Shown here: positions 1-64,000 of the stretch, piece by piece
Position numbering within the stretch: the first letter of the stretch is position 1
Layout: each line of letters starts with the position of its first letter
NCBI GenBank assembly: GCA_001794055.1
Contig: MGJB01000001.1
Coordinates: 7,457 to 71,456, forward strand
Length of the DNA: 64,000 nucleotides
Origin: Candidatus Yanofskybacteria bacterium RIFCSPHIGHO2_01_FULL_41_26
GTDB lineage: Bacteria > Patescibacteriota > Minisyncoccia > 2-02-FULL-40-12 > GWA2-44-9
Direction: 5' to 3'
The notes under the pieces: model-generated
What the model saw: the letters and a program-made list of their open reading frames with translations, nothing else
The model's database searches: none
Told to the model about the DNA's origin: nothing
Translations under genes and position numbers: made by a program

Positions 1-837
1 GTTGCTTTTTTGGCTATGCTGTTTTGGTTTTTAGCCCGCTTATTCGGTGGATTTTGGTCCAGTATTGATTTTCTTTCCCGAAAACAAACCTTATTACCTT
101 TAGGGCTTCTGGTTTTGGCCGGGGTTATGGGCATGGTTGATGACGTTCTCGGGGTTTTTAAAAAGGGGGGATTTAAACTTAAGAAGCGGCTCATATTGTA
201 TTTTGTTGTTGCGTCGATTGGGGCGTGGTGGTTCTATTTTAAGTTAGACATAACATCGATTAACATTCCTTTCTACGGGGATGTTCAGGTTGGGTGGCTA
301 TATGTAATTTATTTTATGATCATAACTGTCGCCACAGCTTTTTCGATGAATGAAACCGATGGCTTGGACGGTCTTTCTGGGGGAGTTTTTCTGACAATGT
401 TTGGCGCTTTGGCGGCTATAGCTTTTGACCAAGGAAGGATAGATATGGTTACTTTTTTGGCGGCTATAATGGGAGCTTTGGTTGGTTTTCTTTGGTTTAA
501 CATCTATCCGGCCAGATTTTTTATGGGCGATACAGGAGTAATGTCCTTGGGTTTTACCGCTGCAGTTGTGGCCTTGCTCACAGATACGGCGTTGTTGTTG
601 CCGTTAATAGCTATTATTCCCTTGATTGAATCTTTTTCTGTAATTCTCCAAACTCTTTCTAAGAAAATAAGAAAAAAGAAAATATTTCCCTCAACTCCAA
701 TCCACCACACTTTTGAAGCTCTTGGTTGGCCGGAAACACAAATCACGATGCGCTTTTGGATGATAAATGCTATTGGTGCCATAATCGGACTTATTATATT
801 TCTTGTTGACTCAAAAATCCCGCCGTTGTTCAGATAA
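1..837 (+). CDS. mraY: Phospho-N-acetylmuramoyl-pentapeptide transferase, 5'-truncated by window start
   Basis: Multi-TM protein with the MraY-type GLDGLSGG motif and C-terminal DTGVMSLGF. The frame is open to nt 1. Confidence 0.85.
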   Translation, partial: VAFLAMLFWFLARLFGGFWSSIDFLSRKQTLLPLGLLVLAGVMGMVDDVLGVFKKGGFKLKKRLILYFVVASIGAWWFYFKLDITSINIPFYGDVQVGWLYVIYFMIITVATAFSMNETDGLDGLSGGVFLTMFGALAAIAFDQGRIDMVTFLAAIMGALVGFLWFNIYPARFFMGDTGVMSLGFTAAVVALLTDTALLLPLIAIIPLIESFSVILQTLSKKIRKKKIFPSTPIHHTFEALGWPETQITMRFWMINAIGAIIGLIIFLVDSKIPPLFR

Positions 838-868
838 AACAAAAGGAGCCTTTGGCTCCTGATATATA

Positions 869-1546
869 TTACTTTTCCGATTTGTCTTCGTCTTTAATTG
901 ACGACCACATCGCAAATGCACTATCTTTTCCCCCCGCTCTTTGATATAGAGCCATACTAAACACAGTACTAGAATATTTTTTGGAATTTTGATAACCGAT
1001 CAAACCCATTGCCAGACCCGATTGTTGGCCCGAATCTTGTTTTCCGACAAAACAACACAAGGCGAGAGCTATATCGTTGGATTTTTGATAGCCGATGAGT
1101 CCCATAATGGATCCGCTTTCTTTCTTTGAATTCTGAAAAACAGAGATGCCAATACCTAGCAGGTTTTTATTTTCAGCCTTCTGATATCCGGACAATCCTA
1201 TCACCAAAACATTGTCATGACCGGCTTTTTGGTATACTTCAAAACCTAAAAAAGTTGTAGCGTCATAACCGGCTTCTTGGTATATTCCACCCAATAAGCT
1301 AAAAGCGTCTTGATCCGCTTTTTGATAGAGTGAAAAAATGGAATATATATTATTTGAACTTGATGCGTTTCCAAGAACAGTAAACACATTACCGTTTATG
1401 TTTAAAGGTAAACACAAGAGAGCGACTATGGCAAACTCTTTGGCATACTTTGGTTTTCTCTTAACATGAAGTCCGCGCATAGAAAATATTAACCAAATAA
1501 TGAAATGAAGAATGGTAGTTAATGAAAAGTTGATAATGTTCTGCAT
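869..1546 (-). CDS. Hypothetical N-terminally anchored protein with reiterated GxxGYQK(S/A) repeats
   Basis: 225-aa ORF with an N-terminal hydrophobic segment and about 7 degenerate G(L/I)xGYQK repeats. No recognisable family. Confidence 0.45.
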   Translation of the reverse strand: MQNIINFSLTTILHFIIWLIFSMRGLHVKRKPKYAKEFAIVALLCLPLNINGNVFTVLGNASSSNNIYSIFSLYQKADQDAFSLLGGIYQEAGYDATTFLGFEVYQKAGHDNVLVIGLSGYQKAENKNLLGIGISVFQNSKKESGSIMGLIGYQKSNDIALALCCFVGKQDSGQQSGLAMGLIGYQNSKKYSSTVFSMALYQRAGGKDSAFAMWSSIKDEDKSEK

Positions 1547-1718
1547 GCGTCTTCCTTTTCGTCTTTTGTTGTTAGAGAACTGCCGAGACTCCTTTTTGTA
1601 GTATATAGTTTAACTTATAAATGTCAAGGGCCAATTTGCAATAGGCGAGTTTAACTTGACTAAGTATTATCCATGTGTTAGGGTATTTAATTACTGTTCT
1701 TTTATAAGGAGGGTCTGG

Positions 1719-3482
1719 ATGATTGAAAAACTTCTGAAACAAATTAAAAATCCGGGGATTAGGTTGATGATTGAGCGTATTCGGTCGGAAGAAAAACAGG
1801 TTAAGAAGGTGTTTGCAATAACTGTTTTTGGCTCGATTTTAGGCGCATTTGTTCCTCTTGTGTATGGAAAAATTATCAGAATGGCCGGAGACAATATCTC
1901 TTCGGTTGAGTATATACTCTTGTTCGTATTAATGTGGTTGACGGTTGATCAGATACGCAACTGGACGACTAGATATTCTGACAGACAAGGGGTCTATGCT
2001 TCTTGGAATATTGACTACAATCTTTTTATGGATTCCTTGTCTCATTTGATACGGCTTCCGATGTCATATTTGTCTGAACAACGATTAGGCAAGACTGTTC
2101 AGAGAGTTGAGCGGGGAGCGGATTCTTTGGGAAGAATGGTTCGGGATGTTTTGTTTTCTCTTATTCCTCATTTTTTGAGCTTGATTTTTTCTTTTGCGTT
2201 GATGTTTTTGATTCAGTGGTTATTGGGGGTTTTGGTTCTTGTGACTGTGGTTCTATATACATTTGCCATGACATCTAGTAACAAAAAGATCGTTGCTCTT
2301 CACAGAGAAAATAAAAAGATATGGGAAGAAGCGTGGGGTCATATGTGGGATGTGGTTGGTAATGTAAAAGCTGTTAAGGCAAATACCAATGAAGAGTTTG
2401 AAATAAAAAGAATTAGGAGCAACTTTGACAAATGCTACTCAAGGGAAAAAGAAGCTCAAGATTTAAGAAACAAGATACAGGCTTATGAGCATTTTATATT
2501 TGGAGGCGGTGCTGTTATCACAATTGCATTAGGAGCTTTGATGTTGAGATGGGGAACGGTTGATGCTGGTGGCCTGTTTTCTTTTCTGGGTTATATCCAG
2601 CTTGCTTATACACCCTTTAGTCGCTTAGCTTACAATTGGAGATTTATTCTAGAAACATTAGTGATCGAAGAAAGAGTGGCCAAATTTTTGAAGGAAAATG
2701 AAGAGGATTATGAAACTGGAAATGACACACTGGTTGTCGGAGATATTGAATTTTCCAACGTAACTTTTGGATATGGCGAATCTGGGGACGAAATCTTTAA
2801 AAATGTTAATCTTGTTATTGGGGCAGGTGAAACGGTTGCAATAGTTGGTGAAAGCGGAGTTGGCAAAACGACTCTTATTGATTTAATTTCTCGTTACTAT
2901 GAACCAACGGCAGGGACCATTACTATAGGCGGTATTGATATAAGAAATTGGAAAAGAGGTTCTCTTAGATCGCAAATTGCCATAGTGCCTCAAGATCTTT
3001 CTTTGCTTAATGACACAATTAAACTGAACATAGCCTATGGAAATGTTGACAGAATTTCAGATGAAACGGCTATAGAAGATGCAGCAAAAGCATCTTACGC
3101 CCACGATTTTATTACCGGAAAAAGATTTGTCGATGGATATAACCAAATTGTCGGCGAGAGAGGAATAAAGTTGTCAGCTGGCCAGAAACAAAGGGTGGCA
3201 ATTGCCAGAGCTCTTCTTAGGGATCCTAAAATTCTGATTTTGGACGAGGCAACTTCAGCTCTTGATTCTGAATCAGAAATGTATGTTCAGCAGGCCTTAG
3301 AGGTTTTAATTAAAAGCAGAACCACTCTTATTATTGCCCACCGTTTAAGCACAATTAAAAAGGCCGATAAAATAGTTGTGATGCATGATGGGGGAATTGC
3401 TGAAGTCGGCAAACACGAAGAATTAATAGCTAAGAATGGAATATACAAAAAACTTATAGATCTTCAAAGTTTTCAGGAGTGA
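1719..3482 (+). CDS. ABC transporter, fused permease/ATPase (MsbA-like exporter family)
   Basis: Six-TM N-terminal half followed by Walker A (GESGVGKTT), ABC signature (LSAGQKQRVAIARAL) and Walker B (ILILDEATSALD). RBS AAGGAGG lies upstream of the ATG at 1719. Confidence 0.85.
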   Translation: MIEKLLKQIKNPGIRLMIERIRSEEKQVKKVFAITVFGSILGAFVPLVYGKIIRMAGDNISSVEYILLFVLMWLTVDQIRNWTTRYSDRQGVYASWNIDYNLFMDSLSHLIRLPMSYLSEQRLGKTVQRVERGADSLGRMVRDVLFSLIPHFLSLIFSFALMFLIQWLLGVLVLVTVVLYTFAMTSSNKKIVALHRENKKIWEEAWGHMWDVVGNVKAVKANTNEEFEIKRIRSNFDKCYSREKEAQDLRNKIQAYEHFIFGGGAVITIALGALMLRWGTVDAGGLFSFLGYIQLAYTPFSRLAYNWRFILETLVIEERVAKFLKENEEDYETGNDTLVVGDIEFSNVTFGYGESGDEIFKNVNLVIGAGETVAIVGESGVGKTTLIDLISRYYEPTAGTITIGGIDIRNWKRGSLRSQIAIVPQDLSLLNDTIKLNIAYGNVDRISDETAIEDAAKASYAHDFITGKRFVDGYNQIVGERGIKLSAGQKQRVAIARALLRDPKILILDEATSALDSESEMYVQQALEVLIKSRTTLIIAHRLSTIKKADKIVVMHDGGIAEVGKHEELIAKNGIYKKLIDLQSFQE

Positions 3483-3537
3483 GCCCTTTATAGGGCTTTT
3501 TATTTATCAAAATTAAAAACTGTATTATAATTTAATT

Positions 3538-4614
3538 GTGAACAGGAAACTTCTCTCAATAATTTTGATATTAGTCGTTTTTGGCCTTGTTGTTTTATCT
3601 TCGGCGGGAATCGTGGATGGTCAGAAGAAATTCGGTTCCTCTTATTATTATCTTACGCACCAGTTATTGTACGGAGTAATACCCGGTTTTATCGGAATGT
3701 TTGTCTTTTCTCTGATAAATTACAAGTTTTGGAAAAAGACATCATTATTTGTTTTAATCGGTTCGTTGGCGTTGATGATAATGATATTTATGCCTAATTT
3801 TGGTCATGGTCTCAAGGGTGCGACTCGGTGGATAAATCTGGGTGTTTTCTCTTTCCAGCCAGCTGAAATACTAAAACTCTCCTTGATAATATATTTGGCG
3901 GCATGGTTTGGAAACAGGGATGAAAGGACAAAGAGATGGTCTTATGGCGTGTTGCCATTTTTGATAGTTCTGTCTTTCGTGGCTTTGCTTTTATTTCTTC
4001 AACCGGATATCGGCACACTGATAGTGGTCTCGCTTATTTCTTTAGGAGTTTATTTTTTAGCTGGTCCAAGCTATAAACAGTTTGCGGGAATTTTGTTGGT
4101 CTTATTTCTGGGCTTATCGGCGATAATCGTTGTTGAACCTTACCGTTTTGATCGTTTAAAAGCTTTTTGGGATCCGTCTGTTGATCCGAGGGGAATTTCA
4201 TATCAAATAAATCAATCTTTAATATCAATCGGTTCAGGAGGATTGTTTGGCGTTGGTTATAATAACAGTTCCCAAAAGCAAGGAGGATTTTTACCGGAAG
4301 TGATAGGAGACTCGATTTTTGCTATTATTGCTGAAGAATTGGGATTGGTGGGCTCGGCGCTTACGGTTGGATTATTTGGAACCCTGTGTTTTTTTCTGGT
4401 TGGTATAGCCAAAAATGCGTCTGATAAGTTCGGAACTCTTCTTGTCATGGGGATTAATATTTGGATTATGTCACAAGCATTTGTAAATATAGCCGCCATA
4501 TCGGGACTTGTTCCTTTAACAGGTATTCCTCTGCCGTTTATCAGTTATGGTGGCACCGCTCTTGTGGTTCTGTTGTTGGGGATGGGAATTGTGTTTAATG
4601 TTGCTAAAGATTAA
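3538..4614 (+). CDS. ftsW: SEDS-family peptidoglycan glycosyltransferase (FtsW/RodA)
   Basis: 10-TM protein with the conserved C-terminal PLPFISYGG motif of FtsW/RodA. GTG start. Confidence 0.8.
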   Translation: MNRKLLSIILILVVFGLVVLSSAGIVDGQKKFGSSYYYLTHQLLYGVIPGFIGMFVFSLINYKFWKKTSLFVLIGSLALMIMIFMPNFGHGLKGATRWINLGVFSFQPAEILKLSLIIYLAAWFGNRDERTKRWSYGVLPFLIVLSFVALLLFLQPDIGTLIVVSLISLGVYFLAGPSYKQFAGILLVLFLGLSAIIVVEPYRFDRLKAFWDPSVDPRGISYQINQSLISIGSGGLFGVGYNNSSQKQGGFLPEVIGDSIFAIIAEELGLVGSALTVGLFGTLCFFLVGIAKNASDKFGTLLVMGINIWIMSQAFVNIAAISGLVPLTGIPLPFISYGGTALVVLLLGMGIVFNVAKD

Positions 4615-4641
4615 TTTGATTTTTTGGAGGCGTAATGTATA

Positions 4642-4875
4642 ATGCGTCTGGAGTTCTTTTTGGAGATGAACATGATTCTTCCCTCAACTGTTCAGTTGGC
4701 CGTTCTTAAGTTTAGCAAAAGCTCACAAGAAGACGATCCAAAAGATAAATGCGTGATGTGTGGAAAAGAAACGCCGTATCCTAAAAGTACCCACATTGAT
4801 TTTCGTGATTACTATGTTGAGGGATGTGGCCAGCTTTGCGGAGACTGCTGGAACAAGACTGATTCCCGAGCATAA
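4642..4875 (+). CDS. Small Cys-rich (CxxC...CxxC) zinc-ribbon-like protein
   Basis: GGAGG lies 11 nt upstream of the ATG. A rho-independent terminator (gtcgcccaagaggcggcTTTTGTTT) follows directly. CxxC ... CGDC pairs are present. Confidence 0.35.
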   Translation: MRLEFFLEMNMILPSTVQLAVLKFSKSSQEDDPKDKCVMCGKETPYPKSTHIDFRDYYVEGCGQLCGDCWNKTDSRA

Positions 4876-4924
4876 ATAACGTCGCCCAAGAGGCGGCTTT
4901 TGTTTACAAAAAATTAATAGCAAA

Positions 4925-5125
4925 ACCCTCACCCATTTCCGACCTATTGGATTGCGCCTCCGGTCTTCTTCGGACAAATGCTTAAGTTAATCTCAATTCA
5001 GTTAACAAATTTGGTTACCCCGTCGCAAGTTCCGACTCAAATTTGTTGAATGAACTGAATTATCAATCAATTTAAGCATTATGTTACCCTCGAAACCAAA
5101 CGGTCTGAAATGGGCTAGGTTTCGC
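4925..5125 (+). repeat. Repeat family D copy 1: ~200-nt structured element (long hairpin gcttaaNttaatctcaat...caaattt / aaatttgtt...attaatttaagc) closed by a copy-specific outer stem
   Basis: Aligns with copies at 29497-29770 and 42074-42280. The outer stem here is cccatttccgacc / ggtctgaaatggg. Confidence 0.7.
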
Positions 5126-5147
5126 TTAAATTATTTTAAGCAACCAG

Positions 5148-5312
5148 CCCGCATACCCTCAGGGAGAACTTGCGCAGGCATTTCGGCTTGCCCCCACACT
5201 CATGCATGAGTGTGGGGGCTTGGTTCTTTGAAATGCCGAGCATGGAGATGGCCGAGGCTCGCAGGAAGCCGAGGACTATCGGTCGAGTCGGGGGTATGTG
5301 GCTGGGAGGAGC
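5148..5312 (-). repeat. Repeat family B (MITE-like, 15-bp terminal inverted repeats cccagccacataccc / gggtatgtggctggg), minus orientation, with an internal 28-nt perfect palindrome insertion
   Basis: Reverse complement aligns with B copies at 15987-16123 and 62964-63099. The extra palindrome cccccacactcatgcatgagtgtggggg sits in the central loop. Confidence 0.7.
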
Positions 5313-5329
5313 GTGCCAGAAAACCGCCA

Positions 5330-5593
5330 TTAGGCGGTTTTCTGTAGGAGATGGGTCGTGTTGGATTTGAGACGGGAAGCTTTATTTTTCTTAATGACAC
5401 CGGTTTTGGCAGCTTTATCTAATGTCTGATAAACTCTGGAAAGCATTTTTTTGGCTTCATCTTTTTTACCTGCCGCAACTAGTTTTCGAAAATCTTTAAC
5501 AGACGCTTTGTAAGCGACGGTTTTTCTGGTATTTCGGATCTTCCTTGTTTTGTTTTGGCGCAAAGCTTTCTTTGCTGATTTAGTAATAGGCAT
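5330..5593 (-). CDS. rpsT: 30S ribosomal protein S20
   Basis: 87-aa basic protein starting MPITKSAKKALRQNKTRK, typical of S20. Flanked by repeat B upstream-side and repeat A downstream-side. Confidence 0.9.
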   Translation of the reverse strand: MPITKSAKKALRQNKTRKIRNTRKTVAYKASVKDFRKLVAAGKKDEAKKMLSRVYQTLDKAAKTGVIKKNKASRLKSNTTHLLQKTA

Positions 5594-5676
5594 GTTTTTG
5601 TATTATTCTAAAGCTTGTTTATATTACTACGTTTGTGTATATTGCGCAATAGGTCTTCTGAAGGAAAGAGGAAGAA

Positions 5677-5823
5677 ATGGTTGAAATCCTGAATAGTTTT
5701 TGGTTCAATTTTCCTCTCTGGATTTTCTGGGTTCTTTACCTGTTTAATGGGAAATCGTGGAAAATTAAAAAGTATGTCGCCATTCCCCTGTTAATTTTTT
5801 CTGGTTTATCTTTCATCCTTTAA
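5677..5823 (+). CDS. Possible 48-aa small membrane protein
   Basis: GGAAAGAGGAAGAA RBS then ATG. Hydrophobic MVEILNSFWFNFPLWIFWVLYLF. Too short for the ORF track. Confidence 0.25.
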   Translation: MVEILNSFWFNFPLWIFWVLYLFNGKSWKIKKYVAIPLLIFSGLSFIL

Positions 5824-5862
5824 GCGGGAAATAATCCCGTTTTTTTGTTGTACAAATATAAA

Positions 5863-5965
5863 GAAATAAGTTCCAGGCCAAAGAAGAACGTTCGCAGGCG
5901 GGTAGCCGAGAGAGAGCAAAAACCCAGCAGGGTTTTATGCGGTCTTCGTGGTCTGGGACTTATTT
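5863..5965 (+). repeat. Repeat family A copy 1 (~100 nt). Conserved core aagaagaacgttcg...ccgagatagagcaaaaa[ccc]agcag[ggg]ttttatgcggtct, closed by copy-specific outer stem gaaataagttccaggcca / tggtctgggacttatttc
   Basis: Six copies in the window (5863, 15263, 19397, 50200 rev, 51114, 57057). The inner stem covaries: ccc/ggg, ttc/gaa, ctc/gag. Confidence 0.75.
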
Positions 5966-5967
5966 CT

Positions 5968-7968
5968 TTAGATAACTTCACCCTTTAATTTTCTAATCTG
6001 TTCCTTTAGTCCCAACGCTGTTTCGTAATCCATTTTTCGGATGGCTTTATCCATCAGTTTCTGAAGCTGTTTCATGGCATTCTGTCTTGAGCCGTTGGTG
6101 AAGAAGATTATCTCATTGTTACCTTCACCGTATTTTTGAATTTCTTTCTGGCTGATCGGCAAGTCAAAATTGCCTATTTCTTTAATGATTGTTTGCGGTG
6201 TTATGCCGTTTTCTTTGTTATATTTTTCTTGTTTTTTTCGACGTCTCAGAGTTTCTTTGATCGCAAAATCAATAGACTTGGTTATTTTATCAGCGTACAT
6301 AATTACGTGGCCGTTCTCATTACGGGCTGCGCGGCCCATGGTTTGGATAAGTGTGGTTGTGTTTCTCAAAAAACCTTCTTTATCAGCATCCAATATTGCT
6401 ATTAAAGAAACTTCAGGCAAATCCAATCCTTCTCTCAAAAGGTTTACGCCAACCAGAACATCGTAATTGCCGAGACGGAGGTCTTTTATTATTTTTAATC
6501 TGTCCAATGTTTTTATTTCGGAGTGAAGATAATTGACTTTAATTTCCTGTTCGGCTAAATGTTCAGACAGGTCTTCGGCCATTCGTTTGGTAAGAGTTGT
6601 GACGATTACTCTTTCATGGTTTTTAATTCTTGCTTTGATGTTTTCTACTAAATGAGGAATTTGTCCTTCTGTTGGCCTTATTTCTATTGTCGGGTCCAAA
6701 AGGCCGGTTGGCCTGATGAGTTGTTCGGCTATTCCGTCTTTGCCAGCTTGTTCCATTTCGTATTTGGCCGGTGTGGCTGAAGTGTATATGGTTTTCTGAA
6801 TTCTTTTCTGGAATTCCGGAAATTTTAGCGGACGATTATCTATGGCTGAAGGCAATCTGAAACCGTATTCAACCAAAGTAGATTTTCGTGAATGATCGCC
6901 GGTGAACATTGAACGAAGCTGGGGAACTGTGACGTGCGACTCATCAATTATTGTCAGAAATTCTCCTTTGGAAGAAAAGAAATCCAGAAGTGAATAGGGC
7001 GGCTCGCCGGTTTTTCTGAAATCAAGATGGCGGGAGTAGTTTTCTATTCCGTGGCAGTATCCTGTTTGACGCATCATTTCAATATCTTGCCTGGTTTTTT
7101 CTTGAAGCCGGACAGCTTCCTCAAACTTTTTTTCTTTTTTCAAGTGTTTAACATGTTTCTGGAGTTCGCTTTTTATGTTTTCTATGGCTAATCCAATTTT
7201 ATCGCCTGAGGTTATCCAGTATTTGGCAGGAAAGATGGTAGTTTCAACTATTTTTTCATATTTTAAATCTTTCATTTCCAATTCTTCGGGATCAGAAATG
7301 GTGGCCTGCATAATTTTTTCAATTCGGTCGTTTTTAAACTTTATTTTAATAACTTCTTGGGCGCTTGGAGCGACTACCTCAATTTCGTTGGTTGTTTTTC
7401 TGAAACAGCCTCTTTTTAATTCTATATCCGGAACATACTGGAGCCGCAAAAGTCCCCGCACCAATTCAGACGAATTCATTTTTTTATTCTCAAATATCTG
7501 GAGACCCAAGTTTTTATAATCATCCGGTGAGCCGAGGTTGTAGATGCACGAAACGGAAGCAACAATTATTACATCATCTCGGCTGATGAGAGCTTGAGTG
7601 GCGGCATGGCGCAAGCGGTCTATCTCTTGATTTATTTTGGAATCCTTCTCTATGTAAGTATCGGTATGGGGAATATACGCTTCCGGTTGATAATAATCAT
7701 AATAGCTGACGAAATAATGAACGGCGTTTTTGGGAAAAAATTCTTTGAATTCTTTATACAACTGAGCGGCGAGAGTTTTGTTGTGAGAAATGATTAAGGT
7801 CGGTTTTTTATAATGCTCGATAATCTTGGCCATCGTAAACGTTTTACCCGAGCCGGTGACACCCAAAAGCACCTGATGCTTTTTGCCGGTTTTTAAACCC
7901 TTAGCTAATTTTTCTATTGCTTCGGGCTGATCCCCGGTGGGCTCGAATTTAGATGAAAGTTTGAACAT
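5968..7968 (-). CDS. uvrB: Excinuclease ABC subunit B
   Basis: 666-aa protein with Walker A GVTGSGKTFT, helicase motifs and a C-terminal UvrB/C interaction region. Confidence 0.95.
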   Translation of the reverse strand: MFKLSSKFEPTGDQPEAIEKLAKGLKTGKKHQVLLGVTGSGKTFTMAKIIEHYKKPTLIISHNKTLAAQLYKEFKEFFPKNAVHYFVSYYDYYQPEAYIPHTDTYIEKDSKINQEIDRLRHAATQALISRDDVIIVASVSCIYNLGSPDDYKNLGLQIFENKKMNSSELVRGLLRLQYVPDIELKRGCFRKTTNEIEVVAPSAQEVIKIKFKNDRIEKIMQATISDPEELEMKDLKYEKIVETTIFPAKYWITSGDKIGLAIENIKSELQKHVKHLKKEKKFEEAVRLQEKTRQDIEMMRQTGYCHGIENYSRHLDFRKTGEPPYSLLDFFSSKGEFLTIIDESHVTVPQLRSMFTGDHSRKSTLVEYGFRLPSAIDNRPLKFPEFQKRIQKTIYTSATPAKYEMEQAGKDGIAEQLIRPTGLLDPTIEIRPTEGQIPHLVENIKARIKNHERVIVTTLTKRMAEDLSEHLAEQEIKVNYLHSEIKTLDRLKIIKDLRLGNYDVLVGVNLLREGLDLPEVSLIAILDADKEGFLRNTTTLIQTMGRAARNENGHVIMYADKITKSIDFAIKETLRRRKKQEKYNKENGITPQTIIKEIGNFDLPISQKEIQKYGEGNNEIIFFTNGSRQNAMKQLQKLMDKAIRKMDYETALGLKEQIRKLKGEVI

Positions 7969-8022
7969 TATAAATAATGATGGGCCTTTTTTATTTCTAT
8001 TTTCAATGCTATTCTTAAACCG

Positions 8023-8634
8023 ATGATCTCGTACTTAGAGGGGAAAATTGAATATACTGGCGATAAATACGTTATTTTGAATACGGGCGGTATAGGGTAT
8101 AAGGTAAATATAGTCCCTAAATTGCTAAATAGTTTATCAAAAATCAACCCACCTGTCAATACAAAGACCCCCATTGTAAAATTTTTTACCCATTCTCAAT
8201 TGAATATGCGGGAAGGAGTTTTTGACATTTATGGTTTTGAAAAAAGAGAAGACTTGGAACTGTTTCACCTCCTTATTTCTGTATCAGGAATAGGTCCCAA
8301 AAACGCTTTAAATATAATGTCTTCGGTGGAACCGAAACACTTGAAAGCGGCAGTAGTGAACAATGACCCTGATTATTTGAAAAAAATATCCGGTCTGGGG
8401 CCCAAAACCGCGCAAAGGCTGATAATGGAATTACAAAACAGGGTTGATTATCTTGAGATTGGGGACATGAAAGGAATGGATTTGGGTCAAGAAGGAGAAG
8501 CCATGGAAGCACTGGTAGCGCTTGGTTATACTCTTAGCCAAGCCAAAGATGCCCTCAAAGAAGATGCCAAGGGCAAGACGCTGGAACAAAGAGTAAGAGA
8601 AGCGCTTAAATTACTGGGAAAAAATCGCCGATAA
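8023..8634 (+). CDS. ruvA: Holliday junction DNA helicase RuvA
   Basis: 203 aa. N-terminal MISYLEGKIEY OB-fold start and HhH motifs (GIGPKNALNI, GLGPKTAQRL) are typical of RuvA. Confidence 0.85.
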   Translation: MISYLEGKIEYTGDKYVILNTGGIGYKVNIVPKLLNSLSKINPPVNTKTPIVKFFTHSQLNMREGVFDIYGFEKREDLELFHLLISVSGIGPKNALNIMSSVEPKHLKAAVVNNDPDYLKKISGLGPKTAQRLIMELQNRVDYLEIGDMKGMDLGQEGEAMEALVALGYTLSQAKDALKEDAKGKTLEQRVREALKLLGKNRR

Positions 8635-8635
8635 A

Positions 8636-9583
8636 ATGATAAAATCTTTTTTACAAACGCAGGAGTGGTTAGATTTTCAGAAATACATTGGACGGAAAAC
8701 CTGGCGGTTTGATGATGGAAAAATTAAAGCAAATATAATTCAGCATGATTTGCCTTTCGGAAAAAATTATTTATATATTCCGCATGGGCCGGAAATAAAT
8801 TTTAATGTCATTACCGGCACCATAAATAATGAAGTCGCCAAGTTTGTTGCTTATCTTAAAAATTTAGCCAAAGATCAAAAATCAATTTTTATTAAGATTG
8901 AACCGCTAGACGATAAGGTGCCGGAAGCGATACACAATTTATCCACCAGCTGGCGGATCAAAAGGTCAGTCAAAGAGATCCAGCCGCACAAGACAGTTGT
9001 TTTAGATCTTCAAAAATCCGAAGAAGAACTGCTTGCCGAAATGCATCACAAAACTCGTTACAATATAAAAGTGGCCGAGAAGTACGGTGTTGTTGTAAAA
9101 GACAGCCTGTCTGCCGGCGAGGCAGGTAAAGACTTGGATACTTTTTGGAAACTATTAAAAAAGACTACCAAACGGGACAGATTCGGAAGTCATTCTAAGG
9201 AATATTATAAAAAATTAGTCGAATACTTTCAGCAAGGTGAAATGAGGGTGGATTTAGTATTGGCATACCATCAAGATAAAGCCGTAGCCGGAGCGTTAAT
9301 GATGACTTATGGCGATATCTGCTACTATCTTCACGGTGCATCTGACTATGATGCCCGAAGCATGATGGCTCCATATGCGCTCCATTGGGAAAACATAAAA
9401 ACGCTTCAAGCTTCAGGATGTAAGTTTTACGACCTTTGGGGCATAGATTCTCAACGTTGGCCGGGAGTGACGAGATTTAAACTTGGTTGGGGCGGCAGAG
9501 AAGTCGAATATTCCGGTTCGTTTGATCTGCCTGTCTCGCGATTTTGGTACTTTACATATAAAGTCGCAAGAAAAGTGTTTTAG
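8636..9583 (+). CDS. FemAB-family peptidoglycan interpeptide-bridge aminoacyltransferase-like protein
   Basis: 315 aa with the GNAT-like FemABX architecture. Located between ruvA and murE. Confidence 0.6.
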   Translation: MIKSFLQTQEWLDFQKYIGRKTWRFDDGKIKANIIQHDLPFGKNYLYIPHGPEINFNVITGTINNEVAKFVAYLKNLAKDQKSIFIKIEPLDDKVPEAIHNLSTSWRIKRSVKEIQPHKTVVLDLQKSEEELLAEMHHKTRYNIKVAEKYGVVVKDSLSAGEAGKDLDTFWKLLKKTTKRDRFGSHSKEYYKKLVEYFQQGEMRVDLVLAYHQDKAVAGALMMTYGDICYYLHGASDYDARSMMAPYALHWENIKTLQASGCKFYDLWGIDSQRWPGVTRFKLGWGGREVEYSGSFDLPVSRFWYFTYKVARKVF

Positions 9584-9603
9584 GATTCAGTAAATAATCA
9601 ACC

Positions 9604-10926
9604 ATGTTTCGAGAATCTTTGTTAGATAAAACTTTATATCGCATCAAGAGATTAATACCTAAATCGGTATTTAATTTTTTTGCGCCGTGTTATCATGCCG
9701 GATTAGCGCATTTGGGAAGTATTGTTTACGGCAATCCGTCAAAATCTCTGAAAGTCATAGGCGTGACTGGCACTAAAGGCAAATCGACAACTGTTTATTT
9801 GATTTCTAAAATTTTTGAAGGAGTTGGCGAGCCGATTGCGGCAATCGGCTCGCTTGGTTTTAAAATAAAGGATAAAGAGTGGCCAAATAATCTGAAAATG
9901 ACAATGCCGGGGCGGTTCAAGTTGCAGAAATTTTTTTATGAAGCCAAAAAAGCCGGATGTAAGTATGTGGTGCTGGAGGTAACTTCCGAAGGTATCAAAC
10001 AGAAGCGGCATTTGGGAATTAATTTTGATTGTGCGGTTTTTACCAATTTGCACAAAGAGCATCTTGAAAGCCACGGCTCTTTTGAGAATTATTACAAAGC
10101 CAAACAGGAACTATTTTCCAAGACAAAGAATATTCACGTTTTGAATGCTGATGACAAAAATATCGAGTTGTTTTCAAAATTTTCTTCAAAGCACACAATA
10201 TTTTATGGAACAGAAAGCGGGGATATGAGAGCTCAAAATTTGGATTTGAAATCGGATGGGGCCTCGTTTGATGTTTATGGAATTAAATTTAATATCAATT
10301 TCGGAGGCAAGTTCAATGTTTTAAATTGTCTGGCGGCTCTATCTACTGCCGCTATGTACGGAATAGACCTTCCAAACACAAGGACGGTCCTCGGGGAAAT
10401 AAAAAGTATCCCGGGAAGGATGGAATTCTTGCAGAAAGAACCATTTAGGGTGGTAGTGGATTATGCCCATACTCCCGATTCGCTTGAAGTTGTTTATAAA
10501 ACCTTGAAAGATGAACTTACTAGGTCCGACCTTGATGCTGGCCATCGGCTTATTTGTGTGCTTGGCGCCGCCGGAGGAGGAAGAGACAAATGGAAAAGGC
10601 CGGAATTTGGAAGAATTGCCAGTGAGTATTGCGATGAAATAATTTTGACCGATGAAGACCCATATGATGAAATTCCAGAAAAAATCATCGAAGAAATTTT
10701 TTCTGGAATTTCATCGAGTTCAAAGTTAAAAAGTTTAAAAGTTCATAAAGTCCTGGACCGAAAAGAAGCCATCAGAACTGCCTTGACAAAAGTCGGTCGA
10801 GGTGATACTGTTGTTATCACAGGAAAAGGCTCGGAGATTTCTATGGCCGTGGCCGGGGGAAAGAAAATTCCCTGGTCCGACAAGGAAATTGTCCGAGAAG
10901 TTCTTCGACAACAAGGAGGTCGGTAA
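9604..10926 (+). CDS. murE: Mur ligase, probably UDP-MurNAc-L-Ala-D-Glu:meso-DAP/L-Lys ligase
   Basis: P-loop GVTGTKGKSTT, Mur ligase middle domain, and the DYAHTPDSLE motif characteristic of MurE. Confidence 0.8.
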   Translation: MFRESLLDKTLYRIKRLIPKSVFNFFAPCYHAGLAHLGSIVYGNPSKSLKVIGVTGTKGKSTTVYLISKIFEGVGEPIAAIGSLGFKIKDKEWPNNLKMTMPGRFKLQKFFYEAKKAGCKYVVLEVTSEGIKQKRHLGINFDCAVFTNLHKEHLESHGSFENYYKAKQELFSKTKNIHVLNADDKNIELFSKFSSKHTIFYGTESGDMRAQNLDLKSDGASFDVYGIKFNINFGGKFNVLNCLAALSTAAMYGIDLPNTRTVLGEIKSIPGRMEFLQKEPFRVVVDYAHTPDSLEVVYKTLKDELTRSDLDAGHRLICVLGAAGGGRDKWKRPEFGRIASEYCDEIILTDEDPYDEIPEKIIEEIFSGISSSSKLKSLKVHKVLDRKEAIRTALTKVGRGDTVVITGKGSEISMAVAGGKKIPWSDKEIVREVLRQQGGR

Positions 10927-11318
10927 TGACATTTGTAATCGTTGTTTGGTTGCTTGGAATGACCGTGTTTGCTATCGGTATCGCATTGTTGGTCAATAAA
11001 GAAAATTTTGGTTTCCTTCCCCTATCTTTTGGTCTGGTCCTTGTTTTTTTGGTTACTTTTGTGGGTGTGCCAGAGGAATTTCCGAGCGGTCTGCCAAGGA
11101 AAGGGTCGGCCCTGTCTCCTGGTAAGTACTACAAAGTGGCCTCTGTATATGTGGCCGGACAAAACGTTTATGTCGGAGTTGAGAGGAATGTTAACAATCA
11201 TGAACGCCTCCTCTTGTATCAATTTCCAAGAGTGGCTTTTGATGATTACATCAATATCGATTCCAAAAGACTTGTAATCGTTGAAGCAAACGGCTTCAAG
11301 AAACCGGTTTTGAAGTGA
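10926..11318 (+). CDS. Hypothetical membrane protein
   Basis: Two N-terminal TM helices. ATG overlaps the murE stop. Followed by terminator gcaggcatcgcctgcTTTTTT (11325-11350). Confidence 0.45.
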   Translation: MTFVIVVWLLGMTVFAIGIALLVNKENFGFLPLSFGLVLVFLVTFVGVPEEFPSGLPRKGSALSPGKYYKVASVYVAGQNVYVGVERNVNNHERLLLYQFPRVAFDDYINIDSKRLVIVEANGFKKPVLK

Positions 11319-11347
11319 TATTGTGCAGGCATCGCCTGCTTTTTTAA

Positions 11348-12016
11348 TTGCTTGCCAATTTAAATAAACCGGTATATTATTTCCCTAATAGCTCATTGAC
11401 ACAAAGGTTCCATTTGGCACTTCCCAGAGGAAGAGGTAAGGCTGAACTCCACAGGCTCTATAGCGATCAACTCCGAAACTTTAATCTACATCATCTAATA
11501 CCTTCCAGCCGAGGTGGAGAAACTAACGAGTTTAACCTTTTTCCATATAAACTAAAATCCCATAGAGCTTACCATGCTCTTTTTCTGAATATGACCATTT
11601 GGGAAGTTTGGGAAAGAGTCGAAGAAATTTACGAAGAAATATTTAACACCAATGAGGAAAAAATTAGCCGGCAATGGATTAATGTCTGCCGGTTGAAAAA
11701 AGACACAGGATTAGATGTCCAGATTAACAGGATTTTTGGGGTTGAATATCTGCAGGAAAAGTGGATTATCGCTTTTGGAGGCCAAGACATCAGGCAAGCT
11801 CAAAGACTTTTGAAATACATGATGCTTTTTATAATTTTCGGCTCTCACATGGCGGATACGAATTATCTTTTTGACAACGGCCATTTAGCGGAATTTTTTG
11901 AAAAATCTCCTGCTGACGAGAATCGACTCAGGGCGTTTAATATTTGTTTTGGTGAATCTGCCGATTGGCAGAGGATAAAGGCAAAAGTTTCCAAGATTCG
12001 ACGCCAACTTCCTTGA
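11348..12016 (+). CDS. Hypothetical protein with HNH-like (beta-beta-alpha-Me) motif HHLIPSSRGGETNEFNL...H..YH
   Basis: Motif resembles HNH endonuclease HH-IP-S-GG-N-L...H but lacks the zinc-binding Cys pair. Start codon uncertain. Confidence 0.35.
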   Translation: MLANLNKPVYYFPNSSLTQRFHLALPRGRGKAELHRLYSDQLRNFNLHHLIPSSRGGETNEFNLFPYKLKSHRAYHALFLNMTIWEVWERVEEIYEEIFNTNEEKISRQWINVCRLKKDTGLDVQINRIFGVEYLQEKWIIAFGGQDIRQAQRLLKYMMLFIIFGSHMADTNYLFDNGHLAEFFEKSPADENRLRAFNICFGESADWQRIKAKVSKIRRQLP

Positions 12017-12053
12017 TCGGAAGTTTTTTAATTGTTAAGATTAAATTAGATGT

Positions 12054-12524
12054 ATGACAGATTTTGAACCACAACTTGTTGTTGCAAAGAAGAAAGAAAA
12101 AAAACTGCCGGCTATCAACGGTCCGGGACTTTTTTGGATGCTCATTGTCTTAACCCTTGTCCTTTTTGGCCTTGCTGTAAGCATGCTGGGCAGAATTCAA
12201 AATCCCAATGTCGGATTGCCGACGCCTACCGAAACCCTTCCTACCGAAATCAAACCCTCAAGAATATATACGGTCTCGTATAAAAGCGGCGTGTTTAGTC
12301 CGACCAATTTAAGGATTCATGCCGGCGATACGGTAAGGTTCAAAAACGAAAGCATCTTTCCGATAAGAATAATTTCCGGTCCGGATAGCAGTTTGGTTGG
12401 TTTTGACAGTATAGGTGATATTCCCCAGGGGAGCTACTTTTCTTTTACTTTTGCGGCAAAGGGTATCTTTGATTATCACGGCGACAGGAATATAAAAGAA
12501 ACCGGAACTATAATAGTCCGGTAG
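12054..12524 (+). CDS. Membrane-anchored hypothetical protein with C-terminal beta-rich (cupredoxin-like?) domain
   Basis: One N-terminal TM. C-terminal HAGDTVRFKN motif. No Cys, so no copper-site ligand. Confidence 0.4.
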   Translation: MTDFEPQLVVAKKKEKKLPAINGPGLFWMLIVLTLVLFGLAVSMLGRIQNPNVGLPTPTETLPTEIKPSRIYTVSYKSGVFSPTNLRIHAGDTVRFKNESIFPIRIISGPDSSLVGFDSIGDIPQGSYFSFTFAAKGIFDYHGDRNIKETGTIIVR

Positions 12525-12545
12525 GCTCACTGTAAAAACAATCCG

Positions 12546-12827
12546 ATGAGTAGAAACCTGTTAACATTGCAAATTGAATCACGTCTTGGCGCATTTTACA
12601 TCTCTTTGCTCGGACTTTTTTTTGTTGGTTTGATGTTTATAGCTCTGAAGAATTTTGAATCTGACTCGATTGTTTTGGATTCTCAAAGCACTCAAGTCAG
12701 AACCATCTCTTCTACGGAAAGAGATTTGATAAACAACTGGATTTTAGAAAATCAGGTCGAGATTCCAAAAGACAAGGGATATAGGTACATAATTCAGCAA
12801 TATCCTGCTAAACCATGGTTCAAATAA
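12546..12827 (+). CDS. Hypothetical small membrane protein
   Basis: 93 aa with one TM segment. Confidence 0.35.
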   Translation: MSRNLLTLQIESRLGAFYISLLGLFFVGLMFIALKNFESDSIVLDSQSTQVRTISSTERDLINNWILENQVEIPKDKGYRYIIQQYPAKPWFK

Positions 12828-12828
12828 C

Positions 12829-13662
12829 ATGAAATTTAAAATAGACCTCTATATAAAAGAATTTATATTATTCGGCACGACGCTGCTGGTGGGTATTTTT
12901 TCAGCTTACCAGATTGTTAATTCAACTGCATCGACAGTAGTTCCAAAGATAAAATTTGGCTGGGAAGATGCTGTTTTTTTGGCGATTTTAGCGATATTTT
13001 TTATATTTTTTTCAAAATATCAAAAAGTGGCCAGTTTTTCTTTTAAACTATTTTTGGTTTTGATCGTTTTTTCCGGCACTAGTGTGGTCGCGGGTACGTT
13101 ATCAAGTTTGCCTTGGGATTTTTGGGTTACTATTTTTATCGTAGCCATTTTTGTTTTGATTAAGAATGTTCTCGTCCACAATGTCGGGATAATTTTGGCA
13201 ATAGCCGGTATCGGGTCTTTATTGGGCTTGGCTATTTCCCCCGGAACGGCAATTATAGTAATGGTGGCGTTGTCTTTTTACGATATTATCGCCGTCTATG
13301 TTACGAAACATATGGTAAGCATGGCTAAAAACATGATAGAATCGGGCGCGATTTTCGGATTTATAATTCCTTCACAAATGAACGGATTTTTCTTTCACAA
13401 GCGGGAAGCTCAAAATCAAGTCGCAGCCGGAGGTCAGTTTATGATTCTAGGTTCGGGCGATATCGGTTTGCCTGTTGTTCTAGCAAGTTCAGTGGCCGGA
13501 TATTCCCTTGACAGTGCGATAATCGTGGCGGTATTTTCTTTAGCCGGATTGTTTATTACCCATCTTATTTTTGTGAATCAAAAAGAGAGAAAAGCGATGG
13601 CGGCATTACCTCCGATTGCGACGATGGCTATAATTGGGTATTTAGTAGCGATATTTTTATGA
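12829..13662 (+). CDS. GxGD-type intramembrane aspartyl protease (presenilin/SPP-like or prepilin-peptidase-like)
   Basis: Polytopic protein with FYD in one TM helix, LGSGDIGLP (GxGD) in the next, and an ALPP (PAL-like) motif near the C-terminus. Confidence 0.5.
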   Translation: MKFKIDLYIKEFILFGTTLLVGIFSAYQIVNSTASTVVPKIKFGWEDAVFLAILAIFFIFFSKYQKVASFSFKLFLVLIVFSGTSVVAGTLSSLPWDFWVTIFIVAIFVLIKNVLVHNVGIILAIAGIGSLLGLAISPGTAIIVMVALSFYDIIAVYVTKHMVSMAKNMIESGAIFGFIIPSQMNGFFFHKREAQNQVAAGGQFMILGSGDIGLPVVLASSVAGYSLDSAIIVAVFSLAGLFITHLIFVNQKERKAMAALPPIATMAIIGYLVAIFL

Positions 13663-15029
13663 AAATAACTTTCTACGGAGGAGCAAAAACAGTTACAGGA
13701 GCAAATTATTTGCTTGATGCGGGGGACGTTAAAATTTTAGTGGATTGCGGTTTGAATCAAGGCTCCAAATATTCGGAAGACATGAATTATGAAAAATTTG
13801 CCTACAATCCGGCACAAATAAAATTTGTATTCATAACTCATAGCCATACCGATCACATCGGCCGTCTTCCAAAATTGTTCAGGGAGGGTTTTACTGGAAA
13901 AGTTTATGCTTCCAAACCGACTTTAGATATGATCAGGAAGGCTTTGCCTGATAACTTAAAAATAATAACCGAAGAAGCCAAGAGAGAGGGCAGGGAACCC
14001 TTATTTGAATTAAAAGATTTGGACGGAGTCATGGAGTTAGCTGAAGGTTTTAATTATGAAGTTCCAATAGATCTCGATGGTGGAATGAAGGCCATTCTGC
14101 ATGACGCAGGCCACATATTGGGTTCGTCAATTGTAGAAATACAATTTCCGAGCCTAATTCAAAATTCAGGGAAGATTTATTTCACCGGGGACCTTGGCAA
14201 TCCACCGACTCCTTTGCTTCAGCCGCCATTTTTTCCCAAAGATGCCGATTACATAGTGGTAGAATCAGCTTACGGTTCAAGAATTCACGAAGATCGCGCG
14301 TCCAGAAAAATAATGCTGGAGAATGTCATTAAAGAAACCATGGTTAAAGGGGGAACCCTGATGATGCCTTCATTTGCCATGGAAAGAACGCAGGAACTTT
14401 TATACGAACTGAATCAGCTTATAAATCATAACCAGATACCTCGCGTTCCAATCTATGTCGATTCGCCTTTAGCCACCCACCTTACCGAGGTTTACCGGAA
14501 GTATCCGAACTATTTCAATAAAACCGCCCACCATGTCATTGAATCGGGCGATGACATATTTAATTTCCCGGGCCTGACGTTCACTCGCACAGTTGATGAA
14601 TCAAAAGCCATCAATAACGTGAAGGGGCCCAAAATAATAATTGCCGGTTCGGGAATGTCCATGGGGGGAAGAATTTTACATCACGAAATGAGATATTTGC
14701 CCGATCCCAATTCGGCTATTTTGTTTGTGGGCTATCAGGTTATGGGTTCATTGGGGCGCCGAATCTTGGACGGCGAAAAAGAAGTCAAAATATTTGGCGA
14801 GAAAATTGCCGTGAATTGCCAGATACGGGCAATCGGCGGTTATTCAGCCCATGCCGACCAGGCCATGCTACTTAAATGGATAGAAAGCGCCGGATCAGAC
14901 GGTAAACTCAAAAAAGTTTTTGTGGTTCAAGGAGAAGAGGATTCATCTATAATTTTGGCCGAAAAGGTCAAAACAGATTTGAATATTGACGCCGTTGTAC
15001 CCTCGCAAGGGGAGAGTTTTGAATTGTAG
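13659..15029 (+). CDS. MBL-fold beta-CASP family hydrolase (RNase J / CPSF-like RNA-metabolising nuclease)
   Basis: HSHTDHIGRLP metallo-beta-lactamase motif, beta-CASP region, and a C-terminal His motif. Confidence 0.75.
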   Translation: MKITFYGGAKTVTGANYLLDAGDVKILVDCGLNQGSKYSEDMNYEKFAYNPAQIKFVFITHSHTDHIGRLPKLFREGFTGKVYASKPTLDMIRKALPDNLKIITEEAKREGREPLFELKDLDGVMELAEGFNYEVPIDLDGGMKAILHDAGHILGSSIVEIQFPSLIQNSGKIYFTGDLGNPPTPLLQPPFFPKDADYIVVESAYGSRIHEDRASRKIMLENVIKETMVKGGTLMMPSFAMERTQELLYELNQLINHNQIPRVPIYVDSPLATHLTEVYRKYPNYFNKTAHHVIESGDDIFNFPGLTFTRTVDESKAINNVKGPKIIIAGSGMSMGGRILHHEMRYLPDPNSAILFVGYQVMGSLGRRILDGEKEVKIFGEKIAVNCQIRAIGGYSAHADQAMLLKWIESAGSDGKLKKVFVVQGEEDSSIILAEKVKTDLNIDAVVPSQGESFEL

Positions 15030-15064
15030 CTTCTCGCTCCTGCCTGATCATTTTTCAGACTTGC

Positions 15065-15247
15065 TCCCCAGCCACATACCCCCCGACTCGACCGATAGTC
15101 CTCAGTTTCAAAAGCTCAACCCTAACCCATTCTCGGGCACGGCATAAATTCTTGCTAGAATTTTGCCTCGTACTCGTTCCAGTCGAACTCCGTAAGTCCC
15201 TCTAATGGGTTAGGGTTTCGCTTTTTAGTTTTAAGTATGTGGCTGAG
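15065..15247 (+). repeat. Interrupted repeat B (5' end 15065-15102, 3' TIR remnant 15233-15247) with repeat C inserted between the halves
   Basis: ccccagccacataccccccgactcgaccgatagtcctc matches the B 5' end, and aagtatgtggctgag matches the B 3' TIR. The intervening 15110-15221 is the reverse complement of C (copy at 63121-63227). Confidence 0.6.
15110..15221 (-). repeat. Repeat family C (~110 nt, TIRs gaaaccctaacccatt / aatgggttagggtt), minus orientation, nested in a B copy
   Basis: Near-identical reverse complement of 63121-63227. Confidence 0.7.
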
Positions 15248-15262
15248 ACCTTAAATATCGTA

Positions 15263-15371
15263 AGCGAACGCCTTATTCCAAAGAAGAACGTTCGGAGGCT
15301 ACCCCGGGCCGAGATAGAGCAAAAACCCAGCAGGGTTTTATGCGGTCTGATTTGGGATGAGGCGTTCGCGA
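15263..15371 (+). repeat. Repeat family A copy 2, outer stem gcgaacgcc / ggcgttcgc
   Basis: Core identical to other A copies. Marks the left edge of the 15.05-19.5 kb island. Confidence 0.75.
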
Positions 15372-15390
15372 TTAAACAGCCATAAAAGAT

Positions 15391-15419
15391 AGGGTGATTT
15401 GACATTATTGTTTGATAAG
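15391..15419 (+). promoter_or_regulatory. Near-consensus sigma70 promoter TTGACA-17-TATAAT driving the G+C-rich ORF at 15509
   Basis: ttgacattattgtttgataagtgtataatgtaaatacg. The tataatgtaaat tail is shared with the promoter at 50947-50997 (minus). Confidence 0.6.
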
Positions 15420-15508
15420 TGTATAATGTAAATACGAGTTCAGGTTTTGTCTGGATACAGAAGCGCCAGACGAAACCCGTTAATAAAGCTTCTGAAGGAG
15501 AAAGACCA

Positions 15509-15907
15509 ATGGGGACATGGATTTTGATGGGACTCGTGGGGGTCCTCGGCGTGATTGTCGGCAGTTTGGTTCGGCGGTCAAACGCTGCCGAAATCAAACC
15601 GTTCGGGCTGGAAGCGTTCGAGGCCCACGGTCTTGGACGGGCATCCAGCGATGTCCTGAAGGCCGTCGTGGCGACCATCAGTTTTCTCGGCCATCCGTTC
15701 ACGGTGGTTGAGGAAGCTGCAGAGGCGAGGGTCTCTGCGGCAGCCAATTCGACAAGAACCTTCGCCCAGATTGAGGACAATCTGGACGAAATTCGAGATT
15801 TGGAGGCCAGGAACATCAGTCTCGAGGCTCGAGCAAGGCTTGCCGACGCTCGTGCGAGCGATCTGGCGGCTCTCGTCGCGCAGGTCAGCTCGGTCGTCGG
15901 TAGCTAG
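15509..15907 (+). CDS. G+C-rich hypothetical membrane-anchored coiled-coil protein (foreign-composition cassette P1)
   Basis: RBS gaaggagaaag, ATG, N-terminal TM (WILMGLVGVLGVIVG), and G/C-ending codon usage unlike neighbours. Terminator gaggggaagggggcaatggtgtcccacccctcTTTTTTT at 15925-15960. Confidence 0.5.
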   Translation: MGTWILMGLVGVLGVIVGSLVRRSNAAEIKPFGLEAFEAHGLGRASSDVLKAVVATISFLGHPFTVVEEAAEARVSAAANSTRTFAQIEDNLDEIRDLEARNISLEARARLADARASDLAALVAQVSSVVGS

Positions 15908-15986
15908 CCGGTGTCGTCGTGGAGGGGAAGGGGGCAATGGTGTCCCACCCCTCTTTTTTTGATTCTTAAAAGTCCGAGTCTCTCTT

Positions 15987-16123
15987 CCCCAGCCACATAC
16001 CCCCGACTCGACCGATAGTCCTCGGCTTCCTGCGAGCCTCGGCTGTCTTCATGCTCAGCCCCTCACCAAGCACCAAGCTTCGGGGCCTGCGCAAGTTCTC
16101 CCTGGGAGTATGTGGGCTTGGGA
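15987..16123 (+). repeat. Repeat family B, intact copy
   Basis: TIRs cccagccacataccc ... tatgtgggcttggg. Internal hairpin ggcctgcgcaag. Confidence 0.7.
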
Positions 16124-16198
16124 AGCTTTTAATTTTTTAAAATAGCATAAAAATTTTGGAATTGTTGACAAGTTTTATGTGGCTGATATTATTTATCT

Positions 16199-16420
16199 AT
16201 GACTTTTAAACCTAAACAACTCGATCCTGAAGCTGTCAAAATATTCAGCGAAACAGAAGTTGGCACACTTCTTGAAAGTATTGATGATAAGCTGGGTTTA
16301 ATTTTGGAAAACCAGGATGGAATACGCGACGATGTTAAAACATTAAAGAACGACTACAGACACATAGACGATCGAGTTAGTAAAACAGAAATCAGATTGG
16401 ATGTAATCGAGGCAAGATAA
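16199..16420 (+). CDS. Hypothetical 73-aa acidic protein
   Basis: TTGACA-17-TATTAT promoter at 16166-16194 with the ATG 4 nt after the -10 (leaderless-type). Confidence 0.4.
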   Translation: MTFKPKQLDPEAVKIFSETEVGTLLESIDDKLGLILENQDGIRDDVKTLKNDYRHIDDRVSKTEIRLDVIEAR

Positions 16421-16563
16421 ATCTCTAGATATTTCATGAGCATGTTAACGGCCCAAAAAGCCGGTTTTTGTTTTGTCTTAAACTTTGCTTGACTTTACAA
16501 TAAAGCCATGTTAATGTCTTGGCCGGTAGTCAGTTCGTAAACAACAAAAGGAGAAGACAACAG

Positions 16564-17130
16564 ATGTATCTATTTGCGGCATTGATCAGTGCGGTTGTCG
16601 GTGCTTTTCCACTCATGTTGGCTAGGAAGCCGGCTACTGCTATCGGGCAGTGTGTCGTGGCATTCTTTTCCAATTGGTGGCTGTTCTACGGTTTAACCAT
16701 TTCGACGGCCTATCCGCTTTTCGGAGTGGTTGGTTTCGTGACACTGATTTGGTGGTTGGTTGCGGCGACTTTTGCGTCAATCAACACAAACTCTTGGAGA
16801 AAAGAAAGCAATTCTTTTCCGTGGGCTTGGGTTTTTCCAGTAATCGGCATGGTATCCTACGTCTTCATTAGTATTGGCACTTCTGAAATGTTTCGATCGA
16901 ACGACTATGCGTCAATGCTCGGAGAAGTCGAGGAGCGGTTTTGGACGCAAGACATTCAGCCCAAAGACCCGGCTCACATGCGGATGGGCACATACGAGAA
17001 TGCCATCTATCGCGGCAAGGCAATTCAATTGTCGGTGTCCGTTTCATTCTGGGTGCTTTTCTTCTCTTTTTCTTATCTTAAAATCTTCTCTTTAATCTTT
17101 TGGCAAATTTTCGCAAAAATTGACATATAA
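16564..17130 (+). CDS. Hypothetical polytopic membrane protein
   Basis: RBS aaaggagaag then ATG. 4-5 TM helices. Terminator agccgtgctatcataaggcacggTTTT at 17132-17160. Confidence 0.5.
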   Translation: MYLFAALISAVVGAFPLMLARKPATAIGQCVVAFFSNWWLFYGLTISTAYPLFGVVGFVTLIWWLVAATFASINTNSWRKESNSFPWAWVFPVIGMVSYVFISIGTSEMFRSNDYASMLGEVEERFWTQDIQPKDPAHMRMGTYENAIYRGKAIQLSVSVSFWVLFFSFSYLKIFSLIFWQIFAKIDI

Positions 17131-17185
17131 TTAAAGCCGTGCTATCATAAGGCACGGTTTTAGTTTGTTCAAAGGAGACCAGAAA

Positions 17186-17455
17186 ATGCTAACGGCATGC
17201 TTTCAAAAAATAGTTAACGCTTGCGATTCTTTTCTTAATCTAATGGAGTCGCTGTTTTACCTTTGTTTTTATTTTGTAGGTGTACCCTCTGCCATTGCAC
17301 TATCTCTTGTTGTTGGGGGTTGGAATTTAAAGGCATCCACGATAATGTTTTCTGTCTTTCTTGGTTTATACATTCCTTTTCTTGTAACCTTATTCGGAAA
17401 TATTCTGCTGGTAAAGCGTAGAGTTCATTCAAAAAGAGAATCAAATGCCAATTAA
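17186..17455 (+). CDS. Hypothetical small membrane protein
   Basis: RBS aaaggagacc then ATG. Two TM helices. Confidence 0.4.
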   Translation: MLTACFQKIVNACDSFLNLMESLFYLCFYFVGVPSAIALSLVVGGWNLKASTIMFSVFLGLYIPFLVTLFGNILLVKRRVHSKRESNAN

Positions 17456-17636
17456 GATTGACTGCGAGGCTTTCCAGGGGAAATTTATATTTAGATATGA
17501 AGACGGACGGAAAAAACTTACCCCTGATGAATTAGATAGTCTTCAAAATCACTACAAAGAATGTGGTCATTGTAAAGCAATAGCAGGTGAAAAAGGTTTA
17601 GACCTGTCAAAGTATAGAGAGGCACCAAAGTTTTAA
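17445..17636 (+). CDS. Hypothetical 63-aa protein with CGHC motif
   Basis: Overlapping start with 17186-17455. Followed by a strong terminator aatgcgagatgatctcgcattTTTTT (17645-17672). Confidence 0.35.
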   Translation: MPIKIDCEAFQGKFIFRYEDGRKKLTPDELDSLQNHYKECGHCKAIAGEKGLDLSKYREAPKF

Positions 17637-17699
17637 CCCAATACAATGCGAGATGATCTCGCATTTTTTCTTACCAACTTCTAAAAAAAGTTTTAGACG

Positions 17700-18650
17700 C
17701 ATGTCCCCCAAAGCCCTATTGGGCTTTTCTTTTTATCCCCAAAATCTCTGGAAACTCAACATCTTTTTTCAAGGCAACTTCTAATGGGCATTTCCCATTA
17801 AGATGTTTGAATGGCTCCTCACAATCAGTAAAAGATTTGGTTCTTCTCCTTATCATCCAAGCATTTAGCCATCTTTCAGCCGAGTGGAAACCCTGGAAGC
17901 CTTTAACGCTTTTTAATCTGGCTTGTAGGTGAGAATTGTAGCTCTCAATGATATTGGTCGTATTAGGGCATTGCTGTCTAAACTGAGCATTAAAAGCCCC
18001 CTTTAACTCGTAGAAGAAATCATGATATTTTTCCTCGGTTCTAATTCTGAGCATTTGTCTTAAAATCTCAAAGTAATGGTTATGGCATAATTGTATCGGA
18101 ACTGTCGGATAAATCTGTTTTAGAGCTGGTTTTAAAGCACCGGATGTCATCGGCTATCACAATCTGAAGAGGATAGCGGACAGTATGAAGCAAATTAAAG
18201 AATTTATTGAAAGCCCATTCATTTTCACTGGGAGCTAAAACACCGACTGGTATATCGTGGCTTAGATAATCAATGCCGTAGATAAAAGGTATTTTCTTAT
18301 CATAGCCCTTAACTTTTACATATTTCCCATCAACAACTAATCTACCTGACCACCGATTACAGTATTCTCTTGATAGCCAAGTATTTTCTGGCAACTTATT
18401 CATTTCGTCTTCTACTTGTCTAAAAACTCTGGCTGGAGATGTGCTATACTGGTCAGCCAGTTTTCTGAATGGAACTCCGTCAATATGCGGTATCCAAAAG
18501 ATTGGTTTTACTCTGTGGTCTATTGAAAAAGAATGCTTTTGTTTCTTACAGAAAAATCTTTTTAATCCTTTTCTACTTCCTTTCTTAATTGTTTTATTAC
18601 TGCCGCAGACTGGGCATTTTGGGTTCTTTTTTTAGTCATAATACCCAATT
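17700..18650 (-). mobile_element. IS6 (IS26)-family insertion sequence, approximate ends not defined
   Basis: Transposase with VDGKYVKVKG...YGIDYLS and NIIESYNSHL...GFQGFHSAERWL motifs (IS6-family DDE signatures) plus an N-terminal CPVCG...C zinc ribbon. Clear TIRs could not be identified by eye. Confidence 0.6.
17716..18640 (-). pseudogene. IS6-family transposase split over three frames: leader MTKK at an A7 run, zinc-ribbon+DDE N-part, DDE C-part
   Basis: First shift at atgactAAAAAAAg (a -1 slip gives KNPKCPVCG...). Second shift at ttAAAAcc, where one fewer A restores ...CFKPALKQIYP. Either programmed slippage or homopolymer indels. Confidence 0.55.
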
Positions 18651-18804
18651 TAACATGTTAATTGAGAATGTAATCCTTTACAGATAGCAAAATTGGGTGC
18701 TTGATAGCACCCAATTTGAAACGGTCTCGTTGTACAACGTATTAGGCTTGCCGACTGCCGTTGTGCCGCTCCTTAACAGTCAGCACGCGTTCCAGGGTGT
18801 AGCG

Positions 18805-19314
18805 ATGGTTCCCATCAACGACTTCCAATTGTTTGCCGTCGGGACCAACGCACACGAATCCCAGCGCGCTTACGAGAAAATGCTTTCGGAGCGTGACCAG
18901 AGAGTGGCCATTGAAGCCAAGAGGGATATTCAGCATATTGAAGGCGTCGTAGCTCGTGCCAGCAGCGAGACGCTCCAGGCAGGGACGACGTACTATCTCT
19001 ATCTGGAAAACGTTCCGCATCTGTTCACGGCCGGTCCCGGCCTTTCAAGCAAGCTCATCGTGACCAGGCCGGGAGACAAGGTCAAGATCGGGTTCTACGC
19101 ATCAGACAAGGACGTGGTCCCGATGTCGGAGTTTGATAATTTGTCCCTCCCGCTTTCCAAAAGCGTTTTGCAGGGAAAAGTCGAATCTTCTGCGACCGAA
19201 CATCGATCTCAAGAAGAAGCGACAGAGGATGCCAAAACCGTTCTGGAGCGAATGAAGAACTTGACTCCCAAGGAACTTCAGGAGCTTGGCAAGAAAGTTC
19301 CGCCGAAAAAGTAA
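18805..19314 (+). CDS. G+C-rich hypothetical protein (foreign-composition segment), start uncertain (frame open from 18697)
   Basis: Sharp rise in G+C from ~18760. ORF with G/C-rich third positions. Hairpin terminator ccggcatttgccgg at ~19330. Confidence 0.4.
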   Translation: MVPINDFQLFAVGTNAHESQRAYEKMLSERDQRVAIEAKRDIQHIEGVVARASSETLQAGTTYYLYLENVPHLFTAGPGLSSKLIVTRPGDKVKIGFYASDKDVVPMSEFDNLSLPLSKSVLQGKVESSATEHRSQEEATEDAKTVLERMKNLTPKELQELGKKVPPKK

Positions 19315-19396
19315 TTCAAACTAAGCCCGGCATTTGCCGGCAACCCCGCATCTCGCTGGGCCTTTTATTTATTTAAAGTTTAAAAAATTGGAGAGC

Positions 19397-19492
19397 GAGG
19401 CCTTGTCTCAAAGAAGAACGTTCGGAGGCCGACGGGCCGAGATAGAACAAAAACTCAGCAGAGTTTTATGTGGTCTGATTTGGGATAAGGCC
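19397..19492 (+). repeat. Repeat family A copy 3 (variant core aaaactcagcagagtttt), outer stem ggccttgtctca / tgggataaggcc
   Basis: Same orientation as the copy at 15263. Together they bracket the 15.3-19.5 kb island. Confidence 0.7.
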
Positions 19493-19539
19493 GAGTGACA
19501 GGTTGTGTGAACCATTAAAATTAGTTATTATAAAAATAT

Positions 19540-20259
19540 ATGACCAATGAAAAAGGCAAAATGAATTTACCGGCTTCTAAGCTTCCACAAGTTGGGGAGC
19601 CAGAAAAAGGAGATTTCAGGGCTTCTCTTCATTGGAGGGTCTTGAGGATCATGTCGGAACTCATTGAGGGCTGGCAGTTTTTGGCTGATTTTAAAAAAAC
19701 AGTTACTTTTTTCGGTTCGGCTCGTTTTAAGGAAGGCAACAAATGGTATGAGGAAGCAAGAAAATTGGGAACCATGTTTGTAAAAGAGGGTTTTTCAGTT
19801 GTTACCGGTGGCGGTCCCGGGATTATGGAAGCAGGAAACAGGGGAGCAATTGAGGGCAACGGAGAATCTGTCGGGATCAATATTCAGTTGGCGACGGAAC
19901 AAAGAATCAATCCCTATGTAAGGAAAAGCACCGGCTTTCATTATTTTTTCGTTCGAAAATTAATGCTTTCCTATGCTGCCAGGGCCTATGTTTTTTTCCC
20001 GGGAGGACTTGGCACGCTTGATGAAGTTTTTGAAATTTTGACGTTGATTCAGACCAAAAAGATTTCAGATAAAATACCGGTTGTATTGGTTGGCAAAGAA
20101 TTTTGGAGCCCGATACACTCATGGCTTCATGAAGAAATTTTTGGTAAGATGCATGCCGTTGACAAAGAGGATTTGAATTTATATACAATTGTTGACACCG
20201 CTGAAGAGGCTTTTGAAATAGTGAAAAACGCCCCTCCGCGGGAAGAGTTCTACTATTGA
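19540..20259 (+). CDS. LOG-family (TIGR00730 / Rossmann-fold nucleotide-binding, lysine-decarboxylase-like) protein
   Basis: GGGPGIMEAGNRGA and PGGLGTLDE motifs typical of LOG/YvdD family. Confidence 0.8.
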   Translation: MTNEKGKMNLPASKLPQVGEPEKGDFRASLHWRVLRIMSELIEGWQFLADFKKTVTFFGSARFKEGNKWYEEARKLGTMFVKEGFSVVTGGGPGIMEAGNRGAIEGNGESVGINIQLATEQRINPYVRKSTGFHYFFVRKLMLSYAARAYVFFPGGLGTLDEVFEILTLIQTKKISDKIPVVLVGKEFWSPIHSWLHEEIFGKMHAVDKEDLNLYTIVDTAEEAFEIVKNAPPREEFYY

Positions 20260-20365
20260 TTTTGGATAAGTTTATGTTATAATTGAGAGCGAGGAGTAAA
20301 GCGTAAGCTTGCTTATGCTTTATCCGAGTGAACAAATTATACAAAGTATAATCTCTTAAACTAAA

Positions 20366-20475
20366 ACGCCGCTCGTTTGGCCAAATTCAAGGCAAAAGCG
20401 AGGATCGAACTGAGTCATAGATAGCTATGACGAAGGAGGACCGGAGCTTTTAACGAAGAAGTTGGTCAGAGCATT
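20366..20475 (+). ncRNA. Conserved structured 5' leader (copy 1) upstream of lon
   Basis: Aligns to 61726-61816. Shared ttggccaaattc...gaagttggtca closing helix. Internal hairpin covaries (gtcatag-atag-ctatgac vs aacatag-taaa-ctatgtt). Confidence 0.5.
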
Positions 20476-20524
20476 GCGTCCGGCCGTAAGTAATAGGCCG
20501 AGCAATGCGAACGAGCAAGTTTTT

Positions 20525-22855
20525 ATGGCTGATTTTAAAGCTAACAATATAATAATACCGGAACAACTTCCGCTTATAGCTCTCAAGAATACCGTCTTGT
20601 TTCCAAAAGTGGTTATTCCGCTTATAGTCCAAAGACCCAAATCAGTTGTCGCCCTTGAAGATGCTTTGGCTCATGAACGTCTTGTGTTTTTTGTTACTCA
20701 AAAAAACATCGAAGATAATATTGGCCGAAAAGACATCTTTACGGTGGGCACTATCGGCAGAATAGTTTCTGTTTTTAAACTGCCTGACGGATCTTCTAAG
20801 GTTGACGTGGAAGGGTTAGTCAGGGCGCGAATAACTGATTTTTTGAGCGAAGAACCATTCTTTAAAGTTAAGACCGAACCGTTTAATTTGATCACGAGAA
20901 ACAACCTTGAGGAAAAGGCGTTTTTGAGGCGGGCAATAGAGCAATTTAGAACCATTTCGGAAGCGCGCACCTTTCCGACTATATTGCCGGAAATTATTTA
21001 TATGATGCTTCAACTTAAAGACACCGAGCAGATATTAAGTCTGATGACGATTAATTTAAATCTAGGGATAGAAGATCAGCAAAGCATACTTGAATTAGAA
21101 AGTGCGATAGATTCTTTGAGGGAGATGAATGTTTTTCTTGTCCGCGAGATGGAGATAATGGAGGCGGAGAAGACTGTTACCAAAGAAACCAAAAAACAAA
21201 TCGGCAAAATGCAAAAAGAGCTTTTTTTGAGAGAGCAATTGAAAAGCATTGAAAAGGAGTTGGGCGTGGAAGATGAAAAAGATGAAGTGGATACGTTGAA
21301 ATCTAAGATCATTTCGGCAGGAATGCCAAAGAGCATTGAAGAAAAAGCCGTTAAGGAATTAAATCGTCTCGGCAAAATGCCGCCTTTCAATCCGGAGGTT
21401 TCATATTTGAGAACTTATCTTGATTTGCTTACTGAGTTGCCCTGGTCAAAAAAGACCAAAGAAAAAATAGATCTGAAAGAAGCGGAAAAAATACTAAATG
21501 AAGACCACTACGGACTCAATAAAGTTAAAGAAAGAATTCTGGAATACCTTGCTGTGCAAAAACAAGTCGGCAAATTGAAAGGGCCGATACTGTGTCTTGT
21601 CGGACCTCCCGGTACCGGGAAAACATCTATCGGCCAGTCTATCGCCAGGGCTTTAGGTCGTAAATTTATCCGGGTTTCTCTCGGCGGGTTGAGGGACGAA
21701 GCGGAAATTAGGGGCCATCGCCGAACCTACGTCGGGGCTATGCCGGGAAGAATTATTCAGGGAATTCATAATTCTAAAGTTAGAAATCCGGTGTTTATGC
21801 TGGATGAAATAGACAAGATTGGCATGGATTTCCGTGGCGATCCGTCCTCGGCTCTTCTGGAAGCATTGGATCCCCAGCAGAATCATTCTTTCTCCGATCA
21901 TTATTTAGAAGTGCCTTACGATCTTTCCGATGTCATGTTTATCACGACTGCTAATGTTTTGGATACGATTCCACCGGCCTTGAGAGATCGTCTTGAAATT
22001 ATAGAATTTCCAGGATATTCGGAGGATGAAAAATTCCATATTGCCAAAAATTTTCTTTTACCGAAGTTGTTTAAAGACCATGGTTTAAAGAAAAAAGTTT
22101 TGGTTTTTACTGATTCAGCGCTTGAGGATATTATAAGAAACCATACCCGTGAGGCCGGAGTCAGAGAGTTAGAGAGGCAATTGGCTTCGGTTATCAGGAA
22201 AATAACTCGAAAATTAGTTGAGTCTCATTCAAGCAAACAGATTGTTATAAACAAAAAAGACATCCATAAATATCTGGGTCCGGTTAAATATACCCATCAA
22301 CTGGCGGAAACCAAAGACGAAATCGGAGTTGTGACTGGTCTTGGTTGGACTCCGGTTGGCGGCGAAGTGTTTTTTATTGAGGTTTCCAAAATGCCCGGCC
22401 GGGGAAAACTTATTTTAACCGGCCAGTTGGGTTCAGTAATGAAAGAGTCTGCTCAGGCCGGTTTAAGCTATGCCAGAACGTTTGCCGCAAAGAAAGGCAT
22501 TAAAGAGGATTTCACTAAAGACGATATTCATATTCATGTTCCTTCGGGAGCGATAAAAAAAGACGGTCCTTCCGCCGGAACGGCTATGACCACGGCGTTG
22601 GTGTCATTATTTTTGGGAAAACCGGTTAGAAAAGAAGTTGCCATGACGGGCGAAGTTACTTTGCGCGGGAAAGTTCTTGAAATAGGCGGACTTAAAGAAA
22701 AGGTTCTTGCCGCTCATCGTGCTGGAATAAAAATCATTGTCGCTCCCAATGATAACAAGAAAGACCTAGAGGATGTTCCTAAAGAAGTCAAAAAAGACCT
22801 CAAATTTGTATTTGTCAAAACCATGGATGAGGTCTTGCAAGTTGCCTTGAAGTAG
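20525..22855 (+). CDS. lon: ATP-dependent Lon protease
   Basis: N-terminal LON domain, AAA+ Walker A GPPGTGKTS, and C-terminal protease with catalytic PKDGPSAG. Start set at MADFKANN (ATG 20525). Confidence 0.95.
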   Translation: MADFKANNIIIPEQLPLIALKNTVLFPKVVIPLIVQRPKSVVALEDALAHERLVFFVTQKNIEDNIGRKDIFTVGTIGRIVSVFKLPDGSSKVDVEGLVRARITDFLSEEPFFKVKTEPFNLITRNNLEEKAFLRRAIEQFRTISEARTFPTILPEIIYMMLQLKDTEQILSLMTINLNLGIEDQQSILELESAIDSLREMNVFLVREMEIMEAEKTVTKETKKQIGKMQKELFLREQLKSIEKELGVEDEKDEVDTLKSKIISAGMPKSIEEKAVKELNRLGKMPPFNPEVSYLRTYLDLLTELPWSKKTKEKIDLKEAEKILNEDHYGLNKVKERILEYLAVQKQVGKLKGPILCLVGPPGTGKTSIGQSIARALGRKFIRVSLGGLRDEAEIRGHRRTYVGAMPGRIIQGIHNSKVRNPVFMLDEIDKIGMDFRGDPSSALLEALDPQQNHSFSDHYLEVPYDLSDVMFITTANVLDTIPPALRDRLEIIEFPGYSEDEKFHIAKNFLLPKLFKDHGLKKKVLVFTDSALEDIIRNHTREAGVRELERQLASVIRKITRKLVESHSSKQIVINKKDIHKYLGPVKYTHQLAETKDEIGVVTGLGWTPVGGEVFFIEVSKMPGRGKLILTGQLGSVMKESAQAGLSYARTFAAKKGIKEDFTKDDIHIHVPSGAIKKDGPSAGTAMTTALVSLFLGKPVRKEVAMTGEVTLRGKVLEIGGLKEKVLAAHRAGIKIIVAPNDNKKDLEDVPKEVKKDLKFVFVKTMDEVLQVALK

Positions 22856-23102
22856 TGTATAGTCAATCTCGTGTTCTTTTTGAAAGTGAAGGTAGTCAAA
22901 AATGTGTGTTCATGCGTGTCCTTTTCACAATCAAAAAGGCGGGCACATGAGGCTTTGTTGTACCCCGTGTTCTTGTGGACAAAATATAGAGTTTTTTGTA
23001 CTTGAGTTGCACTTGTCTGATTGCCATCGTGCCGGACTTAATGTTCCAAAGATGCCGATAAATGCGCCTCCTCCCAATCGTGTTTCTGTGCCGTTAGATG
23101 AG

Positions 23103-23135
23103 ATCCCGGTCGCCGCCTAAAATAGGCGGTCTTTT
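23103..23135 (+). terminator. Rho-independent terminator
   Basis: cgccgcctaaaataggcggtcTTTTTATTT downstream of lon and the questionable small ORF 22902-23120. Confidence 0.5.
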
Positions 23136-23188
23136 TATTTGTAAGTGGAGTGCTTGCTTGTTAATTTATATTCGACTATTATTATTTT

Positions 23189-23719
23189 ATGACTCAATTT
23201 TTAGCATATTTGGACTGGACGATGATAACAAGGTTATTGGTTGCAGCTTTGCTTGGCGGAGTTGTGGGATTTGAAAGGGAGCGCTCCGGAAAAGTGGCTG
23301 GCTTGAGGACCCATGTTCTTGTGGCTATGGGCGCTGCTTTGCTGACCGTGATAACTGAACGGCTATTTTTTCTTTTTCCTTCTGTGAATGGGCAAATGGG
23401 CTTGGATTATCACATCATTGCTAATATCGTTGTTGGTATCGGTTTTATCGGTGCTGGAACGATTCTGCGTCGAGACGATAATAAGATCGAGGGTACAACT
23501 ACCGCAGCCAGTTTGTGGGTCGTCGCTGCTATCGGTATTGCCAGCGGGTTCGGATTTTACCAGGAAGCGGTGGCTACTACTGTTATTGCTTATGTCGTAT
23601 TGGCTGGTCTTTGGCTAATAGAAAAATATCTGACCCGGGAACTTCGTTACAAAGGGAGGGGGATATATAGAGAACTCAAACAAAGTGAAAATCCTGGACC
23701 TGAATATACTGAAAAATAG
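23189..23719 (+). CDS. MgtC/SapB-family membrane protein
   Basis: LLGGVVGFERE...VAGLRTHVLVAMGAAL signature of the MgtC family. TTGCTT-17-TATTAT promoter abuts the ATG. Confidence 0.75.
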   Translation: MTQFLAYLDWTMITRLLVAALLGGVVGFERERSGKVAGLRTHVLVAMGAALLTVITERLFFLFPSVNGQMGLDYHIIANIVVGIGFIGAGTILRRDDNKIEGTTTAASLWVVAAIGIASGFGFYQEAVATTVIAYVVLAGLWLIEKYLTRELRYKGRGIYRELKQSENPGPEYTEK

Positions 23720-24842
23720 GAATTTCCTCTACTCTGTTGCTGTTCTGGTGGGAACAATGGTAGGAGTGGGGGTTTTTGGAATTCCTTTTGTTTTTTCCAA
23801 AGCTGGTTTTTGGGTTGGTTTTTTATTTTTAGTATTTATCGGTTTTATTATGCTTCTTTTGGATCTAATGTATGGCGAAGTGGTTTTGAGAACTAACGAA
23901 GAGCATCAAATAACCGGTTATACTGATAAATATCTCGGACCTTGGTTTAAAAGGGTGATATTTTTTTCTGTGGCCTTGAGTTTATATTCTGCCTTGCTTG
24001 CGTATGTAGTTATTGCCGGAGATTTTCTCAACAATATTTTTTCTTCTGTTTTTTATGCTTCACCGGCTTCATACAGCTTGGTGTTTTTTGTCGTTCTTTC
24101 GGTGCTGGTTTTGTTGGGAATCAAAAGGATATCCTGGGTCGAGTTGCTTTTAGTGGTTTTGTTTACAGGGGTGGTTATACTGATTTTCAGTCTTGGCTTT
24201 AATAAGATAAACTTATCCAATTTTACCGAAATTCAGCCGGAATTCTGGTTCTTGCCTTACGGGGTTTTATTGTTCGCTTTTGCCGGATTTTCGGCAATTC
24301 CCATACAAAGGAATATTTTAAAAAACCGAGAAACTGAATTAAAAAGCTCTATCTTTTTAGCCGTTCTTTTAACCGGGGCGCTTTATTTGCTTTTTGCTTT
24401 TACGGTTCTTGGCATATCCGGAAGTGTGACCACGCCCGATGCCATATCGGGGTTGTATGAATTTTTGGGAGGCAAAATTATATTTCTTGGTTCGCTCTTT
24501 GGTATTTTGGCCGTTAGTACTTCTTTTCTGATGCTGGGTTCGGCTTTTTTGGACATGTTTCATTTAGATTATAATATTTCAAGGAGATGGGCCTGGATTT
24601 TAGTTGTTGCTCCGCCCCTCGTTCTATTTTTAGGCGGTCTGCGAACTTTTATTGAAATTATAAGTTTGGCCGGTTCGGTTGCCATCGGGCTTGAAGGAAT
24701 TGTTTTAACATTTGTTTATGTCAGATCAAAATCAAAAGGGGACCGGGTTCCTGAATATAGCCTGGAACTCCCCAAATTTATTTATTACCTCCTTATTTTT
24801 ATGTTCGGAGCAGGGGTTGTGTATGCATTGTTTATTAAATAA
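23685..24842 (+). CDS. Amino-acid permease-like transporter (APC/aromatic amino acid permease superfamily)
   Basis: ~11 TM helices. N-terminal GxxVGxGVFGIP motif. Confidence 0.55.
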   Translation: MKILDLNILKNRNFLYSVAVLVGTMVGVGVFGIPFVFSKAGFWVGFLFLVFIGFIMLLLDLMYGEVVLRTNEEHQITGYTDKYLGPWFKRVIFFSVALSLYSALLAYVVIAGDFLNNIFSSVFYASPASYSLVFFVVLSVLVLLGIKRISWVELLLVVLFTGVVILIFSLGFNKINLSNFTEIQPEFWFLPYGVLLFAFAGFSAIPIQRNILKNRETELKSSIFLAVLLTGALYLLFAFTVLGISGSVTTPDAISGLYEFLGGKIIFLGSLFGILAVSTSFLMLGSAFLDMFHLDYNISRRWAWILVVAPPLVLFLGGLRTFIEIISLAGSVAIGLEGIVLTFVYVRSKSKGDRVPEYSLELPKFIYYLLIFMFGAGVVYALFIK

Positions 24843-25112
24843 TCACTCGGCCTTATTGCATTTTTCAGCCCGTTACGATTGCTCCAGCGGCAATCTCCAC
24901 TTGTCCTCACGACGGCGGGTTCTTTAGTCGTCTTATGCTTTGTGTATAATGGTAAATTGCTACGACGGAAAGCCTGAACCTTGAATGACTTATCTTTACC
25001 TACTCCCTCAGAACACCAAGCCCGCCTGTTGCGGGTCTGAAAAATACAACAAGGCCTTGCTCTTTTTTAATCTTGTAGGTTTCCTTGTTCGTCATAAGTG
25101 AGAAAATTAGGC

Positions 25113-25166
25113 AAGGCCTTTTGTTTAACATTTCAACGACTCATGTGTGTGAGCCGTTGATTATCC
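25113..25166 (+). repeat. Repeat family G copy 1 (ggccttttgt..atttcaacgaYtcaYRYRtgtgagccgttgatt)
   Basis: Second copy at 51009-51062. Contains hairpin caacg..tca / tgagccgttg. Confidence 0.55.
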
Positions 25167-25181
25167 TTATTCCAAATAAAA

Positions 25182-25215
25182 GAGCCCCGCCTGACAAAGC
25201 GCGGGGCTTTCTGTT
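25182..25215. terminator. Bidirectional rho-independent terminator
   Basis: agccccgcctgacaaagcgcggggct flanked by T-runs on both strands. Terminates the minus-strand gene 25371-25982. Confidence 0.6.
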
Positions 25216-25370
25216 GTGTGGGGTACGACTCTATCAGAACTTCTTGACGGGTTGCTGTTTGGGACGGCAACCCGTCAAGGTGCGGGGATTATGCCGGCGA
25301 AGCTTCGCAAGTATCCACCGAAACCAGGACTTCTTTGTCTTCTTCGTGTTCATGTCTTCTCCTTGCACAT

Positions 25371-25982
25371 TCAGTGCAGTTCAAAACCTGTTGAAGAACT
25401 CTTGTCGACTAGTTTAACCGATGTCGGCTCCAGAAAATACTTACGTGCGGCAAATGCGGCAATCAAGAAGCTTAAAACTGTGGCTCCTGCGGGATAGAAC
25501 CGCTCCTTGATTGCCCAGCTTTTCCCGCCCGCCGTTGAAAGACAGTTGGCAATGGAGTAGCTGATATAAGCAAGGAAGGGCATGTCTTGGGGTTTCTTCC
25601 ACGCATCGACAAGTTGTGGGATTCCGGCGATGCACATCGCCATTGTGCTTGCAACGGCGGCGGCCTTTCCGCCGGAGAAATACCAGATCATCATGCTTGC
25701 AATCGTCAGCAAGACGACCATTGTTTCAAACCATGTCCATACCGCCCTATTGCCGGTCTTCAAAATGAAGTACACGGTCAACATGCTTCCGATGGTATAT
25801 ACCATCGGTAAAAGAAAATTACCCTTCTGAACAATGATTGTGGCGGCAATAACTGCGTCGAGCGTACCCCACAATGCCCACGTGAGGAGGTTCTGTTTCG
25901 CCTTGCCACTCCTTATCTGCTTCCACAATGGGAAGTAAGTCAGAAGAGCAAGAATACTGCCTGCCCAAACCAGTGCGTTCAT
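25371..25982 (-). CDS. Hypothetical polytopic membrane protein (moderately G+C-enriched)
   Basis: 203 aa with ~6 TM helices. A 13-bp perfect hairpin lies at 25237-25273 downstream. Confidence 0.5.
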   Translation of the reverse strand: MNALVWAGSILALLTYFPLWKQIRSGKAKQNLLTWALWGTLDAVIAATIIVQKGNFLLPMVYTIGSMLTVYFILKTGNRAVWTWFETMVVLLTIASMMIWYFSGGKAAAVASTMAMCIAGIPQLVDAWKKPQDMPFLAYISYSIANCLSTAGGKSWAIKERFYPAGATVLSFLIAAFAARKYFLEPTSVKLVDKSSSTGFELH

Positions 25983-26094
25983 CTCTCACCCCCGAAATTT
26001 TCAAAGATTATAAATTATACCACACATTTAATGTATTTGCAATGATTGGTCATGGTTTAAAAACAAAGCGAAGCCCCATGCTAAATTTGTCACA

Positions 26095-26207
26095 TTGACG
26101 AATCGAGGAGGGAGCTGGGGTTGATTGAATATGTATTCCAAAATAATAGGTCGAGCGCCGAGCATCTCGCGAGGAGGCAAGCGTGGGTTACCTGTTATTT
26201 TGGTAAA
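26095..26207 (+). repeat. Repeat family E copy 1 (ttgacgaRtcgagg..ttccaaaataataggtcgagcgccgagc..gcgaggaggcaagYgWgggttaYcTgttat)
   Basis: Copy 2 at 30012-30177 carries two extra hairpin insertions. Both copies lie upstream of + strand envelope/secreted protein genes. Confidence 0.55.
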
Positions 26208-26293
26208 TACATACCAATCATACTGAAGCGTATGACGAAATGAGGAACCGTGACCAAATTTGGCATGGGGTGAGCTAATGATATAATCATCTC

Positions 26294-27646
26294 ATGGTGT
26301 TTGTGAGAAAATTCGAACAATTTTTATTTTATTTTCTGCTTTTTGCAATTCCGTTTCAGACGCGGAAGATTTTGTGGCATCAAAATTGGAATTTTAATGA
26401 GTGGCAGTCGATATCTATCTACGGTACGGATATTTTATTACTCATTCTTTTCGGATTCTGGATTTTTGACTTAATTAATCCGAAGATAGAGCCACCTGTG
26501 GATAACCGACTTCGCAAGTCGGTTATCCACAGGTTTGTTAAGAGACATGATTACTTTTTGTTTGTCTTGATTGTCGTCTCAGCTATTTCGATTAAAAACT
26601 CTTCCAGCTATATTCTAAGCACCTATAGTGTTTTGAAACTCGTAGAATTTGTTGTCTTTTATTTCTATATCAAAAGTTATGCGGTTTATAAGTTCGGCTT
26701 GATAAGGTCAATGATTGTTTTGATTTACGGAGGATTATTTCAGGCGATAATTGCTATTCTGCAGTTTTTTAAACAATCAAGTTTAGGTTTAGGATTGTTG
26801 GGGGAAAGTGTTATTAGTCCCAATCTGACCGGCATTGCTTCTTTTTATAATATGGCGGGAGAAAAGATAATCCGCACCTATGGAACGACGCCCCACCCTA
26901 ATGTTTTGGCCGGATATTTATTTTTGGCAATTTTTGCTTTTTATTATCTCTGGATTTATAAAAACATAAGCAAGTTTTTCTTGCTTATGTATGGATTAAT
27001 TATTTTGGCTTTCTTTTTTACTTTTGCCCGGGTAGCAGTATTTCTTTTGTTTATAAATTTTCTAGTTAGAATCATTTTAGTGCATTTAAAATTTAAGAAA
27101 GAATACTGGAATAAGAAGTTAGCTTTACTGTCCGTAGTAACGGTTGTTGTTGCTACATCTCTCTTTTTGATTTATTGGTCCGAGACGGTCAGTCGGGTTA
27201 TGATTTCTTCCAAAGAAGAGGCGGTTCAAATGAGGATTTTTTACAATAAGGAATCTTTGAGTTCCTTGAACTGGTTTGGTGTCGGTTCGGGTAACTTTGT
27301 CAATTGGCTTATGGTCAAAGATCCCAATTTACCGCGTAATCTTTATCAACCGGTGCACAATATCTACCTCTTGGTTTATTCGGAAACGGGAATTTTGGGC
27401 ATCTCTGCTTTCCTCATGTTTCTGTTGTTTTTGATCAAAGATTTTGTATTGCGGACACGCATGAAAAATCTTTATAACTATTCGTTTCTTCTTATCTTTC
27501 TCTCGGTTTTATTTATGGGACTTTTTGACCATTTTTTGTTGACGCTTCAGCAGGGGAGGTTTATTTTTTGGTTAACAGTTATGCTCTTGACTATTAATCG
27601 CAAAGATGATATAATGATTAAACAACAGTCAGAACCGACCGCATAG
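26294..27646 (+). CDS. O-antigen ligase / Wzy-like polymerase family membrane protein
   Basis: ~12 TM helices with the HNIYLLVYSETGILG motif of the O-antigen ligase family. Carries the in-frame palindromic insert at 26499-26537. Confidence 0.65.
   Translation: MVFVRKFEQFLFYFLLFAIPFQTRKILWHQNWNFNEWQSISIYGTDILLLILFGFWIFDLINPKIEPPVDNRLRKSVIHRFVKRHDYFLFVLIVVSAISIKNSSSYILSTYSVLKLVEFVVFYFYIKSYAVYKFGLIRSMIVLIYGGLFQAIIAILQFFKQSSLGLGLLGESVISPNLTGIASFYNMAGEKIIRTYGTTPHPNVLAGYLFLAIFAFYYLWIYKNISKFFLLMYGLIILAFFFTFARVAVFLLFINFLVRIILVHLKFKKEYWNKKLALLSVVTVVVATSLFLIYWSETVSRVMISSKEEAVQMRIFYNKESLSSLNWFGVGSGNFVNWLMVKDPNLPRNLYQPVHNIYLLVYSETGILGISAFLMFLLFLIKDFVLRTRMKNLYNYSFLLIFLSVLFMGLFDHFLLTLQQGRFIFWLTVMLLTINRKDDIMIKQQSEPTA
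26499..26537. repeat. 39-nt perfect hairpin made of two inverted DnaA-box-like 9-mers (cTGTGGATAAccgacttcgcaagtcggTTATCCACAg), in frame inside a CDS
   Basis: Identical stem at 50374-50412 with the loop inverted. Encodes PVDNRLRKSVIHR in the host ORF. Confidence 0.65.
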
Positions 27647-27665
27647 AGCGGTCAAGGAGGCAACG

Positions 27666-27917
27666 ATGCAGGTTCCGTGCCCCTTCAGAGGGGATCACTT
27701 CATTGTCCAGGGTCGTATGCACAGCCCCAGTCAGTGCCCGCCGGTACCCGGCGAGCGTGGCGATCATCGCCGTCGTAAGCGGCTTCGCAAGAAGCATGCC
27801 AAACGTGCGGCGGAATTCATGGTCCGCCGTGGCGAAGCCGTCGCGGGGACTGGTAAGCCGTCGGCCAGCTCCAGCGAGAAAGCCGGAGTGAAAAACAAGC
27901 TGAAAGTGGGGTTGTGA
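27666..27917 (+). CDS. G+C-rich small basic protein (cassette with RBS aaggaggc)
   Basis: RBS, ATG, and R/K-rich 83-aa product. The frame choice in G+C-rich DNA is uncertain. Confidence 0.3.
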   Translation: MQVPCPFRGDHFIVQGRMHSPSQCPPVPGERGDHRRRKRLRKKHAKRAAEFMVRRGEAVAGTGKPSASSSEKAGVKNKLKVGL

Positions 27918-28117
27918 TGAGCATCAATCGTCGGATGTTGAGAAAGTCGTTGGGTACCCGGCATGCTCGTCGGGAGGGCACCAAGACGAAGGCCATCCGG
28001 GGAACGGGTGGCGGCACGAACCAACGGGTCAACAAGTACCGTTGGTTCAAAAAGTCGCGGGCGGCGGTTCGCCCGAGCGTTCTGCTCGAGCGACTGATTC
28101 GTCAAGCGATAGCCTAG
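27914..28117 (+). CDS. G+C-rich small highly basic protein, start overlapping upstream stop (gtgATGa)
   Basis: 67 aa, very R/K rich. Followed by terminator ggggcggcgatgagccgcccccaaTTTTTT (28128-28166). Confidence 0.3.
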   Translation: MMSINRRMLRKSLGTRHARREGTKTKAIRGTGGGTNQRVNKYRWFKKSRAAVRPSVLLERLIRQAIA

Positions 28118-28208
28118 AAATCGGCACGAAGGGGCGGCGATGAGCCGCCCCCAATTTTTTCAAGCGGAGCATTTGCTCCCTTTTTTAATTTAAATTAGAA
28201 TAAAGTTT

Positions 28209-28808
28209 ATGTCTGATCGCACCGAACTTCTAAGACAAATCAAAGACGAAGTCATTGGCCTCAAGGAATCCCCGCTTTACCAGGAAAGAATTAAAAACAA
28301 GGTTTTTCCAGTTATCGGCGAGGGGAGCCACCATGCCAGGATAATGTTCATCGGTGAAGCTCCCGGTCGGAACGAAGCCGCAACCGGAAAACCGTTTTGC
28401 GGAGCGGCCGGGAAGATATTAGACGAACTGCTTGTTTCCGCGGATATAGACAGAAAAGATGTTTATATAACCAATATCGTCAAAGACAGGCCGCCTTTTA
28501 ACAGAGATCCGTTGCCCGATGAAATTAATGCCTACGGACCTTTTTTAGACAGACAGATAGAGATAATCCAGCCCTCCGTCATAGCCACTCTTGGTCGATT
28601 CTCAATGGACTATATTATGAGGAAGTTTGGACTGGAAAATCAGTTAAAGTCCATAAGCCAGATGCATGGTAAGAGTTTTAAAGCCACAACTAATTATGGT
28701 GAAATCAAAATTATCCCTCTATACCACCCCGCCGTGGCGATATATAATAATACAACTAAGGATACCCTGATTAAAGATTTTCAGATTTTAAAAAGTCCTC
28801 CACTCTGA
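28209..28808 (+). CDS. Uracil-DNA glycosylase, family 4/5 (UDG superfamily)
   Basis: GEGSHHARIMFIGEAPGRNE...GKPFCGAAGKILDELL motif block typical of family-4-type UDGs. Confidence 0.8.
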   Translation: MSDRTELLRQIKDEVIGLKESPLYQERIKNKVFPVIGEGSHHARIMFIGEAPGRNEAATGKPFCGAAGKILDELLVSADIDRKDVYITNIVKDRPPFNRDPLPDEINAYGPFLDRQIEIIQPSVIATLGRFSMDYIMRKFGLENQLKSISQMHGKSFKATTNYGEIKIIPLYHPAVAIYNNTTKDTLIKDFQILKSPPL

Positions 28809-28810
28809 GC

Positions 28811-29488
28811 ATGGAAAATGTAATTCATTTATTTGAATCAAGTTTCCCAACCATTGTTGAGTATAAATACCTGCTTCTGTTTTTGGGTTCTATCTTTGAA
28901 GGTCTAAACAGCATGGTTCTTGGCGGTTTCTTAGTTTCGACTGGAACGATCAAGCTTATTCCAATTTTCCTGATATTTACTGTCGGTTATGTTCTTAACG
29001 GGTATCTGTGGTATTTTATCGGTTATTTTGCCGGAGCAAAGCCGATTGATAAATGGGGAAGAGGGAAGCCCAAGAGTCGAAAAATAGTAGAGAAAGTAGA
29101 AGAATATTTTGGAAAATATAGCGGTCGGGCAATTATTTTTACAAAATTTACTTTCTCTCTCACGATTGCCACGCTTATAATGGCCGGATCTCTGAAGTAC
29201 GACCTTAAGAAATTTTCTCTGTATAATTTTATCGGTTCAATTGGCTGGGTTTTGGCAACTTTATTTATTGGCTATTTCTTTGGCCAAAGCTACAAATTTT
29301 TCATTGACTCCCTTGTGAACATTACTTATTTGATACTTTTCTTGGGCGGTGCCGTGGCCTTGGTTTACATTTTAAAACTCATGTTTGGCAGTGCTTTTAC
29401 AAAATCCCTTCTTTTGAAAGATAAACTCAAGGAATTCAGCGACAAACTCAAAGATGGGATTGATAAGTTCTTGTCAGACAAGGAATAG
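28811..29488 (+). CDS. DedA/SNARE-associated (VTT domain) membrane protein
   Basis: Conserved FLGSIFEG...GGFL DedA motif and 4-5 TM helices. Confidence 0.7.
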   Translation: MENVIHLFESSFPTIVEYKYLLLFLGSIFEGLNSMVLGGFLVSTGTIKLIPIFLIFTVGYVLNGYLWYFIGYFAGAKPIDKWGRGKPKSRKIVEKVEEYFGKYSGRAIIFTKFTFSLTIATLIMAGSLKYDLKKFSLYNFIGSIGWVLATLFIGYFFGQSYKFFIDSLVNITYLILFLGGAVALVYILKLMFGSAFTKSLLLKDKLKEFSDKLKDGIDKFLSDKE

Positions 29489-29496
29489 TCGCTCAA

Positions 29497-29770
29497 CCCG
29501 CCCCCATTCTCGGCCTGTTGGATTACGGCCTCCGGATCTCCTGGAGGCGATTCCAGGGCTGGCTAAAGCACAGCCCTAAAACCTTCTCCTTGACGGACAA
29601 ATGCTTAAACTAACCTTCAATTTGCTTAACAAATTTAAGCATCCGTTCCTCCCCGCCAGCTGGCGGGGATTTTCCGGCTAAGATTTATTGAATAAGCAGA
29701 TTATCAATTAATTTGAGTATTATGTTACCCTCGAAACCAAAAGGTCTTAAATAAGCGGGCTTTGCTTGTT
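29497..29770 (+). repeat. Repeat family D copy 2 (central loop replaced by hairpin cctccccgccagctggcggggatt)
   Basis: Aligns with 4925-5125 and 42074-42280. Located directly after the DedA stop codon. Confidence 0.7.
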
Positions 29771-30011
29771 TTAAAGACTGCTTTCGCTAAGATATTTAAA
29801 AAACAAAAGCCGCCTATTGGGCGGTATACATCACTTTTGTAACCACTCTGGACGATTCTTTTCAACCCACACTCTCCAGTTTTCACTACGCCTGCATTTC
29901 ATGGTTTTTCCTGTGGTTGAAATATCGAAGAGCTATAAAAAAGTACTACTCTATTAGACTTATTGTCAACCGGGGTTTTGGTAAGCGCAGCCTCATCGCT
30001 TTTATGACACT

Positions 30012-30177
30012 TTGACGAGGTGAGGAAACAGGTTAGGTTGATTGATCCGCCATCCGCCAACTGGCGGAGGCGGATTGATTTCCAAAATAATAGGTCGAGC
30101 GCCGAGCCGCCAGCCTGTCTGCGATAGTCAAGCAATAGGCTGGCGTAGCGAGGAGGCAAGTGAGGGTTATCTTGTTA
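30012..30177 (+). repeat. Repeat family E copy 2 with two hairpin insertions
   Basis: Shares ttccaaaataataggtcgagcgccgagc and agcgaggaggcaagtgagggttatcttgttat with copy 1. Confidence 0.55.
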
Positions 30178-30211
30178 TAGCTGCAAACGAAGACAAATGT
30201 AAGCTTTACTT

Positions 30212-30251
30212 AAATTTTGTCCGAGTGGGGCAGATATACAACGTATTTTGG
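30212..30251 (+). repeat. Repeat family F copy 1 (ttttgtccgagYg..atatacaacgtattt)
   Basis: Second copy at 42911-42949. Confidence 0.45.
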
Positions 30252-30378
30252 CTTTAAATCAATTTAATTATACCGAATCTGTTCCCCGGAGACGAGGAAC
30301 CGTGGCAGAAAAGTGATGGGGCGGAGCTCTGGCCTGTGGATTGCCATGTTGAGGTGGATTTGGTACAATTAATCCTAC

Positions 30379-31602
30379 ATGATTACAATCAAAAAGACCG
30401 CATATTTAGTCATAATTTTGATCCTTTTATTCACAGCTAATATTTCCCGAGCCGCTACCGACGATACCCGTTATTTCGTTAAATCCACCTCCGGTTGGTG
30501 GAAAAAATCATTTGGTGTTAGGCACAATTTTGATAACGGATTTACTGCCGATCTTTCCGATTTTCATCTTCGCGTTGCGAAGATTTTTGGCATAGAAGTT
30601 GAACCAGTCAAGAAGTTAAATGTTTTGCCAGATTTGTCTCAAGCGCCAATAACAAGCGGAAAAATTCAGGCAAAAAGAATTAAACCGGCCGAACAAGTTC
30701 CTTGGGGGGTTAAGGCGGTTTACAACAATCCACTGCTTTCAAAATCATCGGGCGGTTCGGGGGTTATTGTTGCCATATTGGATACGGGAGTTTTAAAAAT
30801 CCACCCCGATCTTGAAAATAGAATTAAAGAGTGTAAAGATTTTTCAGGCCCAGTCGGGATTGTTGACGGAAAATGCGATGACAATAATGGCCATGGAACT
30901 CATGTTGCCGGAATAATTGTCGCAGACGGGGGTTCGGACGGGCTTGGCATATATGGCGTGGCTCCGGAAGCCAACCTGTTTGCTTACAAAGTTTGTTCTA
31001 ATAATGGTACTTGCTGGGCTGACGATGTTGCTGTTGCTTTAAGAACGGCTGCCGATGGCGGAGCTAATATCGTAAACATGAGTTTGGGTTCCGATAATCC
31101 CAGCCCATTAATAACCGATGCCTCTGATTATGCCGTTTCCAAGAAAGTTTTGATTGTTGCCGCCGCCGGCAATGACGGACCTTATTTTAGGAGTATTGAT
31201 TATCCTGGAGCTGATGCAAGTGTTATTGCTGTGGGAGCTGTTAATATAGATATTCAGATTCCGGACTGGAGTTCGCGGGGGCTTAATTCAACTACAAAAC
31301 CCTATAACACAGAAGAACAAGATATTGAGTTTGCCGCTCCGGGTGTTAATGTAGAATCAACTTGGAAAGACGGCGGTTATGCTATTTTGTCCGGAACATC
31401 TATGGCCTCTCCTCATGTTGCGGGATTGGCCGCCAAGCTCTGGTCTCGATTGCCTGAACAATCGAGTGTTTCTAATTTGCAAGGCGAATCGGGACAAATT
31501 AATCCCGCTTCAGTCGTTCGTGACGTTCTCCACAAACTTACCGCTGACCTGTTGCCTATCGGCGACGATGACAATTCAGGATTTGGATTTCCGCATTTAT
31601 AA
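30379..31602 (+). CDS. Secreted subtilisin-like serine protease (S8 family)
   Basis: Signal peptide plus catalytic triad blocks DTGV..., HGTHVAGII and GTSMASPHVAG. Confidence 0.9.
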   Translation: MITIKKTAYLVIILILLFTANISRAATDDTRYFVKSTSGWWKKSFGVRHNFDNGFTADLSDFHLRVAKIFGIEVEPVKKLNVLPDLSQAPITSGKIQAKRIKPAEQVPWGVKAVYNNPLLSKSSGGSGVIVAILDTGVLKIHPDLENRIKECKDFSGPVGIVDGKCDDNNGHGTHVAGIIVADGGSDGLGIYGVAPEANLFAYKVCSNNGTCWADDVAVALRTAADGGANIVNMSLGSDNPSPLITDASDYAVSKKVLIVAAAGNDGPYFRSIDYPGADASVIAVGAVNIDIQIPDWSSRGLNSTTKPYNTEEQDIEFAAPGVNVESTWKDGGYAILSGTSMASPHVAGLAAKLWSRLPEQSSVSNLQGESGQINPASVVRDVLHKLTADLLPIGDDDNSGFGFPHL

Positions 31603-31872
31603 GTCAGATAATTAATCCATTTTATCAGTTTAGCGGAGCGGATTTTAGCCAAATCCGAGACGCGAGGATGAAGCTGTAGATTATTCTACTGCGAGTCCGA
31701 GTAACGAAGGATTTGGTCTAAAATCAGCCCGCCCTAAGAGGGAAGCTAAATAACAAGACCGATTCTTTCGTCTCTCCTCCTCAATATAGAACAATCTATA
31801 TCTTCGTCGTTCCTCGGACTCGGTCTATTCTTTAGCTTCTAAAATGATAAAATGGATTAATTATCTGACCCA
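31603..31872. repeat. 270-bp intergenic element bounded by 24-bp perfect inverted repeats (tcagataattaatccattttatca / tgataaaatggattaattatctga) with nested internal hairpins
   Basis: IRs abut the protease stop and the start of the next gene. The interior has no ORF and at least 5 nested stem pairs. Confidence 0.6.
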
Positions 31873-31874
31873 GT

Positions 31875-32495
31875 ATGAAAATAAGTCATGTTGTAAGAAC
31901 TCTAGTTGTATCCGATTTTTTTATTAATGCCGGTTTTTCTGTTTTCGCGCCGGTATTTGCGATATTTGTTACTAAACAAATTGACGGAGGGACTTTGGCG
32001 GTCGTCGGTTTTGCTGCCGCTATTTTTCAAATATTCAAGTCTGGCCTCCAAATTCCGATAGCCAAGTATTTGGATAAAAATCATGGCGAATATGACGACT
32101 TTTATTCAATGGTTTTTGGCACCTTTCTTATTGCATTGGTGCCTTTTTTGTATTTATTTGCTACCAAAACGAGTCATGTCTATATGATTCAAGCGCTTTA
32201 CGGTATCGGAGCATCTTTTGCCATTCCTCCTTGGTATGCCATTTTTACCAGACATGTTGACAAAATGCAGGAGAATGTGGAGTGGTCTCTGGACTCAATT
32301 GCTATTGGAATAGGTGCGGCGACATCAGCGGCTCTCGGGGGATTTTTAGCGGAAAAATTTGGTTTTCGATTTGTATTTCTTTTGGGGGGCATGCTTGCTG
32401 TTTTTGGCGCAATCCAGCAAATTAAAATTTTCCGAGATTTAAAAGGAAAAGTCTCTCAAGGTACTGTAAGACCTTTGCCTGACGGTGCCAAATAA
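31875..32495 (+). CDS. Hypothetical 6-TM membrane protein (half-MFS-like)
   Basis: 206 aa with six predicted TM helices. Confidence 0.45.
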   Translation: MKISHVVRTLVVSDFFINAGFSVFAPVFAIFVTKQIDGGTLAVVGFAAAIFQIFKSGLQIPIAKYLDKNHGEYDDFYSMVFGTFLIALVPFLYLFATKTSHVYMIQALYGIGASFAIPPWYAIFTRHVDKMQENVEWSLDSIAIGIGAATSAALGGFLAEKFGFRFVFLLGGMLAVFGAIQQIKIFRDLKGKVSQGTVRPLPDGAK

Positions 32496-32546
32496 AATAA
32501 TACAATGGGGGTCTTTGCAAGCAAAGACCCCCATTGTATATTGTAC

Positions 32547-34283
32547 ATGAATAAAGAAATCTCAAAAATTTTATATGAGATGGCTATTTTGCTTGAAATG
32601 AAAGGTGTGGAGTTCAAGCCTCGCATGTATGAAAAAGCCGCCGGATCTGTTGAATCATTAACTGAAGATGTCAGGGGTATTTATAAACATGGCGGTTTTA
32701 AAGCGCTTGAAGATATTTCAGGTGTCGGTTCGTCTATTGGCAAGAAAATAGAGGAATATATCAAGACTAGACGTGTCAAAGAATACGATAAACTCAAAAA
32801 AGCGGTTCCGGTAGACATTGAGGACTTGGTATCTGTTGAAGGCATTGGACCCAAGACTATTTTGCGTCTTTATAAAAAACTAAAAATTAAAACAAGAGAT
32901 CAGTTGGAAAAAGCTGCAACCAGAGGCAAGCTTGTAAAAGCCGGATTCGGTAAAAAAACCGAGGACAACATTTTAAAAAGCATCGGCTTTTTGAAAAAAG
33001 AACATGGGCATTGTCTTTTAGGCGAAATAATGCCGACAGCTGAAAAAATACTTGAATGCATCCTGGCTTTGCCCGAAGTTGAGTCGGCTGAATTTGGCGG
33101 TTCTTTACGTCGGATGGCGGAAACCGTCGGTGATCTGGATTTTATTGCTTTTTCTACCAAGCCCTCCGAGGTGGTTGAAAAATTTATCAGATTTCCTGAA
33201 GTGCAAAGTGTTCATTCCAAAGGAAAGCATAAGGCCTTGGTTCGTTTAAGCATAGAGACGGATGCTGATATTTGGGTTATGGATCCCCAAGCAACAGGCG
33301 CTGCTCTTATCGGTTGGACAGGCGATAAACAGCACAATATTGCCCTACGAACTCTTGCCGAGAAGAAGGGCTGGATGTTGAATGACTATGGACTGTGGAA
33401 TGGAAAAATCTTACTTGTTTCAAAAACCGAAGAAGAAATTTATAAAAAACTCGGCATGGCTTGGATACCGCCTGAAATCCGCAACAATACCGGTGAGATA
33501 GAAGCGGCCCTTCGACAAGCTCAGGGTAAACCTGGTGGTTTGCCCCACCTTGTCGGCTACGGTGATGTAAAAGGCGATCTGCAAATTCAGACAGACTGGA
33601 CTGATGGCAAGGATTCTATTGAAACAATGGCCAAAGCTGCCAAAGAACTCGGCCACGACTATATCCTCATTACCGATCATACCAAATTTCTCGCCATGAC
33701 CGGAGGAAGTGATGAAAAACGGCTTATCAAACAAATGGCCGCGATTGATAAAATAAATTCAAGTTCTACGTTTCATGGTTCAGGTTTCAAGATTCTTAAA
33801 GGCGCCGAAGTAAACATAATGCCAGATGGCACTCTGGATATAAACGACGAAACTTTGGCAAAATTGGATGTTGTGGGTGCCGCTGTCCATTCTAAATTTA
33901 ATATGTCTGAGAAAGATATGACCGCGCGCATCAAAAGGGCGATGGAAAATCAGAATGTAGACATAATTTTCCATCCGACCGGAAGGCTCATTCAGAAACG
34001 CGAGGCCTATAAAGTAGACATGGATGAGCTTTTAAAAACCGCAAAGAAAACTAAAACTGTCATGGAAATTGATGCTTTTCCTGACAGACTGGATCTGAAA
34101 GACGAATATATTCGCAAAGCGGTAAATATGGGCGTTAAACTTGCAATAGATACTGATGCTCATTCTATTGAACACTTAAAATTTCTTCGTTATGGTATTG
34201 CCCAAGCTCGTCGCGGTTGGGCCGAAAAGAAAGACGTTATTAATGCTCATAATTGGCAAGAGATGTTAAAAATGCTAAAATAA
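32547..34283 (+). CDS. DNA polymerase X family (Pol beta-like nucleotidyltransferase + C-terminal PHP phosphoesterase domain)
   Basis: Tandem HhH motifs (GVGSSIGKKI, GIGPKTILRL), NT core GGSLRRMAETVGDLDF, and a PHP domain with His/Asp motifs (ITDHT). Confidence 0.85.
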   Translation: MNKEISKILYEMAILLEMKGVEFKPRMYEKAAGSVESLTEDVRGIYKHGGFKALEDISGVGSSIGKKIEEYIKTRRVKEYDKLKKAVPVDIEDLVSVEGIGPKTILRLYKKLKIKTRDQLEKAATRGKLVKAGFGKKTEDNILKSIGFLKKEHGHCLLGEIMPTAEKILECILALPEVESAEFGGSLRRMAETVGDLDFIAFSTKPSEVVEKFIRFPEVQSVHSKGKHKALVRLSIETDADIWVMDPQATGAALIGWTGDKQHNIALRTLAEKKGWMLNDYGLWNGKILLVSKTEEEIYKKLGMAWIPPEIRNNTGEIEAALRQAQGKPGGLPHLVGYGDVKGDLQIQTDWTDGKDSIETMAKAAKELGHDYILITDHTKFLAMTGGSDEKRLIKQMAAIDKINSSSTFHGSGFKILKGAEVNIMPDGTLDINDETLAKLDVVGAAVHSKFNMSEKDMTARIKRAMENQNVDIIFHPTGRLIQKREAYKVDMDELLKTAKKTKTVMEIDAFPDRLDLKDEYIRKAVNMGVKLAIDTDAHSIEHLKFLRYGIAQARRGWAEKKDVINAHNWQEMLKMLK

Positions 34284-34293
34284 GGCATTAATC

Positions 34294-37216
34294 ATGGTTA
34301 TGGAGAGCAAAAATAAAATCTGGAAGATGATTTTTAAACCAGAACAACCAAATCTAGAGAAAGATTTGGAATTGGACGATGAAAAGTTGCAGAACATTGT
34401 TTTAGAAAAAAAAGAATTACAGAGTGAAATTGAAAAAAAACTTAGCTTATCTAATAACGCAAACGAAATCTTTTCCTCTATTAATACCTATAAGTTTATT
34501 AGCCATGAAGATGCCGTAGAATTCTTTGATCGATTATTGGATCATCCGGCAATATATAATTGTCTTGATGGCAGTAGTGCTTACTTAATTCTAGATTTTC
34601 TTAGGGAAAAAGGTAATCCTGAGGCCGTAGAAACAATTATACGATATGTTAACCACATATTATTACCTGGGTATAAAAGACAAGCGCATCTTCAGTTCGA
34701 CTTATATCATGCCGCTTTTACGCTATTAGCTATTTTAGGCAAAGAAGCATGTGAAAAAGTGCTTCAATCTCTTGCCGAACAAGACGTGACTTTTAAGGGC
34801 TGGTTTGAAAAAAATAAAATCTCTCTTTTGGGTCTAAAGTTTCCGAGCCAAATTACAAGTTCATACAAATCGGACATCCCCCATAATGATTGGCCTCCAA
34901 ATTATCTCGATAAAACATCAACACCATCAAATGAAGAACTTTCAGTTTCACGACCGTCGGAATTTCAAAAGACCAATGACACATTGGATTTTCAATCCAG
35001 ACTTTGGGAACAAGGTAAACCCTTTAATTTTTACAGAAGATTTAGGCCGGTGGTTCCCAACAGTGTTATTGTAGACGGAGCAAATTATTTAATGGCTTTG
35101 CGTGGTACTGTGGAAAATATGGGCGATAATAATAATTTGGATCCCAGTCTAAACTTATTGTCTGGTAGGATTGAAGAAAAACTTTTAACTGCAACGGTAG
35201 AAAAACCGGAACAATCCAATCAGAAAGAAATATTCGAAATTGTTTCTCTTGGGGCAGGTGAAGTCTTGTGTTTGGCCGTTTTGGAAAATAACAGAGAAGA
35301 AGCGCTACTCCGCTTAGGAATTATAAAACAGTTTATTGATCAAAGTAAAAGCAAAATTTCAGAAATTTTTAAAATGTTTCTTTTGGATGAATTAGCTTTG
35401 ATTGAATATTATATAAAAAATGATTCTAATTTTTCTTTTCCAGAACTTCCTCAAAACGCTGAATCTTTCCTGATGTATCATGCTTGGCACACAAAAACCA
35501 GAGAAATCCCCGATTTTAGAGTTCTTTTAGCAGAAAAAGTTAGGTGGTTAATGGCAAATGATTTAACCAGCAATCTGTCATTAATAGCGTTTGGTCCTAA
35601 CAATCTTCCTATAGGGGGACCGTCTTTTGCCAGAATAATTGAAATCGTCGGAAGATACAAAAAGGGACTGGAATTATATAAAGTTGTTGACGAAAAAGAT
35701 ATGCCTATTTACTGGGAAGCCATCGATAAATTGGAAGATACCGATCCGTCAAGAATAGTTGTTTTTGGCCGAGATGGAAGATTTTTCTTTACGGCATTGA
35801 AAGCTTCGGGATTTGGCATCGGAGACAAAGAGGTTAAGTATGTGGTTATAACCAGAAACATGAAGGATCTGGAGTCAAGAGACACAATTACGGACTACTT
35901 GAAACAGAATGGAATATCTCTTGATTTTACTTTTGTCGATACAGGTTTTCGGGGTTCTATACCGGAATTGGCGATAGATTTTCTATCCCAAGACCAGGGT
36001 ATAAGCCTGTCTTCACAAGAAATAGACCGGAAAATAACTTTGTTATCAAGCTCGGAACGAACCCGAACAGAACTGTCTAGAAAAAGACGATCGAGAGACG
36101 AACAAATGAGGACTGTGGGGGTGATAGAGGATCATCGGCCCCAAAACATGGAAAGTCCGGCTCAACTGGAAATGGACGAAAGGGGAAAACTAAGACCAAA
36201 AGGTACATTTAATTCTTCTGCTGACCAGCTTGGCTATTGGATTGTAGAGCATGTATCTTTAAGGAATTTTGCGCCAAAACTTAATCCGGATAAAAGAATC
36301 GAATATAACAAAAAAGATCCTCTAAGTGGCCTGAGATTTGTTCAGGACTACAGAGGAGAATCTATCGGAACCCACCCCATGGAGTTGTGGGAAGATAAAA
36401 ATGAAGATAAAGAAAGGTTTCTCATCAAAGGCGGTCCCGAGCATACGTTAAGAGCGGATTTTGTTGGCCAGAGATTTCTACGGCAGGCCGATTTGGTGGT
36501 TCCAGACACAGAACTTGTGACAATAAACGGTCAGCTTAAATTAAAGATGGAATTTTTGGCAGACTACAAATTAATGGGGCTTCATCTTCCCGTCGAGTTT
36601 CAAAACAGCGAAAAGATTCAGTCCGCTTTGTTGGTCGATGCTTTATTGGGCCAGTATGACCGTACTCCTTGGAATTTAATGTTTAATTCGCGTTGGGGGG
36701 AGCATCGTGTTGCCTTCATTGATAACGGTGCCAGTTTGTTTTCCAGGGCCAGGGGGGGGGCACAAAGGTTTTCCGAGATACTTTGATGTGTCTCAACTGG
36801 CGGAAATACTGGCTAATCCTCAGTTTATTGGTGAACCAGTCAATGAGGCATACGACAATTTAATTGAAGTCAAAGATGGGGTTATAAAAGTTAAAAACAG
36901 AGAAAGATTTTCAGAACTTTTCAAGAAATTCTGTTTTTCTTTTGATTATGATTTTATTGATTCCGTTATTGAACAAGCGGGATATCCTGACGGTAGAAGG
37001 TCCATCCTTTTTCTGGAAGGAATTGTTGAAGATTTAACAGGAGAATTAAAAAGAATGCACCCCGGGTCATCGGATTATAAAAAAACCAACGAAGCCATAG
37101 AAACTTATAAAAAGGCTATCGAAGCTGGAGGAGAATCGTCATATCTCAAACAAGCTCTTAAGCAGAGGAGAGATGATATTATAAACATGTTCAATGGTTT
37201 GGGTTTTCAATTCTGA
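34294..37216 (+). CDS. Large (~970 aa if contiguous) protein with C-terminal PI3K/PI4K-superfamily kinase domain most like type II PI4K. Reading frame broken by a G9 homopolymer (two ORFs 34294-36786 and 36707-37216)
   Basis: Catalytic-loop-like LLVDALLGQYDRTPWNLMF and activation-loop-like RVAFIDNGASLF closely parallel PI4KII [20 protein letters not shown] / IKVAAIDNGLAF. Removing one G of ggggggggg (36752-36760) fuses the frames: ...SRARGGHKGFPRYFD... Confidence 0.55.
36752..36760 (+). repeat. G9 homopolymeric tract inside the kinase-like gene (frameshift point)
   Basis: aggggggggg cac. ORFs in frames +1 and +2 overlap exactly here. Confidence 0.9.
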
Positions 37217-37237
37217 TATAATATAGCGACTTTAACC

Positions 37238-38086
37238 ATGTCGGAAATGAATTCAAAAAAAGAGTTTGAAAAACTTACAACTCCAGAAAAATTTGAGGCG
37301 GTTAGGTTTTTAAAAGTATTCATTGTTCGCCATGGGCTCACCGAATATAAAGAACGTGAAAGTGTAAAAAAGTTTGGCAAGTGGAACCCCGGTATTCACG
37401 ACATAACCCCTGAAGGCGAAGATGAATTAAGGGATACGGCCCTAAGAATAATCCAAGAGATAAATCCCAAAACTGATATAGTTGTATTTTTATCCAGTCC
37501 TCGAGCAAGAGCTCAATCAAGCATGAGAATATTAGATGATGAATTTCGACAGAGAGGCATTGAAATTTACCAAGAAAGCCCTGTTTTAGTAGAAATGTTA
37601 AGAAGTGGCGGAGACATGTCGCCAGTGACAGGAGACAATAACGAAATAAAATTTCAAGATCAACCGCAGAATGATTATTGGGATATTGAAGAAGAGGGCG
37701 AAGAGCAACCCCAAGGAAAGCGTTTTAAAAAGTTTTTAAGTTATTTTGCGTCAATTAACCAAACATTGTTAGCTGAAAAAATTAAAAAAACTAGCAGTAG
37801 GTTGAATGGTAAAATACCTGTTTTTGTTGCAATAACTCATGGTGAAGTAACTCATGCCGGGGCTTCTCCTGCGCCAGTTTATAAAAAATCTTTTTTGGGA
37901 GAAGTTTTTCCAGATAAAAAAAGATTAAAATTACCTAGAGGAAGGTCAATGAAACTGGTTTTTGATCTTGAAAATCCCGGAAATTTTTCTGTGACTATTC
38001 CTCCTGAAACAAGCCTTTCCGGCAGTAGCGAGACAAAAAATCTTCATTTTAATTCTAAAAATGGATCTGTTGAGAATATTTATTAA
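37238..38086 (+). CDS. Histidine phosphatase superfamily protein (PGAM-like branch, RHG motif)
   Basis: FIVRHGLTEY (RHGxT catalytic motif) near the N-terminus. A second phospho-histidine-pocket region LSSPRARAQ. Acidic insert. Confidence 0.6.
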   Translation: MSEMNSKKEFEKLTTPEKFEAVRFLKVFIVRHGLTEYKERESVKKFGKWNPGIHDITPEGEDELRDTALRIIQEINPKTDIVVFLSSPRARAQSSMRILDDEFRQRGIEIYQESPVLVEMLRSGGDMSPVTGDNNEIKFQDQPQNDYWDIEEEGEEQPQGKRFKKFLSYFASINQTLLAEKIKKTSSRLNGKIPVFVAITHGEVTHAGASPAPVYKKSFLGEVFPDKKRLKLPRGRSMKLVFDLENPGNFSVTIPPETSLSGSSETKNLHFNSKNGSVENIY

Positions 38087-38309
38087 AGCCAAACCTAATT
38101 CCAGTGAAAACAAAGTTGACCCGCCTTCGCCGGGAGGTTTAGGCGAGGCAAAGAAAAATTATTATACTGTATCCGTTAAAGATCCTCCGGTCGGGGGGCG
38201 GGCGAATAGAGCTATTGTCAGAGAGCTTTCAGAATATTTTCACACTCCAAATGTCAGGATAGTCTCGGGTCATATTTCAAGGCAGAAGATTGTTGAAGTA
38301 GATCTATAA
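38061..38309 (+). CDS. DUF167 (YggU-like) family protein
   Basis: KAKPNSSENKV...VSVKDPPVGGRANRAIVRELSEYFH...VRIVSGHISRQKIVEV matches the YggU family pattern. Confidence 0.7.
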   Translation: MDLLRIFIKAKPNSSENKVDPPSPGGLGEAKKNYYTVSVKDPPVGGRANRAIVRELSEYFHTPNVRIVSGHISRQKIVEVDL

Positions 38310-38376
38310 CTTGACACATCCTAATTTTAGATGTATCTTATTGATAGGCTGTCTTAACAGAAAAGAAAGGTAAGCC

Positions 38377-38754
38377 ATGAGCGAAGTCAAAGCTTTTACG
38401 CTGGATGGAATTACCAGGGTTGCTGAAGGGGCGGATGGGGTTATGTGCTTGAAAGACCTTGGGTTTAACCACGCCCTTGTGGTTATTACCGAAGATGAGA
38501 CAGAGTATGACATTATTGTTCTTGAGCCAACGACAGGCAAAGTCCGTGTTAAAGGCGGCTGGTTCACCCAGCCGACCGAATGCAAGCTGACAGGCGCCAC
38601 GGCAGGCGGTTCTACGCTTTGGATGAACCGTATCGCGGTTGGCTGGTGCATGGAGTTCTGGTTGAAGGAACATTGCACCGTCACAACGCTTTCTGTCAAA
38701 ATTATCGGTTGGAGAATTAATCCGACAATTACATCTTCAACTCTTGTTCATTGA
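38377..38754 (+). CDS. Hypothetical protein (moderately G+C-rich)
   Basis: RBS gaaaggtaagcc then ATG. Terminator gaccacttcggtggtcTTTT at 38755-38778. Confidence 0.45.
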   Translation: MSEVKAFTLDGITRVAEGADGVMCLKDLGFNHALVVITEDETEYDIIVLEPTTGKVRVKGGWFTQPTECKLTGATAGGSTLWMNRIAVGWCMEFWLKEHCTVTTLSVKIIGWRINPTITSSTLVH

Positions 38755-38811
38755 GACCACTTCGGTGGTCTTTTGTTTGGAAAATAATTGTTATTAAGGT
38801 AAAATTACTAT

Positions 38812-39951
38812 GTGGCGAATTATAGAATCTTACTTCTCGGGGGTGGCAGCGGGGGGCATGTTTTTCCGCTGGTTGCTGTTGCCAATGCTTTGAAAGAAAA
38901 ATCCGAACAAAATGGAATTTCTTTAGAGTTGATGATTTTGGGAGAAGGTAAATTTATAGCAAAAGCGGCAACGGATGCGGGATTAAATTTTCAATCGATA
39001 TTAGCCGGCAAACTAAGAAGATATTTCAGTCTTTTAAATGTTCTAGATATTTTTAAAGTTCTGATAGGATTTTTTCAGGCTCTTTGGCATATATTTTGGT
39101 TTATGCCTGATGTGGTCTTTGCCAAAGGCGGATATGCGTCTTTGTCTGGCGCATTTGTGGCGAAGCTTTATTTCATTCCTTTGTTTGTTCACGAATCGGA
39201 TTCAATCCCTGGTCTTGCCAATAGGATTTTAGGCAGATTGGCAAAGACCGTTTTTATTTCTTTCGCATCTAGTGATAAATATTTTAAAACCGGCAAGACA
39301 GTTTTAACGGGAAATCCTGTCCGGAAAGAATTGGTTTCAGGTGACAAATCGACTGGTATCCAAAGTTTCGGTTTAAACCCGAACCTCAAAACAGTTTTGG
39401 TTTTGGGGGGCAGCCAAGGCGCGCAAAGAATTAACCAAATCGTTTTGGAATCTATTGTTTTAATGACAAAGGAATTTCAGGTCATCCACCAATGCGGGGA
39501 ATCTCAACACAAGGCGGTTAAAGCGGAAGAGGATAAAATTATAAAAGAAGGCCAAGGTGAATATTCCGATACTGTGAAAATGAATTATAAACTCTATCCA
39601 TTTTTCAGCGAGAAAGAACTGGCGATGGCCTATGCCGTGTCGGATGTAATTGTTTCTCGCGCCGGAGCCGGTTCGCTTTTTGAGATTGCTGCACTCGGCA
39701 AACCGGCTATTTTGATACCTCTTTCCACTAATGCTAGTCGCGGTGAGCAAATTACCAATGCTCTTGAATTTTCAAAATTCGGAGCATCAATGATCGAAGA
39801 GGAAAATCTTACGCCCCACATTCTAATCAACCAGATAAATTCTTTGCTTCAGCCTGAAAAATATAATACTGTAAGCCAAAATTTAAAAACTCTTGCTATG
39901 CCTGACGCAGCGGAAAAAATTGCCTTAGTATTATTGACATCGCAGAGCTAA
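38812..39951 (+). CDS. murG: Undecaprenyldiphospho-muramoylpentapeptide beta-N-acetylglucosaminyltransferase
   Basis: N-terminal GGGSGGHVFPLVAVANAL motif and GT-B two-domain architecture. Confidence 0.9.
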   Translation: MANYRILLLGGGSGGHVFPLVAVANALKEKSEQNGISLELMILGEGKFIAKAATDAGLNFQSILAGKLRRYFSLLNVLDIFKVLIGFFQALWHIFWFMPDVVFAKGGYASLSGAFVAKLYFIPLFVHESDSIPGLANRILGRLAKTVFISFASSDKYFKTGKTVLTGNPVRKELVSGDKSTGIQSFGLNPNLKTVLVLGGSQGAQRINQIVLESIVLMTKEFQVIHQCGESQHKAVKAEEDKIIKEGQGEYSDTVKMNYKLYPFFSEKELAMAYAVSDVIVSRAGAGSLFEIAALGKPAILIPLSTNASRGEQITNALEFSKFGASMIEEENLTPHILINQINSLLQPEKYNTVSQNLKTLAMPDAAEKIALVLLTSQS

Positions 39952-39966
39952 TGCTAATATTATTTT

Positions 39967-40698
39967 ATGAACTGGAAGACGATCGGTTTTGATAAAAATA
40001 AAAAGTATTTTCTAGATGCCATTAAAAACGGCAATTTATCGCACGCTTATATTTTTTGCGGACCTGACGGTATCGGTAAGAAGTTATTTGCTTATGATTT
40101 ATTTAGTTTTATAAATCAACGGGAGCCAGAAGGCGACCCGGATTTTAAATTGCTTACTCCTCGTTTGGAGGATGATGAAACTAAAATATACATTGAAGAT
40201 GTCAGGAATCTTAAATCCTACTTATCTTTGAAATCCTACCGTGGCCCGTACAAGTTTGTAGTTATAAACGATGCTGACCGATTGGTTCCTGAAGCTGCCA
40301 ATGCCTTTTTGAAAATATTGGAAGAGCCGTCGCTGTTCACGGTAATTATTTTGGTTAGTTCTCAACCCAAATTAATTCTTCCGACAGTTCTATCTCGATG
40401 CGAGAAAGTGCAATTTTTGCCTCCCGAAGAAAAAACCATTAACAAAGAAACGGCCAAAGCCGTAGCCGAGTTTATAAGTATAGCGAGGCAAGGAATAACC
40501 GAACGTATGCAATATGCCGAAAAGCTATTTGCCGATAAAAATTACCAAAATCTTGTCATCGGCTTGATTCATACTATTCGGTCGCGGGAAAATCCGAACC
40601 ATAAAGTTTTAAAAAATCTCCTCAAACTAAATTCCCTTCTCTCTCGGCCTCAATTCAACCACCGCCTAGCCCTCGAAAATTTCCTTATCAATCTTTAA
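39967..40698 (+). CDS. holB: DNA polymerase III delta' subunit-like clamp-loader AAA+ protein
   Basis: HAYIFCGPDGIGKKLFA P-loop-like motif and SRC-like ...SRCEKVQF. Confidence 0.7.
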   Translation: MNWKTIGFDKNKKYFLDAIKNGNLSHAYIFCGPDGIGKKLFAYDLFSFINQREPEGDPDFKLLTPRLEDDETKIYIEDVRNLKSYLSLKSYRGPYKFVVINDADRLVPEAANAFLKILEEPSLFTVIILVSSQPKLILPTVLSRCEKVQFLPPEEKTINKETAKAVAEFISIARQGITERMQYAEKLFADKNYQNLVIGLIHTIRSRENPNHKVLKNLLKLNSLLSRPQFNHRLALENFLINL

Positions 40699-40771
40699 CT
40701 CGCTCGGGGTGGGCACATTTTCAGCCTGTTCCAAAACTCGCTCCCATCCAATCCCTCTCTTCATCACATCT

Positions 40772-40878
40772 CCGCGATACGACAAAAGAGCTGACGGATG
40801 TACGGAAATTACCATGAGCGCTTCGCTATAATGGTAATTTCCTATCCGTCAGCTTCTTTATGTTACCGTATCGCTGCG
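40772..40878. repeat. Hairpin-closed element: ~25-bp stem-loop (agctgacggatgtacggaaattaccat / atggtaatttcctatccgtcagct) inside outer stem gcgatacg / cgtatcgc. D-like 3' motif tatgttacc
   Basis: Architecture parallels family D (outer stem, long hairpin, tatgttacc). Confidence 0.45.
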
Positions 40879-40999
40879 AGGAGTGATTCAGATAGGGATA
40901 TGGCTGGAAGTTTAGTTTGAAAGATAAATCTGCTTGCCTTTACTTTTTCGATAATTTGCTCTATTATTTTAGGCAGGTCTTTTTATCGGAGGATTTTTC

Positions 41000-41194
41000 A
41001 TGATGATTTTCTTCGCGATTATATTGATATCAATGGGTATTGCTGGGCTACTTGAATATGTCAGGCCCGTCAGGCCTAGTGAGAACTCTTATGATAATGC
41101 CCTGCAGAAATATTTGAAAGCTTGCCGAACAACGATTAGGGCTGATTTGAAAAGGTCATTAATTAAACTCTGTGGCAGAAATAAGACCCCTTGA
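41000..41194 (+). CDS. Hypothetical small membrane protein
   Basis: RBS atcggagga then ATGATG. One TM. Terminator aagaccccttgaataaggggtTTTTATTT. Confidence 0.35.
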   Translation: MMIFFAIILISMGIAGLLEYVRPVRPSENSYDNALQKYLKACRTTIRADLKRSLIKLCGRNKTP

Positions 41195-41308
41195 ATAAGG
41201 GGTTTTTATTTATCGCGAACACCCCACCCCACCTTCTCATCTTTTAAGCAAACTTATCCAGGACGATGAATCAGGTGGGATGGGGTATTCGCTCGACATA
41301 AAGCAATC

Positions 41309-41466
41309 ATCGCCAATCTCTCTGATATCACTCCACGTAGCAATGGGCTAAACAAAACAGGGGTCGAATGAGTAAATATGCGAAATAGCGAAGCGCTCTC
41401 GCATATTTATGAAATGAGACCCCATTTTGTTCGCATTGCGGAGTTGTGATAGAAGAGAGGTTGGCG
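41309..41466. repeat. ~155-nt long imperfect palindrome (rod-like element of 4 nested helices) immediately upstream of frr, preceded by a 20-bp-stem hairpin at 41213-41295
   Basis: Left arm catcgccaatctctc-tgatatcac-...-aaatatgcga mirrors the right arm tcgcatattt-...-gtgataga-gagaggttggcgatg. Confidence 0.55.
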
Positions 41467-41516
41467 ATGGATGCGGAGACGTTGTTTAGAGAAAAATTAT
41501 ATGCTAATATTTTTTT

Positions 41517-42071
41517 ATGTATAAAGACCACATAAGCCAGAAAAAAAAGGAGTTTGATGTCGCTGTTGAGCATGTCAAAAATGAGATAGCTGGAATAAGA
41601 ACCGGCCGGGCCCATGTTTCCATGGTTGAAGATATTGTCGTGGATTATATGGACTCCAAGTTCAGGATTAGAGAATTAGCAACTATTAATATTCCTGAAC
41701 CGCGGACACTTCTCATCCAACCGTGGGACAAACAGGCTATTCCTAATATTGTAAAAAGCATTAAAGAAAGTTCCTTGGGTTTAAACCCTATTGATGACGC
41801 CACCGGCATTAGGTTGAATATTCCGCCATTAACGGAAGAACGCCGGCTGGAATTTATCAAATTACTTCATCAGAAAATTGAATGGGGGAAGGTAAGAGTC
41901 AGACAAATTCGGGAAGATGTATTAAAGAAAGTCCAGGCTGAAGTCAAAGAAAAGAAGGCCCGGGAAGATGATTTGTTTAAAGCCAAAGAAGAACTTCAAA
42001 AAATCATAAACGACCTCAATCGTATCTTTGACAATATGACCAAGAAAAAAGAACAGGAATTGATGTCGTAA
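41517..42071 (+). CDS. frr: Ribosome recycling factor
   Basis: 184 aa. The MYKDHISQKKKEFDVAVEHVKNEIAGIRTGRA start is typical of RRF. Confidence 0.9.
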   Translation: MYKDHISQKKKEFDVAVEHVKNEIAGIRTGRAHVSMVEDIVVDYMDSKFRIRELATINIPEPRTLLIQPWDKQAIPNIVKSIKESSLGLNPIDDATGIRLNIPPLTEERRLEFIKLLHQKIEWGKVRVRQIREDVLKKVQAEVKEKKAREDDLFKAKEELQKIINDLNRIFDNMTKKKEQELMS

Positions 42072-42073
42072 AA

Positions 42074-42280
42074 AGCGAAGGCCTGAATCATTTTCTCACC
42101 GTTGACTTTCTTCGGACAAATGCTTAAATTAATCTCAATTTGCTTAACAAATTTTAGCATCCGTTCCTCCCTAAGGGGATTTTCCGGCTAAAATTTGTTG
42201 ATTAAGCAAATTATCAATTAATTTAAGCATTGTGTTACCCTCGAAACCAATAGGTTCTAAAATGACTAAGGCCTTCGCTT
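42074..42280 (+). repeat. Repeat family D copy 3, outer stem aagcgaaggcct / aggccttcgctt
   Basis: Aligns with D1 and D2. The central loop hairpin is cctccctaaggggatt. Confidence 0.7.
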
Positions 42281-42301
42281 TAAAATCATTAAATCATATT
42301 A

Positions 42302-42811
42302 ATGAGTATTGAAAGTCTAAGTAAAATAGAACGAGGCAAGGAAACTTTAATGAATCTTGAGAAAGAAGGGCTTTATGTTTTTCACGGTTCAACGGAGTTG
42401 ATACAAGAATTAGAACCACGCCAGGCAAAGGTTTGGAATAAAGACAAAAAAGAAATGGTTGCACACGGAGAGCCGTCAGTAGTTGCAACACCATTTGCAG
42501 AAATTGCAATATTCAGGGCTATTATAAGTAACAAGATAAAATCCAATGACGGAAAGCATTACAGTTCTTTTGGCTCTGATGGACATAAACCATTTTTTGA
42601 AACCACTCTCAAGATATTGGAACAGGCCAAAGATGTTGTGGGCTATGTTTATGTTTTTAAAAAAGAAGATTTTACTAAACTTAGTCCGATGGAGTGGAGA
42701 TCAAACAAGAAGCTCAAACCCGTTCGGACTTTTGAAGTGCATTTTCAAGATTTGCCAGAAAATATCAAACTTGAGCCAAGAAACAGTGAAGATGTCTCTT
42801 TAAAATTGTAA
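42302..42811 (+). CDS. Hypothetical protein
   Basis: 169-aa ORF bracketed by two hairpin-closed repeat elements that share the aagcgaaggcc outer stem. Confidence 0.45.
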   Translation: MSIESLSKIERGKETLMNLEKEGLYVFHGSTELIQELEPRQAKVWNKDKKEMVAHGEPSVVATPFAEIAIFRAIISNKIKSNDGKHYSSFGSDGHKPFFETTLKILEQAKDVVGYVYVFKKEDFTKLSPMEWRSNKKLKPVRTFEVHFQDLPENIKLEPRNSEDVSLKL

Positions 42812-42821
42812 GCGAAGGCCA

Positions 42822-43097
42822 CTGTTATTTTCTCGCAAACTGCACGTTTGGCAACTATTTCAGGAGCTCTGACGCTATAATTATGAGTGAGGAGCAAAAT
42901 GATTGAAAATCATTTTGTCCGAGCGAGTTAAATATACAACGTATTTCTCTGGGTACCGACCCGAGGATGTCGAAAACGGCCCAAAGGGCCGCATGGTTCG
43001 ACAGGAGTTGCTTCGGGCGGTCAGATAAATTAGGAAGAATTTCTAGAAATAGTCCAAGAGGAAGCCGTGAGAAAATGGCAGCGGCTTCGCTTTTAAC
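42822..43097. repeat. Hairpin-closed element (outer stem aagcgaaggcca / gcggcttcgctt) containing repeat F copy 2 (42911-42949)
   Basis: Same outer-stem sequence as D copy 3 on the other side of the ORF. Confidence 0.5.
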
Positions 43098-43134
43098 TTT
43101 GAATTTTCAGATTTTAGTTATAATATAGAGACAC

Positions 43135-44217
43135 ATGATAACTGCAGTAATCTTTATTATAGTTCTGGGGGTGCTGGTTTTTATCCACGAGTTTGGGCAT
43201 TTTATTTTTGCCAAAAGAGCCGGAATGAAAGTGGAAGAATTCGGTTTTGGTTTCCCGCCTCGGATTTGGGGCATCAGAAAGGGTGAAACACTATACTCCG
43301 TGAACGCAATTCCCTTCGGCGGATTTGTGAAAATTTTAGGCGAAGGAGGAGAAGAAGCAAATAATCCAAGAAGTTTTTCTTCCAAACCGACTGGTTTGCG
43401 GCTCAAAGTAATTATCGCCGGAGTGACGATGAATTTCTTTTTGGCAGTTGTTCTTTTGATGGTTACCAATTTTTTTGGGTTAAGAATAGGATTAATTGAT
43501 GATAAGACAGCGACAATTGCTAAAGACAAGCAAGTTCAAATAATTGAAGTTTCTAAAGATAGTCCGGCGGATAAGGCGGACATCAAGCTTCTTGATGAGG
43601 TCACAGGTTTTAAATTAAACGGTTTTTTCAAAGCGGTTTCTAGCGCGGAAGATGTCCAAGCTTTTATAAATGAAAATGCTGGAAAAACCTTGATCGTGGT
43701 TGTTCAAAGAAATAGAGAAATATTAGAAAAAGAAATTGTGCCAAGAGTGAATCCTCCGGCTGGACAGGGCGCATTGGGGGTTTCTTTGGCTCTCACGGGG
43801 GTCGTTTCTTATCCGTGGTATGAAGCGGTCTGGAGAGGTGTATATGATGCGGTTATCCTTACGATGAATACCGTTATCGGGTATTTTATGCTTTTCAAAA
43901 TGCTTTTGTTAAAAGGTAAATTAATTGCCGACGTTTCGGGCCCTGTCGGCATAGCTACTCTTACTGGTCAAGCCGCAAGAATGGGGATAAATTACCTGAT
44001 GCAGTTTACGGCGATGATATCCATCAATTTGGCGGTACTGAACATTATTCCATTTCCAGCCTTGGACGGAGGCAGGGCTTTGCTTATAATTGTAGAGAAG
44101 CTCAAAGGTTCGCCAATGAACAAAAAAGCCGAACAATTGGTAAATGCCATCGGCTTCGCGTTTCTTGTTGCATTGATGGTGTATGTGACCACTAAAGACA
44201 TAATCCGATTTTTTTGA
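43135..44217 (+). CDS. rseP: Site-2 protease RseP-like M50 zinc metalloprotease with PDZ domain
   Basis: HEFGHFIFAK (HExxH) in TM1 and the LDGG motif near the C-terminus. Confidence 0.85.
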   Translation: MITAVIFIIVLGVLVFIHEFGHFIFAKRAGMKVEEFGFGFPPRIWGIRKGETLYSVNAIPFGGFVKILGEGGEEANNPRSFSSKPTGLRLKVIIAGVTMNFFLAVVLLMVTNFFGLRIGLIDDKTATIAKDKQVQIIEVSKDSPADKADIKLLDEVTGFKLNGFFKAVSSAEDVQAFINENAGKTLIVVVQRNREILEKEIVPRVNPPAGQGALGVSLALTGVVSYPWYEAVWRGVYDAVILTMNTVIGYFMLFKMLLLKGKLIADVSGPVGIATLTGQAARMGINYLMQFTAMISINLAVLNIIPFPALDGGRALLIIVEKLKGSPMNKKAEQLVNAIGFAFLVALMVYVTTKDIIRFF

Positions 44218-44244
44218 AAAATCATAATTTCTAATTTCTAAACA

Positions 44245-45471
44245 ATGAAGCTATCTAAATTATTTACCAAAACACTTCGGGAGGCGCCAAGCGATGAGAC
44301 GGCAAAAAATGCCCGGCTTTTAATTCGGGGCGGATTTGTTTCAAAAGTTATGGCCGGCGTGTATGAATATCTGCCTTTTGGCTTGAGGGTGCTTAATAAA
44401 ATTAATAATATTATTCGTGAAGAAATGGATGTGGTTGGCGGACAAGAATTAAATATGTCTGTTTTCCAGAATAAAGAAATTTGGCAGGCAACAGGACGTT
44501 GGGATTCTGCCAAAGAGGTGATGTATCAATTTAAAGATAATTTTAATAAAGACCAGGGACTCGGTTTTACCCACGAGGAACCGATTGCTGCGACAGCTCG
44601 CCACTTTATTAGTTCGTACAAAGATCTTCCAAAGGCGGTTTATCAAATTCAGACTAAATTTAGAAATGAAGCTCGCGCTAAATCTGGCTTATTGAGAGGG
44701 CGGGAATTCCTGATGAAAGATCTTTATAGTTTTCATGCCGACCAAAATGATTTGGACGAATATTATGAGAAAGTTGCCGACGCATACTCGCGTATTTTTG
44801 AAAGGGTCGGTGTAAGCGCCGTTCGGACATTTGCTTCCGGTGGTTTGTTTTCCAAATATTCTGATGAATTTCAAGTGGTTGCGGATATCGGAGAGGATAC
44901 TATTTACGTAAATGAAAAGGAAAACAGGGCAGTTAATAAAGAAGTTTACAACGAAGATGTATTGGCCGATTTGAAGTGGAACAAGAGTAACCTTACGGAA
45001 AGATCATCGATTGAAGTTGGAAATATTTTTAAATTGGGAACAAAATTTTCTGAACCCCTCGGCCTTACATATACAGACGCCGACGGTAACTTAAGACCTG
45101 TTATTATGGCTTCATATGGTATTGGTCCGGGAAGACTGATGGGAACGGTTGTTGAAGTGTCTTGTGATGAGGAAGGAATTATCTGGCCGGAAAACATTGC
45201 GCCCTATAAGGTTCATTTGATCTCTTTGGAACAAAACAAAAAGGCGGATAAAGTTTATGACGATTTGGCAAATTCCGGCGCTGAGGTTCTATACGATGAC
45301 CGGGAAGACAAAACCGCGGGAGAAAAATTTGCCGATGCCGATCTTATCGGCTGTCCAATTAGAATTGTCGTTAGCAAAAAAACTCTTGAAAAAGAGAGCG
45401 TTGAACTCAAGCTCCGCAACGAAAAAGATTTCAAACTCGTTAAGTTGTCCGATATTTCTCAATCTTTATAG
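44245..45471 (+). CDS. proS: Prolyl-tRNA synthetase, compact form lacking the editing/insertion domain
   Basis: Conserved N-terminal block MKLSKLFTKTLREAPSDETAKNARLLIRGGFVSKVMAGVYEYLPFGLRVLNKINNIIREEM, class II motifs, and a C-terminal anticodon-binding domain. Confidence 0.8.
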   Translation: MKLSKLFTKTLREAPSDETAKNARLLIRGGFVSKVMAGVYEYLPFGLRVLNKINNIIREEMDVVGGQELNMSVFQNKEIWQATGRWDSAKEVMYQFKDNFNKDQGLGFTHEEPIAATARHFISSYKDLPKAVYQIQTKFRNEARAKSGLLRGREFLMKDLYSFHADQNDLDEYYEKVADAYSRIFERVGVSAVRTFASGGLFSKYSDEFQVVADIGEDTIYVNEKENRAVNKEVYNEDVLADLKWNKSNLTERSSIEVGNIFKLGTKFSEPLGLTYTDADGNLRPVIMASYGIGPGRLMGTVVEVSCDEEGIIWPENIAPYKVHLISLEQNKKADKVYDDLANSGAEVLYDDREDKTAGEKFADADLIGCPIRIVVSKKTLEKESVELKLRNEKDFKLVKLSDISQSL

Positions 45472-45547
45472 AGCTCATGCCTCCTTAAGATTTCTACTAC
45501 GATTTTTGTTTTTGATTGTTTATATTAATTCTGATATGTTTTAACCA

Positions 45548-46600
45548 ATGTTCAACAAGCTGTTTGGTTTTTGGTCAAAAGACATTGGAATTGATCTGGG
45601 TACGGCAAATACCCTGGTTTATGTTCGAGGAAAAGGAATTGTAATCAATGAACCGTCAATTGTGGCAGTGAACCAAAAAACCGGCAAAATACTTGCTATT
45701 GGCAAAGAAGCCAGAACAATGGTTGGCCGGACGCCGGGATATATTACAGTTTCTCGACCCTTGATCAATGGGGTTGTTTCCGACTTTGAAGTGACTGAAC
45801 AGATGCTCAAGTATTTTATAGATAAAGTTCATCGAGAGGGTTTTGTTTTATTGCCTCGGCCAAGAGTGGTTGTGGGAATTCCTTCGGGAGTGACGGAAGT
45901 GGAAAAAAGGGCCGTTGAAGATGCTACTTACAACGCCGGCGCGAGAGAAGTTTATCTTATTGAAGAGCCGATGGCAGCAGCTATTGGAGCTCGTCTGCCT
46001 GTTCACGAAGCGGTAGCCAATGTGATAGTTGACATGGGTGGCGGCACGACCGAGGTAGCCGTCATTTCTATGGGCGGTGTTATAGCTTCCCGTTCTTTGC
46101 GGGTTGCCGGAGACAAGCTCAATGAAGACATTGTTAGATATTTACGAGAAGAAAGAAATCTTTTGGTTGGAGAATCTACGGCAGAAAACTTGAAATTAAC
46201 ATTGGGTTCGGCTCATCCTTCTGAAAAAGATGAGGAAGACGGCTTTGTGAGGGGCAGAGATTTGGTCTCTGGCTTACCTAAAGAAATATCTATAACCTCG
46301 GAAGAGGTTAGGGAAGCGATGCAGCGTTCCGTAAAAAGTATTGTTCTCGCCGTTAAAAATACGATCGAGGAAACCCCTCCTGAATTAACAGCTGACTTGA
46401 TAAATAGATTTATATTTCTTGCCGGAGGCGGGGCACTTTTGAAGGGTTTGGATAAAATAATAGCTCATGAAACGAAGTTGTTTGTAAAAATAGTGGATGA
46501 TCCCTTAACCGCTGTTGCGAGGGGTTGCGGTTTTGTGCTTGAAAATGTCGACCAACTAAAAAATGTTCTGGTTGCCACCCAAAAAGACGACTATTTTTAA
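45548..46600 (+). CDS. mreB: Rod shape-determining protein MreB
   Basis: Actin-fold motifs DLGTANT, VVGIPSG and DMGGGTTEVA. Confidence 0.95.
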   Translation: MFNKLFGFWSKDIGIDLGTANTLVYVRGKGIVINEPSIVAVNQKTGKILAIGKEARTMVGRTPGYITVSRPLINGVVSDFEVTEQMLKYFIDKVHREGFVLLPRPRVVVGIPSGVTEVEKRAVEDATYNAGAREVYLIEEPMAAAIGARLPVHEAVANVIVDMGGGTTEVAVISMGGVIASRSLRVAGDKLNEDIVRYLREERNLLVGESTAENLKLTLGSAHPSEKDEEDGFVRGRDLVSGLPKEISITSEEVREAMQRSVKSIVLAVKNTIEETPPELTADLINRFIFLAGGGALLKGLDKIIAHETKLFVKIVDDPLTAVARGCGFVLENVDQLKNVLVATQKDDYF

Positions 46601-46603
46601 TTA

Positions 46604-47395
46604 ATGAAAAAGTCACCGATAAAATCCGGTGCTATTTTATTGATAGCTGTTATTGGTGCTATTTTTTTTAACAAACATATCATTAAAGATGGATTTATTT
46701 TTTATCCGAAAACTTTAATAAACATGGGTAGTTATCTGTTTATCAAAGCGGAAAATTTTGGTGGATTGGTAGGAAAAATAAAAAATTTCAACCGTCTTGC
46801 GGATGAGAATGACAGATTAAAAGAAGACGAAGAATTAATCGTTAATTTACGAGCGAAAATAGACAATTTAGAAGAGGAAAATGAGTTTTTAAGACAAGCG
46901 GCCCGAATCACCCGGAAATTAAAGTATCCAGTTGTTTATGGGGGTATTTTCAATTTTAATCTGGCTCCAACTGGATATAATGTCCTTCTTAATAAAGGAT
47001 CTCAAGATGGCATTTCTGAAGGAGATATTATAGTGACGACCGAAGGAGTTTTGGTGGGAAAAATACAGATAGTCATGAAAAATTTTTCGAGAGTCCTTTT
47101 TGTGTCCGATCCCGAATTTAAAATTACATCCAAAGTATTGAATTCAAAAACGGTCGGTATTGCCAGGGGTTCCTTAAATGAAGGCATGTATCTTGATTTT
47201 ATTGTTCAAAGCGATGAAATACAAGAGAAAGACATAATAATATCAACTGGTAATGATTTTTTCCCTCCGGCACTGATTATTGGTTTCGTGGACCACATTG
47301 AAGATAATTCGAACCAGATGTTTAAGAAGATACGCATCCGACCTGCTGTTAAAGATGTAAAATTAGGCAAGGTGTTGATTTTACAAATTAAATAA
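46604..47395 (+). CDS. mreC: Rod shape-determining protein MreC
   Basis: N-terminal TM, coiled coil, then a beta-rich domain. Position after mreB. Confidence 0.7.
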   Translation: MKKSPIKSGAILLIAVIGAIFFNKHIIKDGFIFYPKTLINMGSYLFIKAENFGGLVGKIKNFNRLADENDRLKEDEELIVNLRAKIDNLEEENEFLRQAARITRKLKYPVVYGGIFNFNLAPTGYNVLLNKGSQDGISEGDIIVTTEGVLVGKIQIVMKNFSRVLFVSDPEFKITSKVLNSKTVGIARGSLNEGMYLDFIVQSDEIQEKDIIISTGNDFFPPALIIGFVDHIEDNSNQMFKKIRIRPAVKDVKLGKVLILQIK

Positions 47396-47398
47396 AAA

Positions 47399-47761
47399 AT
47401 GAAAATTTGGTTGATCATTGTTTTATTTTTGGTGGTCATGTTTTTTGATGGCGCAATCTTTCCAGGACTTTTTGGTTTTAGAGAGAGTTTTTTGACGGTA
47501 ATGTTTATTGTAATCATGATTTTGCAACGCAAAGTCGATTTTCAGGGCCTGATTCTGGGCGTGGTATTTTCCGGAACAGCGGAGTTTTATTGGGGGTTAA
47601 GGTTCGGGATATTGATATCGTCTTTGTTGGTATCGACAGGAGTATTCTTTTTATTAAATACCTTTTTTAATATCAGAAGCAAGGCCTCCGTCATTATTAC
47701 GGGGGTAATAATGTTTATTATTTTTTGGGAGGCCTCAATTCTGGTAAGTAAGATAATTTAA
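47399..47761 (+). CDS. mreD: MreD-like small polytopic membrane protein
   Basis: 120-aa 4-TM protein between mreC and pbp2. Confidence 0.5.
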   Translation: MKIWLIIVLFLVVMFFDGAIFPGLFGFRESFLTVMFIVIMILQRKVDFQGLILGVVFSGTAEFYWGLRFGILISSLLVSTGVFFLLNTFFNIRSKASVIITGVIMFIIFWEASILVSKII

Positions 47762-47762
47762 A

Positions 47763-49688
47763 ATGTTTAAAGACTACAGAGTATCCGTAAATGAAGATTG
47801 GGTTTCTCCGGAAGAGACACTTTTAGATTCGGGCAGCGAATATTCTGATATTGAAACGCCAATTTCGGCCGATGTTTTTAGGTTTACTTTTATGGTTGCT
47901 TTGATTTTGCTTGCTGTAGCCATGACCTTTACTTTTAAAATAGGAATTGCTGATCACGATTCTTATGCAGATCTTGCCTTACAAAATAAGTCTGTTAATT
48001 TCCCCATTCCACCGCCCAGGGGAGTTATAATGGATCGGTTTGGAAAACAGTTGGTCAAAAATTTACCAAGTTTTGACTTGCTTGTTTTCTCAAGAGAGGT
48101 TAAAGCGAATCCATCAGATGTCAATAGAGACAAGGTAGCCGAAGTTTTAAAGATTAAACCAGAAGAGTTTAGAATTTTTATTTCTGAAGGGATTAGGGCA
48201 AATTCTAATTTTTTTGCAGCAACCAATCTAAACAAAGATCAGGTTCTGGCTATCAAATACCTTGATCCTGATGGTTACTATGTGGTTCCAAATGTCAAGC
48301 GATATTATGTAAGCGGACAGGAGTTTTCACAGATCATTGGTTATATCGGAAAAGTTAATCAGGATGATTTTAAAGATGAGTATTATTATTCCACCGATAT
48401 GATAGGCCGCTTGGGGGCAGAAGCTTGGTATGAAGAGGTTTTGAGAGGAGATCATGGTAGGATTTTTTTCAGTTCCAACGGTAAAACTATCGAGGATCCT
48501 CAATTTGGGAAAGATCAGAAAAATGATTTAAACACAGATCCGGTTCAAGGAAAGAATCTGGTTTTGAATATTGACCATGATTTACAGAAGAAGTTGTATA
48601 ATGAACTTCGTGAAATTTTGGTTTCAGCAGGCTTGTCTCGTGGCGCGGCGATAATTCAAAATCCTCAAAACGGCGCCGTTTTGGCGATGGTTAGTTTTCC
48701 ATCTTTTGACAATAATCTTTTTGTGAAAGGTCTATCTGACAGTCAGTTCAAAAATCTTTTTGAAAGCAAAACCAAGCCTCTGTTCAACAGGGTTATCGGC
48801 GGATTGTATAATCCAGGTTCAACTATCAAGCCGTTTATAGGAATGACTGCTCTTCAGGAAGGGATAGTTACTCCACAGGACACAATCAAGGACTGCATAA
48901 GTTTGACCGTCCCTAATCCTTTTGATAAAAATTCTCCCTATATTTTCAAAAACTGGAGACAGGATTATGGCCTTTTCAATTTAAAAAAGTCTATTGCCCA
49001 ATCGTGCAATATTTTCTTCTTTACCGTAGGAGGAGGTCCGCCGGCTGACGGAGGCAACATTCTCGGCCTTGGTGCTGAAAAAATAGATAAATATCTAATG
49101 GCTGTAATGGCCAACTCAAAATTGGGGATAGATATTCCCGGAGAGGAGAGCGGTTTTGTCCCCACCCCTGACTGGAAGCTCAAAACAAGAGGCGAGAATT
49201 GGTATCAGGGAGACACCTACAACATATCTATCGGCCAAGGGGATCTTTTAGTGACTCCTTTGTGGCTCAATTCTTACATTTCGGCCATAGCCAACGGAGG
49301 AACTATTTATAAGCCGATGATTGCCCAAAAGGTTGTTGATGAAAACAATAACGATATGGAAATATTCAAACAGCAGGCGCTGGCGAAACTGCCTTTCGAA
49401 GATAATATTATACAGGAAATGAAAAGCTATATGGAAGAAACTGTAATTTCTGGAACGGCCGGAATATTGAAAGATTTGCCGGTTAAAGCCGGAGCAAAAA
49501 CTGGTACGGCCGAAGTGGTAAAGGGCAAAAGTATTAATTCTTTGTTTACCGCGTTTGCTCCTTTTGATAACCCCGAACTCAATATTACGGTTCTTATAGA
49601 AGGTTCGGTGTCAAACCAAGGTTTGGCCATACGCGCCGCCCATAATGTGTTAAAATGGTATTTTGGGGAGTATCAACAGAAGCCTTGA
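47763..49688 (+). CDS. mrdA: Penicillin-binding protein 2 (class B transpeptidase)
   Basis: N-terminal TM, dimerisation domain, and transpeptidase motifs STIKP, SxN-like and KTGT(A). Confidence 0.85.
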   Translation: MFKDYRVSVNEDWVSPEETLLDSGSEYSDIETPISADVFRFTFMVALILLAVAMTFTFKIGIADHDSYADLALQNKSVNFPIPPPRGVIMDRFGKQLVKNLPSFDLLVFSREVKANPSDVNRDKVAEVLKIKPEEFRIFISEGIRANSNFFAATNLNKDQVLAIKYLDPDGYYVVPNVKRYYVSGQEFSQIIGYIGKVNQDDFKDEYYYSTDMIGRLGAEAWYEEVLRGDHGRIFFSSNGKTIEDPQFGKDQKNDLNTDPVQGKNLVLNIDHDLQKKLYNELREILVSAGLSRGAAIIQNPQNGAVLAMVSFPSFDNNLFVKGLSDSQFKNLFESKTKPLFNRVIGGLYNPGSTIKPFIGMTALQEGIVTPQDTIKDCISLTVPNPFDKNSPYIFKNWRQDYGLFNLKKSIAQSCNIFFFTVGGGPPADGGNILGLGAEKIDKYLMAVMANSKLGIDIPGEESGFVPTPDWKLKTRGENWYQGDTYNISIGQGDLLVTPLWLNSYISAIANGGTIYKPMIAQKVVDENNNDMEIFKQQALAKLPFEDNIIQEMKSYMEETVISGTAGILKDLPVKAGAKTGTAEVVKGKSINSLFTAFAPFDNPELNITVLIEGSVSNQGLAIRAAHNVLKWYFGEYQQKP

Positions 49689-49739
49689 ATTAAATCGTAA
49701 GTTGTAGTATACTTTTCTAATTAAATTTTAATTAAAGCT

Positions 49740-50198
49740 ATGGATAATCAATATTTTAGTAAAGAAGGATTAGAAAAATTAAAAAAAGAACTGGAAGAAC
49801 GACTTAATGTTTTGCGTCCGGAAATAGCCCAGCGCATCAAAGAAGCCAAGGAATTGGGCGATCTGTCCGAAAACGCGGAATATGATTCGGCAAAAGAAGC
49901 TCAAGCGTTGAATGAAGGCAGAATGGAAGACATAAGAAACACTCTTGAAAATGCTGTAATTATAACCGGAAATAACACTAGCGGAACTATTGGTGTTGGC
50001 TCAAGTATTAAAGTAGAGTCTAACACCGGAGTTCGCTCTTTCGTAATTGTCGGCGCCGCTGAATCCGATCCGGCCAAAGGGTTTATTTCAAATGAATCTC
50101 CGTTAGGTCAGGCATTTCTAGGACACAAAAAAGGGGACAAAGTTGAAGCAAGAACCCCGAAAGGAATAGTTGAATATAAAATAGTCGAGGTGAATTAG
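49740..50198 (+). CDS. greA: Transcription elongation factor GreA
   Basis: Coiled-coil N-domain with the acidic tip motif LSENAEYD plus a C-terminal FKBP-like domain. Confidence 0.9.
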   Translation: MDNQYFSKEGLEKLKKELEERLNVLRPEIAQRIKEAKELGDLSENAEYDSAKEAQALNEGRMEDIRNTLENAVIITGNNTSGTIGVGSSIKVESNTGVRSFVIVGAAESDPAKGFISNESPLGQAFLGHKKGDKVEARTPKGIVEYKIVEVN

Positions 50199-50199
50199 T

Positions 50200-50303
50200 C
50201 GCGAACGCCTCATCCCAAATCAGACCGCATAAAACCCTGTTGGGTTTTTGCTCTCTCTCGACTACCCACCTGCGAACGTTCTTCTTTGGAATAAAGCGTT
50301 CGC
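50200..50303 (-). repeat. Repeat family A copy 4 (minus orientation), outer stem gcgaacgcctcatccca / tggaataaagcgttcgc
   Basis: Reverse complement of the A core. Inverted relative to the copy at 51114, bracketing cassette P2. Confidence 0.75.
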
Positions 50304-50373
50304 TATGATATAAATTAATAAGCATGAAAAATAGGCCCCGTTGCGGGGCCTTTTGGCGTCTCTTTTCGTTTGC

Positions 50374-50412
50374 CTGTGGATAACCGACTTGCGAAGTCGG
50401 TTATCCACAGCT
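50374..50412. repeat. Second copy of the DnaA-box-like hairpin (cTGTGGATAAccgacttgcgaagtcggTTATCCACAg)
   Basis: Same stems as 26499-26537 with the 7-nt loop inverted, implying insertion in the opposite orientation. Confidence 0.65.
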
Positions 50413-50429
50413 GGTTCGTTGACGTTGGC

Positions 50430-50894
50430 CTAGAGGGTCAGGCCGGGGCCGTGGAACTCCATCATCAGCGGGAGGTCCCGTCGGACGATGTCCAGCTTCG
50501 CCTTGGCGTCGATGAAGTGCTCTTCGGCTGTGGTGACCTCGACCATGATGATCTCAATCATCGCTTTGATCATTGCTTTGGCCGCGTCGACTCCGAGGGT
50601 TTCGACCGCATCATGCGGTTCGACACCTTCGATGACCTCGAGCTTCTTCTTGAGGCCGTCGAGCGCCGCCTCGGCACTGGCGAGCTTGCTCTTGGCCTCG
50701 GCGAGCTCTTGCTCGTACCGTTCGTTGAGCGGGATGGCCCGCTCGTCGATGTTCAGGCCGATCAGGGCGCCGCCCTGACGGTGGAGGTGGCGGGTGTGGG
50801 AGCGCTTGTTGCTCCCCTCGCCGATCGTCACCGTGATCTGCTTGCCACCCTTGCTGTTCTCTCTGGTCGATGTGACCGTGTATTTCAGTGCCAT
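50430..50894 (-). CDS. G+C-rich hypothetical protein (cassette P2)
   Basis: Minus-strand RBS gaaggagacagccacATG. High-GC codon usage. The opposite-strand ORFs here are composition artefacts. Confidence 0.5.
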   Translation of the reverse strand: MALKYTVTSTRENSKGGKQITVTIGEGSNKRSHTRHLHRQGGALIGLNIDERAIPLNERYEQELAEAKSKLASAEAALDGLKKKLEVIEGVEPHDAVETLGVDAAKAMIKAMIEIIMVEVTTAEEHFIDAKAKLDIVRRDLPLMMEFHGPGLTL

Positions 50895-50946
50895 GTGGCT
50901 GTCTCCTTCGTCCCCCGCGTTTAGCGGGGTTTACGGACTGACCGGA

Positions 50947-50997
50947 TTGTCAGTGAACGTAATTTACATTATAGCATACTTTTGACCACTTTGTCAA
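50947..50997 (-). promoter_or_regulatory. Near-consensus sigma70 promoter (minus strand) TTGACA-18-TATAAT for cassette P2
   Basis: Minus strand reads ttgacaaagtggtcaaaagtatgctataatgtaaattacg. Closely related to the promoter at 62281-62310. Confidence 0.6.
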
Positions 50998-51008
50998 CCC
51001 AAATAAAA

Positions 51009-51062
51009 ATCGGCCTTTTGTGCCAATTTCAACGATTCACACCTGTGAGCCGTTGATTTTAT
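51009..51062 (+). repeat. Repeat family G copy 2
   Basis: aatcggccttttgtgccaatttcaacgattcacacctgtgagccgttgatttt. Confidence 0.55.
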
Positions 51063-51113
51063 TATTTAGTTTGAACATATATTTCCAATCACCATTTAAT
51101 ATCGACTCAACTA

Positions 51114-51236
51114 GCGGAGGGAGACACCTTTATCCCAAAGAAGAACGTTCGGAGGCTACCCCGGGCCGAGATAGAGCAAAAATTCAGTAGAATTTTATGC
51201 GGTCTTCGTGGGATGAAGGCGTCTCCCTCCGTATGC
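51114..51236 (+). repeat. Repeat family A copy 5 with 22-bp outer stem ggagggagacacctttatccca / tgggatgaaggcgtctccctcc
   Basis: Core variant aaaattcagtagaatttt. Precedes lysS. Confidence 0.75.
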
Positions 51237-51298
51237 GTGGAGGTTGTGTCAACTATTCAGAAAGTGGATTTTTTATTTATTTTTGCTATCATTTATCT

Positions 51299-52753
51299 AT
51301 GGCTTTAGATGAAATACGTAGTATAAAAATTAAAAAAGTTGAAGAATTAAGGAAGTCCGGTATTGATCCCTATCCGGCTATTTCAAGCCGGACTAATTAT
51401 ATTAAAGAAGCTATTGAGAATTACGATGAATGGAAGGAGCGAAAAGAAATTACTTTAGCCGGAAGAATAATGGCAAGGCGCGAACATGGAGGTTCTGTTT
51501 TTTTTGATATCAATGATGGCTCTGGAAAAATCCAGTGTTTCATAAAAGAAGATGTTGTCGGCAGTGATAAATTTAAACAATTCAGTGAGCTTATAGATAT
51601 TGGGGACTTTATTGAGGCAAAAGGAACTTTGTTTAAAACAAAACAGGAAGAAAAAACCCTACTCACTACTCACTACTTACTACTCACTAAGGCTCTCCTG
51701 CCTTTGCCGGAAAAATGGCATGGTTTACAGGATGTTGAAGAAAGACTAAGAAAAAGATATCTGGATTTTATTTTTAATCCCGAATTAAGAGAAGTTGTTG
51801 AAAAGAAAGCTTTATTTTGGAATGCGGTCAGAGAGTTTCATGTTGAAAGAGGTTTTTTAGAAGTTGAAACCCCGGTTTTAGAAACTACTGTAGGTGGAGC
51901 AGACGCGACGCCTTTTAAGACTCATCACAACGCATTGGATATTGATGTGTACCTACGTATTTCAGCAGGCGAGCTTTGGCAAAAAAGACTAATGGTTGCC
52001 GGTTTTAATAAAACTTTTGAAATAGGAAGAATTTTTCGCAACGAGGGCATGTCTACTGAGCATTTGCAGGACTATACTCAATGCGAAGCTTACTGGGCCT
52101 ATGCAAACTATAAAGATATGTATAAATTTTTGCAGGACTGTTATCGTTACGCTGCTGAAAAAACATTTGGAACACTTAAGTTTAAAATAAACAATTTTAA
52201 CATTGATCTTGGAAGCCAATGGCCTCTAATTGATTACTCAGAAGAAGTTAAAAAACAAACAGGAATTAATATTTGGGAAGCGAGTGATAAGGAAATAAAG
52301 AAGAAATTGGAAGAACTTAAGGTTGAATATAATAAAGCTGAAAATAGGGCACGTTTAATTGATTCTCTGTGGAAGTATTGCCGGAAAAATATCGGCGGGC
52401 CGGCCATTTTGATTAATGAGCCCAAAATAGTTTCACCTTTATCAAAAACAACTCCGGAAAATCCAAACACCACAGAACGCTTTCATTTTATTATTGCCGG
52501 TTCAGAAGTAGGTCAAGGATATAGCGAACTTAATGACCCGATAGATCAAAGAGAACGCTTTGAAACTCAAGAAAAAATGAGAGAAGCAGGAGATGCAGAA
52601 GCTCAGCCTATGGACAAGGACTTTGTTGAGGCGTTGGAATACGGCATGCCTCCTACAGCCGGCCACGGTTTTAGCGAGAGATTGTTCAGTTTCTTGATGG
52701 GCAAGCCAATCAGAGAAACTCAAATTTTCCCCTTAATGAAACCTAGGGACTAA
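51299..52753 (+). CDS. lysS: Lysyl-tRNA synthetase, class II
   Basis: N-terminal OB anticodon-binding domain plus class II motifs. Strong collinearity with bacterial LysS. Confidence 0.95.
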   Translation: MALDEIRSIKIKKVEELRKSGIDPYPAISSRTNYIKEAIENYDEWKERKEITLAGRIMARREHGGSVFFDINDGSGKIQCFIKEDVVGSDKFKQFSELIDIGDFIEAKGTLFKTKQEEKTLLTTHYLLLTKALLPLPEKWHGLQDVEERLRKRYLDFIFNPELREVVEKKALFWNAVREFHVERGFLEVETPVLETTVGGADATPFKTHHNALDIDVYLRISAGELWQKRLMVAGFNKTFEIGRIFRNEGMSTEHLQDYTQCEAYWAYANYKDMYKFLQDCYRYAAEKTFGTLKFKINNFNIDLGSQWPLIDYSEEVKKQTGINIWEASDKEIKKKLEELKVEYNKAENRARLIDSLWKYCRKNIGGPAILINEPKIVSPLSKTTPENPNTTERFHFIIAGSEVGQGYSELNDPIDQRERFETQEKMREAGDAEAQPMDKDFVEALEYGMPPTAGHGFSERLFSFLMGKPIRETQIFPLMKPRD

Positions 52754-52755
52754 AC

Positions 52756-54042
52756 ATGTTAGACATAAAATTTATCAGAAATAATATAGACAAAATCAGG
52801 GAAGCCATCAAAAACAAGAAGGCCAATTTGGACTTGGACAAACTATTGGCTGCCGATGAGAGGCGCCGGCACTTGCTGAGTGAGTCAGAGATTTTGAAAG
52901 CGGAACAGAACAAACGTTCCAAGGGGCCACAATCACCGGTTGACTTGGAAGAGTTAAAAGCTTTAAAAGAAAAAATCAAATTGATAGAAAATGAATTGAA
53001 ATCTGTTGAGGAAGAATATGAACGATTGATGATGGTAGTTCCGAATATACCCACTGACGATACGCCGATAGGAAAAGATGAATCTGCGAATAAGGTTTTA
53101 AGAAAATGGGGAAAGGTAAGAAAATTTGATTTTAAACCGAAGGAGCATTGGGAGATTGGTGAGGCATTGGACTTGATCGATAACGAAAGAGCATCAAAAG
53201 TTTCAGGAGCAAGATTTACCTATTTAAAAAGAGGATTGGCTTTAATGCAATTTACTTTAATTCAATATGCCATGTCTGTCTTTGTGGATGAGAAGCTTAT
53301 CAAAAAAATAATTAAAAATAATAACTTAGATTTAAAAACTAATCCATTTATACCTGTTATACCACCGGTATTAATAAGACCTGATTCTATGCAGAAAATG
53401 GCTCGTTTGGAACCGAAAGAAGAAAGATATTATATGCCGGCTGATGATATATATCTTGTTGGCAGTGCTGAACATACTCTTGGAGCTATGCATATGGATG
53501 AAACATTTAACGAGAAAGATTTGCCCATTAGATATATCGGCTACTCTACTGCTTTCAGAAGAGAAGCCGGTTCTTACGGCAAAGACATGAAAGGCATACT
53601 AAGAGTTCACCAGTTTGATAAGTTAGAAATGGAATCATTTTGTTTGCCGGAAGATTCAATTAAAGAACAGGATTTATTTGTGGGCATGCAGGAATACTTA
53701 GTTCAGTCGCTGAATATACCTTATCAGGTGGTGGCGATATGCACTGGAGACATGGGTGGACCCGATGCCAGACAGATAGATTTGGAAATGTGGATGCCCG
53801 GTCAGGATAGATACAGAGAGACGCATACAGCTGATTTAATGACGGATTATCAAGCGAGGCGACTTGGAACTAAAGTAAAAAGAGCCGGAGGTTCGGAGTT
53901 TGTGCATATGAATGATGCCACCGCTTTAGCTATTGGCAGAACCCTTATTGCCATTATGGAAAACTATCAAACTAAAAAAGGAACCATTGAAGTTCCCAAG
54001 GTTCTTCGCAAGTTTATGGGCGGAATTAAAGAGATAAAATAG
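52756..54042 (+). CDS. serS: Seryl-tRNA synthetase
   Basis: N-terminal coiled-coil arm and class II catalytic core (FRRE, GSA motifs). Confidence 0.95.
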   Translation: MLDIKFIRNNIDKIREAIKNKKANLDLDKLLAADERRRHLLSESEILKAEQNKRSKGPQSPVDLEELKALKEKIKLIENELKSVEEEYERLMMVVPNIPTDDTPIGKDESANKVLRKWGKVRKFDFKPKEHWEIGEALDLIDNERASKVSGARFTYLKRGLALMQFTLIQYAMSVFVDEKLIKKIIKNNNLDLKTNPFIPVIPPVLIRPDSMQKMARLEPKEERYYMPADDIYLVGSAEHTLGAMHMDETFNEKDLPIRYIGYSTAFRREAGSYGKDMKGILRVHQFDKLEMESFCLPEDSIKEQDLFVGMQEYLVQSLNIPYQVVAICTGDMGGPDARQIDLEMWMPGQDRYRETHTADLMTDYQARRLGTKVKRAGGSEFVHMNDATALAIGRTLIAIMENYQTKKGTIEVPKVLRKFMGGIKEIK

Positions 54043-54133
54043 ATACTTATCACCTAAGTTACAGTTGCTTTTTAGGAGGTTTTGTGGTATTATATAGATA
54101 CTCCGTTCCTTTCCATTCCTTTTCTTTCATTTC

Positions 54134-54475
54134 ATGCAGAAAAATATAGCAGATTGGTCGGATCACGAAGCAAATGATCAATACAAGAAAAACTATATTA
54201 TGGGTTTGTGGAAATTTAGCGACAAAGTTTCTTTAGAGCAATTGGTGGAAGTTGCTAAAAAGGCCATAGAAAACCCAAAGTATCTTCAGGTATATATTAG
54301 GCAATGTTCAAAAGATCAGTATGGCATAGGATTTACCTATGACAATTCTGATAAGGTACCGGCAGCCGGTCAGAATAAAGAATACATGGATCCGGTTATG
54401 GATGCATTAAAAAGACAGTTCGGGAACGATCTGGTTGGGTGGGATATTTCTTCACCTGTCTGGATTATTAAATAA
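54134..54475 (+). CDS. Hypothetical protein
   Basis: 113-aa ORF followed by hairpin terminators (54485-54540). Confidence 0.4.
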   Translation: MQKNIADWSDHEANDQYKKNYIMGLWKFSDKVSLEQLVEVAKKAIENPKYLQVYIRQCSKDQYGIGFTYDNSDKVPAAGQNKEYMDPVMDALKRQFGNDLVGWDISSPVWIIK

Positions 54476-54614
54476 AATTAAACCTTAACTAAAGGGTTAA
54501 GGATACGGAATGCAGAAAACCGTCGAAAGGCGGTTTTCTGTTTGAGTTTTTATAGATATAATGTGTTTATGAGGCCGGTTAATATAAAAAGTTTAAATCA
54601 TAAAGATGAGGCGA

Positions 54615-55357
54615 TGCGTCGGCATCGCCGGGCTTTTGTTTTGAAGATTGTTATAGTAGTGCTTGGGACGGTTGCCGTTGTGGCTGGAATAATTTATCTT
54701 TTGTTCTTTTCGAGGATGTTTGATGTCAGGGAGGTGAGTTTTAACGGTTTAGATACTGTAAGTTCAGATGTGTTTCGGACAAAAATAGAAGGAAATTTGA
54801 GTCAAAATCTACTCTCATATTTGCCTCGAAGAAACAATCTCTTTTTTGTGGGGGTTGGTGATTTTGAAAAAGAATTTGCCTCGGAATACCCAGTTTTTAA
54901 ATCGGTGAATGTCCAAAGGAAACTTCTTCATGGTTTGGTATTAAATTTTTTGGAAAGAAAACCAGTTGGTGTGTGGTGTTTCAAAAATGATTGCTATTAT
55001 TTTGATGAGGAGAAAGTTCTTTGGGGCCAGCCAGCCAAATCATCCGGCTTCATATTTCTGACAATAGAGGACGACAGACAAAACGAGAGCAAAAAAATAG
55101 ATGGCGACTTTTTTAGGCCAATAATGGAAATTGCAAAAAAAATGCCCGGAGAAATAAAAAATATAGTAATACCAGCAGGCTCATTTAACGAATTTCGTGT
55201 TTATACTGCTGATTACTATATTGCTTTTACTACGGACTCTGATGTTCAAAATCAGCTAGCTACCTTGAAGATATTCATGAATGACAAAAAGGGTGATCTT
55301 GATTTCCATCCACAATACATTGACTTAAGAATTGATGGGAGGGTTTATTATAAATGA
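54615..55357 (+). CDS. ftsQ: FtsQ/DivIB-like cell division protein (TM + POTRA-like)
   Basis: Basic N-terminus MRRHRRAF, single TM, periplasmic beta domain. Located upstream of murB. Confidence 0.55.
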
Positions 55358-56361
55358 TTATTAAGGAAAATGTGATTTTGGCGCCGTATACGACTTTTAA
55401 AATTGGTGGGCCGGCGAGATATTTTTGCGAGGTCGGGAATATTATTGAATTTCGCGAAGCGTTAAAATTTTCAAAAGAAAACAATCTGCGGTTCTTCATC
55501 TTAGGCGGAGGAAGCAATATTTTATTTTCTGGCAAAGGGTTTAGCGGGTTGGTTATAAAAATGGAGATTAAAGGGTTGAAATTCAAAGATGATAAAGATT
55601 ATTCAATCTTGATTGCCGGAGCTGGGGAAAGTTGGGATGATGTGGTTGAAAAAGCGGTTGAAAGAAATTTGGGCGGTATAGAAAATTTGTCGTTGATACC
55701 TGGCACGGCCGGGGGCGCAGTTTGTCAGAACATCGGCGCTTATGGTGTGGAGTTAAAAGATGTCTTGTTGGGTGTTGAAGTATTTGATGCAAAGTCTGGA
55801 GGAATTAAGACTTTTTTTAACAAAGATTGTCATTTTGGGTATAGAGATAGTGTTTTTAAAAACCGCGATGATTTAGTTATTTTGAAAGTGGATCTTAAAC
55901 TATTGAAAAATCTTGAACCAAATATTAAATATCCAGACCTTGTTAAATTTTTTGAAAATGTTACCCCGTCGATAGTTGGTGTTAGACAGGCGGTTATTAA
56001 TATTAGAAAGAAAAAATTGCCCTACCCATCTGAAGTCGGAAATGCGGGTTCGTTTTTTAAAAATCCAATTATAGAAATGTCCGGTTATCAATTTCTAATT
56101 TCTAAACACTCTGATTTAAAAGGGTACGATATGGGTAGTGGTTGGGTAAAACTTTTAGCCGGACAGCTTATAGAAAAATGTGGTTGGAAAGGGAAACAAC
56201 TGGGAAATGTTGGAGTGTCCGATAAGCACTCCCTAGTTTTGGTTAATTACGGAAATGGAACAGCGGAAGAAGTAATCCATTTTTCGGAGGAGATTAAAAG
56301 ATCGGTAAAAGATAGATTTGGAATAGAGTTAGAGCCGGAGGTGGAGGTTGTTGACAATTGA
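55354..56361 (+). CDS. murB: UDP-N-acetylenolpyruvoylglucosamine reductase
   Basis: FAD-binding domain (LGGGSNILF) and C-terminal MurB domain. Confidence 0.9.
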   Translation: MIIKENVILAPYTTFKIGGPARYFCEVGNIIEFREALKFSKENNLRFFILGGGSNILFSGKGFSGLVIKMEIKGLKFKDDKDYSILIAGAGESWDDVVEKAVERNLGGIENLSLIPGTAGGAVCQNIGAYGVELKDVLLGVEVFDAKSGGIKTFFNKDCHFGYRDSVFKNRDDLVILKVDLKLLKNLEPNIKYPDLVKFFENVTPSIVGVRQAVINIRKKKLPYPSEVGNAGSFFKNPIIEMSGYQFLISKHSDLKGYDMGSGWVKLLAGQLIEKCGWKGKQLGNVGVSDKHSLVLVNYGNGTAEEVIHFSEEIKRSVKDRFGIELEPEVEVVDN

Positions 56362-56381
56362 GTTTCAATTTGCTATAATGG
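56352..56381 (+). promoter_or_regulatory. Consensus sigma70 promoter TTGACA-17-TATAAT overlapping the murB 3' end
   Basis: ttgacaattgagtttcaatttgctataat. Confidence 0.55.
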
Positions 56382-56387
56382 ATAGAC

Positions 56388-56958
56388 AATAAGTTCTTTA
56401 CATATCGGGTCCTTAACTGGGCTCGAAAAAAGCCAGCAAATACCTCGAAATCTAGGCATTCAAGTAAGATATATTTGGCCTTAAAGGATGTAAACATTTG
56501 TGGAGTATTAATTTAAGTAGTTCTCAAGTTGTTAGTAATTTGCTGGTTTTTTTCGGGCTCTGTTAGTGGAGCCAAAGAATCGACAGAGGCTACGTTGCGC
56601 GGAGGGTTCGGAGGGTGCTCCGATCGCCAGTGATCCGCGACGTTGTTCCTCTGTCGAGTGCGGGAGTGGAGCCGGCGGGGAAGCCCCGGCAGTTCAACAG
56701 CCACACCGCAAACCTGGCCGGAGAATGGTGGATAACTCCGGGTCTCGCGTTGTTTCCAGCCAGGCGCTGGTGCGCGGGATTTTCAACCACTCGGGGGAGG
56801 CGCATCGCCTCCCCCCGTCTCGACTCACCGTGCGAGGTAGCATGCATGCACCGCCGTCGTCGCCGTCGTGGGGTGGCACAGGTCCGAAGAACCTGTAAGC
56901 CACAATAACCGAACGACCGCCTCGTCAGGGTTTCCCCTGACGAGGCGCTTTTTTATTT
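56388..56958 (+). ncRNA. Candidate ~570-nt structured non-coding RNA of unknown class (AT-rich 5' third with 23-nt long-range pairing, G+C-rich 3' two-thirds, intrinsic terminator)
   Basis: Promoter directly upstream. 56417-56443 pairs with 56537-56565. Multiple GC-rich hairpins. No RBS or convincing ORF. Terminator cgcctcgtcagggtttcccctgacgaggcgcTTTTTTATTT at 56918-56958. Confidence 0.45.
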
Positions 56959-57056
56959 AAAATTATGCTCAACCCTCCCCATTTTTGAGCATCGTGTTAT
57001 CTTCGGAGGTAAACGGTCTGCAAATGGAGAGGGGTTTCTCTGGCCTTTTTGTTGAA

Positions 57057-57160
57057 GCGACACCTTCATCCCAAAGAAGAACGTTCGGAGGCTACCCTGG
57101 GCCGAGATAGAGCAAAAATTCAGTAGAATTTTATGCGGTCTTCGTGGGATGAGGTGGCGC
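57057..57160 (+). repeat. Repeat family A copy 6, outer stem gcgacaccttcatccca / tgggatgaggtggcgc
   Basis: Core as in copy 5. Confidence 0.75.
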
Positions 57161-57190
57161 TGAAATTCTAGGTAAAGCAAAGTTTAATAA

Positions 57191-58942
57191 TTAAGGATTA
57201 ATTTTCCAGACGAAGATGGAATTGCCGATAACTTTAATTGGTTGATAGTTGGTAAGCCAGCCGTAATTTTTGTCAGTGGCGAGGGACTGTTGATAGAACG
57301 TTGCCGATACAGCGATATATCCGCCGGTCGGATTATCTGACATGAATTGGTCTTTAGTTTTGTATTTTTCGCTTGTCATCCAATAAAATTTATTACCCAA
57401 ATAATATGATTGATCAGCCCAGCCGAAATAATCAAGACTAATTTTTTTAATATCATTTCTATCAACCCAATCAGCCAGACGCTTTAAGTCTTGGCCCCAG
57501 TCAAGGTTTGAATCAACAACATATCTGTAACCGCCGGTTGGTCCGCCGGCTATTTGATTAAAATAAGTCAAGTAATAAGGAAAGATTATGATTGTTTCGG
57601 CCAATAACCAGGCACACAGAGTGCTTACGAAGACCAGATATACCCTCTTTGCCTTAACGCGTTCATAAAGAACGGATAGTTGACCCGCAACAAGAATGGC
57701 TGTACCACCATAGACTGGGATTAGATGTCTGATCCCAATATTTAAATTGGCGTTGATACTGATAATCCAATAAAAAAGCGCCCAGGAGAAGATGGCTGTT
57801 TCTGCGAAATGGATTCGCAGCCAGTTTTTCAGGCGCCGTTCTTTGGTGCGGGCATTTATAAAAAATGCGATTGTCGCGATGATAAAGAGTATTAAAAATG
57901 GAATTGGTTCTTTCAGGGCATAAATAACTGGAAAATATGATTTTACTGCTGTTTGATAAACGTTGCCCAAAAAGTAGGTTTGATTGCCGCCGACATTTCT
58001 TTGAAAAATCATCAACACCCCAAGACTGTATTGAGCAAATGGACGAAGTAAGGGTTTATCCGATGCCCATATAACAGGATCGGCAAAAAGCCGATTACCG
58101 TAAGAACCTAAAATAACAGCTGCATCCGCTTTTTGTTTTTCTCCGCTGTAATTTAAAAGATGCAATTGAAATATCGGACCGACAATGAATGCAAAACCAA
58201 CAATAATTATCAGAACTGCCTTCCAGGCCATGCTGATCATTCCCGATAATTTGTGCTGATTGGCGTATGCCCATATGACAGCCAGAAAGACGAGCAGGGG
58301 AATCAATAAGAATGCTGAAAACTTGGTTAGTTGACCGAGACCGAAAACAATCGCAGCCAACCAAAAGTTTTTGTTCCGCCAGCCGGCAGATTGATTTTCA
58401 AAATAGCGTTCAAAAAAATACAGTGTCGCTATAATGCCGGCGAGGAGAGCGATGTCAGTGGTAACTAGCCGGGAATGGGCAATAACGGTAGGAGTAAAAG
58501 AAAATAAGAATATCGCCAGAAGCGCAGCTTTGTCACCGAATAATTTTTTGGTCCAGACAAAAATTATCCATGCCGAAATAATAAAGAATAACAACATCGG
58601 CAGTTTGGCCGCGCGAACCAAAGTGATGGCATCGTTGCCTGTTTGGAAGATCAGGGCTCGGCCGAAATTCCATTGACCGTTCACGTCAGTTGGCCAGTTA
58701 GTGGGATATTTTTGAGAAAAGGCGCTTTGGTTTAGATTGAAAGGCAGCAAAGCCAATCCGGCCAGATCTTTAGCCAGTGGCGGGTGCTCCGGATTGAACT
58801 GATAGCTATGCTGGACGACATATGAATAACCGGCGCCGATGTGGGGAATTTCATCAACAACAGGCGAGTCATTCCAACCACTTGTAATTGCCAAGATGGT
58901 AGCCGAAGCAATTATTAGGAATGCTGTTAATTTGATTTTCAT
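57191..58942 (-). CDS. GT-C superfamily glycosyltransferase (PMT/ArnT, GT39/GT83-like)
   Basis: N-terminal DE motif loop (VVDEIPH) and HPPLAK motif typical of the PMT/ArnT family. ~12 TM helices. Confidence 0.65.
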   Translation of the reverse strand: MKIKLTAFLIIASATILAITSGWNDSPVVDEIPHIGAGYSYVVQHSYQFNPEHPPLAKDLAGLALLPFNLNQSAFSQKYPTNWPTDVNGQWNFGRALIFQTGNDAITLVRAAKLPMLLFFIISAWIIFVWTKKLFGDKAALLAIFLFSFTPTVIAHSRLVTTDIALLAGIIATLYFFERYFENQSAGWRNKNFWLAAIVFGLGQLTKFSAFLLIPLLVFLAVIWAYANQHKLSGMISMAWKAVLIIIVGFAFIVGPIFQLHLLNYSGEKQKADAAVILGSYGNRLFADPVIWASDKPLLRPFAQYSLGVLMIFQRNVGGNQTYFLGNVYQTAVKSYFPVIYALKEPIPFLILFIIATIAFFINARTKERRLKNWLRIHFAETAIFSWALFYWIISINANLNIGIRHLIPVYGGTAILVAGQLSVLYERVKAKRVYLVFVSTLCAWLLAETIIIFPYYLTYFNQIAGGPTGGYRYVVDSNLDWGQDLKRLADWVDRNDIKKISLDYFGWADQSYYLGNKFYWMTSEKYKTKDQFMSDNPTGGYIAVSATFYQQSLATDKNYGWLTNYQPIKVIGNSIFVWKINP

Positions 58943-58946
58943 TCCG

Positions 58947-59960
58947 TTATTTGAAATATCTCCAGTATTCCATAAATCCGATAGAAAACAAGAAAACGAT
59001 CATGACCAATGCAGTTATTACAGGGGCTTCGTGAACTGAATGAGCATCACGCATTGAATACCACGAACTTAATTTATCAAAGAACCACCAGATTCCCCGG
59101 GCGGTGAAAATCATTACCACAGGCAGAACACCAATAGTTATCAGTGTATTGTGGGCTGTGGCAGATAAAAATCCGGGTATAAGCACGATTAAGAACCATG
59201 CAAACAAGAGAGTGTGGATGGTTGAAAAGTGGCCATGCTTGCGCCTTAACCAGTGTATAAGCTCATTAATAAAACCGACAATAAAGAATATACCTATTGG
59301 CCAAGGTAAAAGTGGGGAATCCGAGAAGTTAAACATTCCTAAGGTTTTTACCAAGCTTGTGACAGATATATTTACCCCTACACTGGACATAGGGGCGGTT
59401 TGTTGCCAAAAAGATATCATGGCAGGCAAAGCAACCGCAAAAGCCGTCAAAGCAAGCAAGACGAAACCTTGAAGCAACTTGTTTTTGGCGTATTCGTATT
59501 TAGCGTGGTTAAAATCTTTTTTCAGATACCACCAATAATTTAAGAATAATAACATGACAACAATCGGCGTCGTGTAGAAAGAGGTGTTAGTATAAAATCC
59601 TAATCCGCCAAAAATACCGGCCATAGCAAAATCAGGCCGATGATTGTGTTTTAAACCCTTCCAAAGAAAATAGAAAGTATAAACAAGTACAAATGGAATT
59701 ATTATTGCGCTATCTTCCATTCGTGAAAAACTAACATGCCAGAAAGAAATTGCTGCAAGGTAGCTTGCAATAGCTGCTAAGCGCCACTCAAATAGTTCTT
59801 TAACTAACAGATAAAGCCCGATAATGGTGAGGACTCCAATGAGTGGCGGAAAGATGGTGCCCATCGTTGCGATGGGCACCATCATATAAAGACGGAAAAA
59901 AGAAGCAACTCCGACGATAATTAAAAAGATAACAAGCTCTTGTTTTTTTGTTTTTTGCAT
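58947..59960 (-). CDS. Polytopic membrane protein, possibly a second GT-C-like glycosyltransferase
   Basis: 337 aa with ~10 TM helices. Directly upstream (same strand) of the GT-C gene. Confidence 0.45.
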   Translation of the reverse strand: MQKTKKQELVIFLIIVGVASFFRLYMMVPIATMGTIFPPLIGVLTIIGLYLLVKELFEWRLAAIASYLAAISFWHVSFSRMEDSAIIIPFVLVYTFYFLWKGLKHNHRPDFAMAGIFGGLGFYTNTSFYTTPIVVMLLFLNYWWYLKKDFNHAKYEYAKNKLLQGFVLLALTAFAVALPAMISFWQQTAPMSSVGVNISVTSLVKTLGMFNFSDSPLLPWPIGIFFIVGFINELIHWLRRKHGHFSTIHTLLFAWFLIVLIPGFLSATAHNTLITIGVLPVVMIFTARGIWWFFDKLSSWYSMRDAHSVHEAPVITALVMIVFLFSIGFMEYWRYFK

Positions 59961-60022
59961 ACTTTTATATTCTAACAGAAAAGAAGTAAAGTTTTATCAA
60001 CAAACCGGAGATTGATTTTGTC

Positions 60023-60031
60023 GGGGGGGGG
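60023..60031 (+). repeat. G9 homopolymeric tract in the promoter spacer / 5' region of the 60048 gene
   Basis: ttgattttgtcGGGGGGGGGtgttatattcaaaatcATG. Lies between a -35-like TTGATT and a -10-like TTATAT. Confidence 0.85.
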
Positions 60032-60047
60032 TGTTATATTCAAAATC

Positions 60048-61700
60048 ATGGAAAGTATGCTTCAAGTCGAAAAACCAATAATCGCCGAAAAAAGCAGAGA
60101 CGAACTATATTTTGATACTCTCAAAGCCAAGAGGGATGTTTTGTCTTCTCATTATGCATTGGGCCAACTGCGAAAGGGCAGGAAAGTAGAGGAAATGTCG
60201 GATACCGAGGTTGAAGATTATAAATCAGTTAAAGAAGAATATGACAAGCGCAGAGAATTATTTCTCGTTTCATTTGGTAATTTAAACGAGAATGACAGTC
60301 AAAAAATTTCGGAGCTAACAAGCCTTACTAAAGTTGAGATTGCATTGTCTTCTTTGGATAAATCCACAGAAGCCAAAACTGAAGCAGCGGTTCCCGATGA
60401 AGTTTTAATAGGAGAAGGCCATGTTTTTAATAGTTTGATTGCTGTAGAGAGTCCTGATAGAGGCACAACAATGGCTGAAGTGAATAGGATGTTGAAATAT
60501 TCTCAAGATACTGCCCGTCCATTAGAAACCGCATACTGGGAATCTAAAAAAGCTGAACTTTTTGAAAGGCAGGAAGCCGAAACAAACCCAGACCGGCCGG
60601 CGCCAAAAGGATTTATGCAAAGAGCCAGAGATGCTTTTGAAAAGACAAAAGATGCTATTTTGGGGACCAATCGTATAAGCGGAGGTTCAGAAAGCGTTGA
60701 ATCAAGAATGTCTCCTCTTGGATTGAGATCTCAACCATTAACACAACCAGAAGCGGTGCCTCAACAATCCGAAAAAGAACCCAAGAAACCAAGCAAGTGG
60801 GGTTGGCTTAAAGAACGCGGAAAAGGTGTCTGGAATTTCGGCATTTGGGAATTTCATCAGGCGGAAAGATTAAGAATCAAAACAAAAGAAGTTGAAAATG
60901 ACGTTAGGGCTCTTGCAAGCAATATTCAACATGAGATAAATCTTGAACCGGAAGAAGCAGAAACAACCGCTTGGGAAATAGTTAACGAGCTTAAGGCAAA
61001 AAACTTGGACATTTCAGCTCCGGAATTTTTTGAAGCATCAAGGGATATTTTTGAGAAGAAAGCAAGGGAAAATGCCGAGCAGGAAAATTATATAATCCAA
61101 TCGGCATGGGAGGATCTTCAGGAAAAAGCAAAAAAATATCGGGGTGAGGCGGGCCAAGACGTGTTCACTGAAGAAGTCAGAGTTAAATTTGAATCAGACT
61201 TAAGAAAAGAATTACATAAAGTCCGCAACGGAGCCATAAAAGAAGACGTAGTTAAATTTGCGGGTGTTATGAGAAAAAATCTTGACGAGAACTGGCAATG
61301 GAGATATGTCTGGGGTGCGGCAGAGGCAGCGCTCGGTTTTATCGGAGTTAAATACCTGGTTATGAAAATAGAACAGGCGGCGCTGGCAAAATTAGCAGCT
61401 GCCGAGAAGGCCGCGGGTGCCGTAAAAGGCGGCGCTGGCGCTGTTGAACAGGCGCTTACTCAAAAGATGCACGAGAACGTTTGGACGACCTTAAAGGAAA
61501 TGGCCCAAAACGGTCCGCAGCATCTCAACTTGGATAATTCTACTTTGCAAGAGCTTAGTCAAAAGGTTTTGGATTTCAATAGTATGTATGAGCAGGAATG
61601 GGTCAATCAAGCCGTTGAGGGTCTTAGAAGCTCAAGAGTTTTACCTGAAGGATTACCGATCAACATACCCCCTGAAGTATTGAAAGTTCTTGGATATTAA
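60048..61700 (+). CDS. Hypothetical 550-aa charged/coiled-coil protein, possibly surface or secreted
   Basis: Long ORF with no recognisable domain. Single hydrophobic stretch near residue 430. Confidence 0.5.
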   Translation: MESMLQVEKPIIAEKSRDELYFDTLKAKRDVLSSHYALGQLRKGRKVEEMSDTEVEDYKSVKEEYDKRRELFLVSFGNLNENDSQKISELTSLTKVEIALSSLDKSTEAKTEAAVPDEVLIGEGHVFNSLIAVESPDRGTTMAEVNRMLKYSQDTARPLETAYWESKKAELFERQEAETNPDRPAPKGFMQRARDAFEKTKDAILGTNRISGGSESVESRMSPLGLRSQPLTQPEAVPQQSEKEPKKPSKWGWLKERGKGVWNFGIWEFHQAERLRIKTKEVENDVRALASNIQHEINLEPEEAETTAWEIVNELKAKNLDISAPEFFEASRDIFEKKARENAEQENYIIQSAWEDLQEKAKKYRGEAGQDVFTEEVRVKFESDLRKELHKVRNGAIKEDVVKFAGVMRKNLDENWQWRYVWGAAEAALGFIGVKYLVMKIEQAALAKLAAAEKAAGAVKGGAGAVEQALTQKMHENVWTTLKEMAQNGPQHLNLDNSTLQELSQKVLDFNSMYEQEWVNQAVEGLRSSRVLPEGLPINIPPEVLKVLGY

Positions 61701-61725
61701 TTTATTAACTTTGTATTAATTTAGA

Positions 61726-61816
61726 ACGTAGCTGGCTTGGCCAAATTCGAGGAAAAATCGAGTATTCGACTGAAACATAGTAAACTATGTTGAAGGAGAA
61801 GCGGAGATTTTAACGA
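61726..61816 (+). ncRNA. Conserved structured 5' leader (copy 2) upstream of the small acidic protein gene
   Basis: See 20366-20475. Confidence 0.5.
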
Positions 61817-61887
61817 AGAAGTTGGTCAAGAGCATACTGCCTTAATCTGCCGTAGACAGATGGCAGAGCGACCGGCAAGTTATAAAC

Positions 61888-62181
61888 ATGAATGAAGCAC
61901 AACAACAATTAGCGGACACAATAGGGGAATTGCTTGCCCAGTCGCCTCTGGATGACGAAATAAAAAATCGTCTTTTGGAAAAAATGGAAGAAATTCCCGA
62001 GAATTTGTTATTTCGACTGCAGGATGCTCTGGAAAGAGAGAAAGAAGAACTTGAAACGGTTGCTTTTGATATAGATATGTTTCTCAAAGATCAGGAGAAA
62101 AACTGGCAGGGAGTAGTTGAAGACCAGAAAAGGATTGCCGGAGAAGTGACCGATAAATGGGTTGAAAAACTCAAAACCTAA
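61888..62181 (+). CDS. Hypothetical small acidic protein
   Basis: 97 aa. Followed by hairpin aaacctcaattgaggtttaacctcaa and terminator aaaacagccaaaatggctgTTTTTT. Confidence 0.45.
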   Translation: MNEAQQQLADTIGELLAQSPLDDEIKNRLLEKMEEIPENLLFRLQDALEREKEELETVAFDIDMFLKDQEKNWQGVVEDQKRIAGEVTDKWVEKLKT

Positions 62182-62280
62182 CTCAATTGAGGTTAAACCT
62201 CAAGAACTCAAACCCGAGGTTTAACCTCATCAAATTAAATACCCTCAAAAAACAGCCAAAATGGCTGTTTTTTGAGGGTA

Positions 62281-62310
62281 TTGACAAAGTGGTGGCAAGT
62301 ATGCTATACT
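62281..62310 (+). promoter_or_regulatory. Near-consensus sigma70 promoter TTGACA-18-TATACT for cassette P3
   Basis: ttgacaaagtggtggcaagtatgctatact. The first 12 and last 11 nt are shared with the P2 promoter. Confidence 0.6.
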
Positions 62311-62390
62311 TGACTTACACAACGGAATGAATGTGAGATAGACCCTTGTCAACCAAGCTCCTGAAAAGGGGCACAACGAAAGGTAGAAAA

Positions 62391-62846
62391 ATGAATCCAC
62401 GCATTGTCGGCGTCGGCGCTCTCATCGCGGTTCTGTGCCTAGCCATCCTGGCGATTCTCGTGGGCTTCGGCGGCGACCGCGCGTCGGCCCTCCCGCAGGG
62501 TCCGACCGACCTCGTTGTTTATCAGGCCTATCAGGTCGCCGACTTTCGGTCGTGCAAGCTGGCGGACGGTTCGCTGGCGACGGAGTGGCATTTCGGCGGA
62601 GCGGATCGCTCGCGCCGAAATCAGCTGACGCCGGCGCTGGACGGCCGCGGCCGTCCGATCTTCCGGGTCGTGACGAACAATAGGAATCTCCCGGCTGGCC
62701 ACATGCGTTTGCGCATGGTGGCCGAAGCCGACCCGACACTCGAGGGCTTCAAATACGGCGACTATTCCTGGAATGGGATTGTCGTCGAGTACAACGGCCG
62801 CGTCGAGGACCAGCGGATCGTCGGTCCCTGCGGACCGGACCGCTGA
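62391..62846 (+). CDS. G+C-rich hypothetical secreted/membrane-anchored protein (cassette P3)
   Basis: ATG after gaaaggtagaaaa. N-terminal TM/signal (IVGVGALIAVLCLAILAILVG). Terminator hairpins at 62893-62947. Confidence 0.5.
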   Translation: MNPRIVGVGALIAVLCLAILAILVGFGGDRASALPQGPTDLVVYQAYQVADFRSCKLADGSLATEWHFGGADRSRRNQLTPALDGRGRPIFRVVTNNRNLPAGHMRLRMVAEADPTLEGFKYGDYSWNGIVVEYNGRVEDQRIVGPCGPDR

Positions 62847-62963
62847 AGGCCGACATCGCGCTTGCCCTGAGCTCGTCGAAGGGTACAATCGCCCCGGAGG
62901 GCGGAACCAGAAATCTTGGTTCCGCTCCTCTGGAGGCGGTTTTTTAATATTTGTCCAGATTCG

Positions 62964-63099
62964 CCCCCAGCCACATACCCCCGACTCGACCGATAGTTGA
63001 TTTGTTCCAGCGACAAATCACTATCTACATGCTCGGCATTTCGAAGAACCAAGCCGAAATGCCTGCGCAAGTTCTCCCTGTGGGTATGTGGACTGGGGG
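62964..63099 (+). repeat. Repeat family B copy
   Basis: TIRs cccagccacataccc / gggtatgtggactggg. Internal hairpin ggcatttcgaagaaccaagccgaaatgcc. Confidence 0.7.
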
Positions 63100-63120
63100 C
63101 TCTTAATTAATTAAGCCAAA

Positions 63121-63227
63121 GCGAAACCCTAATCCGTTAGAGGGACTTACGGAGTTCGGCGGAACGAGTACGAGGCAAAATTCCAGTCAGGAATTTATGC
63201 CGTGCCCGAGAATGGGTTAGGGTTGAG
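63121..63227 (+). repeat. Repeat family C copy (plus orientation)
   Basis: TIRs gaaaccctaatccgtt / aatgggttagggttgag. Reverse complement of 15110-15221. Confidence 0.7.
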
Positions 63228-63276
63228 CGCAACTTGTGGAATATTAGTTTTTGTTTTTATGTTACAATAAATACAT

Positions 63277-63681
63277 ATGTCAGAAGCAGGAGTGACAATT
63301 GAACAGGAAATAGCCCAACTGGAAAAACAGCTTCAGGAAAAGAAGGCTAATTTGGAGCAACAGCCGGAACAAAAAGAATCTCCTCCCGATAAGGAAATAT
63401 TGAGAGAGGTTGTCGGCGAGAAGATTCAACAAAATGCTCCCGCATATATTCCCAAACCGGCACCGCAAACTCAGACCGACGATACAGGCTCTATTCCAGC
63501 AGAACTCAAAGACAAGATTCAAGAATTGGTTAATTTGGTTTTTCAGAATAGTTTGGATCAGGGCATTAAACAAGCTATAAAGTCAGACAACCCCGCTTTG
63601 ATCGACGCCTTTCACGATGTATTGGTAGATCAGTTATATGATGCGCTTTTAGAGAGGAAAAAACTTGAATCAGTAAAATAG
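63277..63681 (+). CDS. Hypothetical protein (N-terminal coiled coil, Q/P-rich linker)
   Basis: 134-aa ORF. Confidence 0.4.
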   Translation: MSEAGVTIEQEIAQLEKQLQEKKANLEQQPEQKESPPDKEILREVVGEKIQQNAPAYIPKPAPQTQTDDTGSIPAELKDKIQELVNLVFQNSLDQGIKQAIKSDNPALIDAFHDVLVDQLYDALLERKKLESVK

Positions 63682-63690
63682 ATTGTCAAT

Positions 63691-64000
63691 TTTTATTCTC
63701 ACAATTTATCTTGGGGTTTTGGCGATAATATTTATTGCCGGGTTAGTTTTGCTGGGTTCGGCCAGAACTAAAGGTAGTCTTGCCAGGGCTTTGAACATGT
63801 CTTTATTTTTGATCTCAGTGCCTCGTGAAAGCCCTTCAGCGAGTTTCGGCCAAAATCCTCGATCCGAAAAAGAATTAATCTCGGTAATGGAACAGCTTTA
63901 TTCTTCTTTTATCAACATCCACGCTAAGGGTTGGAACAAATTTATATATGGCGAACCGTATATTTCTCTGGAAATGGGAGTGCATCACATCGGCGAGGAG
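63691..64000 (+). CDS. Possible membrane protein, 3'-truncated by window end
   Basis: Open frame to the last base. Hydrophobic N-terminus. Start codon (TTG 63691 or ATG 63796) uncertain. Confidence 0.25.

Follow-up and report, generated by a model that had tools for sequence, protein, structure and literature searches.

Family D, a candidate REP/ERIC/MITE-like palindromic element at gene ends in Yanofskybacteria and close Patescibacteria relatives

Copies of family D in the window and in related genomes

The window, that is, the whole 64-kb stretch of DNA analysed here, carries three full copies of a repeat that we call family D, which lie downstream of ORF 4642-4875, of a DedA/VTT gene and of frr, respectively. 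All three are on the + strand and match a 29-copy profile of the family with E = 2e-55 to 4e-59, at essentially the coordinates given in a preliminary description of this DNA. The inverted-repeat pair, the variable apical hairpin and the tail TRTGTTACCCTCGAAACCAA that had been reported there are present in every one of them. The invariant 17-mer GTTACCCTCGAAACCAA has 3 exact occurrences in the window, compared to a chance expectation of 0.18 (at up to 3 mismatches). The copies, and the parts of copy 1, are as follows; z compares the fold with that of shuffled sequence.

4920-5125, + strand: family D copy 1 (fold -62.7 kcal/mol, z = -6.0; profile E = 2.3e-55)
4920-4950 and 5096-5125, + strand: 5' and 3' arms of the outer stem (P1) of copy 1
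about 4954-4966, + strand: small hairpin of copy 1
4965-4981, + strand: 5' strand of the junction of copy 1
4980-5012 and 5039-5077, + strand: 5' and 3' arms of the long hairpin of copy 1
5013-5038, + strand: apical variable hairpin of copy 1
5078-5099, + strand: conserved tail of copy 1
29490-29765, + strand: family D copy 2, 2 nt past the TAG stop (29486-29488) of the DedA/VTT gene (z = -4.0)
42072-42281, + strand: family D copy 3, 1 nt past the frr TAA stop (42069-42071) (z = -11.5)
56967-57041, + strand: miniature family D copy of 75 nt with an internal deletion (profile match to model positions 166-218)

The miniature is a fourth copy in the window and had been overlooked. It keeps the outer stem and the tail, has lost the long hairpin, matches the 3' parts of other D copies by blastn, and lies immediately past an intrinsic terminator. 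The three full copies had been said to start within a few nucleotides of stop codons; this is the case for copies 2 and 3, but copy 1 is placed 45 nt past the stop of ORF 4642-4875, just beyond the terminator hairpin of that ORF (4881-4897). Copy 1 has this terminator on one side and the convergent rpsT gene (5330-5593) on the other. The sequence at 40772-40878, which had been taken for a degenerate relative, does not match the family profile at E <= 0.01 and resembles family D in no more than the 9-mer TATGTTACC and the broad layout of its hairpin; it is a member of another repeat family, with a partial relative in L031 (loci from outside the window are given L numbers). At 40775-40868, after holB, there is a hairpin with 25-bp arms in which TATGTTACC is unpaired. 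The holB-frr gap is 818 nt in the window versus 21 nt in L071.

The Frr protein of the window is identical to database entries from Candidatus Yanofskybacteria MAGs of the Rifle aquifer. Beyond the window, we scanned one genome per species for exact matches to TGTTACCCTCGAAACCAA; true copies occurred in just five Patescibacteria MAGs, the remaining matches being due to chance. A metagenome scan yielded 40 loci, nearly all of them from groundwater. After de-duplication there were 32 distinct full-length copies from related groundwater Patescibacteria outside the window, which range from 167 to 284 nt and are typically ~210 nt long. Many of the matches sit at contig ends, as expected, because repeats break assemblies.

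We found no description of family D in the papers searched, and a search of Rfam at gathering thresholds gave 0 matches over the whole window; at E <= 10, copy 3 drew only chance miRNA or snoRNA hairpins, with 13-21 bits compared to thresholds of 37-230. Several candidate identities were set aside. A self-cleaving ribozyme (hammerhead, hairpin, twister and others) found no Rfam match at E <= 10, and the CUGANGA box is absent from the sequence. There was likewise no match for a tRNA-like or tmRNA-like origin, and none in phage or plasmid collections. A small peptide was rejected because the sole internal ORF (23-26 codons, from the ATG of GGACAAATG) is not conserved: in the alignment its frame is shifted in copy 2, and its ATG is missing in L007, L018, L040, L055 and L056. 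Family D is non-coding, short and multi-copy.

Structure, conservation and strand of the hairpin

Family D is a single long imperfect hairpin with branches, an architecture common to the 32 distinct copies. Its outermost part is the stem P1, of about 25 bp, inside which there is an optional small hairpin; in copy 2 an extra branch of ~60 nt replaces the small hairpin, and L042 has the same branch insertion. A conserved asymmetric junction follows, in which CTTCTTCGGACAAATGC faces GCATTGTGTTACCCTCGAAACC, and then an AT-rich stem of about 45 bp, which is broken by a conserved internal loop and ends in a variable tip. The apical modules are of three unrelated types, and in some copies small hairpins have been added at set positions inside the element. 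Conservation is highest in the interior and lowest in the outer arms, and the terminal nucleotides vary most; being complementary, the outer arms form terminal inverted repeats.

The alignment of more copies confirmed that the secondary structure is conserved, as the preliminary description had proposed. In an alignment of 29 sequences, 97.6% of the cells of the long hairpin pair, and 12 of its 37 pairs have changed on both sides. These values were not reached in any of 500 shuffles, and sliding the partners by 1-3 columns left at most 3 such pairs. The consensus fold of 16 type-A copies also recovers P1, with compensatory changes in 19 of 53 pairs, P1 included.

The outer stems had been described as copy-specific, which is not fully so. 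P1 falls into a few classes, and GCTCAACCCCNCCC...GGGNGGGGTTTCGC and AAGCGAAGGCC...GGCCTTCGCTT (the class of copy 3) recur across loci and genomes; GCTCAACCCCNCCCATTTCCGACC...GGTCTGAAATGGGNGGGGTTTCGC and AAGCGAAGGCCTNAATCATTTT...AAAATGACTAAGGCCTTCGCTT are likewise examples of recurring classes. Cognate P1 arms pair at -29.7 kcal/mol, compared to -20.3 kcal/mol for non-cognate arms. Since the classes recur and cognate arms pair best, the outer stems cannot be called arbitrary hairpins of the host, and they are not wholly specific to each copy; they are a covarying part of family D. Moreover, their recurrence between loci indicates that they move with the element and are not hairpins of the host, and the idea that the elements target hairpins is thus not borne out for family D, although small palindromes nested inside these elements are directly observed.

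The core is highly conserved. Copy 3 and its ortholog in L034 are 96% identical (about 8 of 208 positions differ), while the adjacent frr genes of the window and L034 have an identity of 82% overall, which drops to 60% at third codon positions. Near-identical cores are also found within different outer stems and in different genomes. A core that is conserved beyond frr and is shared across stems and genomes points to either strong selection or recent horizontal spread of the core. Because the core is more conserved than the adjoining protein gene, yet does not appear in RNA catalogues, it is a good candidate for a terminator, a stabiliser or a recombination site that is functional, in bacteria with transcription signals that have hardly been studied.

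The pattern of substitutions does not single out either strand as the functional one. Within the long hairpin, one-sided G.U intermediates account for 7 cells and double changes for 40, and on the sense strand G.U (about 7 cells) does not exceed A.C (about 9 cells). When folded as RNA, 28 of the 29 copies are more stable, by 13 kcal/mol, on the strand antisense to the upstream gene; two conserved C.A positions of the internal loop, which are G.U on the other strand, account for most of this excess. The mRNA-sense strand is therefore not favoured.

The - strand also has a promoter-like site (GTAACA, 17 nt, GATAAT; 9 of 12) in all three full copies of the window, made from the conserved tail and the ATTATC internal loop. 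If this site were active, family D might drive an antisense transcript that crosses the hairpin and enters the upstream gene from its 3' end. The identical site in the three copies, the place of both hexamers among the most conserved positions of the family and the better folding of the - strand RNA would all fit. However, a 9-of-12 site is weak, shuffled sequence yields about one per region, and the junction structure accounts equally for the conservation of the hexamers; we consider an antisense promoter very unlikely.

Position at gene ends and turnover at orthologous sites

Family D is found predominantly at gene ends, which extends to other loci the gene-terminal position first reported for the window. 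Based on simple ORF calls, which gave 27 distinct copies with a callable upstream ORF, about 21 of the 27 are co-oriented with the upstream gene and 14 begin 0-8 nt past its stop codon; about 6 copies are antisense to the neighbouring gene. The distance to the downstream gene is usually much larger, and the tight spacing to the stop is therefore not a mere product of short intergenic regions. In one set of orthologous type-B copies, it is the 3' side that abuts a stop codon, that of a convergent gene. In L036, two inverted D copies, at 6028-6231 (-) and 7441-7650 (+), flank one amino-acid permease gene in a layout like that of a composite transposon.

The ORFs downstream of family D are mutually unrelated, with small accessory functions (GIY-YIG, GrpB, GNAT, NUDIX, uridine kinase family, DUF5680) and unknowns. 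We rejected a leader or riboswitch of a downstream gene family, since 19 downstream ORFs had no mutual similarity at E < 1e-5 and unrelated Pfam domains.

The flanks of the element resemble those of terminators. The base of P1 is G+C-rich, its 5' flank is A-rich, and its 3' flank almost always opens with TT and is T-rich (about 5 of 8 positions are T on average). A canonical terminator directly precedes copy 1, the miniature copy and a short D-like element at 41213-41296, and a consensus terminator scan (loop at most 8 nt) did not call the family D copies in the window. A role as terminator or 3'UTR stabiliser that forms or protects mRNA 3' ends is plausible.

We examined orthologous sites in relatives and, in agreement with the proposed mobility, found the same junctions empty or holding other elements in close relatives (L064/L071, L072-L075), and one junction that is filled in L056 and empty in the window. 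In L056 a D copy separates two genes whose window counterparts overlap by ATGA, and both sides show clear homology; the insert begins with TAATTCGCTC and ends with GAAGTTA, and no duplication is seen. Conversely, in L064/L071, in which frr belongs to the same 90%-identity cluster as the window frr, frr and rseP overlap by TAATG, while the window has 1063 bases there (42072-43134). This insert comprises copy 3, a 169-codon ORF (42302-42811) with no Pfam match, and a further element, Y. The insert ends in a promoter-like stretch (TTGAAT...TATAAT) before rseP. Family D is absent over 20.5 kb of L071, which also has no gene between frr and rseP; the window and L034 have different genes there.

Other junctions differ in a similar manner. 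At the junction of copy 1, L072-L075, which are in the same 90%-identity ftsW cluster, hold other elements; on the 3' side of DedA, four related genomes have four different elements; and on the 3' side of the permease gene, the window has an element that we call D', while L030, L036 and L013 have canonical D. Neither filled/empty pair (L056 versus the window; the window versus L064/L071) has a target-site duplication of more than 1 nt, and manual reading of junctions found no consistent one. The TA...TA flanks of some type-B copies arise because the palindrome extends into them (GAAATAAGC...GCTTATTTC).

The window contains five further elements with stems like those of family D but with other interiors or a shorter form.

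24843-25066, + strand: element D', with the outer and inner stem style of D (CTCGGCCTTATTGCATTTTTCAGCCC...GGGTCTGAAAAATACAACAAGGCCTTG) and a different interior (z = -4.1)
15110-15225, + strand: element with the type-A outer stem of family D (AAAAGCTCAACCCTAACCCATT...AATGGGTTAGGGTTTCGCTTTT) and an unrelated 72-nt interior
63118-63228, - strand: second copy of the 15110-15225 element
41213-41296, + strand: short element with a D-like outer stem (CGCGAACACCCCACCCC...GGGATGGGGTATTCGCTCG)
42812-43095, + strand: element Y, with outer arms nearly those of copy 3 (AAGCGAAGGCC...GGCTTCGCTTTT) and a different interior

D' begins directly past the stop of the amino-acid permease gene, and a relative of the 41213 element in L075 has a 93-nt palindrome nested in its loop. 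Copy 3 and Y bracket ORF 42302-42811, and Y lies within about 1 kb of D in L010, L011, L013, L028/L033 and L044; in the loci where it was extracted, the ORF between D and Y is a different gene each time. Pieces related to Y are found at 20289-20351, 26129-26212 and 30080-30260, and Y and these fragments lie just upstream of genes (rseP, Lon, Wzy_C and Peptidase_S8). A search for hairpins with the strict type-A stem pattern but no interior found none.

These results bear on the possibility that family D works as a structured RNA whose role depends on its sequence, for instance as a 3'UTR element bound by a protein, as a switch beside the stop codon that is coupled to translation, or as a small RNA present in many copies, and that it was duplicated to many genes because they need it. 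Such a role would agree with a core that stays 96% conserved where neighbouring synonymous sites are saturated, with its near-identity in different outer stems and genomes, with covariation in every helix, and with an asymmetric junction and tail that are retained even by the miniature copy; a start 0-8 nt past the stop would also put the 5' arm of P1 in the footprint of the terminating ribosome. It is difficult to reconcile, however, with the gain and loss of copies among close relatives, at sites that other families use as well, with three unrelated apical types and extra hairpins that are inserted freely, or with the copies that are antisense to the neighbouring gene. The rarity of one-sided G.U, which on the sense strand is not above A.C, and the lack of a relative in Rfam also argue against it, and we regard a functional RNA of this kind as unlikely.

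Possible modes of spread and comparison with known systems

The explanation that we favour, which we hold to be about evenly balanced between right and wrong, is that family D is a new REP/ERIC/MITE-like element, non-coding, non-autonomous and palindromic, in the terminator slot of Yanofskybacteria and close Patescibacteria relatives. Under this explanation, family D would be copied into, or exchanged at, a narrow neutral slot past stop codons or existing terminators. Transcription from the upstream gene would then produce a rod-like 3' structure with a G+C-rich base followed by a T-rich run, and the rod could act as a terminator or as a block to 3' exonucleases, insulating neighbouring genes. 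The core would be conserved because of this function rather than through pure selfishness. Spread might be due to an enzyme acting in trans, or to homologous exchange of whole intergenic modules after DNA uptake.

Searches for a mobilising enzyme or a parent element were negative. No transposase or integrase was seen, and no match to Y1_Tnp (RAYT), among the 10 window ORFs scanned and the Pfam hits listed for genes of neighbouring loci, and neither the window nor the ~0.5 Mb of other loci examined contained an insertion sequence whose ends match those of family D and that could be its parent. As autonomous parents, L015, L029, L046 and L061 were rejected: they keep the tail but have other interiors, and are truncations or mosaics without an ORF. 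On the - strand, a 144-codon ORF at 17716-18150 has a sub-threshold match to Transposase_mut (17.6 bits versus a cut-off of 21), which covers the C-terminal part of Mutator/IS256-family transposases; from its sequence, this ORF may be a transposase remnant.

Several observations count against the favoured explanation. Conserved interiors with variable termini are the reverse of a classical transposon, and a few to a few tens of copies per genome is low for REP-like families. In addition, target-site duplication, a parent insertion sequence and a transposase were not found at the sites and in the loci searched, the terminator scan of the window was negative, and the sense strand is not favoured.

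When family D is compared with Rfam families, REP/REPIN, classical MITEs and attC sites, each of these fails at least one defining feature. The ERIC (IRU) sequences of Enterobacteria are 127-bp imperfect palindromes, non-coding intergenic hairpins that have insertion variants at fixed internal sites, vary in presence among related genomes, show compensatory changes and have no known transposase. Family D is likewise an intergenic, full-length imperfect hairpin with insertion variants, polymorphism and compensatory changes, but it has no sequence or Rfam similarity to ERIC, is about 210-280 nt long, occurs in a different phylum, and has a branched junction, covarying outer-stem classes and a tight abutment to stop codons.

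REP units are 20-40 nt and REPINs about 100 nt long, with a conserved GTAG or CGTC head (PMC3733652). Family D resembles REP/BIME and REPIN sequences as extragenic palindromes at gene 3' ends that are often mosaic or nested, and for which roles as terminators, as mRNA stabilisers and in translation coupling near stop codons have been proposed; it differs in being far longer (about 210 nt) and in having a conserved GTAG or CGTC at neither end. Bacterial MITEs, including Correia/NEMIS, RUP and bcr1, have been reviewed (PMC2229807). Family D is, like these, small, non-autonomous and multi-copy, with inverted ends and insertion polymorphism, and both can bear terminator-like or promoter-like signals. 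In contrast to MITEs, family D is palindromic over its whole length and not at the ends alone, its tips are the least conserved part, and neither a TA or other target duplication nor a matching parent insertion sequence was found in the loci searched.

A different possibility is that family D is a recombination site that acts as a single-stranded DNA hairpin (like attC, REP/RAYT or IS200/IS605-like sites) for a hairpin-specific recombinase, with D and Y marking slots for accessory genes. It resembles attC in that both are imperfect palindromes that start at or next to a stop codon, co-oriented with the gene, with a middle that keeps structure over sequence and unrelated small accessory ORFs that follow, and the type-A 5' end GCTCAAC fits the attC R'' consensus RYYYAAC. 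The pairing of D with Y within about 1 kb in five sets of loci and around one ORF in the window, the differing gene content at frr-rseP (window versus L034, with none in L071) and the absence of target duplication would also fit such a site. So would the excess of two-sided changes over one-sided G.U (40 versus 7 cells), the greater G.T/G.U pairing on the strand opposite to the gene sense and the loops with nested small palindromes. Nevertheless, family D, at 200-280 nt, is outside the 57-141 nt range of attC, its 3' end GTTTCGC does not fit GTTRRRY, and the GTAG/CGTC head of REPs is absent. Its copies lie 12-25 kb apart among housekeeping genes, scattered over 64 kb with no array, most D copies have no Y partner, and neither the window ORFs tested nor the Pfam hits of neighbouring loci included an integrase, a Y1/HUH enzyme or another recombinase. 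A recombination site of this type therefore seems improbable to us.

A broader and rather doubtful version is that D, D', X, Y, E (described below) and the 41213 type are all substrates of one previously undescribed, hairpin-specific DNA recombination system in Patescibacteria, paired as attC-like slots for gene exchange. If so, these elements would insert beside stop codons and into each other's loops, and single accessory genes would be captured and swapped between housekeeping genes, an integron-like exchange dispersed around a streamlined genome. The frr-rseP site also resembles the minimal mobile elements of Neisseria (with Correia/dRS3 repeats) in that it holds different small genes in relatives and is flanked by repeats, but this likeness concerns the locus and not the repeat. 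By this analogy, exchange at frr-rseP by transformation and homologous recombination is plausible.

Family D and similar elements matter for how these genomes are viewed. The genomes of the Candidate Phyla Radiation are considered streamlined, with little mobile DNA. The non-coding share of the 64-kb stretch is about 14% (by a simple greedy ORF map), and much of this non-coding DNA is made up of nested palindromic elements, which belong to several families and vary among close relatives. Being both abundant and different between relatives, the palindromic elements are thus a main source of genome plasticity in the lineage, and they also explain contig breaks in its metagenome assemblies. The association of family D with variable small accessory genes offers a testable route to gene exchange in these bacteria.

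Several other repeats were noted. A second family of about 105 nt has five copies in the window (5856-5973, 15264-15369, 19400-19491, 51115-51231 and 57059-57156), each a hairpin with ends such as GCGAAC...GTTCGC and the conserved interior AAAGAAGAACGTTCGGAGGCTACCCCGGGCCGAGATAGAGCAAAAAYYCAGYAGRRTTTTATGCGGTCT; a further copy is found in L034, in the interval from a NUDIX ORF to rseP. The family CCCCAGCCACATACCCCCGACTCGACCGATAGT ... GCCTGCGCAAGTTCTCCCTG occurs at 15067-15099, 15987-16122, 62965-63098 and, on the opposite strand, about 5140-5290, this last copy being directly 3' of family D copy 1. A structured repeat that begins with GAATGAGTAAATAYGCGAAWTAGCGAAGCGCTCTCGCATATTTA lies within its own long outer stem at 41303-41474 of the window and at about 4180-4340 of L030, where a larger hairpin encloses both it and an adjacent family D variant. 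Family 'E' (GCTCGGCTARYYGGCTT...AAGCCRRTTAGCCGAGC) is present in L013 (4168-4292) and L015 (about 990-1135), where it starts directly past the stops of DedA and rodA/ftsW, respectively; the L015 copy is joined to a 3' piece of family D. In the Peptidase_S8-MFS interval, 31-nt inverted repeats that are 97% complementary surround 205 nt (31603-31869), forming a stem-enclosed intergenic element. Finally, two near-identical perfect palindromes, at 26494-26534 and 50373-50410 (CTGTGGATAACCGACTT...AAGTCGGTTATCCACAG), have the DnaA-box consensus TTATCCACA in each arm.

Follow-up and report, generated by a model that had tools for sequence, protein, structure and literature searches.

A branched hairpin repeat interspersed in a Yanofskybacteria-type CPR genome and its tentative reading as a REPIN-like mobile element

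REP and REPIN repeats are extragenic, lineage-specific and present in high copy number, and are reportedly mobilised by RAYT (TnpA-REP), a Y1 HUH transposase. A REPIN doublet is a hairpin of about 100 nt that encodes no enzyme, with conserved 25-mers as its arms and a variable spacer. ERIC, Correia (CREE), BOX, RUP and bcr1 repeats are interspersed long imperfect hairpins of about 100 to 150 nt with internal insertion variants. They have conserved terminal inverted repeats and several of them have target-site duplications (TA for Correia); they lie at intergenic and 3' UTR sites and are transcribed with neighbour genes. REP, ERIC and Correia repeats have also been described as mRNA 3'-end elements, acting as terminator, stabiliser or RNase III site. 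The attC sites are recognised as folded single strands, with structure kept over sequence and a terminal structure that is variable and may branch. Other elements target hairpins: IS1397 and ISKpn1 go into the loops of REPs, the IS1111/IS110 family into REPs, and class C group II introns insert just after terminators. Genomes of CPR/Patescibacteria are regarded as streamlined and small, and a search of the literature for CPR repeats, MITEs and RNA motifs produced no relevant description, and none of interspersed repeats in CPR.

Family A is a unit of about 110 bases found in 8 copies in a 64-kb stretch of a Yanofskybacteria (CPR) genome from groundwater, called the window here, and at more than 100 related loci. 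We tentatively see in it an interspersed hairpin element of Yanofskybacteria-type CPR genomes whose unit is the complete hairpin of about 110 nt. Like the REP and REPIN repeats, it is extragenic, lineage-specific and frequent (8 copies in 64 kb), forms a hairpin of similar size to the REPIN doublet with no enzyme encoded in it, has no target-site duplication, keeps complementarity by paired changes and has one relevant strand. Unlike them, it conserves the tip, a three-way junction, and varies in the arms; its ends are without a GTAG-type 5' motif, no RAYT gene was found in the window or the loci, and no replication-strand bias was seen. It has the size, the insertion variants and the intergenic and 3' sites of the ERIC and Correia type, but its arms are variable, it has no duplication, and what is conserved is a branched core with covariation in the inner helices. 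As with attC, the element follows the preceding ORF immediately or overlaps its stop, and the strand that folds is antisense to that ORF. In attC sites the base, with its R''/R' and L''/L' boxes, is what is kept and the tip is variable, the reverse of family A; attC sites also stand in same-orientation arrays beside an integrase, whereas family A is scattered among housekeeping genes in both orientations. Nesting in the tip of another hairpin and a preference for sites downstream of a same-strand terminator are reminiscent of the hairpin-targeting elements, but those are autonomous, at least 1 kb long and encode a transposase or reverse transcriptase, and family A is non-coding and has no intron features. 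Orphan ncRNA motifs of the Breaker/Weinberg type are also about 100 nt long, with a multi-stem junction, conserved junction nucleotides, abundant covariation and many metagenome copies; family A differs from them by its much longer closing stem, its clear signs of mobility and its lack of a match in Rfam 15.

A first-pass annotation of the window had listed six copies, and a covariance model finds all of them again where they were placed (89 to 114 bits, E 1e-23 to 1e-31). The count itself was too low, since the model adds two divergent copies, which we call A-prime. A 35-nt core pattern matches the window 3 times against 0 expected from shuffles, and the folding of every copy beats that of its own shuffles (z −5.2 to −9.2). 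The copies are spaced 0.9-31 kb apart on both strands among housekeeping genes (Table 1). In the A-prime copy at 15109..15224 the core reads GGGACTTACGGAG-TTC..GAA-CGAGTACGAGG-CAAAATTCT-AGCA-AGAATTTATGCC-GTGCCC, and the other A-prime copy is joined to the 3' side of a high-GC 'X' hairpin at 62965-63117.

Table 1. Positions of the family A and A-prime copies in the window, with the parts of copy 1
Feature	Position	Strand	Score	Context
Family A copy 1 (flagged)	5861..5970	+	cmsearch 113.9 bits; MFE −52.5 kcal/mol, z −9.2	uvrB stop 5968-5970 (−) on one side, rpsT 5593..5330 (−) on the other; 'unique' 20-bp closing stem
Copy 1, P1 5' arm	5861..5880	+		Partner 5949-5968 (dot-bracket structure)
Copy 1, P2 5' strand GAAGA	5883..5887	+		Partner TCTTC 5943-5947
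Copy 1, P3 hairpin GGC-GGGTA-GCC	5897..5907	+		
Copy 1, P4 hairpin GCAAAAACCC-AGCA-GGGTTTTATGC	5916..5940	+		Covarying triplet and R:Y closing pair
Copy 1, P1 3' arm	5949..5968	+		Final bases overlap the complement of the uvrB stop codon
A-prime copy	15109..15224	−	52.4 bits, E 1e-12	Downstream of beta-CASP RNase gene 13659..15029
Family A copy 2	15262..15373	+	99.5 bits	Class II stem AGCGAACGCC...GGCGTTCGCGA
Family A copy 3	19392..19501 by model; 19392..19512 with flank remnant	+	89.3 bits	5' of LOG-family gene 19540..20259; followed by S-shell 3'-flank remnant CAGGTTGTGTGAAC, 19499-19512
Family A copy 4	50197..50305	−	99.9 bits	Class II stem; 3' end directly adjoins greA stop codon 50196-50198; same-strand terminator 50351-50333 on the 5' side
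Class I unit (S-shell + copy 5)	51059..51260	+		Upstream of lysS; 5' extension from 51059, outer hairpin GGAGGGAGAC.../...GTCTCCCTCC, 3' flank GAGGTTGTGTCAACTATTCAG
Family A copy 5	51118-51230	+	108 bits	Carried at the tip of the class I unit
Family A copy 6	57054..57165	+	106.6 bits	Class III-like stem; between high-GC cassette with terminator 56918-56947 and stop of GT-C/PMT-like gene 57191..58942 (−)
A-prime copy	63118..63233	+	42 bits, E 1e-9	Repeats I8/I9

A long closing stem, P1, leads to P2 and from there to a three-way junction that carries the hairpins P3 and P4; the bases ACGUUCGSAG, CGAGAKAGA and GG are conserved in the junction. P2, P3 with a short helix P3a, and P4 make up a conserved tip module of about 70 nt. 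In an alignment of 106 distinct copies from Yanofskybacteria-like groundwater genomes, 93% of the paired cells are complementary, while column shuffles reach 77% and slid partners 39-50%; double changes are seen in 33 of the 38 pairs, and the covariation score is 0.418 versus 0.151. Mutual information places proposed helix pairs at 16 of its 30 best pairs, and, apart from the helices and the P3-loop subtypes, a search by the same measure for pseudoknots or long-range pairs gave none. Swaps of GC/AU/GU and CG/UA in P3 and P4 can already be seen when MAFFT aligns the copies blind to structure. Across the family, P2 appears as GAAGA/UCUUC, AUCAGA/UCUGAU, GGCGAAC/GUUCGCC or GCCAC/GUGGC; the middle pair of P3 varies as GC/UA/CG, and P3 is variable in length, with a tip that accepts inserts of about 20 to 50 nt. 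The R:Y closing pair of P4 is G-C in 69 copies, G-U in 9, A-U in 10 and A-C in none. The compensatory P4 triplets reported in the first pass (ccc/ggg, ttc/gaa, ctc/gag) are correct. The core that it called conserved is present but not uniform, the P3 loop being GGGTA, CCGACGGG or CTACCCCGGG.

The hairpins are very stable on both strands, but the element strand is the more stable one in 91 of 94 copies, by a mean of 9 kcal/mol, and on it G-U outnumbers A-C by 190 to 53. Families A and A-prime have the junction bases in common while all their stems are different, and the extra helix P3a is supported by a U-A to A-U swap between the two subfamilies. It is thus strongly supported that the fold of one strand is constrained, with selection acting on a single-stranded fold. 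The annotation had proposed selection on an RNA fold; pairing, double changes and the strand-specific G-U excess bear out the fold, but this evidence fits folded ssDNA as well as RNA. Type of P3 loop, P4 triplet, junction base K, form of P2 and stem class all assort freely, so that the copies are mosaics. An invariant ATG might have been the start of a small peptide; we reject this because the frame after it runs into the variable stems.

Most closing stems are not locus-specific. Three classes of stem, I, II and III, have fixed ends and are found again at unrelated loci and in different genomes; therefore, the stem travels with the element. This disagrees with the earlier description of the outer stems as peculiar to each copy and perfectly complementary: copies 2 and 4 have the same stem, G-U pairs and bulges are present, and the outermost parts of copies 3 and 6 are unpaired. 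The arms of one copy pair with each other at −35.2 kcal/mol, against −19.8 for arms taken from different copies. Copies of classes II and III and the unique copies start and stop at the hairpin, without a conserved promoter or terminator. The outer stem of class I, the S-shell, is a hairpin repeat in its own right that occurs with or without the core, and 3 copies have a clean insertion of a 44-nt hairpin in the P3 loop (GGG^TA). Insertion into or nesting in hairpins, the other origin that had been suggested for the stems, is shown in these two cases, but most stems travel with the element; copy 1, including the whole of its seemingly unique stem, is missing from the same spacer in close relatives.

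Target-site duplications of the MITE kind, which had been named as an observation that would speak against a selected fold, were searched for and none was found. Direct repeats spanning the boundaries are no longer than in a shuffled-partner control, the sole excess being a class-specific GAGCGA motif that flanks class III copies on both sides. A MITE is not supported, given that there is no duplication of fixed length and specific to the locus, that the arms pair inside a copy and differ between copies, and that the conserved part is internal, with no conserved terminal inverted repeats. The search for an autonomous relative sharing the ends turned up no transposase domain in the ORFs of the window and no enriched neighbour gene in the loci.

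Comparison of close relatives shows gain and loss of copies, and their replacement by other hairpin repeats, at one and the same intergenic position. In the uvrB-rpsT spacer the window has family A, eight relatives (L131 and L133-L139) have the S-shell and L132 has no hairpin; the relatives without copy 1 have a UvrB that is 89-94% identical to that of the window. The site 3' of greA carries class II in the window, class I in L082 and A-prime in L044, and the site 3' of the beta-CASP gene carries A-prime and class II in the window, class II in L002 and a coreless S-shell in L064. At the position of copy 3, L064 has a full class I copy. Some hairpin repeat, whether family A, A-prime or S-shell, fills the same 3' spot in most relatives, and L009 and the window differ in how the element is oriented to lysS. 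No filled and empty sites with exact junctions were found at the strain level. None of nine strain variants of the greA locus is rearranged where the contigs extend far enough, and copies 4 (L122-L129) and 5 (L122-L124 and L126), examined as possible invertons, all have the orientation of the window in this small sample.

Apparent orthologous pairs allow the core to be compared with its flanks. Core identity is 0.92 against 0.62-0.76 for the flanks in L015/L061 and 0.86 against 0.66-0.82 in L072/L099; with L033/L075 these are the only usable pairs, because the identity cut-off of 0.6 is at noise level in AT-rich DNA. In these few pairs the better preservation of the core suggests function or gene conversion, and not neutral decay.

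By a crude ORF call, 62 of 67 loci are intergenic, with no ORF across the element. With the element taken as plus, the strands of the flanking genes are (−,−) in 23 loci, (+,+) in 19, (+,−) in 16 and (−,+) in 3, and divergent promoter regions are avoided. A same-strand terminator lies within 150 nt 5' of the element in 31 of 80 loci, compared with 10-14 in three controls, and in 18 loci an opposite-strand stop is found no more than 12 nt from the 3' end, compared with 5 for the mirror arrangement (p = 0.01). Copies thus tend to sit in a 3' intergenic pocket, after a same-strand terminator and with the 3' end against the stop of an opposite-strand gene. Orientation has no bias with respect to local GC skew (33 vs 44), which was used as a proxy for the direction of replication but in short loci mostly follows the gene strand. 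The element does not fit an intrinsic terminator: T-runs are missing from most 3' flanks and, on the complement, from most 5' flanks, and separate terminators are nearby. In the window, a high-GC cassette is found immediately 5' of 4 family A copies and 1 A-prime copy, on the same strand as the copy, and these high-GC ORFs, one of them at 50430..50894 (−), have strong promoters of their own. Over the loci this is a weak trend, with a high-GC segment 5' of the element in 13 of 59 and 3' of it in 5 (p about 0.1). Cassettes at one site diverge, hgc154 beside greA being 41% identical where the adjacent GreA is 93%, and between two conserved genes the window is about 3.6 kb longer than L064.

The distribution is very narrow. 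An exact 20-mer scan of 185,579 species genomes finds family A in 9 stretches of four MAGs, two further matching stretches being chance, and the UvrB of the window is 100% identical to that of a Yanofskybacteria MAG. Viral contigs scanned with the family A and A-prime patterns gave 0 matches, and the class I unit has no blastn match among plasmids or phages. The annotation had called the element a structure of unknown class and proposed an Rfam search, and this bears it out: the whole window has 0 matches to Rfam 15 at gathering thresholds, and E-value scans (E ≤ 10) of 50150-51350 and 56400-57250 with 4227 Rfam 15 models put none on the element, giving only chance-level matches of at most 21 bits (E ≥ 0.12). 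These families include hammerhead, twister, twister-sister, pistol, hatchet, HDV-like, HEARO/omega RNA and Y RNA, as well as 5S, SRP, 6S and riboswitches. ARAGORN reports 0 tRNA or tmRNA genes in the window. Pfam finds no transposase, reverse transcriptase, integrase or Ro60 domain in about 50 window ORFs, no Y1 transposase domain or RAYT gene occurs in the window or the short loci, and clustering of ORFs over about 120 metagenome and genome loci returns housekeeping families only, with no protein family enriched beside the copies.

The reading that we lean towards, while putting it at somewhat below even chances, is that family A is a REPIN-like, non-autonomous mobile hairpin module with a single-stranded fold under selection. 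Its copying or movement would take place in trans and on a single strand of nucleic acid, with folded ssDNA seeming the most likely form and RNA a possible one, and a structure-specific enzyme, with its gene at another place in the genome, would recognise the three-way junction. Closing stems may be so diverse because ancient lineages have stayed paired through compensatory changes or repair templated by the hairpin, because copies have recombined, and because elements have nested into other hairpins. Location and orientation would reflect the choice of target together with selection against harmful insertions. Several results count against mobility: the missing transposase, reverse transcriptase or integrase domain and the lack of an enriched neighbour family; the absence of the GC-skew bias that replication-coupled ssDNA transposition would predict; the lack of a strain pair with exact junctions, and the greA variants without rearrangement; a conserved tip with varying arms, the opposite of REPINs; traits typical of functional RNA, namely tandem G-A pairs, a P3 that varies in length and conserved bases in the junction; and orthologous cores kept better than their flanks.

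Those last features are what a structured RNA family, or RNA domains, serving the host would have, with a three-way junction that binds a protein or small ligand or is catalytic, and we hold this to be possible if rather doubtful. It accounts for covariation in every helix, for strand-specific G-U tolerance, for the matching junction bases of A and A-prime despite different stems together with the P3a swap, for the inserts tolerated in P3 and for the well-kept orthologous cores, and a promoter-like site at 51036-51065(+) lies a short way upstream of copy 5. P1 would then serve as no more than a scaffold or a stem for RNase III processing and the copies would multiply by duplication and recombination, a proposal to which we give the same doubtful standing. 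Against a host RNA, copies of classes II and III and unique copies reach no further than the hairpin and bring no conserved promoter or terminator with them; the position is often right behind a same-strand terminator and, beside stop codons, mostly antisense to the gene, so the sense strand is often poorly placed for transcription; and the changing orientation to lysS, the presence or absence in close relatives and the very narrow distribution do not fit well either. If instead the hairpin acted in cis at mRNA 3' ends, as a terminator, a stabiliser against 3'-exonucleases or an RNase III site, it could work in either orientation, and its site adjoining stop codons, its stability on both strands and the recurrence of some hairpin repeat at the same 3' spot in most relatives would follow. 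Such a role is nevertheless quite improbable, for in most copies neither strand has a U-tract after the hairpin, a canonical terminator usually exists as a separate feature, there would be no role for the conservation of the junction or for pairing that is specific to one strand, the mRNA near stops mostly carries the less well paired strand, and the uvrB-rpsT spacer of L132 is entirely without a hairpin.

A more radical possibility, which we consider unlikely, is that the junction is the active part of a new small mobile nucleic acid, a catalytic or self-integrating RNA or ssDNA that invades hairpin tips and terminator-proximal DNA with no element-encoded protein, or else the recognition site of an undescribed CPR structure-specific recombination system that shuffles high-GC cassettes; this second variant, equally unlikely, would be integron-like but turn attC upside down, conserving the tip and varying the base. 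Taken more literally, family A would be an attC-like, structure-specific recombination site that ends mobile high-GC cassettes, solo copies being scars of lost cassettes. The placement of five window copies behind cassettes on the same strand, the variation of cassettes at one site and, as in attC, a conserved structure with variable stems and a single well-folding strand point that way, but we regard it as very unlikely: the 5' excess of high-GC segments over the loci is weak, there are no same-orientation arrays and no integrase in the window, the hairpin tip is conserved and not the base, and the ends read AGCGAACGCC/GGCGTTCGCGA, GGAGGGAGAC/GTCTCCCTCC or a unique sequence, with no R''/R' boxes (RYYYAAC/GTTRRRY). 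A riboswitch or other 5' leader controlling the downstream gene would suit an aptamer-like three-way junction with conserved bases, and in (+,+) loci the next ORF does begin about 50-160 nt downstream of the element. The context counts bring it close to refuted and leave it extremely improbable, with a co-directional downstream gene in just 19 of 67 loci; in addition, the downstream genes are mutually unrelated, the element does not keep one orientation to lysS from genome to genome, no riboswitch is known with a P1 like this one of 20-45 bp, and Rfam has no match.

The genome of the window has a structured repeat about every 8 kb and at least 3 further hairpin families, mutually nested and turning over between close relatives. 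If the junction is RNA, it would be a new structured RNA class with well over 100 sequences and heavy covariation, a ready candidate for tests of protein binding or self-cleavage. If it is a substrate of folded ssDNA, it would point to an undiscovered CPR mobilisation system that is REPIN-like, with the tip recognised rather than the arm. The repeats may also mark hotspots for the exchange of variable, strongly expressed small genes. Metagenome assemblies are broken by these repeats, many contigs ending inside them, and one locus, L092, is an apparent assembly chimera.

The six copies of family A, a hairpin repeat of ~110 nt, that the first-pass annotation had listed are all found in the window, scoring 89 to 114 bits with a covariance model made from 95 distinct copies. 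The family was recovered independently by repeat finding (families D1, D2 and D4; inverted pairs I2, I3 and I5), a 35-nt core pattern has 3 matches at ≤3 mismatches in the window against 0 in 100 shuffles, and the fold of every copy is much more stable than that of its dinucleotide shuffles (z from -5.2 to -9.2). Two copies of a divergent subfamily, A-prime, bring the members in the window to eight, about 1 per 8 kb. Copy 1 lies between uvrB and rpsT, antisense to both; rpsT is absent from the 100-aa ORF list.

Coordinates of family A and of other repeats and segments, as window positions or, where prefixed with L, as positions in comparison loci from related genomes
Feature	Position	Strand	Remark
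Family A copy 1	5861-5970	+	
Family A copy 2	15262-15373	+	
Family A copy 3	19392-19501	+	
Family A copy 4	50197-50305	-	
Family A copy 5	51118-51230	+	
Family A copy 6	57054-57165	+	
A-prime copy	15109-15224	-	covariance model, 52 bits
A-prime copy	63118-63233	+	covariance model, 42 bits
rpsT	5330-5593	-	87 aa
S-shell with core	51059-51260		
S-shell remnant	19499-19512		
Coreless S-shell (examples)	L064:1857-1912, L003:3546-3599, L131:3504-3660		
X repeat	62965-63117	+	fused to A-prime copy (62965-63233)
X repeat	15987-16122	+	
X repeat	5120-5306	-	
X repeat fragment	15067-15099		
High-GC cassettes	~15400-16100, 18700-19300, 25200-26000, 27600-28200, 50370-50950, 56560-56950, 62400-63000		
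Cassette with several open frames	56513-56950		13-bp terminator at end
Cassette promoter	50997-50968	-	region repeated at 62259-62308
M3	L090:1422-1578, L108:1327-1483, L071:2025-2165	-	similar piece in L133, ~3590-3640
D3/D6 repeat	4966-5110, 29589-29751, 42108-42261		three copies, ~150 nt
Palindrome pair beside high-GC cassettes	26489-26533 and 50373-50417; 25130-25162 and 51026-51058		

Read 5′ to 3′ on the element strand, the fold begins with P1, a long closing stem of 16-47 bp and variable sequence. The internal loop between P1 and P2 takes two forms whose sides co-vary, CCCA-AA-GAAGA / UCUUC-G-UGGG and CCAAA-GA-AGA / UCU-GA-UUUGG, tandem G-A pairs resulting in the second, and P2 (GAAGAAC / G(U)UCUUC) then leads into a three-way junction. 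One arm of the junction is made of P3a (GUUC with GAKA), an asymmetric loop GSA / GA, and P3 (GGC-loop-GCC); the other is P4, RCA-AAAA-NNN-AGCA-NNN-UUUU-A-UGY, and the closing bases are GG. The P3a bases are invariant within family A, and this helix would be backed, by inference, by a U-A pair that becomes A-U in A-prime. P3 differs in length among copies, and in three of them (L090, L108 and L071) the same 44-nt hairpin is cleanly inserted at the P3 loop, GGG^TA, with a compensatory change of its own in L071.

One strand of family A folds into a selected three-way junction on a long hairpin. In a model-based alignment fitted to the structure (110 hits, 106 distinct), standard pairs fill 93.0% of cells; shuffling the 3′ letters inside each column lowers this to 77.4%, and sliding the partners by 1-3 columns to 39-50%, the slid-partner control being the nearest phylogeny-preserving check used. 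Both-sided changes occur in 33 of the 38 pairs, and the covariation score is 0.418 against 0.151 shuffled and ≤0.092 with slid partners. A structure-blind MAFFT alignment gives the P4 pairs as CG 71 / UA 23, the closing pair as GC 75 / GU 10 / AU 10, and the middle pair of P3 as GC 85 / UA 5 / CG 2. A mutual-information scan of all column pairs, run on the model-fitted alignment and so blind to the annotated pairs, not to structure, has proposed pairs as 16 of its top 30, the others being adjacent columns of the P3-loop subtypes, and it gives no sign of a pseudoknot. As to which strand folds, comparison with the complement favours the element strand in 91 of 94 copies, with a mean difference in stability of 9 kcal/mol; paired cells hold 190 G-U against 53 A-C, and the R:Y pair closing P4 is G-C 69, G-U 9, A-U 10 and A-C 0. 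Mutational strand bias is an unlikely cause, because copies lie both ways relative to genes and to GC skew, the latter giving no orientation bias. It appears, then, that one particular strand is selected to fold, which holds equally for RNA and for single-stranded DNA.

The outer stems had been described as copy-specific, and many are indeed singletons, but others form classes with fixed ends that recur at unrelated loci in different genomes. Class I (GGCGGAGGGAGACGCC...GGCGTCTCCCTCCG) closes copy 5 and >40 loci, class II (AGCGAACGCC...GGCGTTCGCGA) closes copies 2 and 4 along with L002 and L066, and class III (GAGCGACACC...GGTG-GAGCGA), whose outer hexamer is a direct and not an inverted repeat, closes copy 6 and >15 loci. 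The P1 arms of one copy pair at a mean of -35.2 kcal/mol against -19.8 for arms from different copies, so the stem generally travels with the element; in an apparently orthologous pair (L015/L061), P1 has at least 2 double compensatory changes, C-G to U-A and A-U to G-C. GAGCGA or a variant stands just outside P1 on both sides, as a direct repeat, in class III copies such as L018, L020, L036, L043 and L121, with variants in L114 (CGGAGC) and L019 (CGAGC), and GAGCGA is present on both sides where a hairpin would need the complement. The flanking hexamer is too constant for an ordinary target-site duplication, and could serve in cleavage or recognition as a motif that one strand must carry at each end.

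The class I outer hairpin with ~100 nt of conserved flanks is an independent repeat, named S-shell, which also occurs without the family A core and then has an AT-rich tip of ~34 nt instead. Coreless S-shells are found at at least 7 loci, and also 3′ of a beta-CASP RNase gene (L064) and 3′ of uvrB in eight relatives. The S-shell being found with or without a core, together with the 44-nt insert in P3, means that hairpin modules nest in each other's tips. Insertion into pre-existing hairpins, which the first-pass annotation had offered as one origin of the stems, thus applies to these nested copies and is not general. The conserved S-shell flanks are GTTTGAAC..TATTGCCAAT..CAACC on the 5′ side and GAGGTTGTGTGA on the 3′ side, and at the same site 3′ of uvrB the S-shells of close relatives have stems that are quite different yet complementary.

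The family A unit is dispersed, recombining, and gained and lost over short time scales. In the uvrB-rpsT spacer the window has copy 1, relatives L131 and L133-L139 have an S-shell, and L132 has nothing, at UvrB identities of 89-94% to the window's. Just past copy 1 the window reads TATATTTGTACAAC, to which TAAGGCTATTTTTGTACC, the sequence that follows the stop in L132, can be aligned, so the entire copy 1 hairpin, its "unique" stem included, is extra in the window; in L136 what lies 3′ of the repeat is clearly orthologous to window sequence. Downstream of greA there is a class II copy right after the stop in the window, class I in L082 and A-prime in L044, and downstream of the beta-CASP gene there is A-prime plus class II in the window, class II in L002 and a coreless S-shell in L064. 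P3 loop type, P4 triplet, junction base K, P2 form and stem class assort freely among copies, which points to recombination or gene conversion between them. In contig L092 the 5′ half of a class III copy (the L018 locus) is fused through the shared core to the 3′ half of a class I copy (the L033 locus); either two copies underwent a deletion or recombination, or the contig is an assembly chimera. The ends of many contigs fall within family A copies. Strain variants of the greA-lysS region have no rearrangement where contigs reach far enough.

Family A settles in intergenic pockets on the 3′ side of genes, where one orientation is preferred. At 67 non-redundant loci, with the element taken as +, the flanking ORF strands are (-,-) 23, (+,+) 19, (+,-) 16 and (-,+) 3, 5 loci having a crude ORF call that overlaps the element and 1 further having no ORF on one side; copies avoid divergent promoter regions. 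At 18 loci the P1 3′ end comes within 12 nt of an opposite-strand ORF stop, against 5 for the mirror arrangement of the element 5′ end beside the stop of a same-strand ORF (p = 0.01), and at ≤60 nt the counts are 38 against 14. A same-strand terminator-like hairpin lies within 150 nt 5′ of the element at 31 of 80 loci, against 10-14 at three control positions; copy 4 has such a hairpin, as does copy 6 at a slightly greater distance 5′. Among the genes beside the copies, no protein family is enriched. The first-pass annotation had named MITE-like target-site duplications as what would speak against its RNA-like element, and the copy boundaries carry none; the window has no transposase, reverse transcriptase or integrase domains.

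When one genome for each of 185,579 species was scanned for an exact 20-mer, 11 stretches came up, 2 of them chance matches; the other 9 carry family A and belong to four MAGs, whose labels are Yanofskybacteria, Saccharibacteria, Patescibacteria group and, for one 1.6-kb contig, Gammaproteobacteria. A metagenome scan anchored on the 3′ half gave at least 110 stretches, and all those listed come from groundwater (Rifle, Hainich and the like). A Candidatus Yanofskybacteria MAG of the RIFCSPLOWO2_01_FULL_41 series encodes a UvrB with 100% identity to the window's, whose nearest relatives are other Yanofskybacteria. Nothing similar to family A was found in viral contigs, phage records or plasmid records, Rfam 15, a search suggested at first pass, has no matching family, ARAGORN finds nothing in the window, and the literature searched has no description of such repeats in CPR bacteria.

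The selected fold, the dispersal and turnover, and the 3′ pockets together lead us to infer, tentatively, a REPIN-like selfish element, whose copying or movement would take place in trans, in the form of a folded single strand, the three-way junction being the feature that a putative mobilising enzyme may recognise. The main rival is that family A is a host-functional RNA module, a reading favoured by its RNA-like hallmarks and by the better conservation of cores than of flanks in three usable orthologous pairs; we think this rather unlikely, since the unit has no promoter or terminator of its own, copies sit behind same-strand terminators and antisense beside stop codons, the orientation flips at lysS, and presence varies among close relatives. 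The selfish element and the functional RNA are compatible, because a mobile element can also act as RNA. A pure 3′-UTR hairpin and a riboswitch are rated lower, as is an attC-like cassette site; like attC, family A depends on structure more than on sequence and lies at stop codons, but the part conserved in the one is the variable part in the other. We consider a self-integrating nucleic acid, or an integron-like cassette system of inverted logic, quite improbable.

In its way of working family A comes closest to the REP/REPIN and the ERIC- or Correia-type hairpin repeats, although it differs from them in that the arms are not conserved and there is no GTAG motif, no target-site duplication and no RAYT seen. 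We file it among structured interspersed repeats. What makes it interesting is that its branched core is conserved, that several hairpin families nest in one another, and that it is present in a supposedly streamlined CPR genome.

Other repeats and segments were noted in the window and in the comparison loci. X, a high-GC hairpin repeat of ~150 nt (CCCCAGCCACATACCC...GGGTATGTGG.CTGGGG), follows high-GC ORFs. The high-GC cassettes stand at 55-66% G+C against ~40% for the genome, none of their ORFs matches Pfam, and their content at the same site differs between relatives; one is driven by a perfect TTGACA-18-TATAAT promoter, and another might be an RNA, since it has several open frames and a 13-bp terminator at its end. 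M3 is the name of the 44-nt module of the P3-loop insert, GCTCGGATAAGTTTCTAGCGTGCTTTAGCCGCTAAGAATCTCTG, and a related piece lies inside an S-shell. The AT-rich D3/D6 repeat lies between genes and bears no relation to family A. High-GC cassettes are flanked by two conserved palindromes, CCTGTGGATAACCGACTT..AAGTCGGTTATCCACAG and ATTTCAACG..GTGAGCCGTTGATT, and the motif GTGAGCCGTTG is also present 5′ of the family A copies in L041, L079 and L119.

Follow-up and report, generated by a model that had tools for sequence, protein, structure and literature searches.

What is the sequence that stands directly upstream of both the lon gene and a gene for a 97-aa acidic protein in the window analysed here, a stretch of 64,000 nucleotides from a Candidatus Yanofskybacteria genome? 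A preliminary description placed it at 20366-20475 and 61726-61816, and took the two segments for homologous copies of a cis-regulatory RNA or an operator, plausibly belonging to a stress or heat-shock regulon. The homology was borne out when the window was compared with itself by blastn, as 20356-20474 and 61716-61835 share 79% identity over 120 nt (E 2e-21), and the 21-mer TTTTAACGAAGAAGTTGGTCA occurs exactly twice in the window, once in each copy, with 0 occurrences expected from 100 shuffles. Both segments are thus present where they had been placed, but the second one ends near 61835 and not at 61816, and the ATG of lon is at 20525. Aligned with MAFFT, the two copies show 82% mean column identity across around 190 nt, and a weaker similarity runs on through the second hairpin to a GCAAGTT(N3-6)ATG junction, both of which had been pointed out before and are found in the two copies. 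The homologous stretches correspond to 20356-20524 before lon and to 61716-61887 before the gene of the 97-aa protein. As paralogues, both segments belong to an uncatalogued family of structured RNA leaders that occurs in many copies in Candidatus Yanofskybacteria and related CPR bacteria.

The element is around 165 nt long (20362-20524 for copy 1 and 61721-61885 for copy 2), longer than first noted because in an outer helix, P0, its 5' end is paired with the bases directly upstream of the ATG. In copy 1, all of whose parts lie on the + strand, the 5' strand of P0 (UAAAAC .. GCUCG, 20362-20375) pairs with 20512-20524 both in the RNAalifold consensus and in the covariance-model alignment, and the pairs of P0 covary across the family. 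It is followed by a long irregular hairpin with helices P1, P1b, P2, P3 and P4 and conserved purine-rich internal loops (20376-20470; z -4.7, 100.9 bits with the hairpin-only covariance model R2), by hairpin P5 (GCAUUGC..CGGCC loop GGCCG..GCAAUGC, 20471-20508), assigned from the fold and from the position of P5 in the family, and by the 3' strand of P0 (CGAGC AA GUUUUU, 20512-20524), the last base of which adjoins the ATG of lon (20525-22855, + strand, 776 aa, with the Pfam domains Lon_C, LON_substr_bdg, AAA and Lon_lid). The hairpin at 20376-20470 is the core of the segment first noted upstream of lon. Copy 2 has the same parts, also on the + strand: the 5' strand of P0 (UUAGAAC gua GCUGG, 61721-61735; RNAalifold consensus and covariance model), the long irregular hairpin P1-P4 (61736-61831; z -5.9, R2 109.1 bits), hairpin P5 (CAU A CUGCC .. 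GGCAG A GCG, 61833-61870; fold and covariance model) and the 3' strand of P0 (CCGGC AA GUUAUAA, 61872-61885), which ends 2 nt before the ATG at 61888. The gene headed by this copy (61888-62181, + strand) encodes the 97-aa acidic protein, which belongs to a lineage-specific family of small proteins and matched no Pfam family.

Relatives of the element were collected by scanning metagenomes with the exact 18-mer TTTTAACGAAGAAGTTGG. This yielded 103 stretches, around 64 of them with full-length homologues, from groundwater samples (Ga0209515/41/42, Hainich ERZ12926xx and OBEQ01), and 37 distinct copies (alignment A2) were used to build a covariance model, R1. The invariance of the 18-mer among these copies is an artefact of the exact-18-mer collection, and the diversity sampled is narrow (effective sequence number 1.77). 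R1 gave 55 matches in 50 sources, with scores between 54.6 and 198 bits, which amount to around 55 distinct relatives; one of the matches (L222, 14381-14585) does not contain the 18-mer. With this model copy 2 scored 176.8 bits and the other window copy 134.2 bits. A 16-mer scan of viral contigs produced 44 matches, all of them seed-only chance. The comparison with thermosensor and riboswitch models that had been suggested yielded nothing, as no Rfam 15 family matched the 64-kb window at gathering thresholds or either of the copies at E<=10 with lax filters. The elements of five other loci had no match at E<=1, where the only hits elsewhere were tRNAs and one sub-threshold chance match. We found no description of the element in the literature on RNA motifs, structured RNA and leaderless mRNAs in CPR, Patescibacteria, Parcubacteria or Yanofskybacteria.

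In the window itself the hairpin-only model R2, run with filters off, detected no copies beyond the two full ones and two mini-hairpins. The first of these mini-hairpins (31643-31723, + strand; R1 22.8 bits, E 1.2e-6 in a local search; R2 34.9 bits, its sequence being in the R2 training set) is a relative of the long hairpin that keeps P1, P1b and the GAG / AACGAAG internal loop, is devoid of P2 and adjoins no start codon. The second (31752-31829, - strand; R1 12.4 bits; R2 29.2 bits, its sequence also being in the R2 training set) forms an inverted pair with the first, and a self-inverted repeat at 31603-31869, detected by blastn of the window against itself, spans the two of them. The window also contains at least three other families of structured repeats, one of which, family A, is found in both orientations.

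The minimum-free-energy fold is common to both window copies, with z scores of -4.7 and -5.9 for the 110-nt segments, and of -6.4 and -6.1 for 150-nt stretches that include the second hairpin. Two features already proposed for the segments are contained in it, the closing helix (UUGGCCAA/UUGGUCA plus UUC/GAA) and the internal hairpin that changes in a compensatory way between the copies (GUCAUAG/CUAUGAC versus AACAUAG/CUAUGUU), and altogether 7 base pairs have changed on both sides between the copies with the pairing preserved. RNAalifold on the 37 copies of A2 gives a three-way junction composed of P0, the long hairpin P1-P4 and P5. P0 has a small internal loop between its two blocks, which are AAC/GUU (extendable to UAGAAC/GUUAUA) and GCUGG/CCAGC (GCUGGC/GCCAGC). 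Through this helix the leader's 5' end is joined to the 12-16 nt immediately before the AUG, and the 3' strand of the helix ends 0-8 nt before the ATG. Along the long hairpin, of around 95 nt, the short helices covary freely and the purine-rich internal loops are nearly invariant (RAGGC opposite AACGAA, GAGCAU opposite GCGGAG, and GA opposite GA), as are the junction sequences GAGCGU.. and ..GAGCGG. P5 is GC-rich and variable in sequence with its pairing kept, and P4 likewise varies while staying paired. A typical member folded alone (L128) adopts the same junction, at -64 kcal/mol and z -7.9. There is also a second type of the element (type 2), in which a small CCYGAAAGG hairpin and another hairpin replace P5, and one copy carries a nested palindromic extension or insertion.

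The covariation can be expressed in numbers. With the structure fixed, 95.9% of the alignment cells are paired, versus 33-49% when the partners are slid by 1-3 columns; double pair-preserving changes affect 25 of the 45 pairs, versus 4-9 in the slid controls, and none of 500 column shuffles reached the observed values. Thus, P1 alternates between CUUGGCCAA/UUGGCCAAG and CCCCGACAA/UUGGCGGGG, and P3 between UUCGAC/GAAGGAG, UUGCGAGG/GACGAGCAA and UUGAUUC/GAAUCAA. Paired cells contain 82 G-U or U-G combinations versus 8 A-C or C-A, and one U-G pair is kept in 36 of the 37 sequences; the excess of G-U over A-C therefore identifies the sense strand as the strand that folds. These data support a conserved sense-strand fold of RNA type. 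That around 55 further copies maintain it by compensatory changes, the very point on which the preliminary description had made its proposal depend, sustains a cis RNA element over chance similarity or a mere duplicated promoter.

Several more specific readings of parts of the fold were discarded. CGAAGAA does not represent a K-turn, as the UUC/GAA pairing is backed by a compensatory change to UCC/GGA in the mini variant. GAAGGAG is not the Shine-Dalgarno sequence of a leader peptide, because it changes in concert with its partner strand in P3 (for example UUGAUUC/GAAUCAA), and the ATG in P4 is not the start of an 8-codon leader-peptide ORF, as it is missing in several copies. Likenesses to the sarcin-ricin loop and to domain 5 of group II introns (GGACCGGAG, GAGCGUA) are restricted to a subfamily or too short, and were taken as coincidence.

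Where the element stands was examined next to what follows it. Among the copies scoring at least 150 bits, 35 of 37 distinct ones have, 0-8 nt (mode 5) downstream of AAGTT, an ATG at which a real ORF starts, and the orientation of the element matches that of the downstream gene in all 35. In three cases (L136, L204 and L222) two copies lie on opposite strands of one contig, as convergent or divergent pairs, each oriented with its own gene. Weaker or divergent copies adjoin an ORF in 8 of 19 cases. No gene follows three of the divergent ones (L179, L153 and L162), the first of which faces the end of a convergent gene and stands alone. The downstream genes, identified by N-termini and lengths, and Lon by Pfam, make up a set of more than 30 gene families in which ribosomal proteins and factors of transcription and translation abound. 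PolA, TypA/BipA, L33, L32, GreA and MreB are each headed by several copies. The ribosomal-protein genes preceded by the element are those for L13, L17, L32, L33, L36, S2, S16, S18 and S21; NusG, NusA, EF-P and SerRS, the only aminoacyl-tRNA synthetase of the set, add to the transcription and translation genes, and GroEL, a DnaJ-like protein, GAPDH, ParB, a superoxide dismutase and several membrane or unknown proteins complete the list. Taken together, these are genes of growth and housekeeping. The regulon is devoid of a single theme that would point to a ligand.

This census bears directly on the stress or heat-shock regulon that had been proposed, served either by an RNA thermometer or by a palindromic DNA operator. 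Lon, GroEL and the DnaJ-like gene are indeed among the downstream genes, and the outer part of P0 is A-U rich. These genes are a minority in a set made up mostly of translation, transcription and housekeeping functions, which largely refutes the heat-shock reading; moreover, no Shine-Dalgarno pairing and no Rfam thermometer match were detected, and lon itself lacks the element in relatives. The operator did not fare better, as the palindrome TTGGCCAA is one strand of P1 and is not kept as a palindrome, covarying to CCCCGACAA, CTTAGACAA, CTTGACCAA and other forms, and the 82:8 asymmetry between G-U and A-C argues against a double-stranded DNA operator. We consider either version of this explanation hardly credible.

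The start sites of the genes in the window provide a second context. Few genes of the window have Shine-Dalgarno sites and many have TATAAT 6-10 nt before the ATG, a pattern that suggests leaderless or near-leaderless mRNAs; for these same reasons a leader of 165-230 nt without a Shine-Dalgarno sequence is unusual here. A Shine-Dalgarno sequence between the element and the AUG is absent in nearly all copies, the one before rpsU (S21) being followed by its own Shine-Dalgarno site. A -10-like hexamer was found within 30 nt upstream of 14 of 28 copies versus 10.2 in shuffles, which is not significant, and its distance is not fixed. The start of one copy lies 13 nt downstream of a tRNA gene, and another copy sits between co-oriented genes that are 24 nt apart in relatives.

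Two functions linked to this position can be imagined. In the first, the element would be a processing or insulator signal, in which an RNase (RNase III acting on P0 stacked on P1, or an enzyme like RNase Z or P) or the RNA itself would cut at the 3' side of P0, in such a way that the mRNA would then start at or near the AUG. This would suit the organism because its mRNAs appear to be mostly leaderless, and it is in line with the end of the 3' strand of P0 at 0-8 nt from the AUG, with the polycistronic contexts just mentioned and with a conservation of loops and junction typical of catalytic or RNase-recognised RNAs. Against it, the variation of the P0-AUG distance between 0 and 8 nt means that a cut measured from the structure would give no uniform 5'-AUG, no known ribozyme family was matched even at E<=10, and the rpsU copy is followed by its own ribosome-binding sequence, so we regard such a signal as quite unlikely. 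In the second, the element would enhance translation independently of Shine-Dalgarno sequences, the helix GCUGGC/GCCAGC (at around -16 to -11) taking the place of the Shine-Dalgarno/anti-Shine-Dalgarno duplex or the ribosome being recruited in another way, with a possible protection of the mRNA 5' end. Such an activity would explain the recruitment of the element to highly expressed genes, for which the set is enriched, and it agrees with the scarcity of Shine-Dalgarno sequences after the element, with a range of helix-to-AUG spacings like that of Shine-Dalgarno spacing and with the tolerance of new insertions before essential genes. The reasoning is purely geometric, GAAGGAG belongs to a covarying helix and is not a conserved Shine-Dalgarno sequence, and stand-alone copies exist, all of which make an enhancer very unlikely in our estimate.

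The distribution of the element among orthologous genes was also analysed. At some genes it is stable, as the leader is kept at orthologous polA, typA, rpmG and rpmF, whose proteins are 68-95% identical. The two window genes behave in a different way: orthologues of lon and of the acidic-protein gene in close relatives are devoid of the element, so that the idea of an ancient conserved leader at either gene has to be given up. Neither blastn nor the covariance model detected the element in the lon leaders of 80 related GTDB genomes. The nearest Lon of the GTDB set, with 78% aa identity, comes from a Doudnabacteria MAG, Doudnabacteria and Yanofskybacteria both being CPR, and in that genome lon has the same upstream gene as in the window, with a spacer of around 35 nt that carries TTGATATAAT. 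The 97-aa protein is 100% identical to one of Candidatus Yanofskybacteria bacterium RIFCSPLOWO2_01_FULL. A 98% identical orthologue has a spacer of 187 nt, the same as in the window, whereas 93% identical ones have a spacer of 24 nt (ttttttaaaatcaattattaaaca) and no element, and at nine loci with 59-90% identical orthologues the spacers measure 11-37 nt. The flanks of filled and empty sites can be aligned as far as ATTATT|AAACA, which lies 4 nt before the ATG, and a target-site duplication of TTA fits one filled/empty pair only approximately, not in a clean manner. For greA and mreB the converse was found, as the leader is present in L142, L167, L213 and L169 and not in the window, with proteins 87-91% identical; L142 is syntenic with 38796-50188 of the window, and the greA leader is of type 1 in L142 and of type 2 in L167. 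No copy was found in 107 kb of contigs of close relatives. Judged from this distribution, both window copies are recent insertions. Because close-relative orthologues of both window genes do not have it, the element behaves as a mobile leader cassette, and the pattern is that of an element which moves as a module, staying in place at some genes while others have acquired, lost or exchanged it.

Such mobility raises the possibility that the element is nothing but selfish non-autonomous mobile DNA, of MITE, REP or PATE-like type, the hairpins of which would be kept for a transposase, possibly acting on one DNA strand, with a functionless RNA that is tolerated in 5' leaders. The clean presence/absence polymorphism between 93% and 98% identical orthologues, with insertion between ATTATT and AAACA and a possible TTA duplication, fits this, and so do the gains and losses at greA and mreB and the exchange of leader type at greA, the terminal arms TTAGAAC / TTATAAC that match at 6 of 7 positions, the presence of at least three other structured repeat families in the window, including the bidirectional family A, and the palindromic insertion nested in one copy. 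What such an explanation leaves aside is the match in orientation between element and gene, next to the start codon, in every high-scoring copy followed by a gene (35 of 37), the long retention at polA, typA, rpmG and rpmF, and the compensatory changes along a 95-nt hairpin between paralogues of the same genome that are 79% identical, which exceed what end recognition by a transposase needs; to these are added the invariance of the internal loops and the conservation of a U-G wobble pair. None of the copies has a transposase gene nearby, the only Y1_Tnp gene detected being on a contig without the element (L233), and no consistent target-site duplication was found. We therefore hold the purely selfish explanation to be unlikely.

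The reading that we favour, with about even confidence, is that of a cis-acting RNA leader controlled by a trans factor through its invariant loops, which would affect translation or mRNA stability and spread as a module. According to this model, the RNA would act in cis on the adjoining gene, and the folded P0 would hold the A/U-rich landing region of the ribosome (12-16 nt) next to the AUG and perhaps also the putative 5' end of the transcript. A trans factor, for which a metabolite is a less probable candidate than a protein, would recognise the junction and the invariant loops and thereby set the amount of translation initiation, the decay of the mRNA or both, in such a way that scattered growth-related genes would come under one control. 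Several observations count against a regulatory leader: there is no single regulon theme, in its patchy and fast turnover the element resembles mobile DNA more than a regulator, divergent copies without a gene exist and the two mini-hairpins of the window are not leaders, and a repressive leader would be odd on highly expressed genes.

An unlikely variant makes mobility itself the basis of the function, with a mobile and orientation-locked leader cassette inserting just upstream of the starts of highly expressed genes, where its fold would replace initiation based on Shine-Dalgarno sequences. The insertion may target the single-stranded promoter or start region of leaderless genes, or TTA sites in it, and after that either the intramolecular helix would dock at the place of the Shine-Dalgarno duplex or the cassette would be cut off and a leaderless mRNA regenerated. 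If so, a transposable element would double as a portable device for translation initiation and regulation in CPR. These readings do not wholly exclude one another, as a leader cassette that is mobile and has an RNA function combines the regulatory leader that we favour with the selfish element.

CPR bacteria have tiny genomes with few recognisable regulators, and their translation initiation is poorly understood. A well-supported fold, absent from Rfam, heads genes for ribosomal proteins, elongation and transcription factors, chaperones, a protease, DNA polymerase I and cell-shape proteins in these organisms. If it regulates, it is a candidate for a global post-transcriptional growth switch in these CPR bacteria; should mobility be its main property, it is a repeat of an unusual sort, one that arrives beside start codons always facing the same way and yet retains an elaborate RNA structure. 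In both cases it bears on how CPR genes that are leaderless or without Shine-Dalgarno sequences are expressed, and on how regulatory leaders spread between genes.

We compared the element with known systems. Integron attC sites, as in sedentary chromosomal integrons such as the repeats of Vibrio cholerae, resemble it in their ..AAC 5' and GTT.. 3' ends, in two paired boxes with a small unpaired spacer and in a position just upstream of an ORF. The attC sites have R'' RYYYAAC and R' GTTRRRY cores, form cassette arrays associated with IntI and recombine through the bottom strand. The element, by contrast, has neither cassette arrays nor an integrase, and its downstream genes are core housekeeping ones. 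Only the AAC and GTT triplets of these cores are matched by TTAGAAC and GTTATAA, as GTTATAA differs from GTTRRRY, and it is the top (sense) strand that folds, as indicated by the G-U pairs. Arrays are also discarded, as the copies are dispersed singly and no second one follows lon or the gene of the 97-aa protein. REP/BIME sequences and palindromes derived from IS200/IS605 are 20-40 nt long, often clustered and found in genomes that have a Y1 RAYT/TnpA, whereas the element is much larger and unclustered; no Y1 transposase gene was found in the window or in the loci that bear the element.

RNA thermometers and long 5' UTRs of cspA type share with the element a long structured leader, pairing near the start codon and some chaperone or protease genes, but the element is far more elaborate and more conserved in sequence, and neither a Shine-Dalgarno sequence nor the AUG is paired in its consensus. 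The ROSE, fourU and cspA-like types were in fact rejected, as the AUG is outside P0, P0 holds a stable GC block of 5-6 bp, there is no Shine-Dalgarno sequence near the AUG and the downstream genes are not limited to heat-shock, cold-shock or virulence functions. With the autoregulatory leaders of ribosomal proteins the element has in common that it precedes many ribosomal-protein genes and that its purine-rich internal loops are of the kind recognised by proteins. Each known leader of this class is confined to a single operon and imitates a single rRNA site, whereas here one leader stands before at least nine different ribosomal-protein genes and many others.

Transcribed MITEs (Correia of Neisseria, ERIC of enterobacteria, BOX/RUP of pneumococci) are alike in a size of around 100-170 nt, many copies, imperfect terminal complementarity, long hairpins, presence/absence polymorphism between close strains and, presumably, co-transcription with neighbours, and both the high copy number and the polymorphism are found in the element. 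Correia, ERIC, BOX and RUP sequences can lie in either orientation and at variable distances from genes, their terminal inverted repeats and target-site duplications are clear, and covariation that preserves structure is scarce in them. Unlike them, the element is locked in orientation (sense in 35 of 37 high-scoring copies, none being antisense), adjoins the ATG and covaries strongly. Its arms, with 6 of 7 positions matching, and the approximate TTA duplication do not amount to clear terminal repeats or target duplications.

Multi-copy cis-regulatory leaders, such as T-boxes and the abundant riboswitch classes, are covarying structured RNAs found in the 5' leaders of many genes per genome, always in sense, with a presence at orthologues that varies by species, and in all of this the element is like them. 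It differs in having no terminator or antiterminator, no sequestration of a Shine-Dalgarno sequence and no metabolic theme, P0 next to the AUG being its only candidate platform, and its turnover is much faster, as presence differs between 93% and 98% identical orthologues. A T-box leader was rejected, as Rfam gave no T-box match and SerRS is one aminoacyl-tRNA synthetase among more than 30 gene families. Regarding riboswitches, the element shows a covarying, aptamer-like fold, and an expression platform is conceivable in that the 3' strand of P0 covers around -16 to -1 and could occlude this region, with no terminator and no alternative fold detected; the gene set is broad and does not point coherently to a ligand, which speaks against this class. 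Overall, the element belongs to none of the systems compared; it is closest in its working to these multi-copy cis-regulatory leaders, and it evolves most like the transcribed MITEs Correia and ERIC.

TATAAT-like boxes were found 6-10 nt 5' of the ATG of most first-in-operon genes of the window (for example, those at 37238, 43135, 19540, 26294 and 39967), and Shine-Dalgarno sites are few upstream of most of these genes, with Shine-Dalgarno-like GGAGG sequences located mainly 5' of internal genes (10926, 27666). The closeness of the boxes to the ATG, together with the scarcity of Shine-Dalgarno sites, suggests that leaderless mRNAs are widespread in the window.

Long leaders precede the genes for Lon, a Wzy_C-like membrane protein, an S8 subtilase and an M50 (RseP-like) peptidase, and they carry a shared 5' module, here called module X (20289-20351, 26136-26290, 30080-30375 and 42880-43110), in which a TATAAT box is followed by GAGNGAGGAG, a hairpin and UUUGUCCGAGNG..AUAUACAACGUAU, with a later GAGGAACCGUG block in three cases. 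For Lon, the module stands upstream of the structured leader studied here. Given that three of the four genes with module X encode proteases, this module may be a separate regulatory RNA.

A copy of the structured leader was also detected before rpsU (S21) in locus L190 (870-1138, - strand), where a palindromic extension of ~95 nt (UACAGAG..ACCGUGCUUUAGCC..) forms a symmetric insert in the long hairpin. Here the closing helix P0 has a canonical Shine-Dalgarno sequence, GGAGG, on its 3' side. The ACCGUGCUUUAGC motif of this leader was seen again in two other loci (L224 and L227), which suggests that RNA pieces are shuffled in a modular fashion. A 226-aa Y1_Tnp gene (IS200/IS605 or RAYT-type) is present in L233 (15019-15699), from a Yanofskybacteria relative without the leader element; neither the window nor any of the loci that bear the element yielded a homologue.

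The 97-aa acidic protein gene lies in a conserved cluster (60012-63681 in the window, and loci L228-L237), in which divergent PMT-type glycosyltransferases and a familyless gene of ~515-615 aa come before it, and a pair of small ORFs, then an ATPase of the DUF8128/DUF87 type (TrwB/VirB4-like) and GtrA come after it. In one source, a homologue carries the label ESCRT-III/CdvB-like. Immediately 3' of the 97-aa gene, a 45-nt near-perfect palindrome (62238-62282; ATACCCTCAAAAAACAGCC..GGCTGTTTTTTGAGGGTAT) looks like a bidirectional terminator. A near-identical pair of 38-nt perfect palindromes (26495-26532 and 50373-50410; CCTGTGGATAACCGACTT..AAGTCGGTTATCCACAGG), each carrying two inverted consensus DnaA boxes (TTATCCACA), was also detected, one within the Wzy_C-like ORF as called and the other at the beginning of a TTG-initiated ORF adjoining greA.

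Further multi-copy repeats accompany the leader. The second structured family (A, ~100 nt) has six copies in the 64 kb (5866-5966, 15262-15372, 19396-19496, 51119-51228 and 57055-57160, +; 50198-50308, -) and is also present in locus L139. Its predicted fold has two inner hairpins and a long closing stem, with compensatory changes in 12 of the 35 predicted pairs, and no match was found in Rfam. Its copies differ from the leader in that they stand in either orientation and often immediately 3' of gene ends. The third family (B, ~150 nt, copies 78-84% identical) has three copies in the window, all + (4966-5112, 29594-29752 and 42108-42264), every one directly 3' of a + strand gene; the last follows the ribosome recycling factor gene, and the stretch 42072-42281 forms an imperfect palindrome. 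The fourth family (C; 5120-5306, -; 15052-15109, 15986-16140 and 62956-63114, +) has a closing helix CCCAGCCACAUAC / GUAUGUGGGCUGGG and is adjoined by a 111-nt inverted repeat common to two loci (15114-15224 versus 63228-63118, 94%). Its stretch GCGCAAGUU resembles the 3' strand of the leader's P0.
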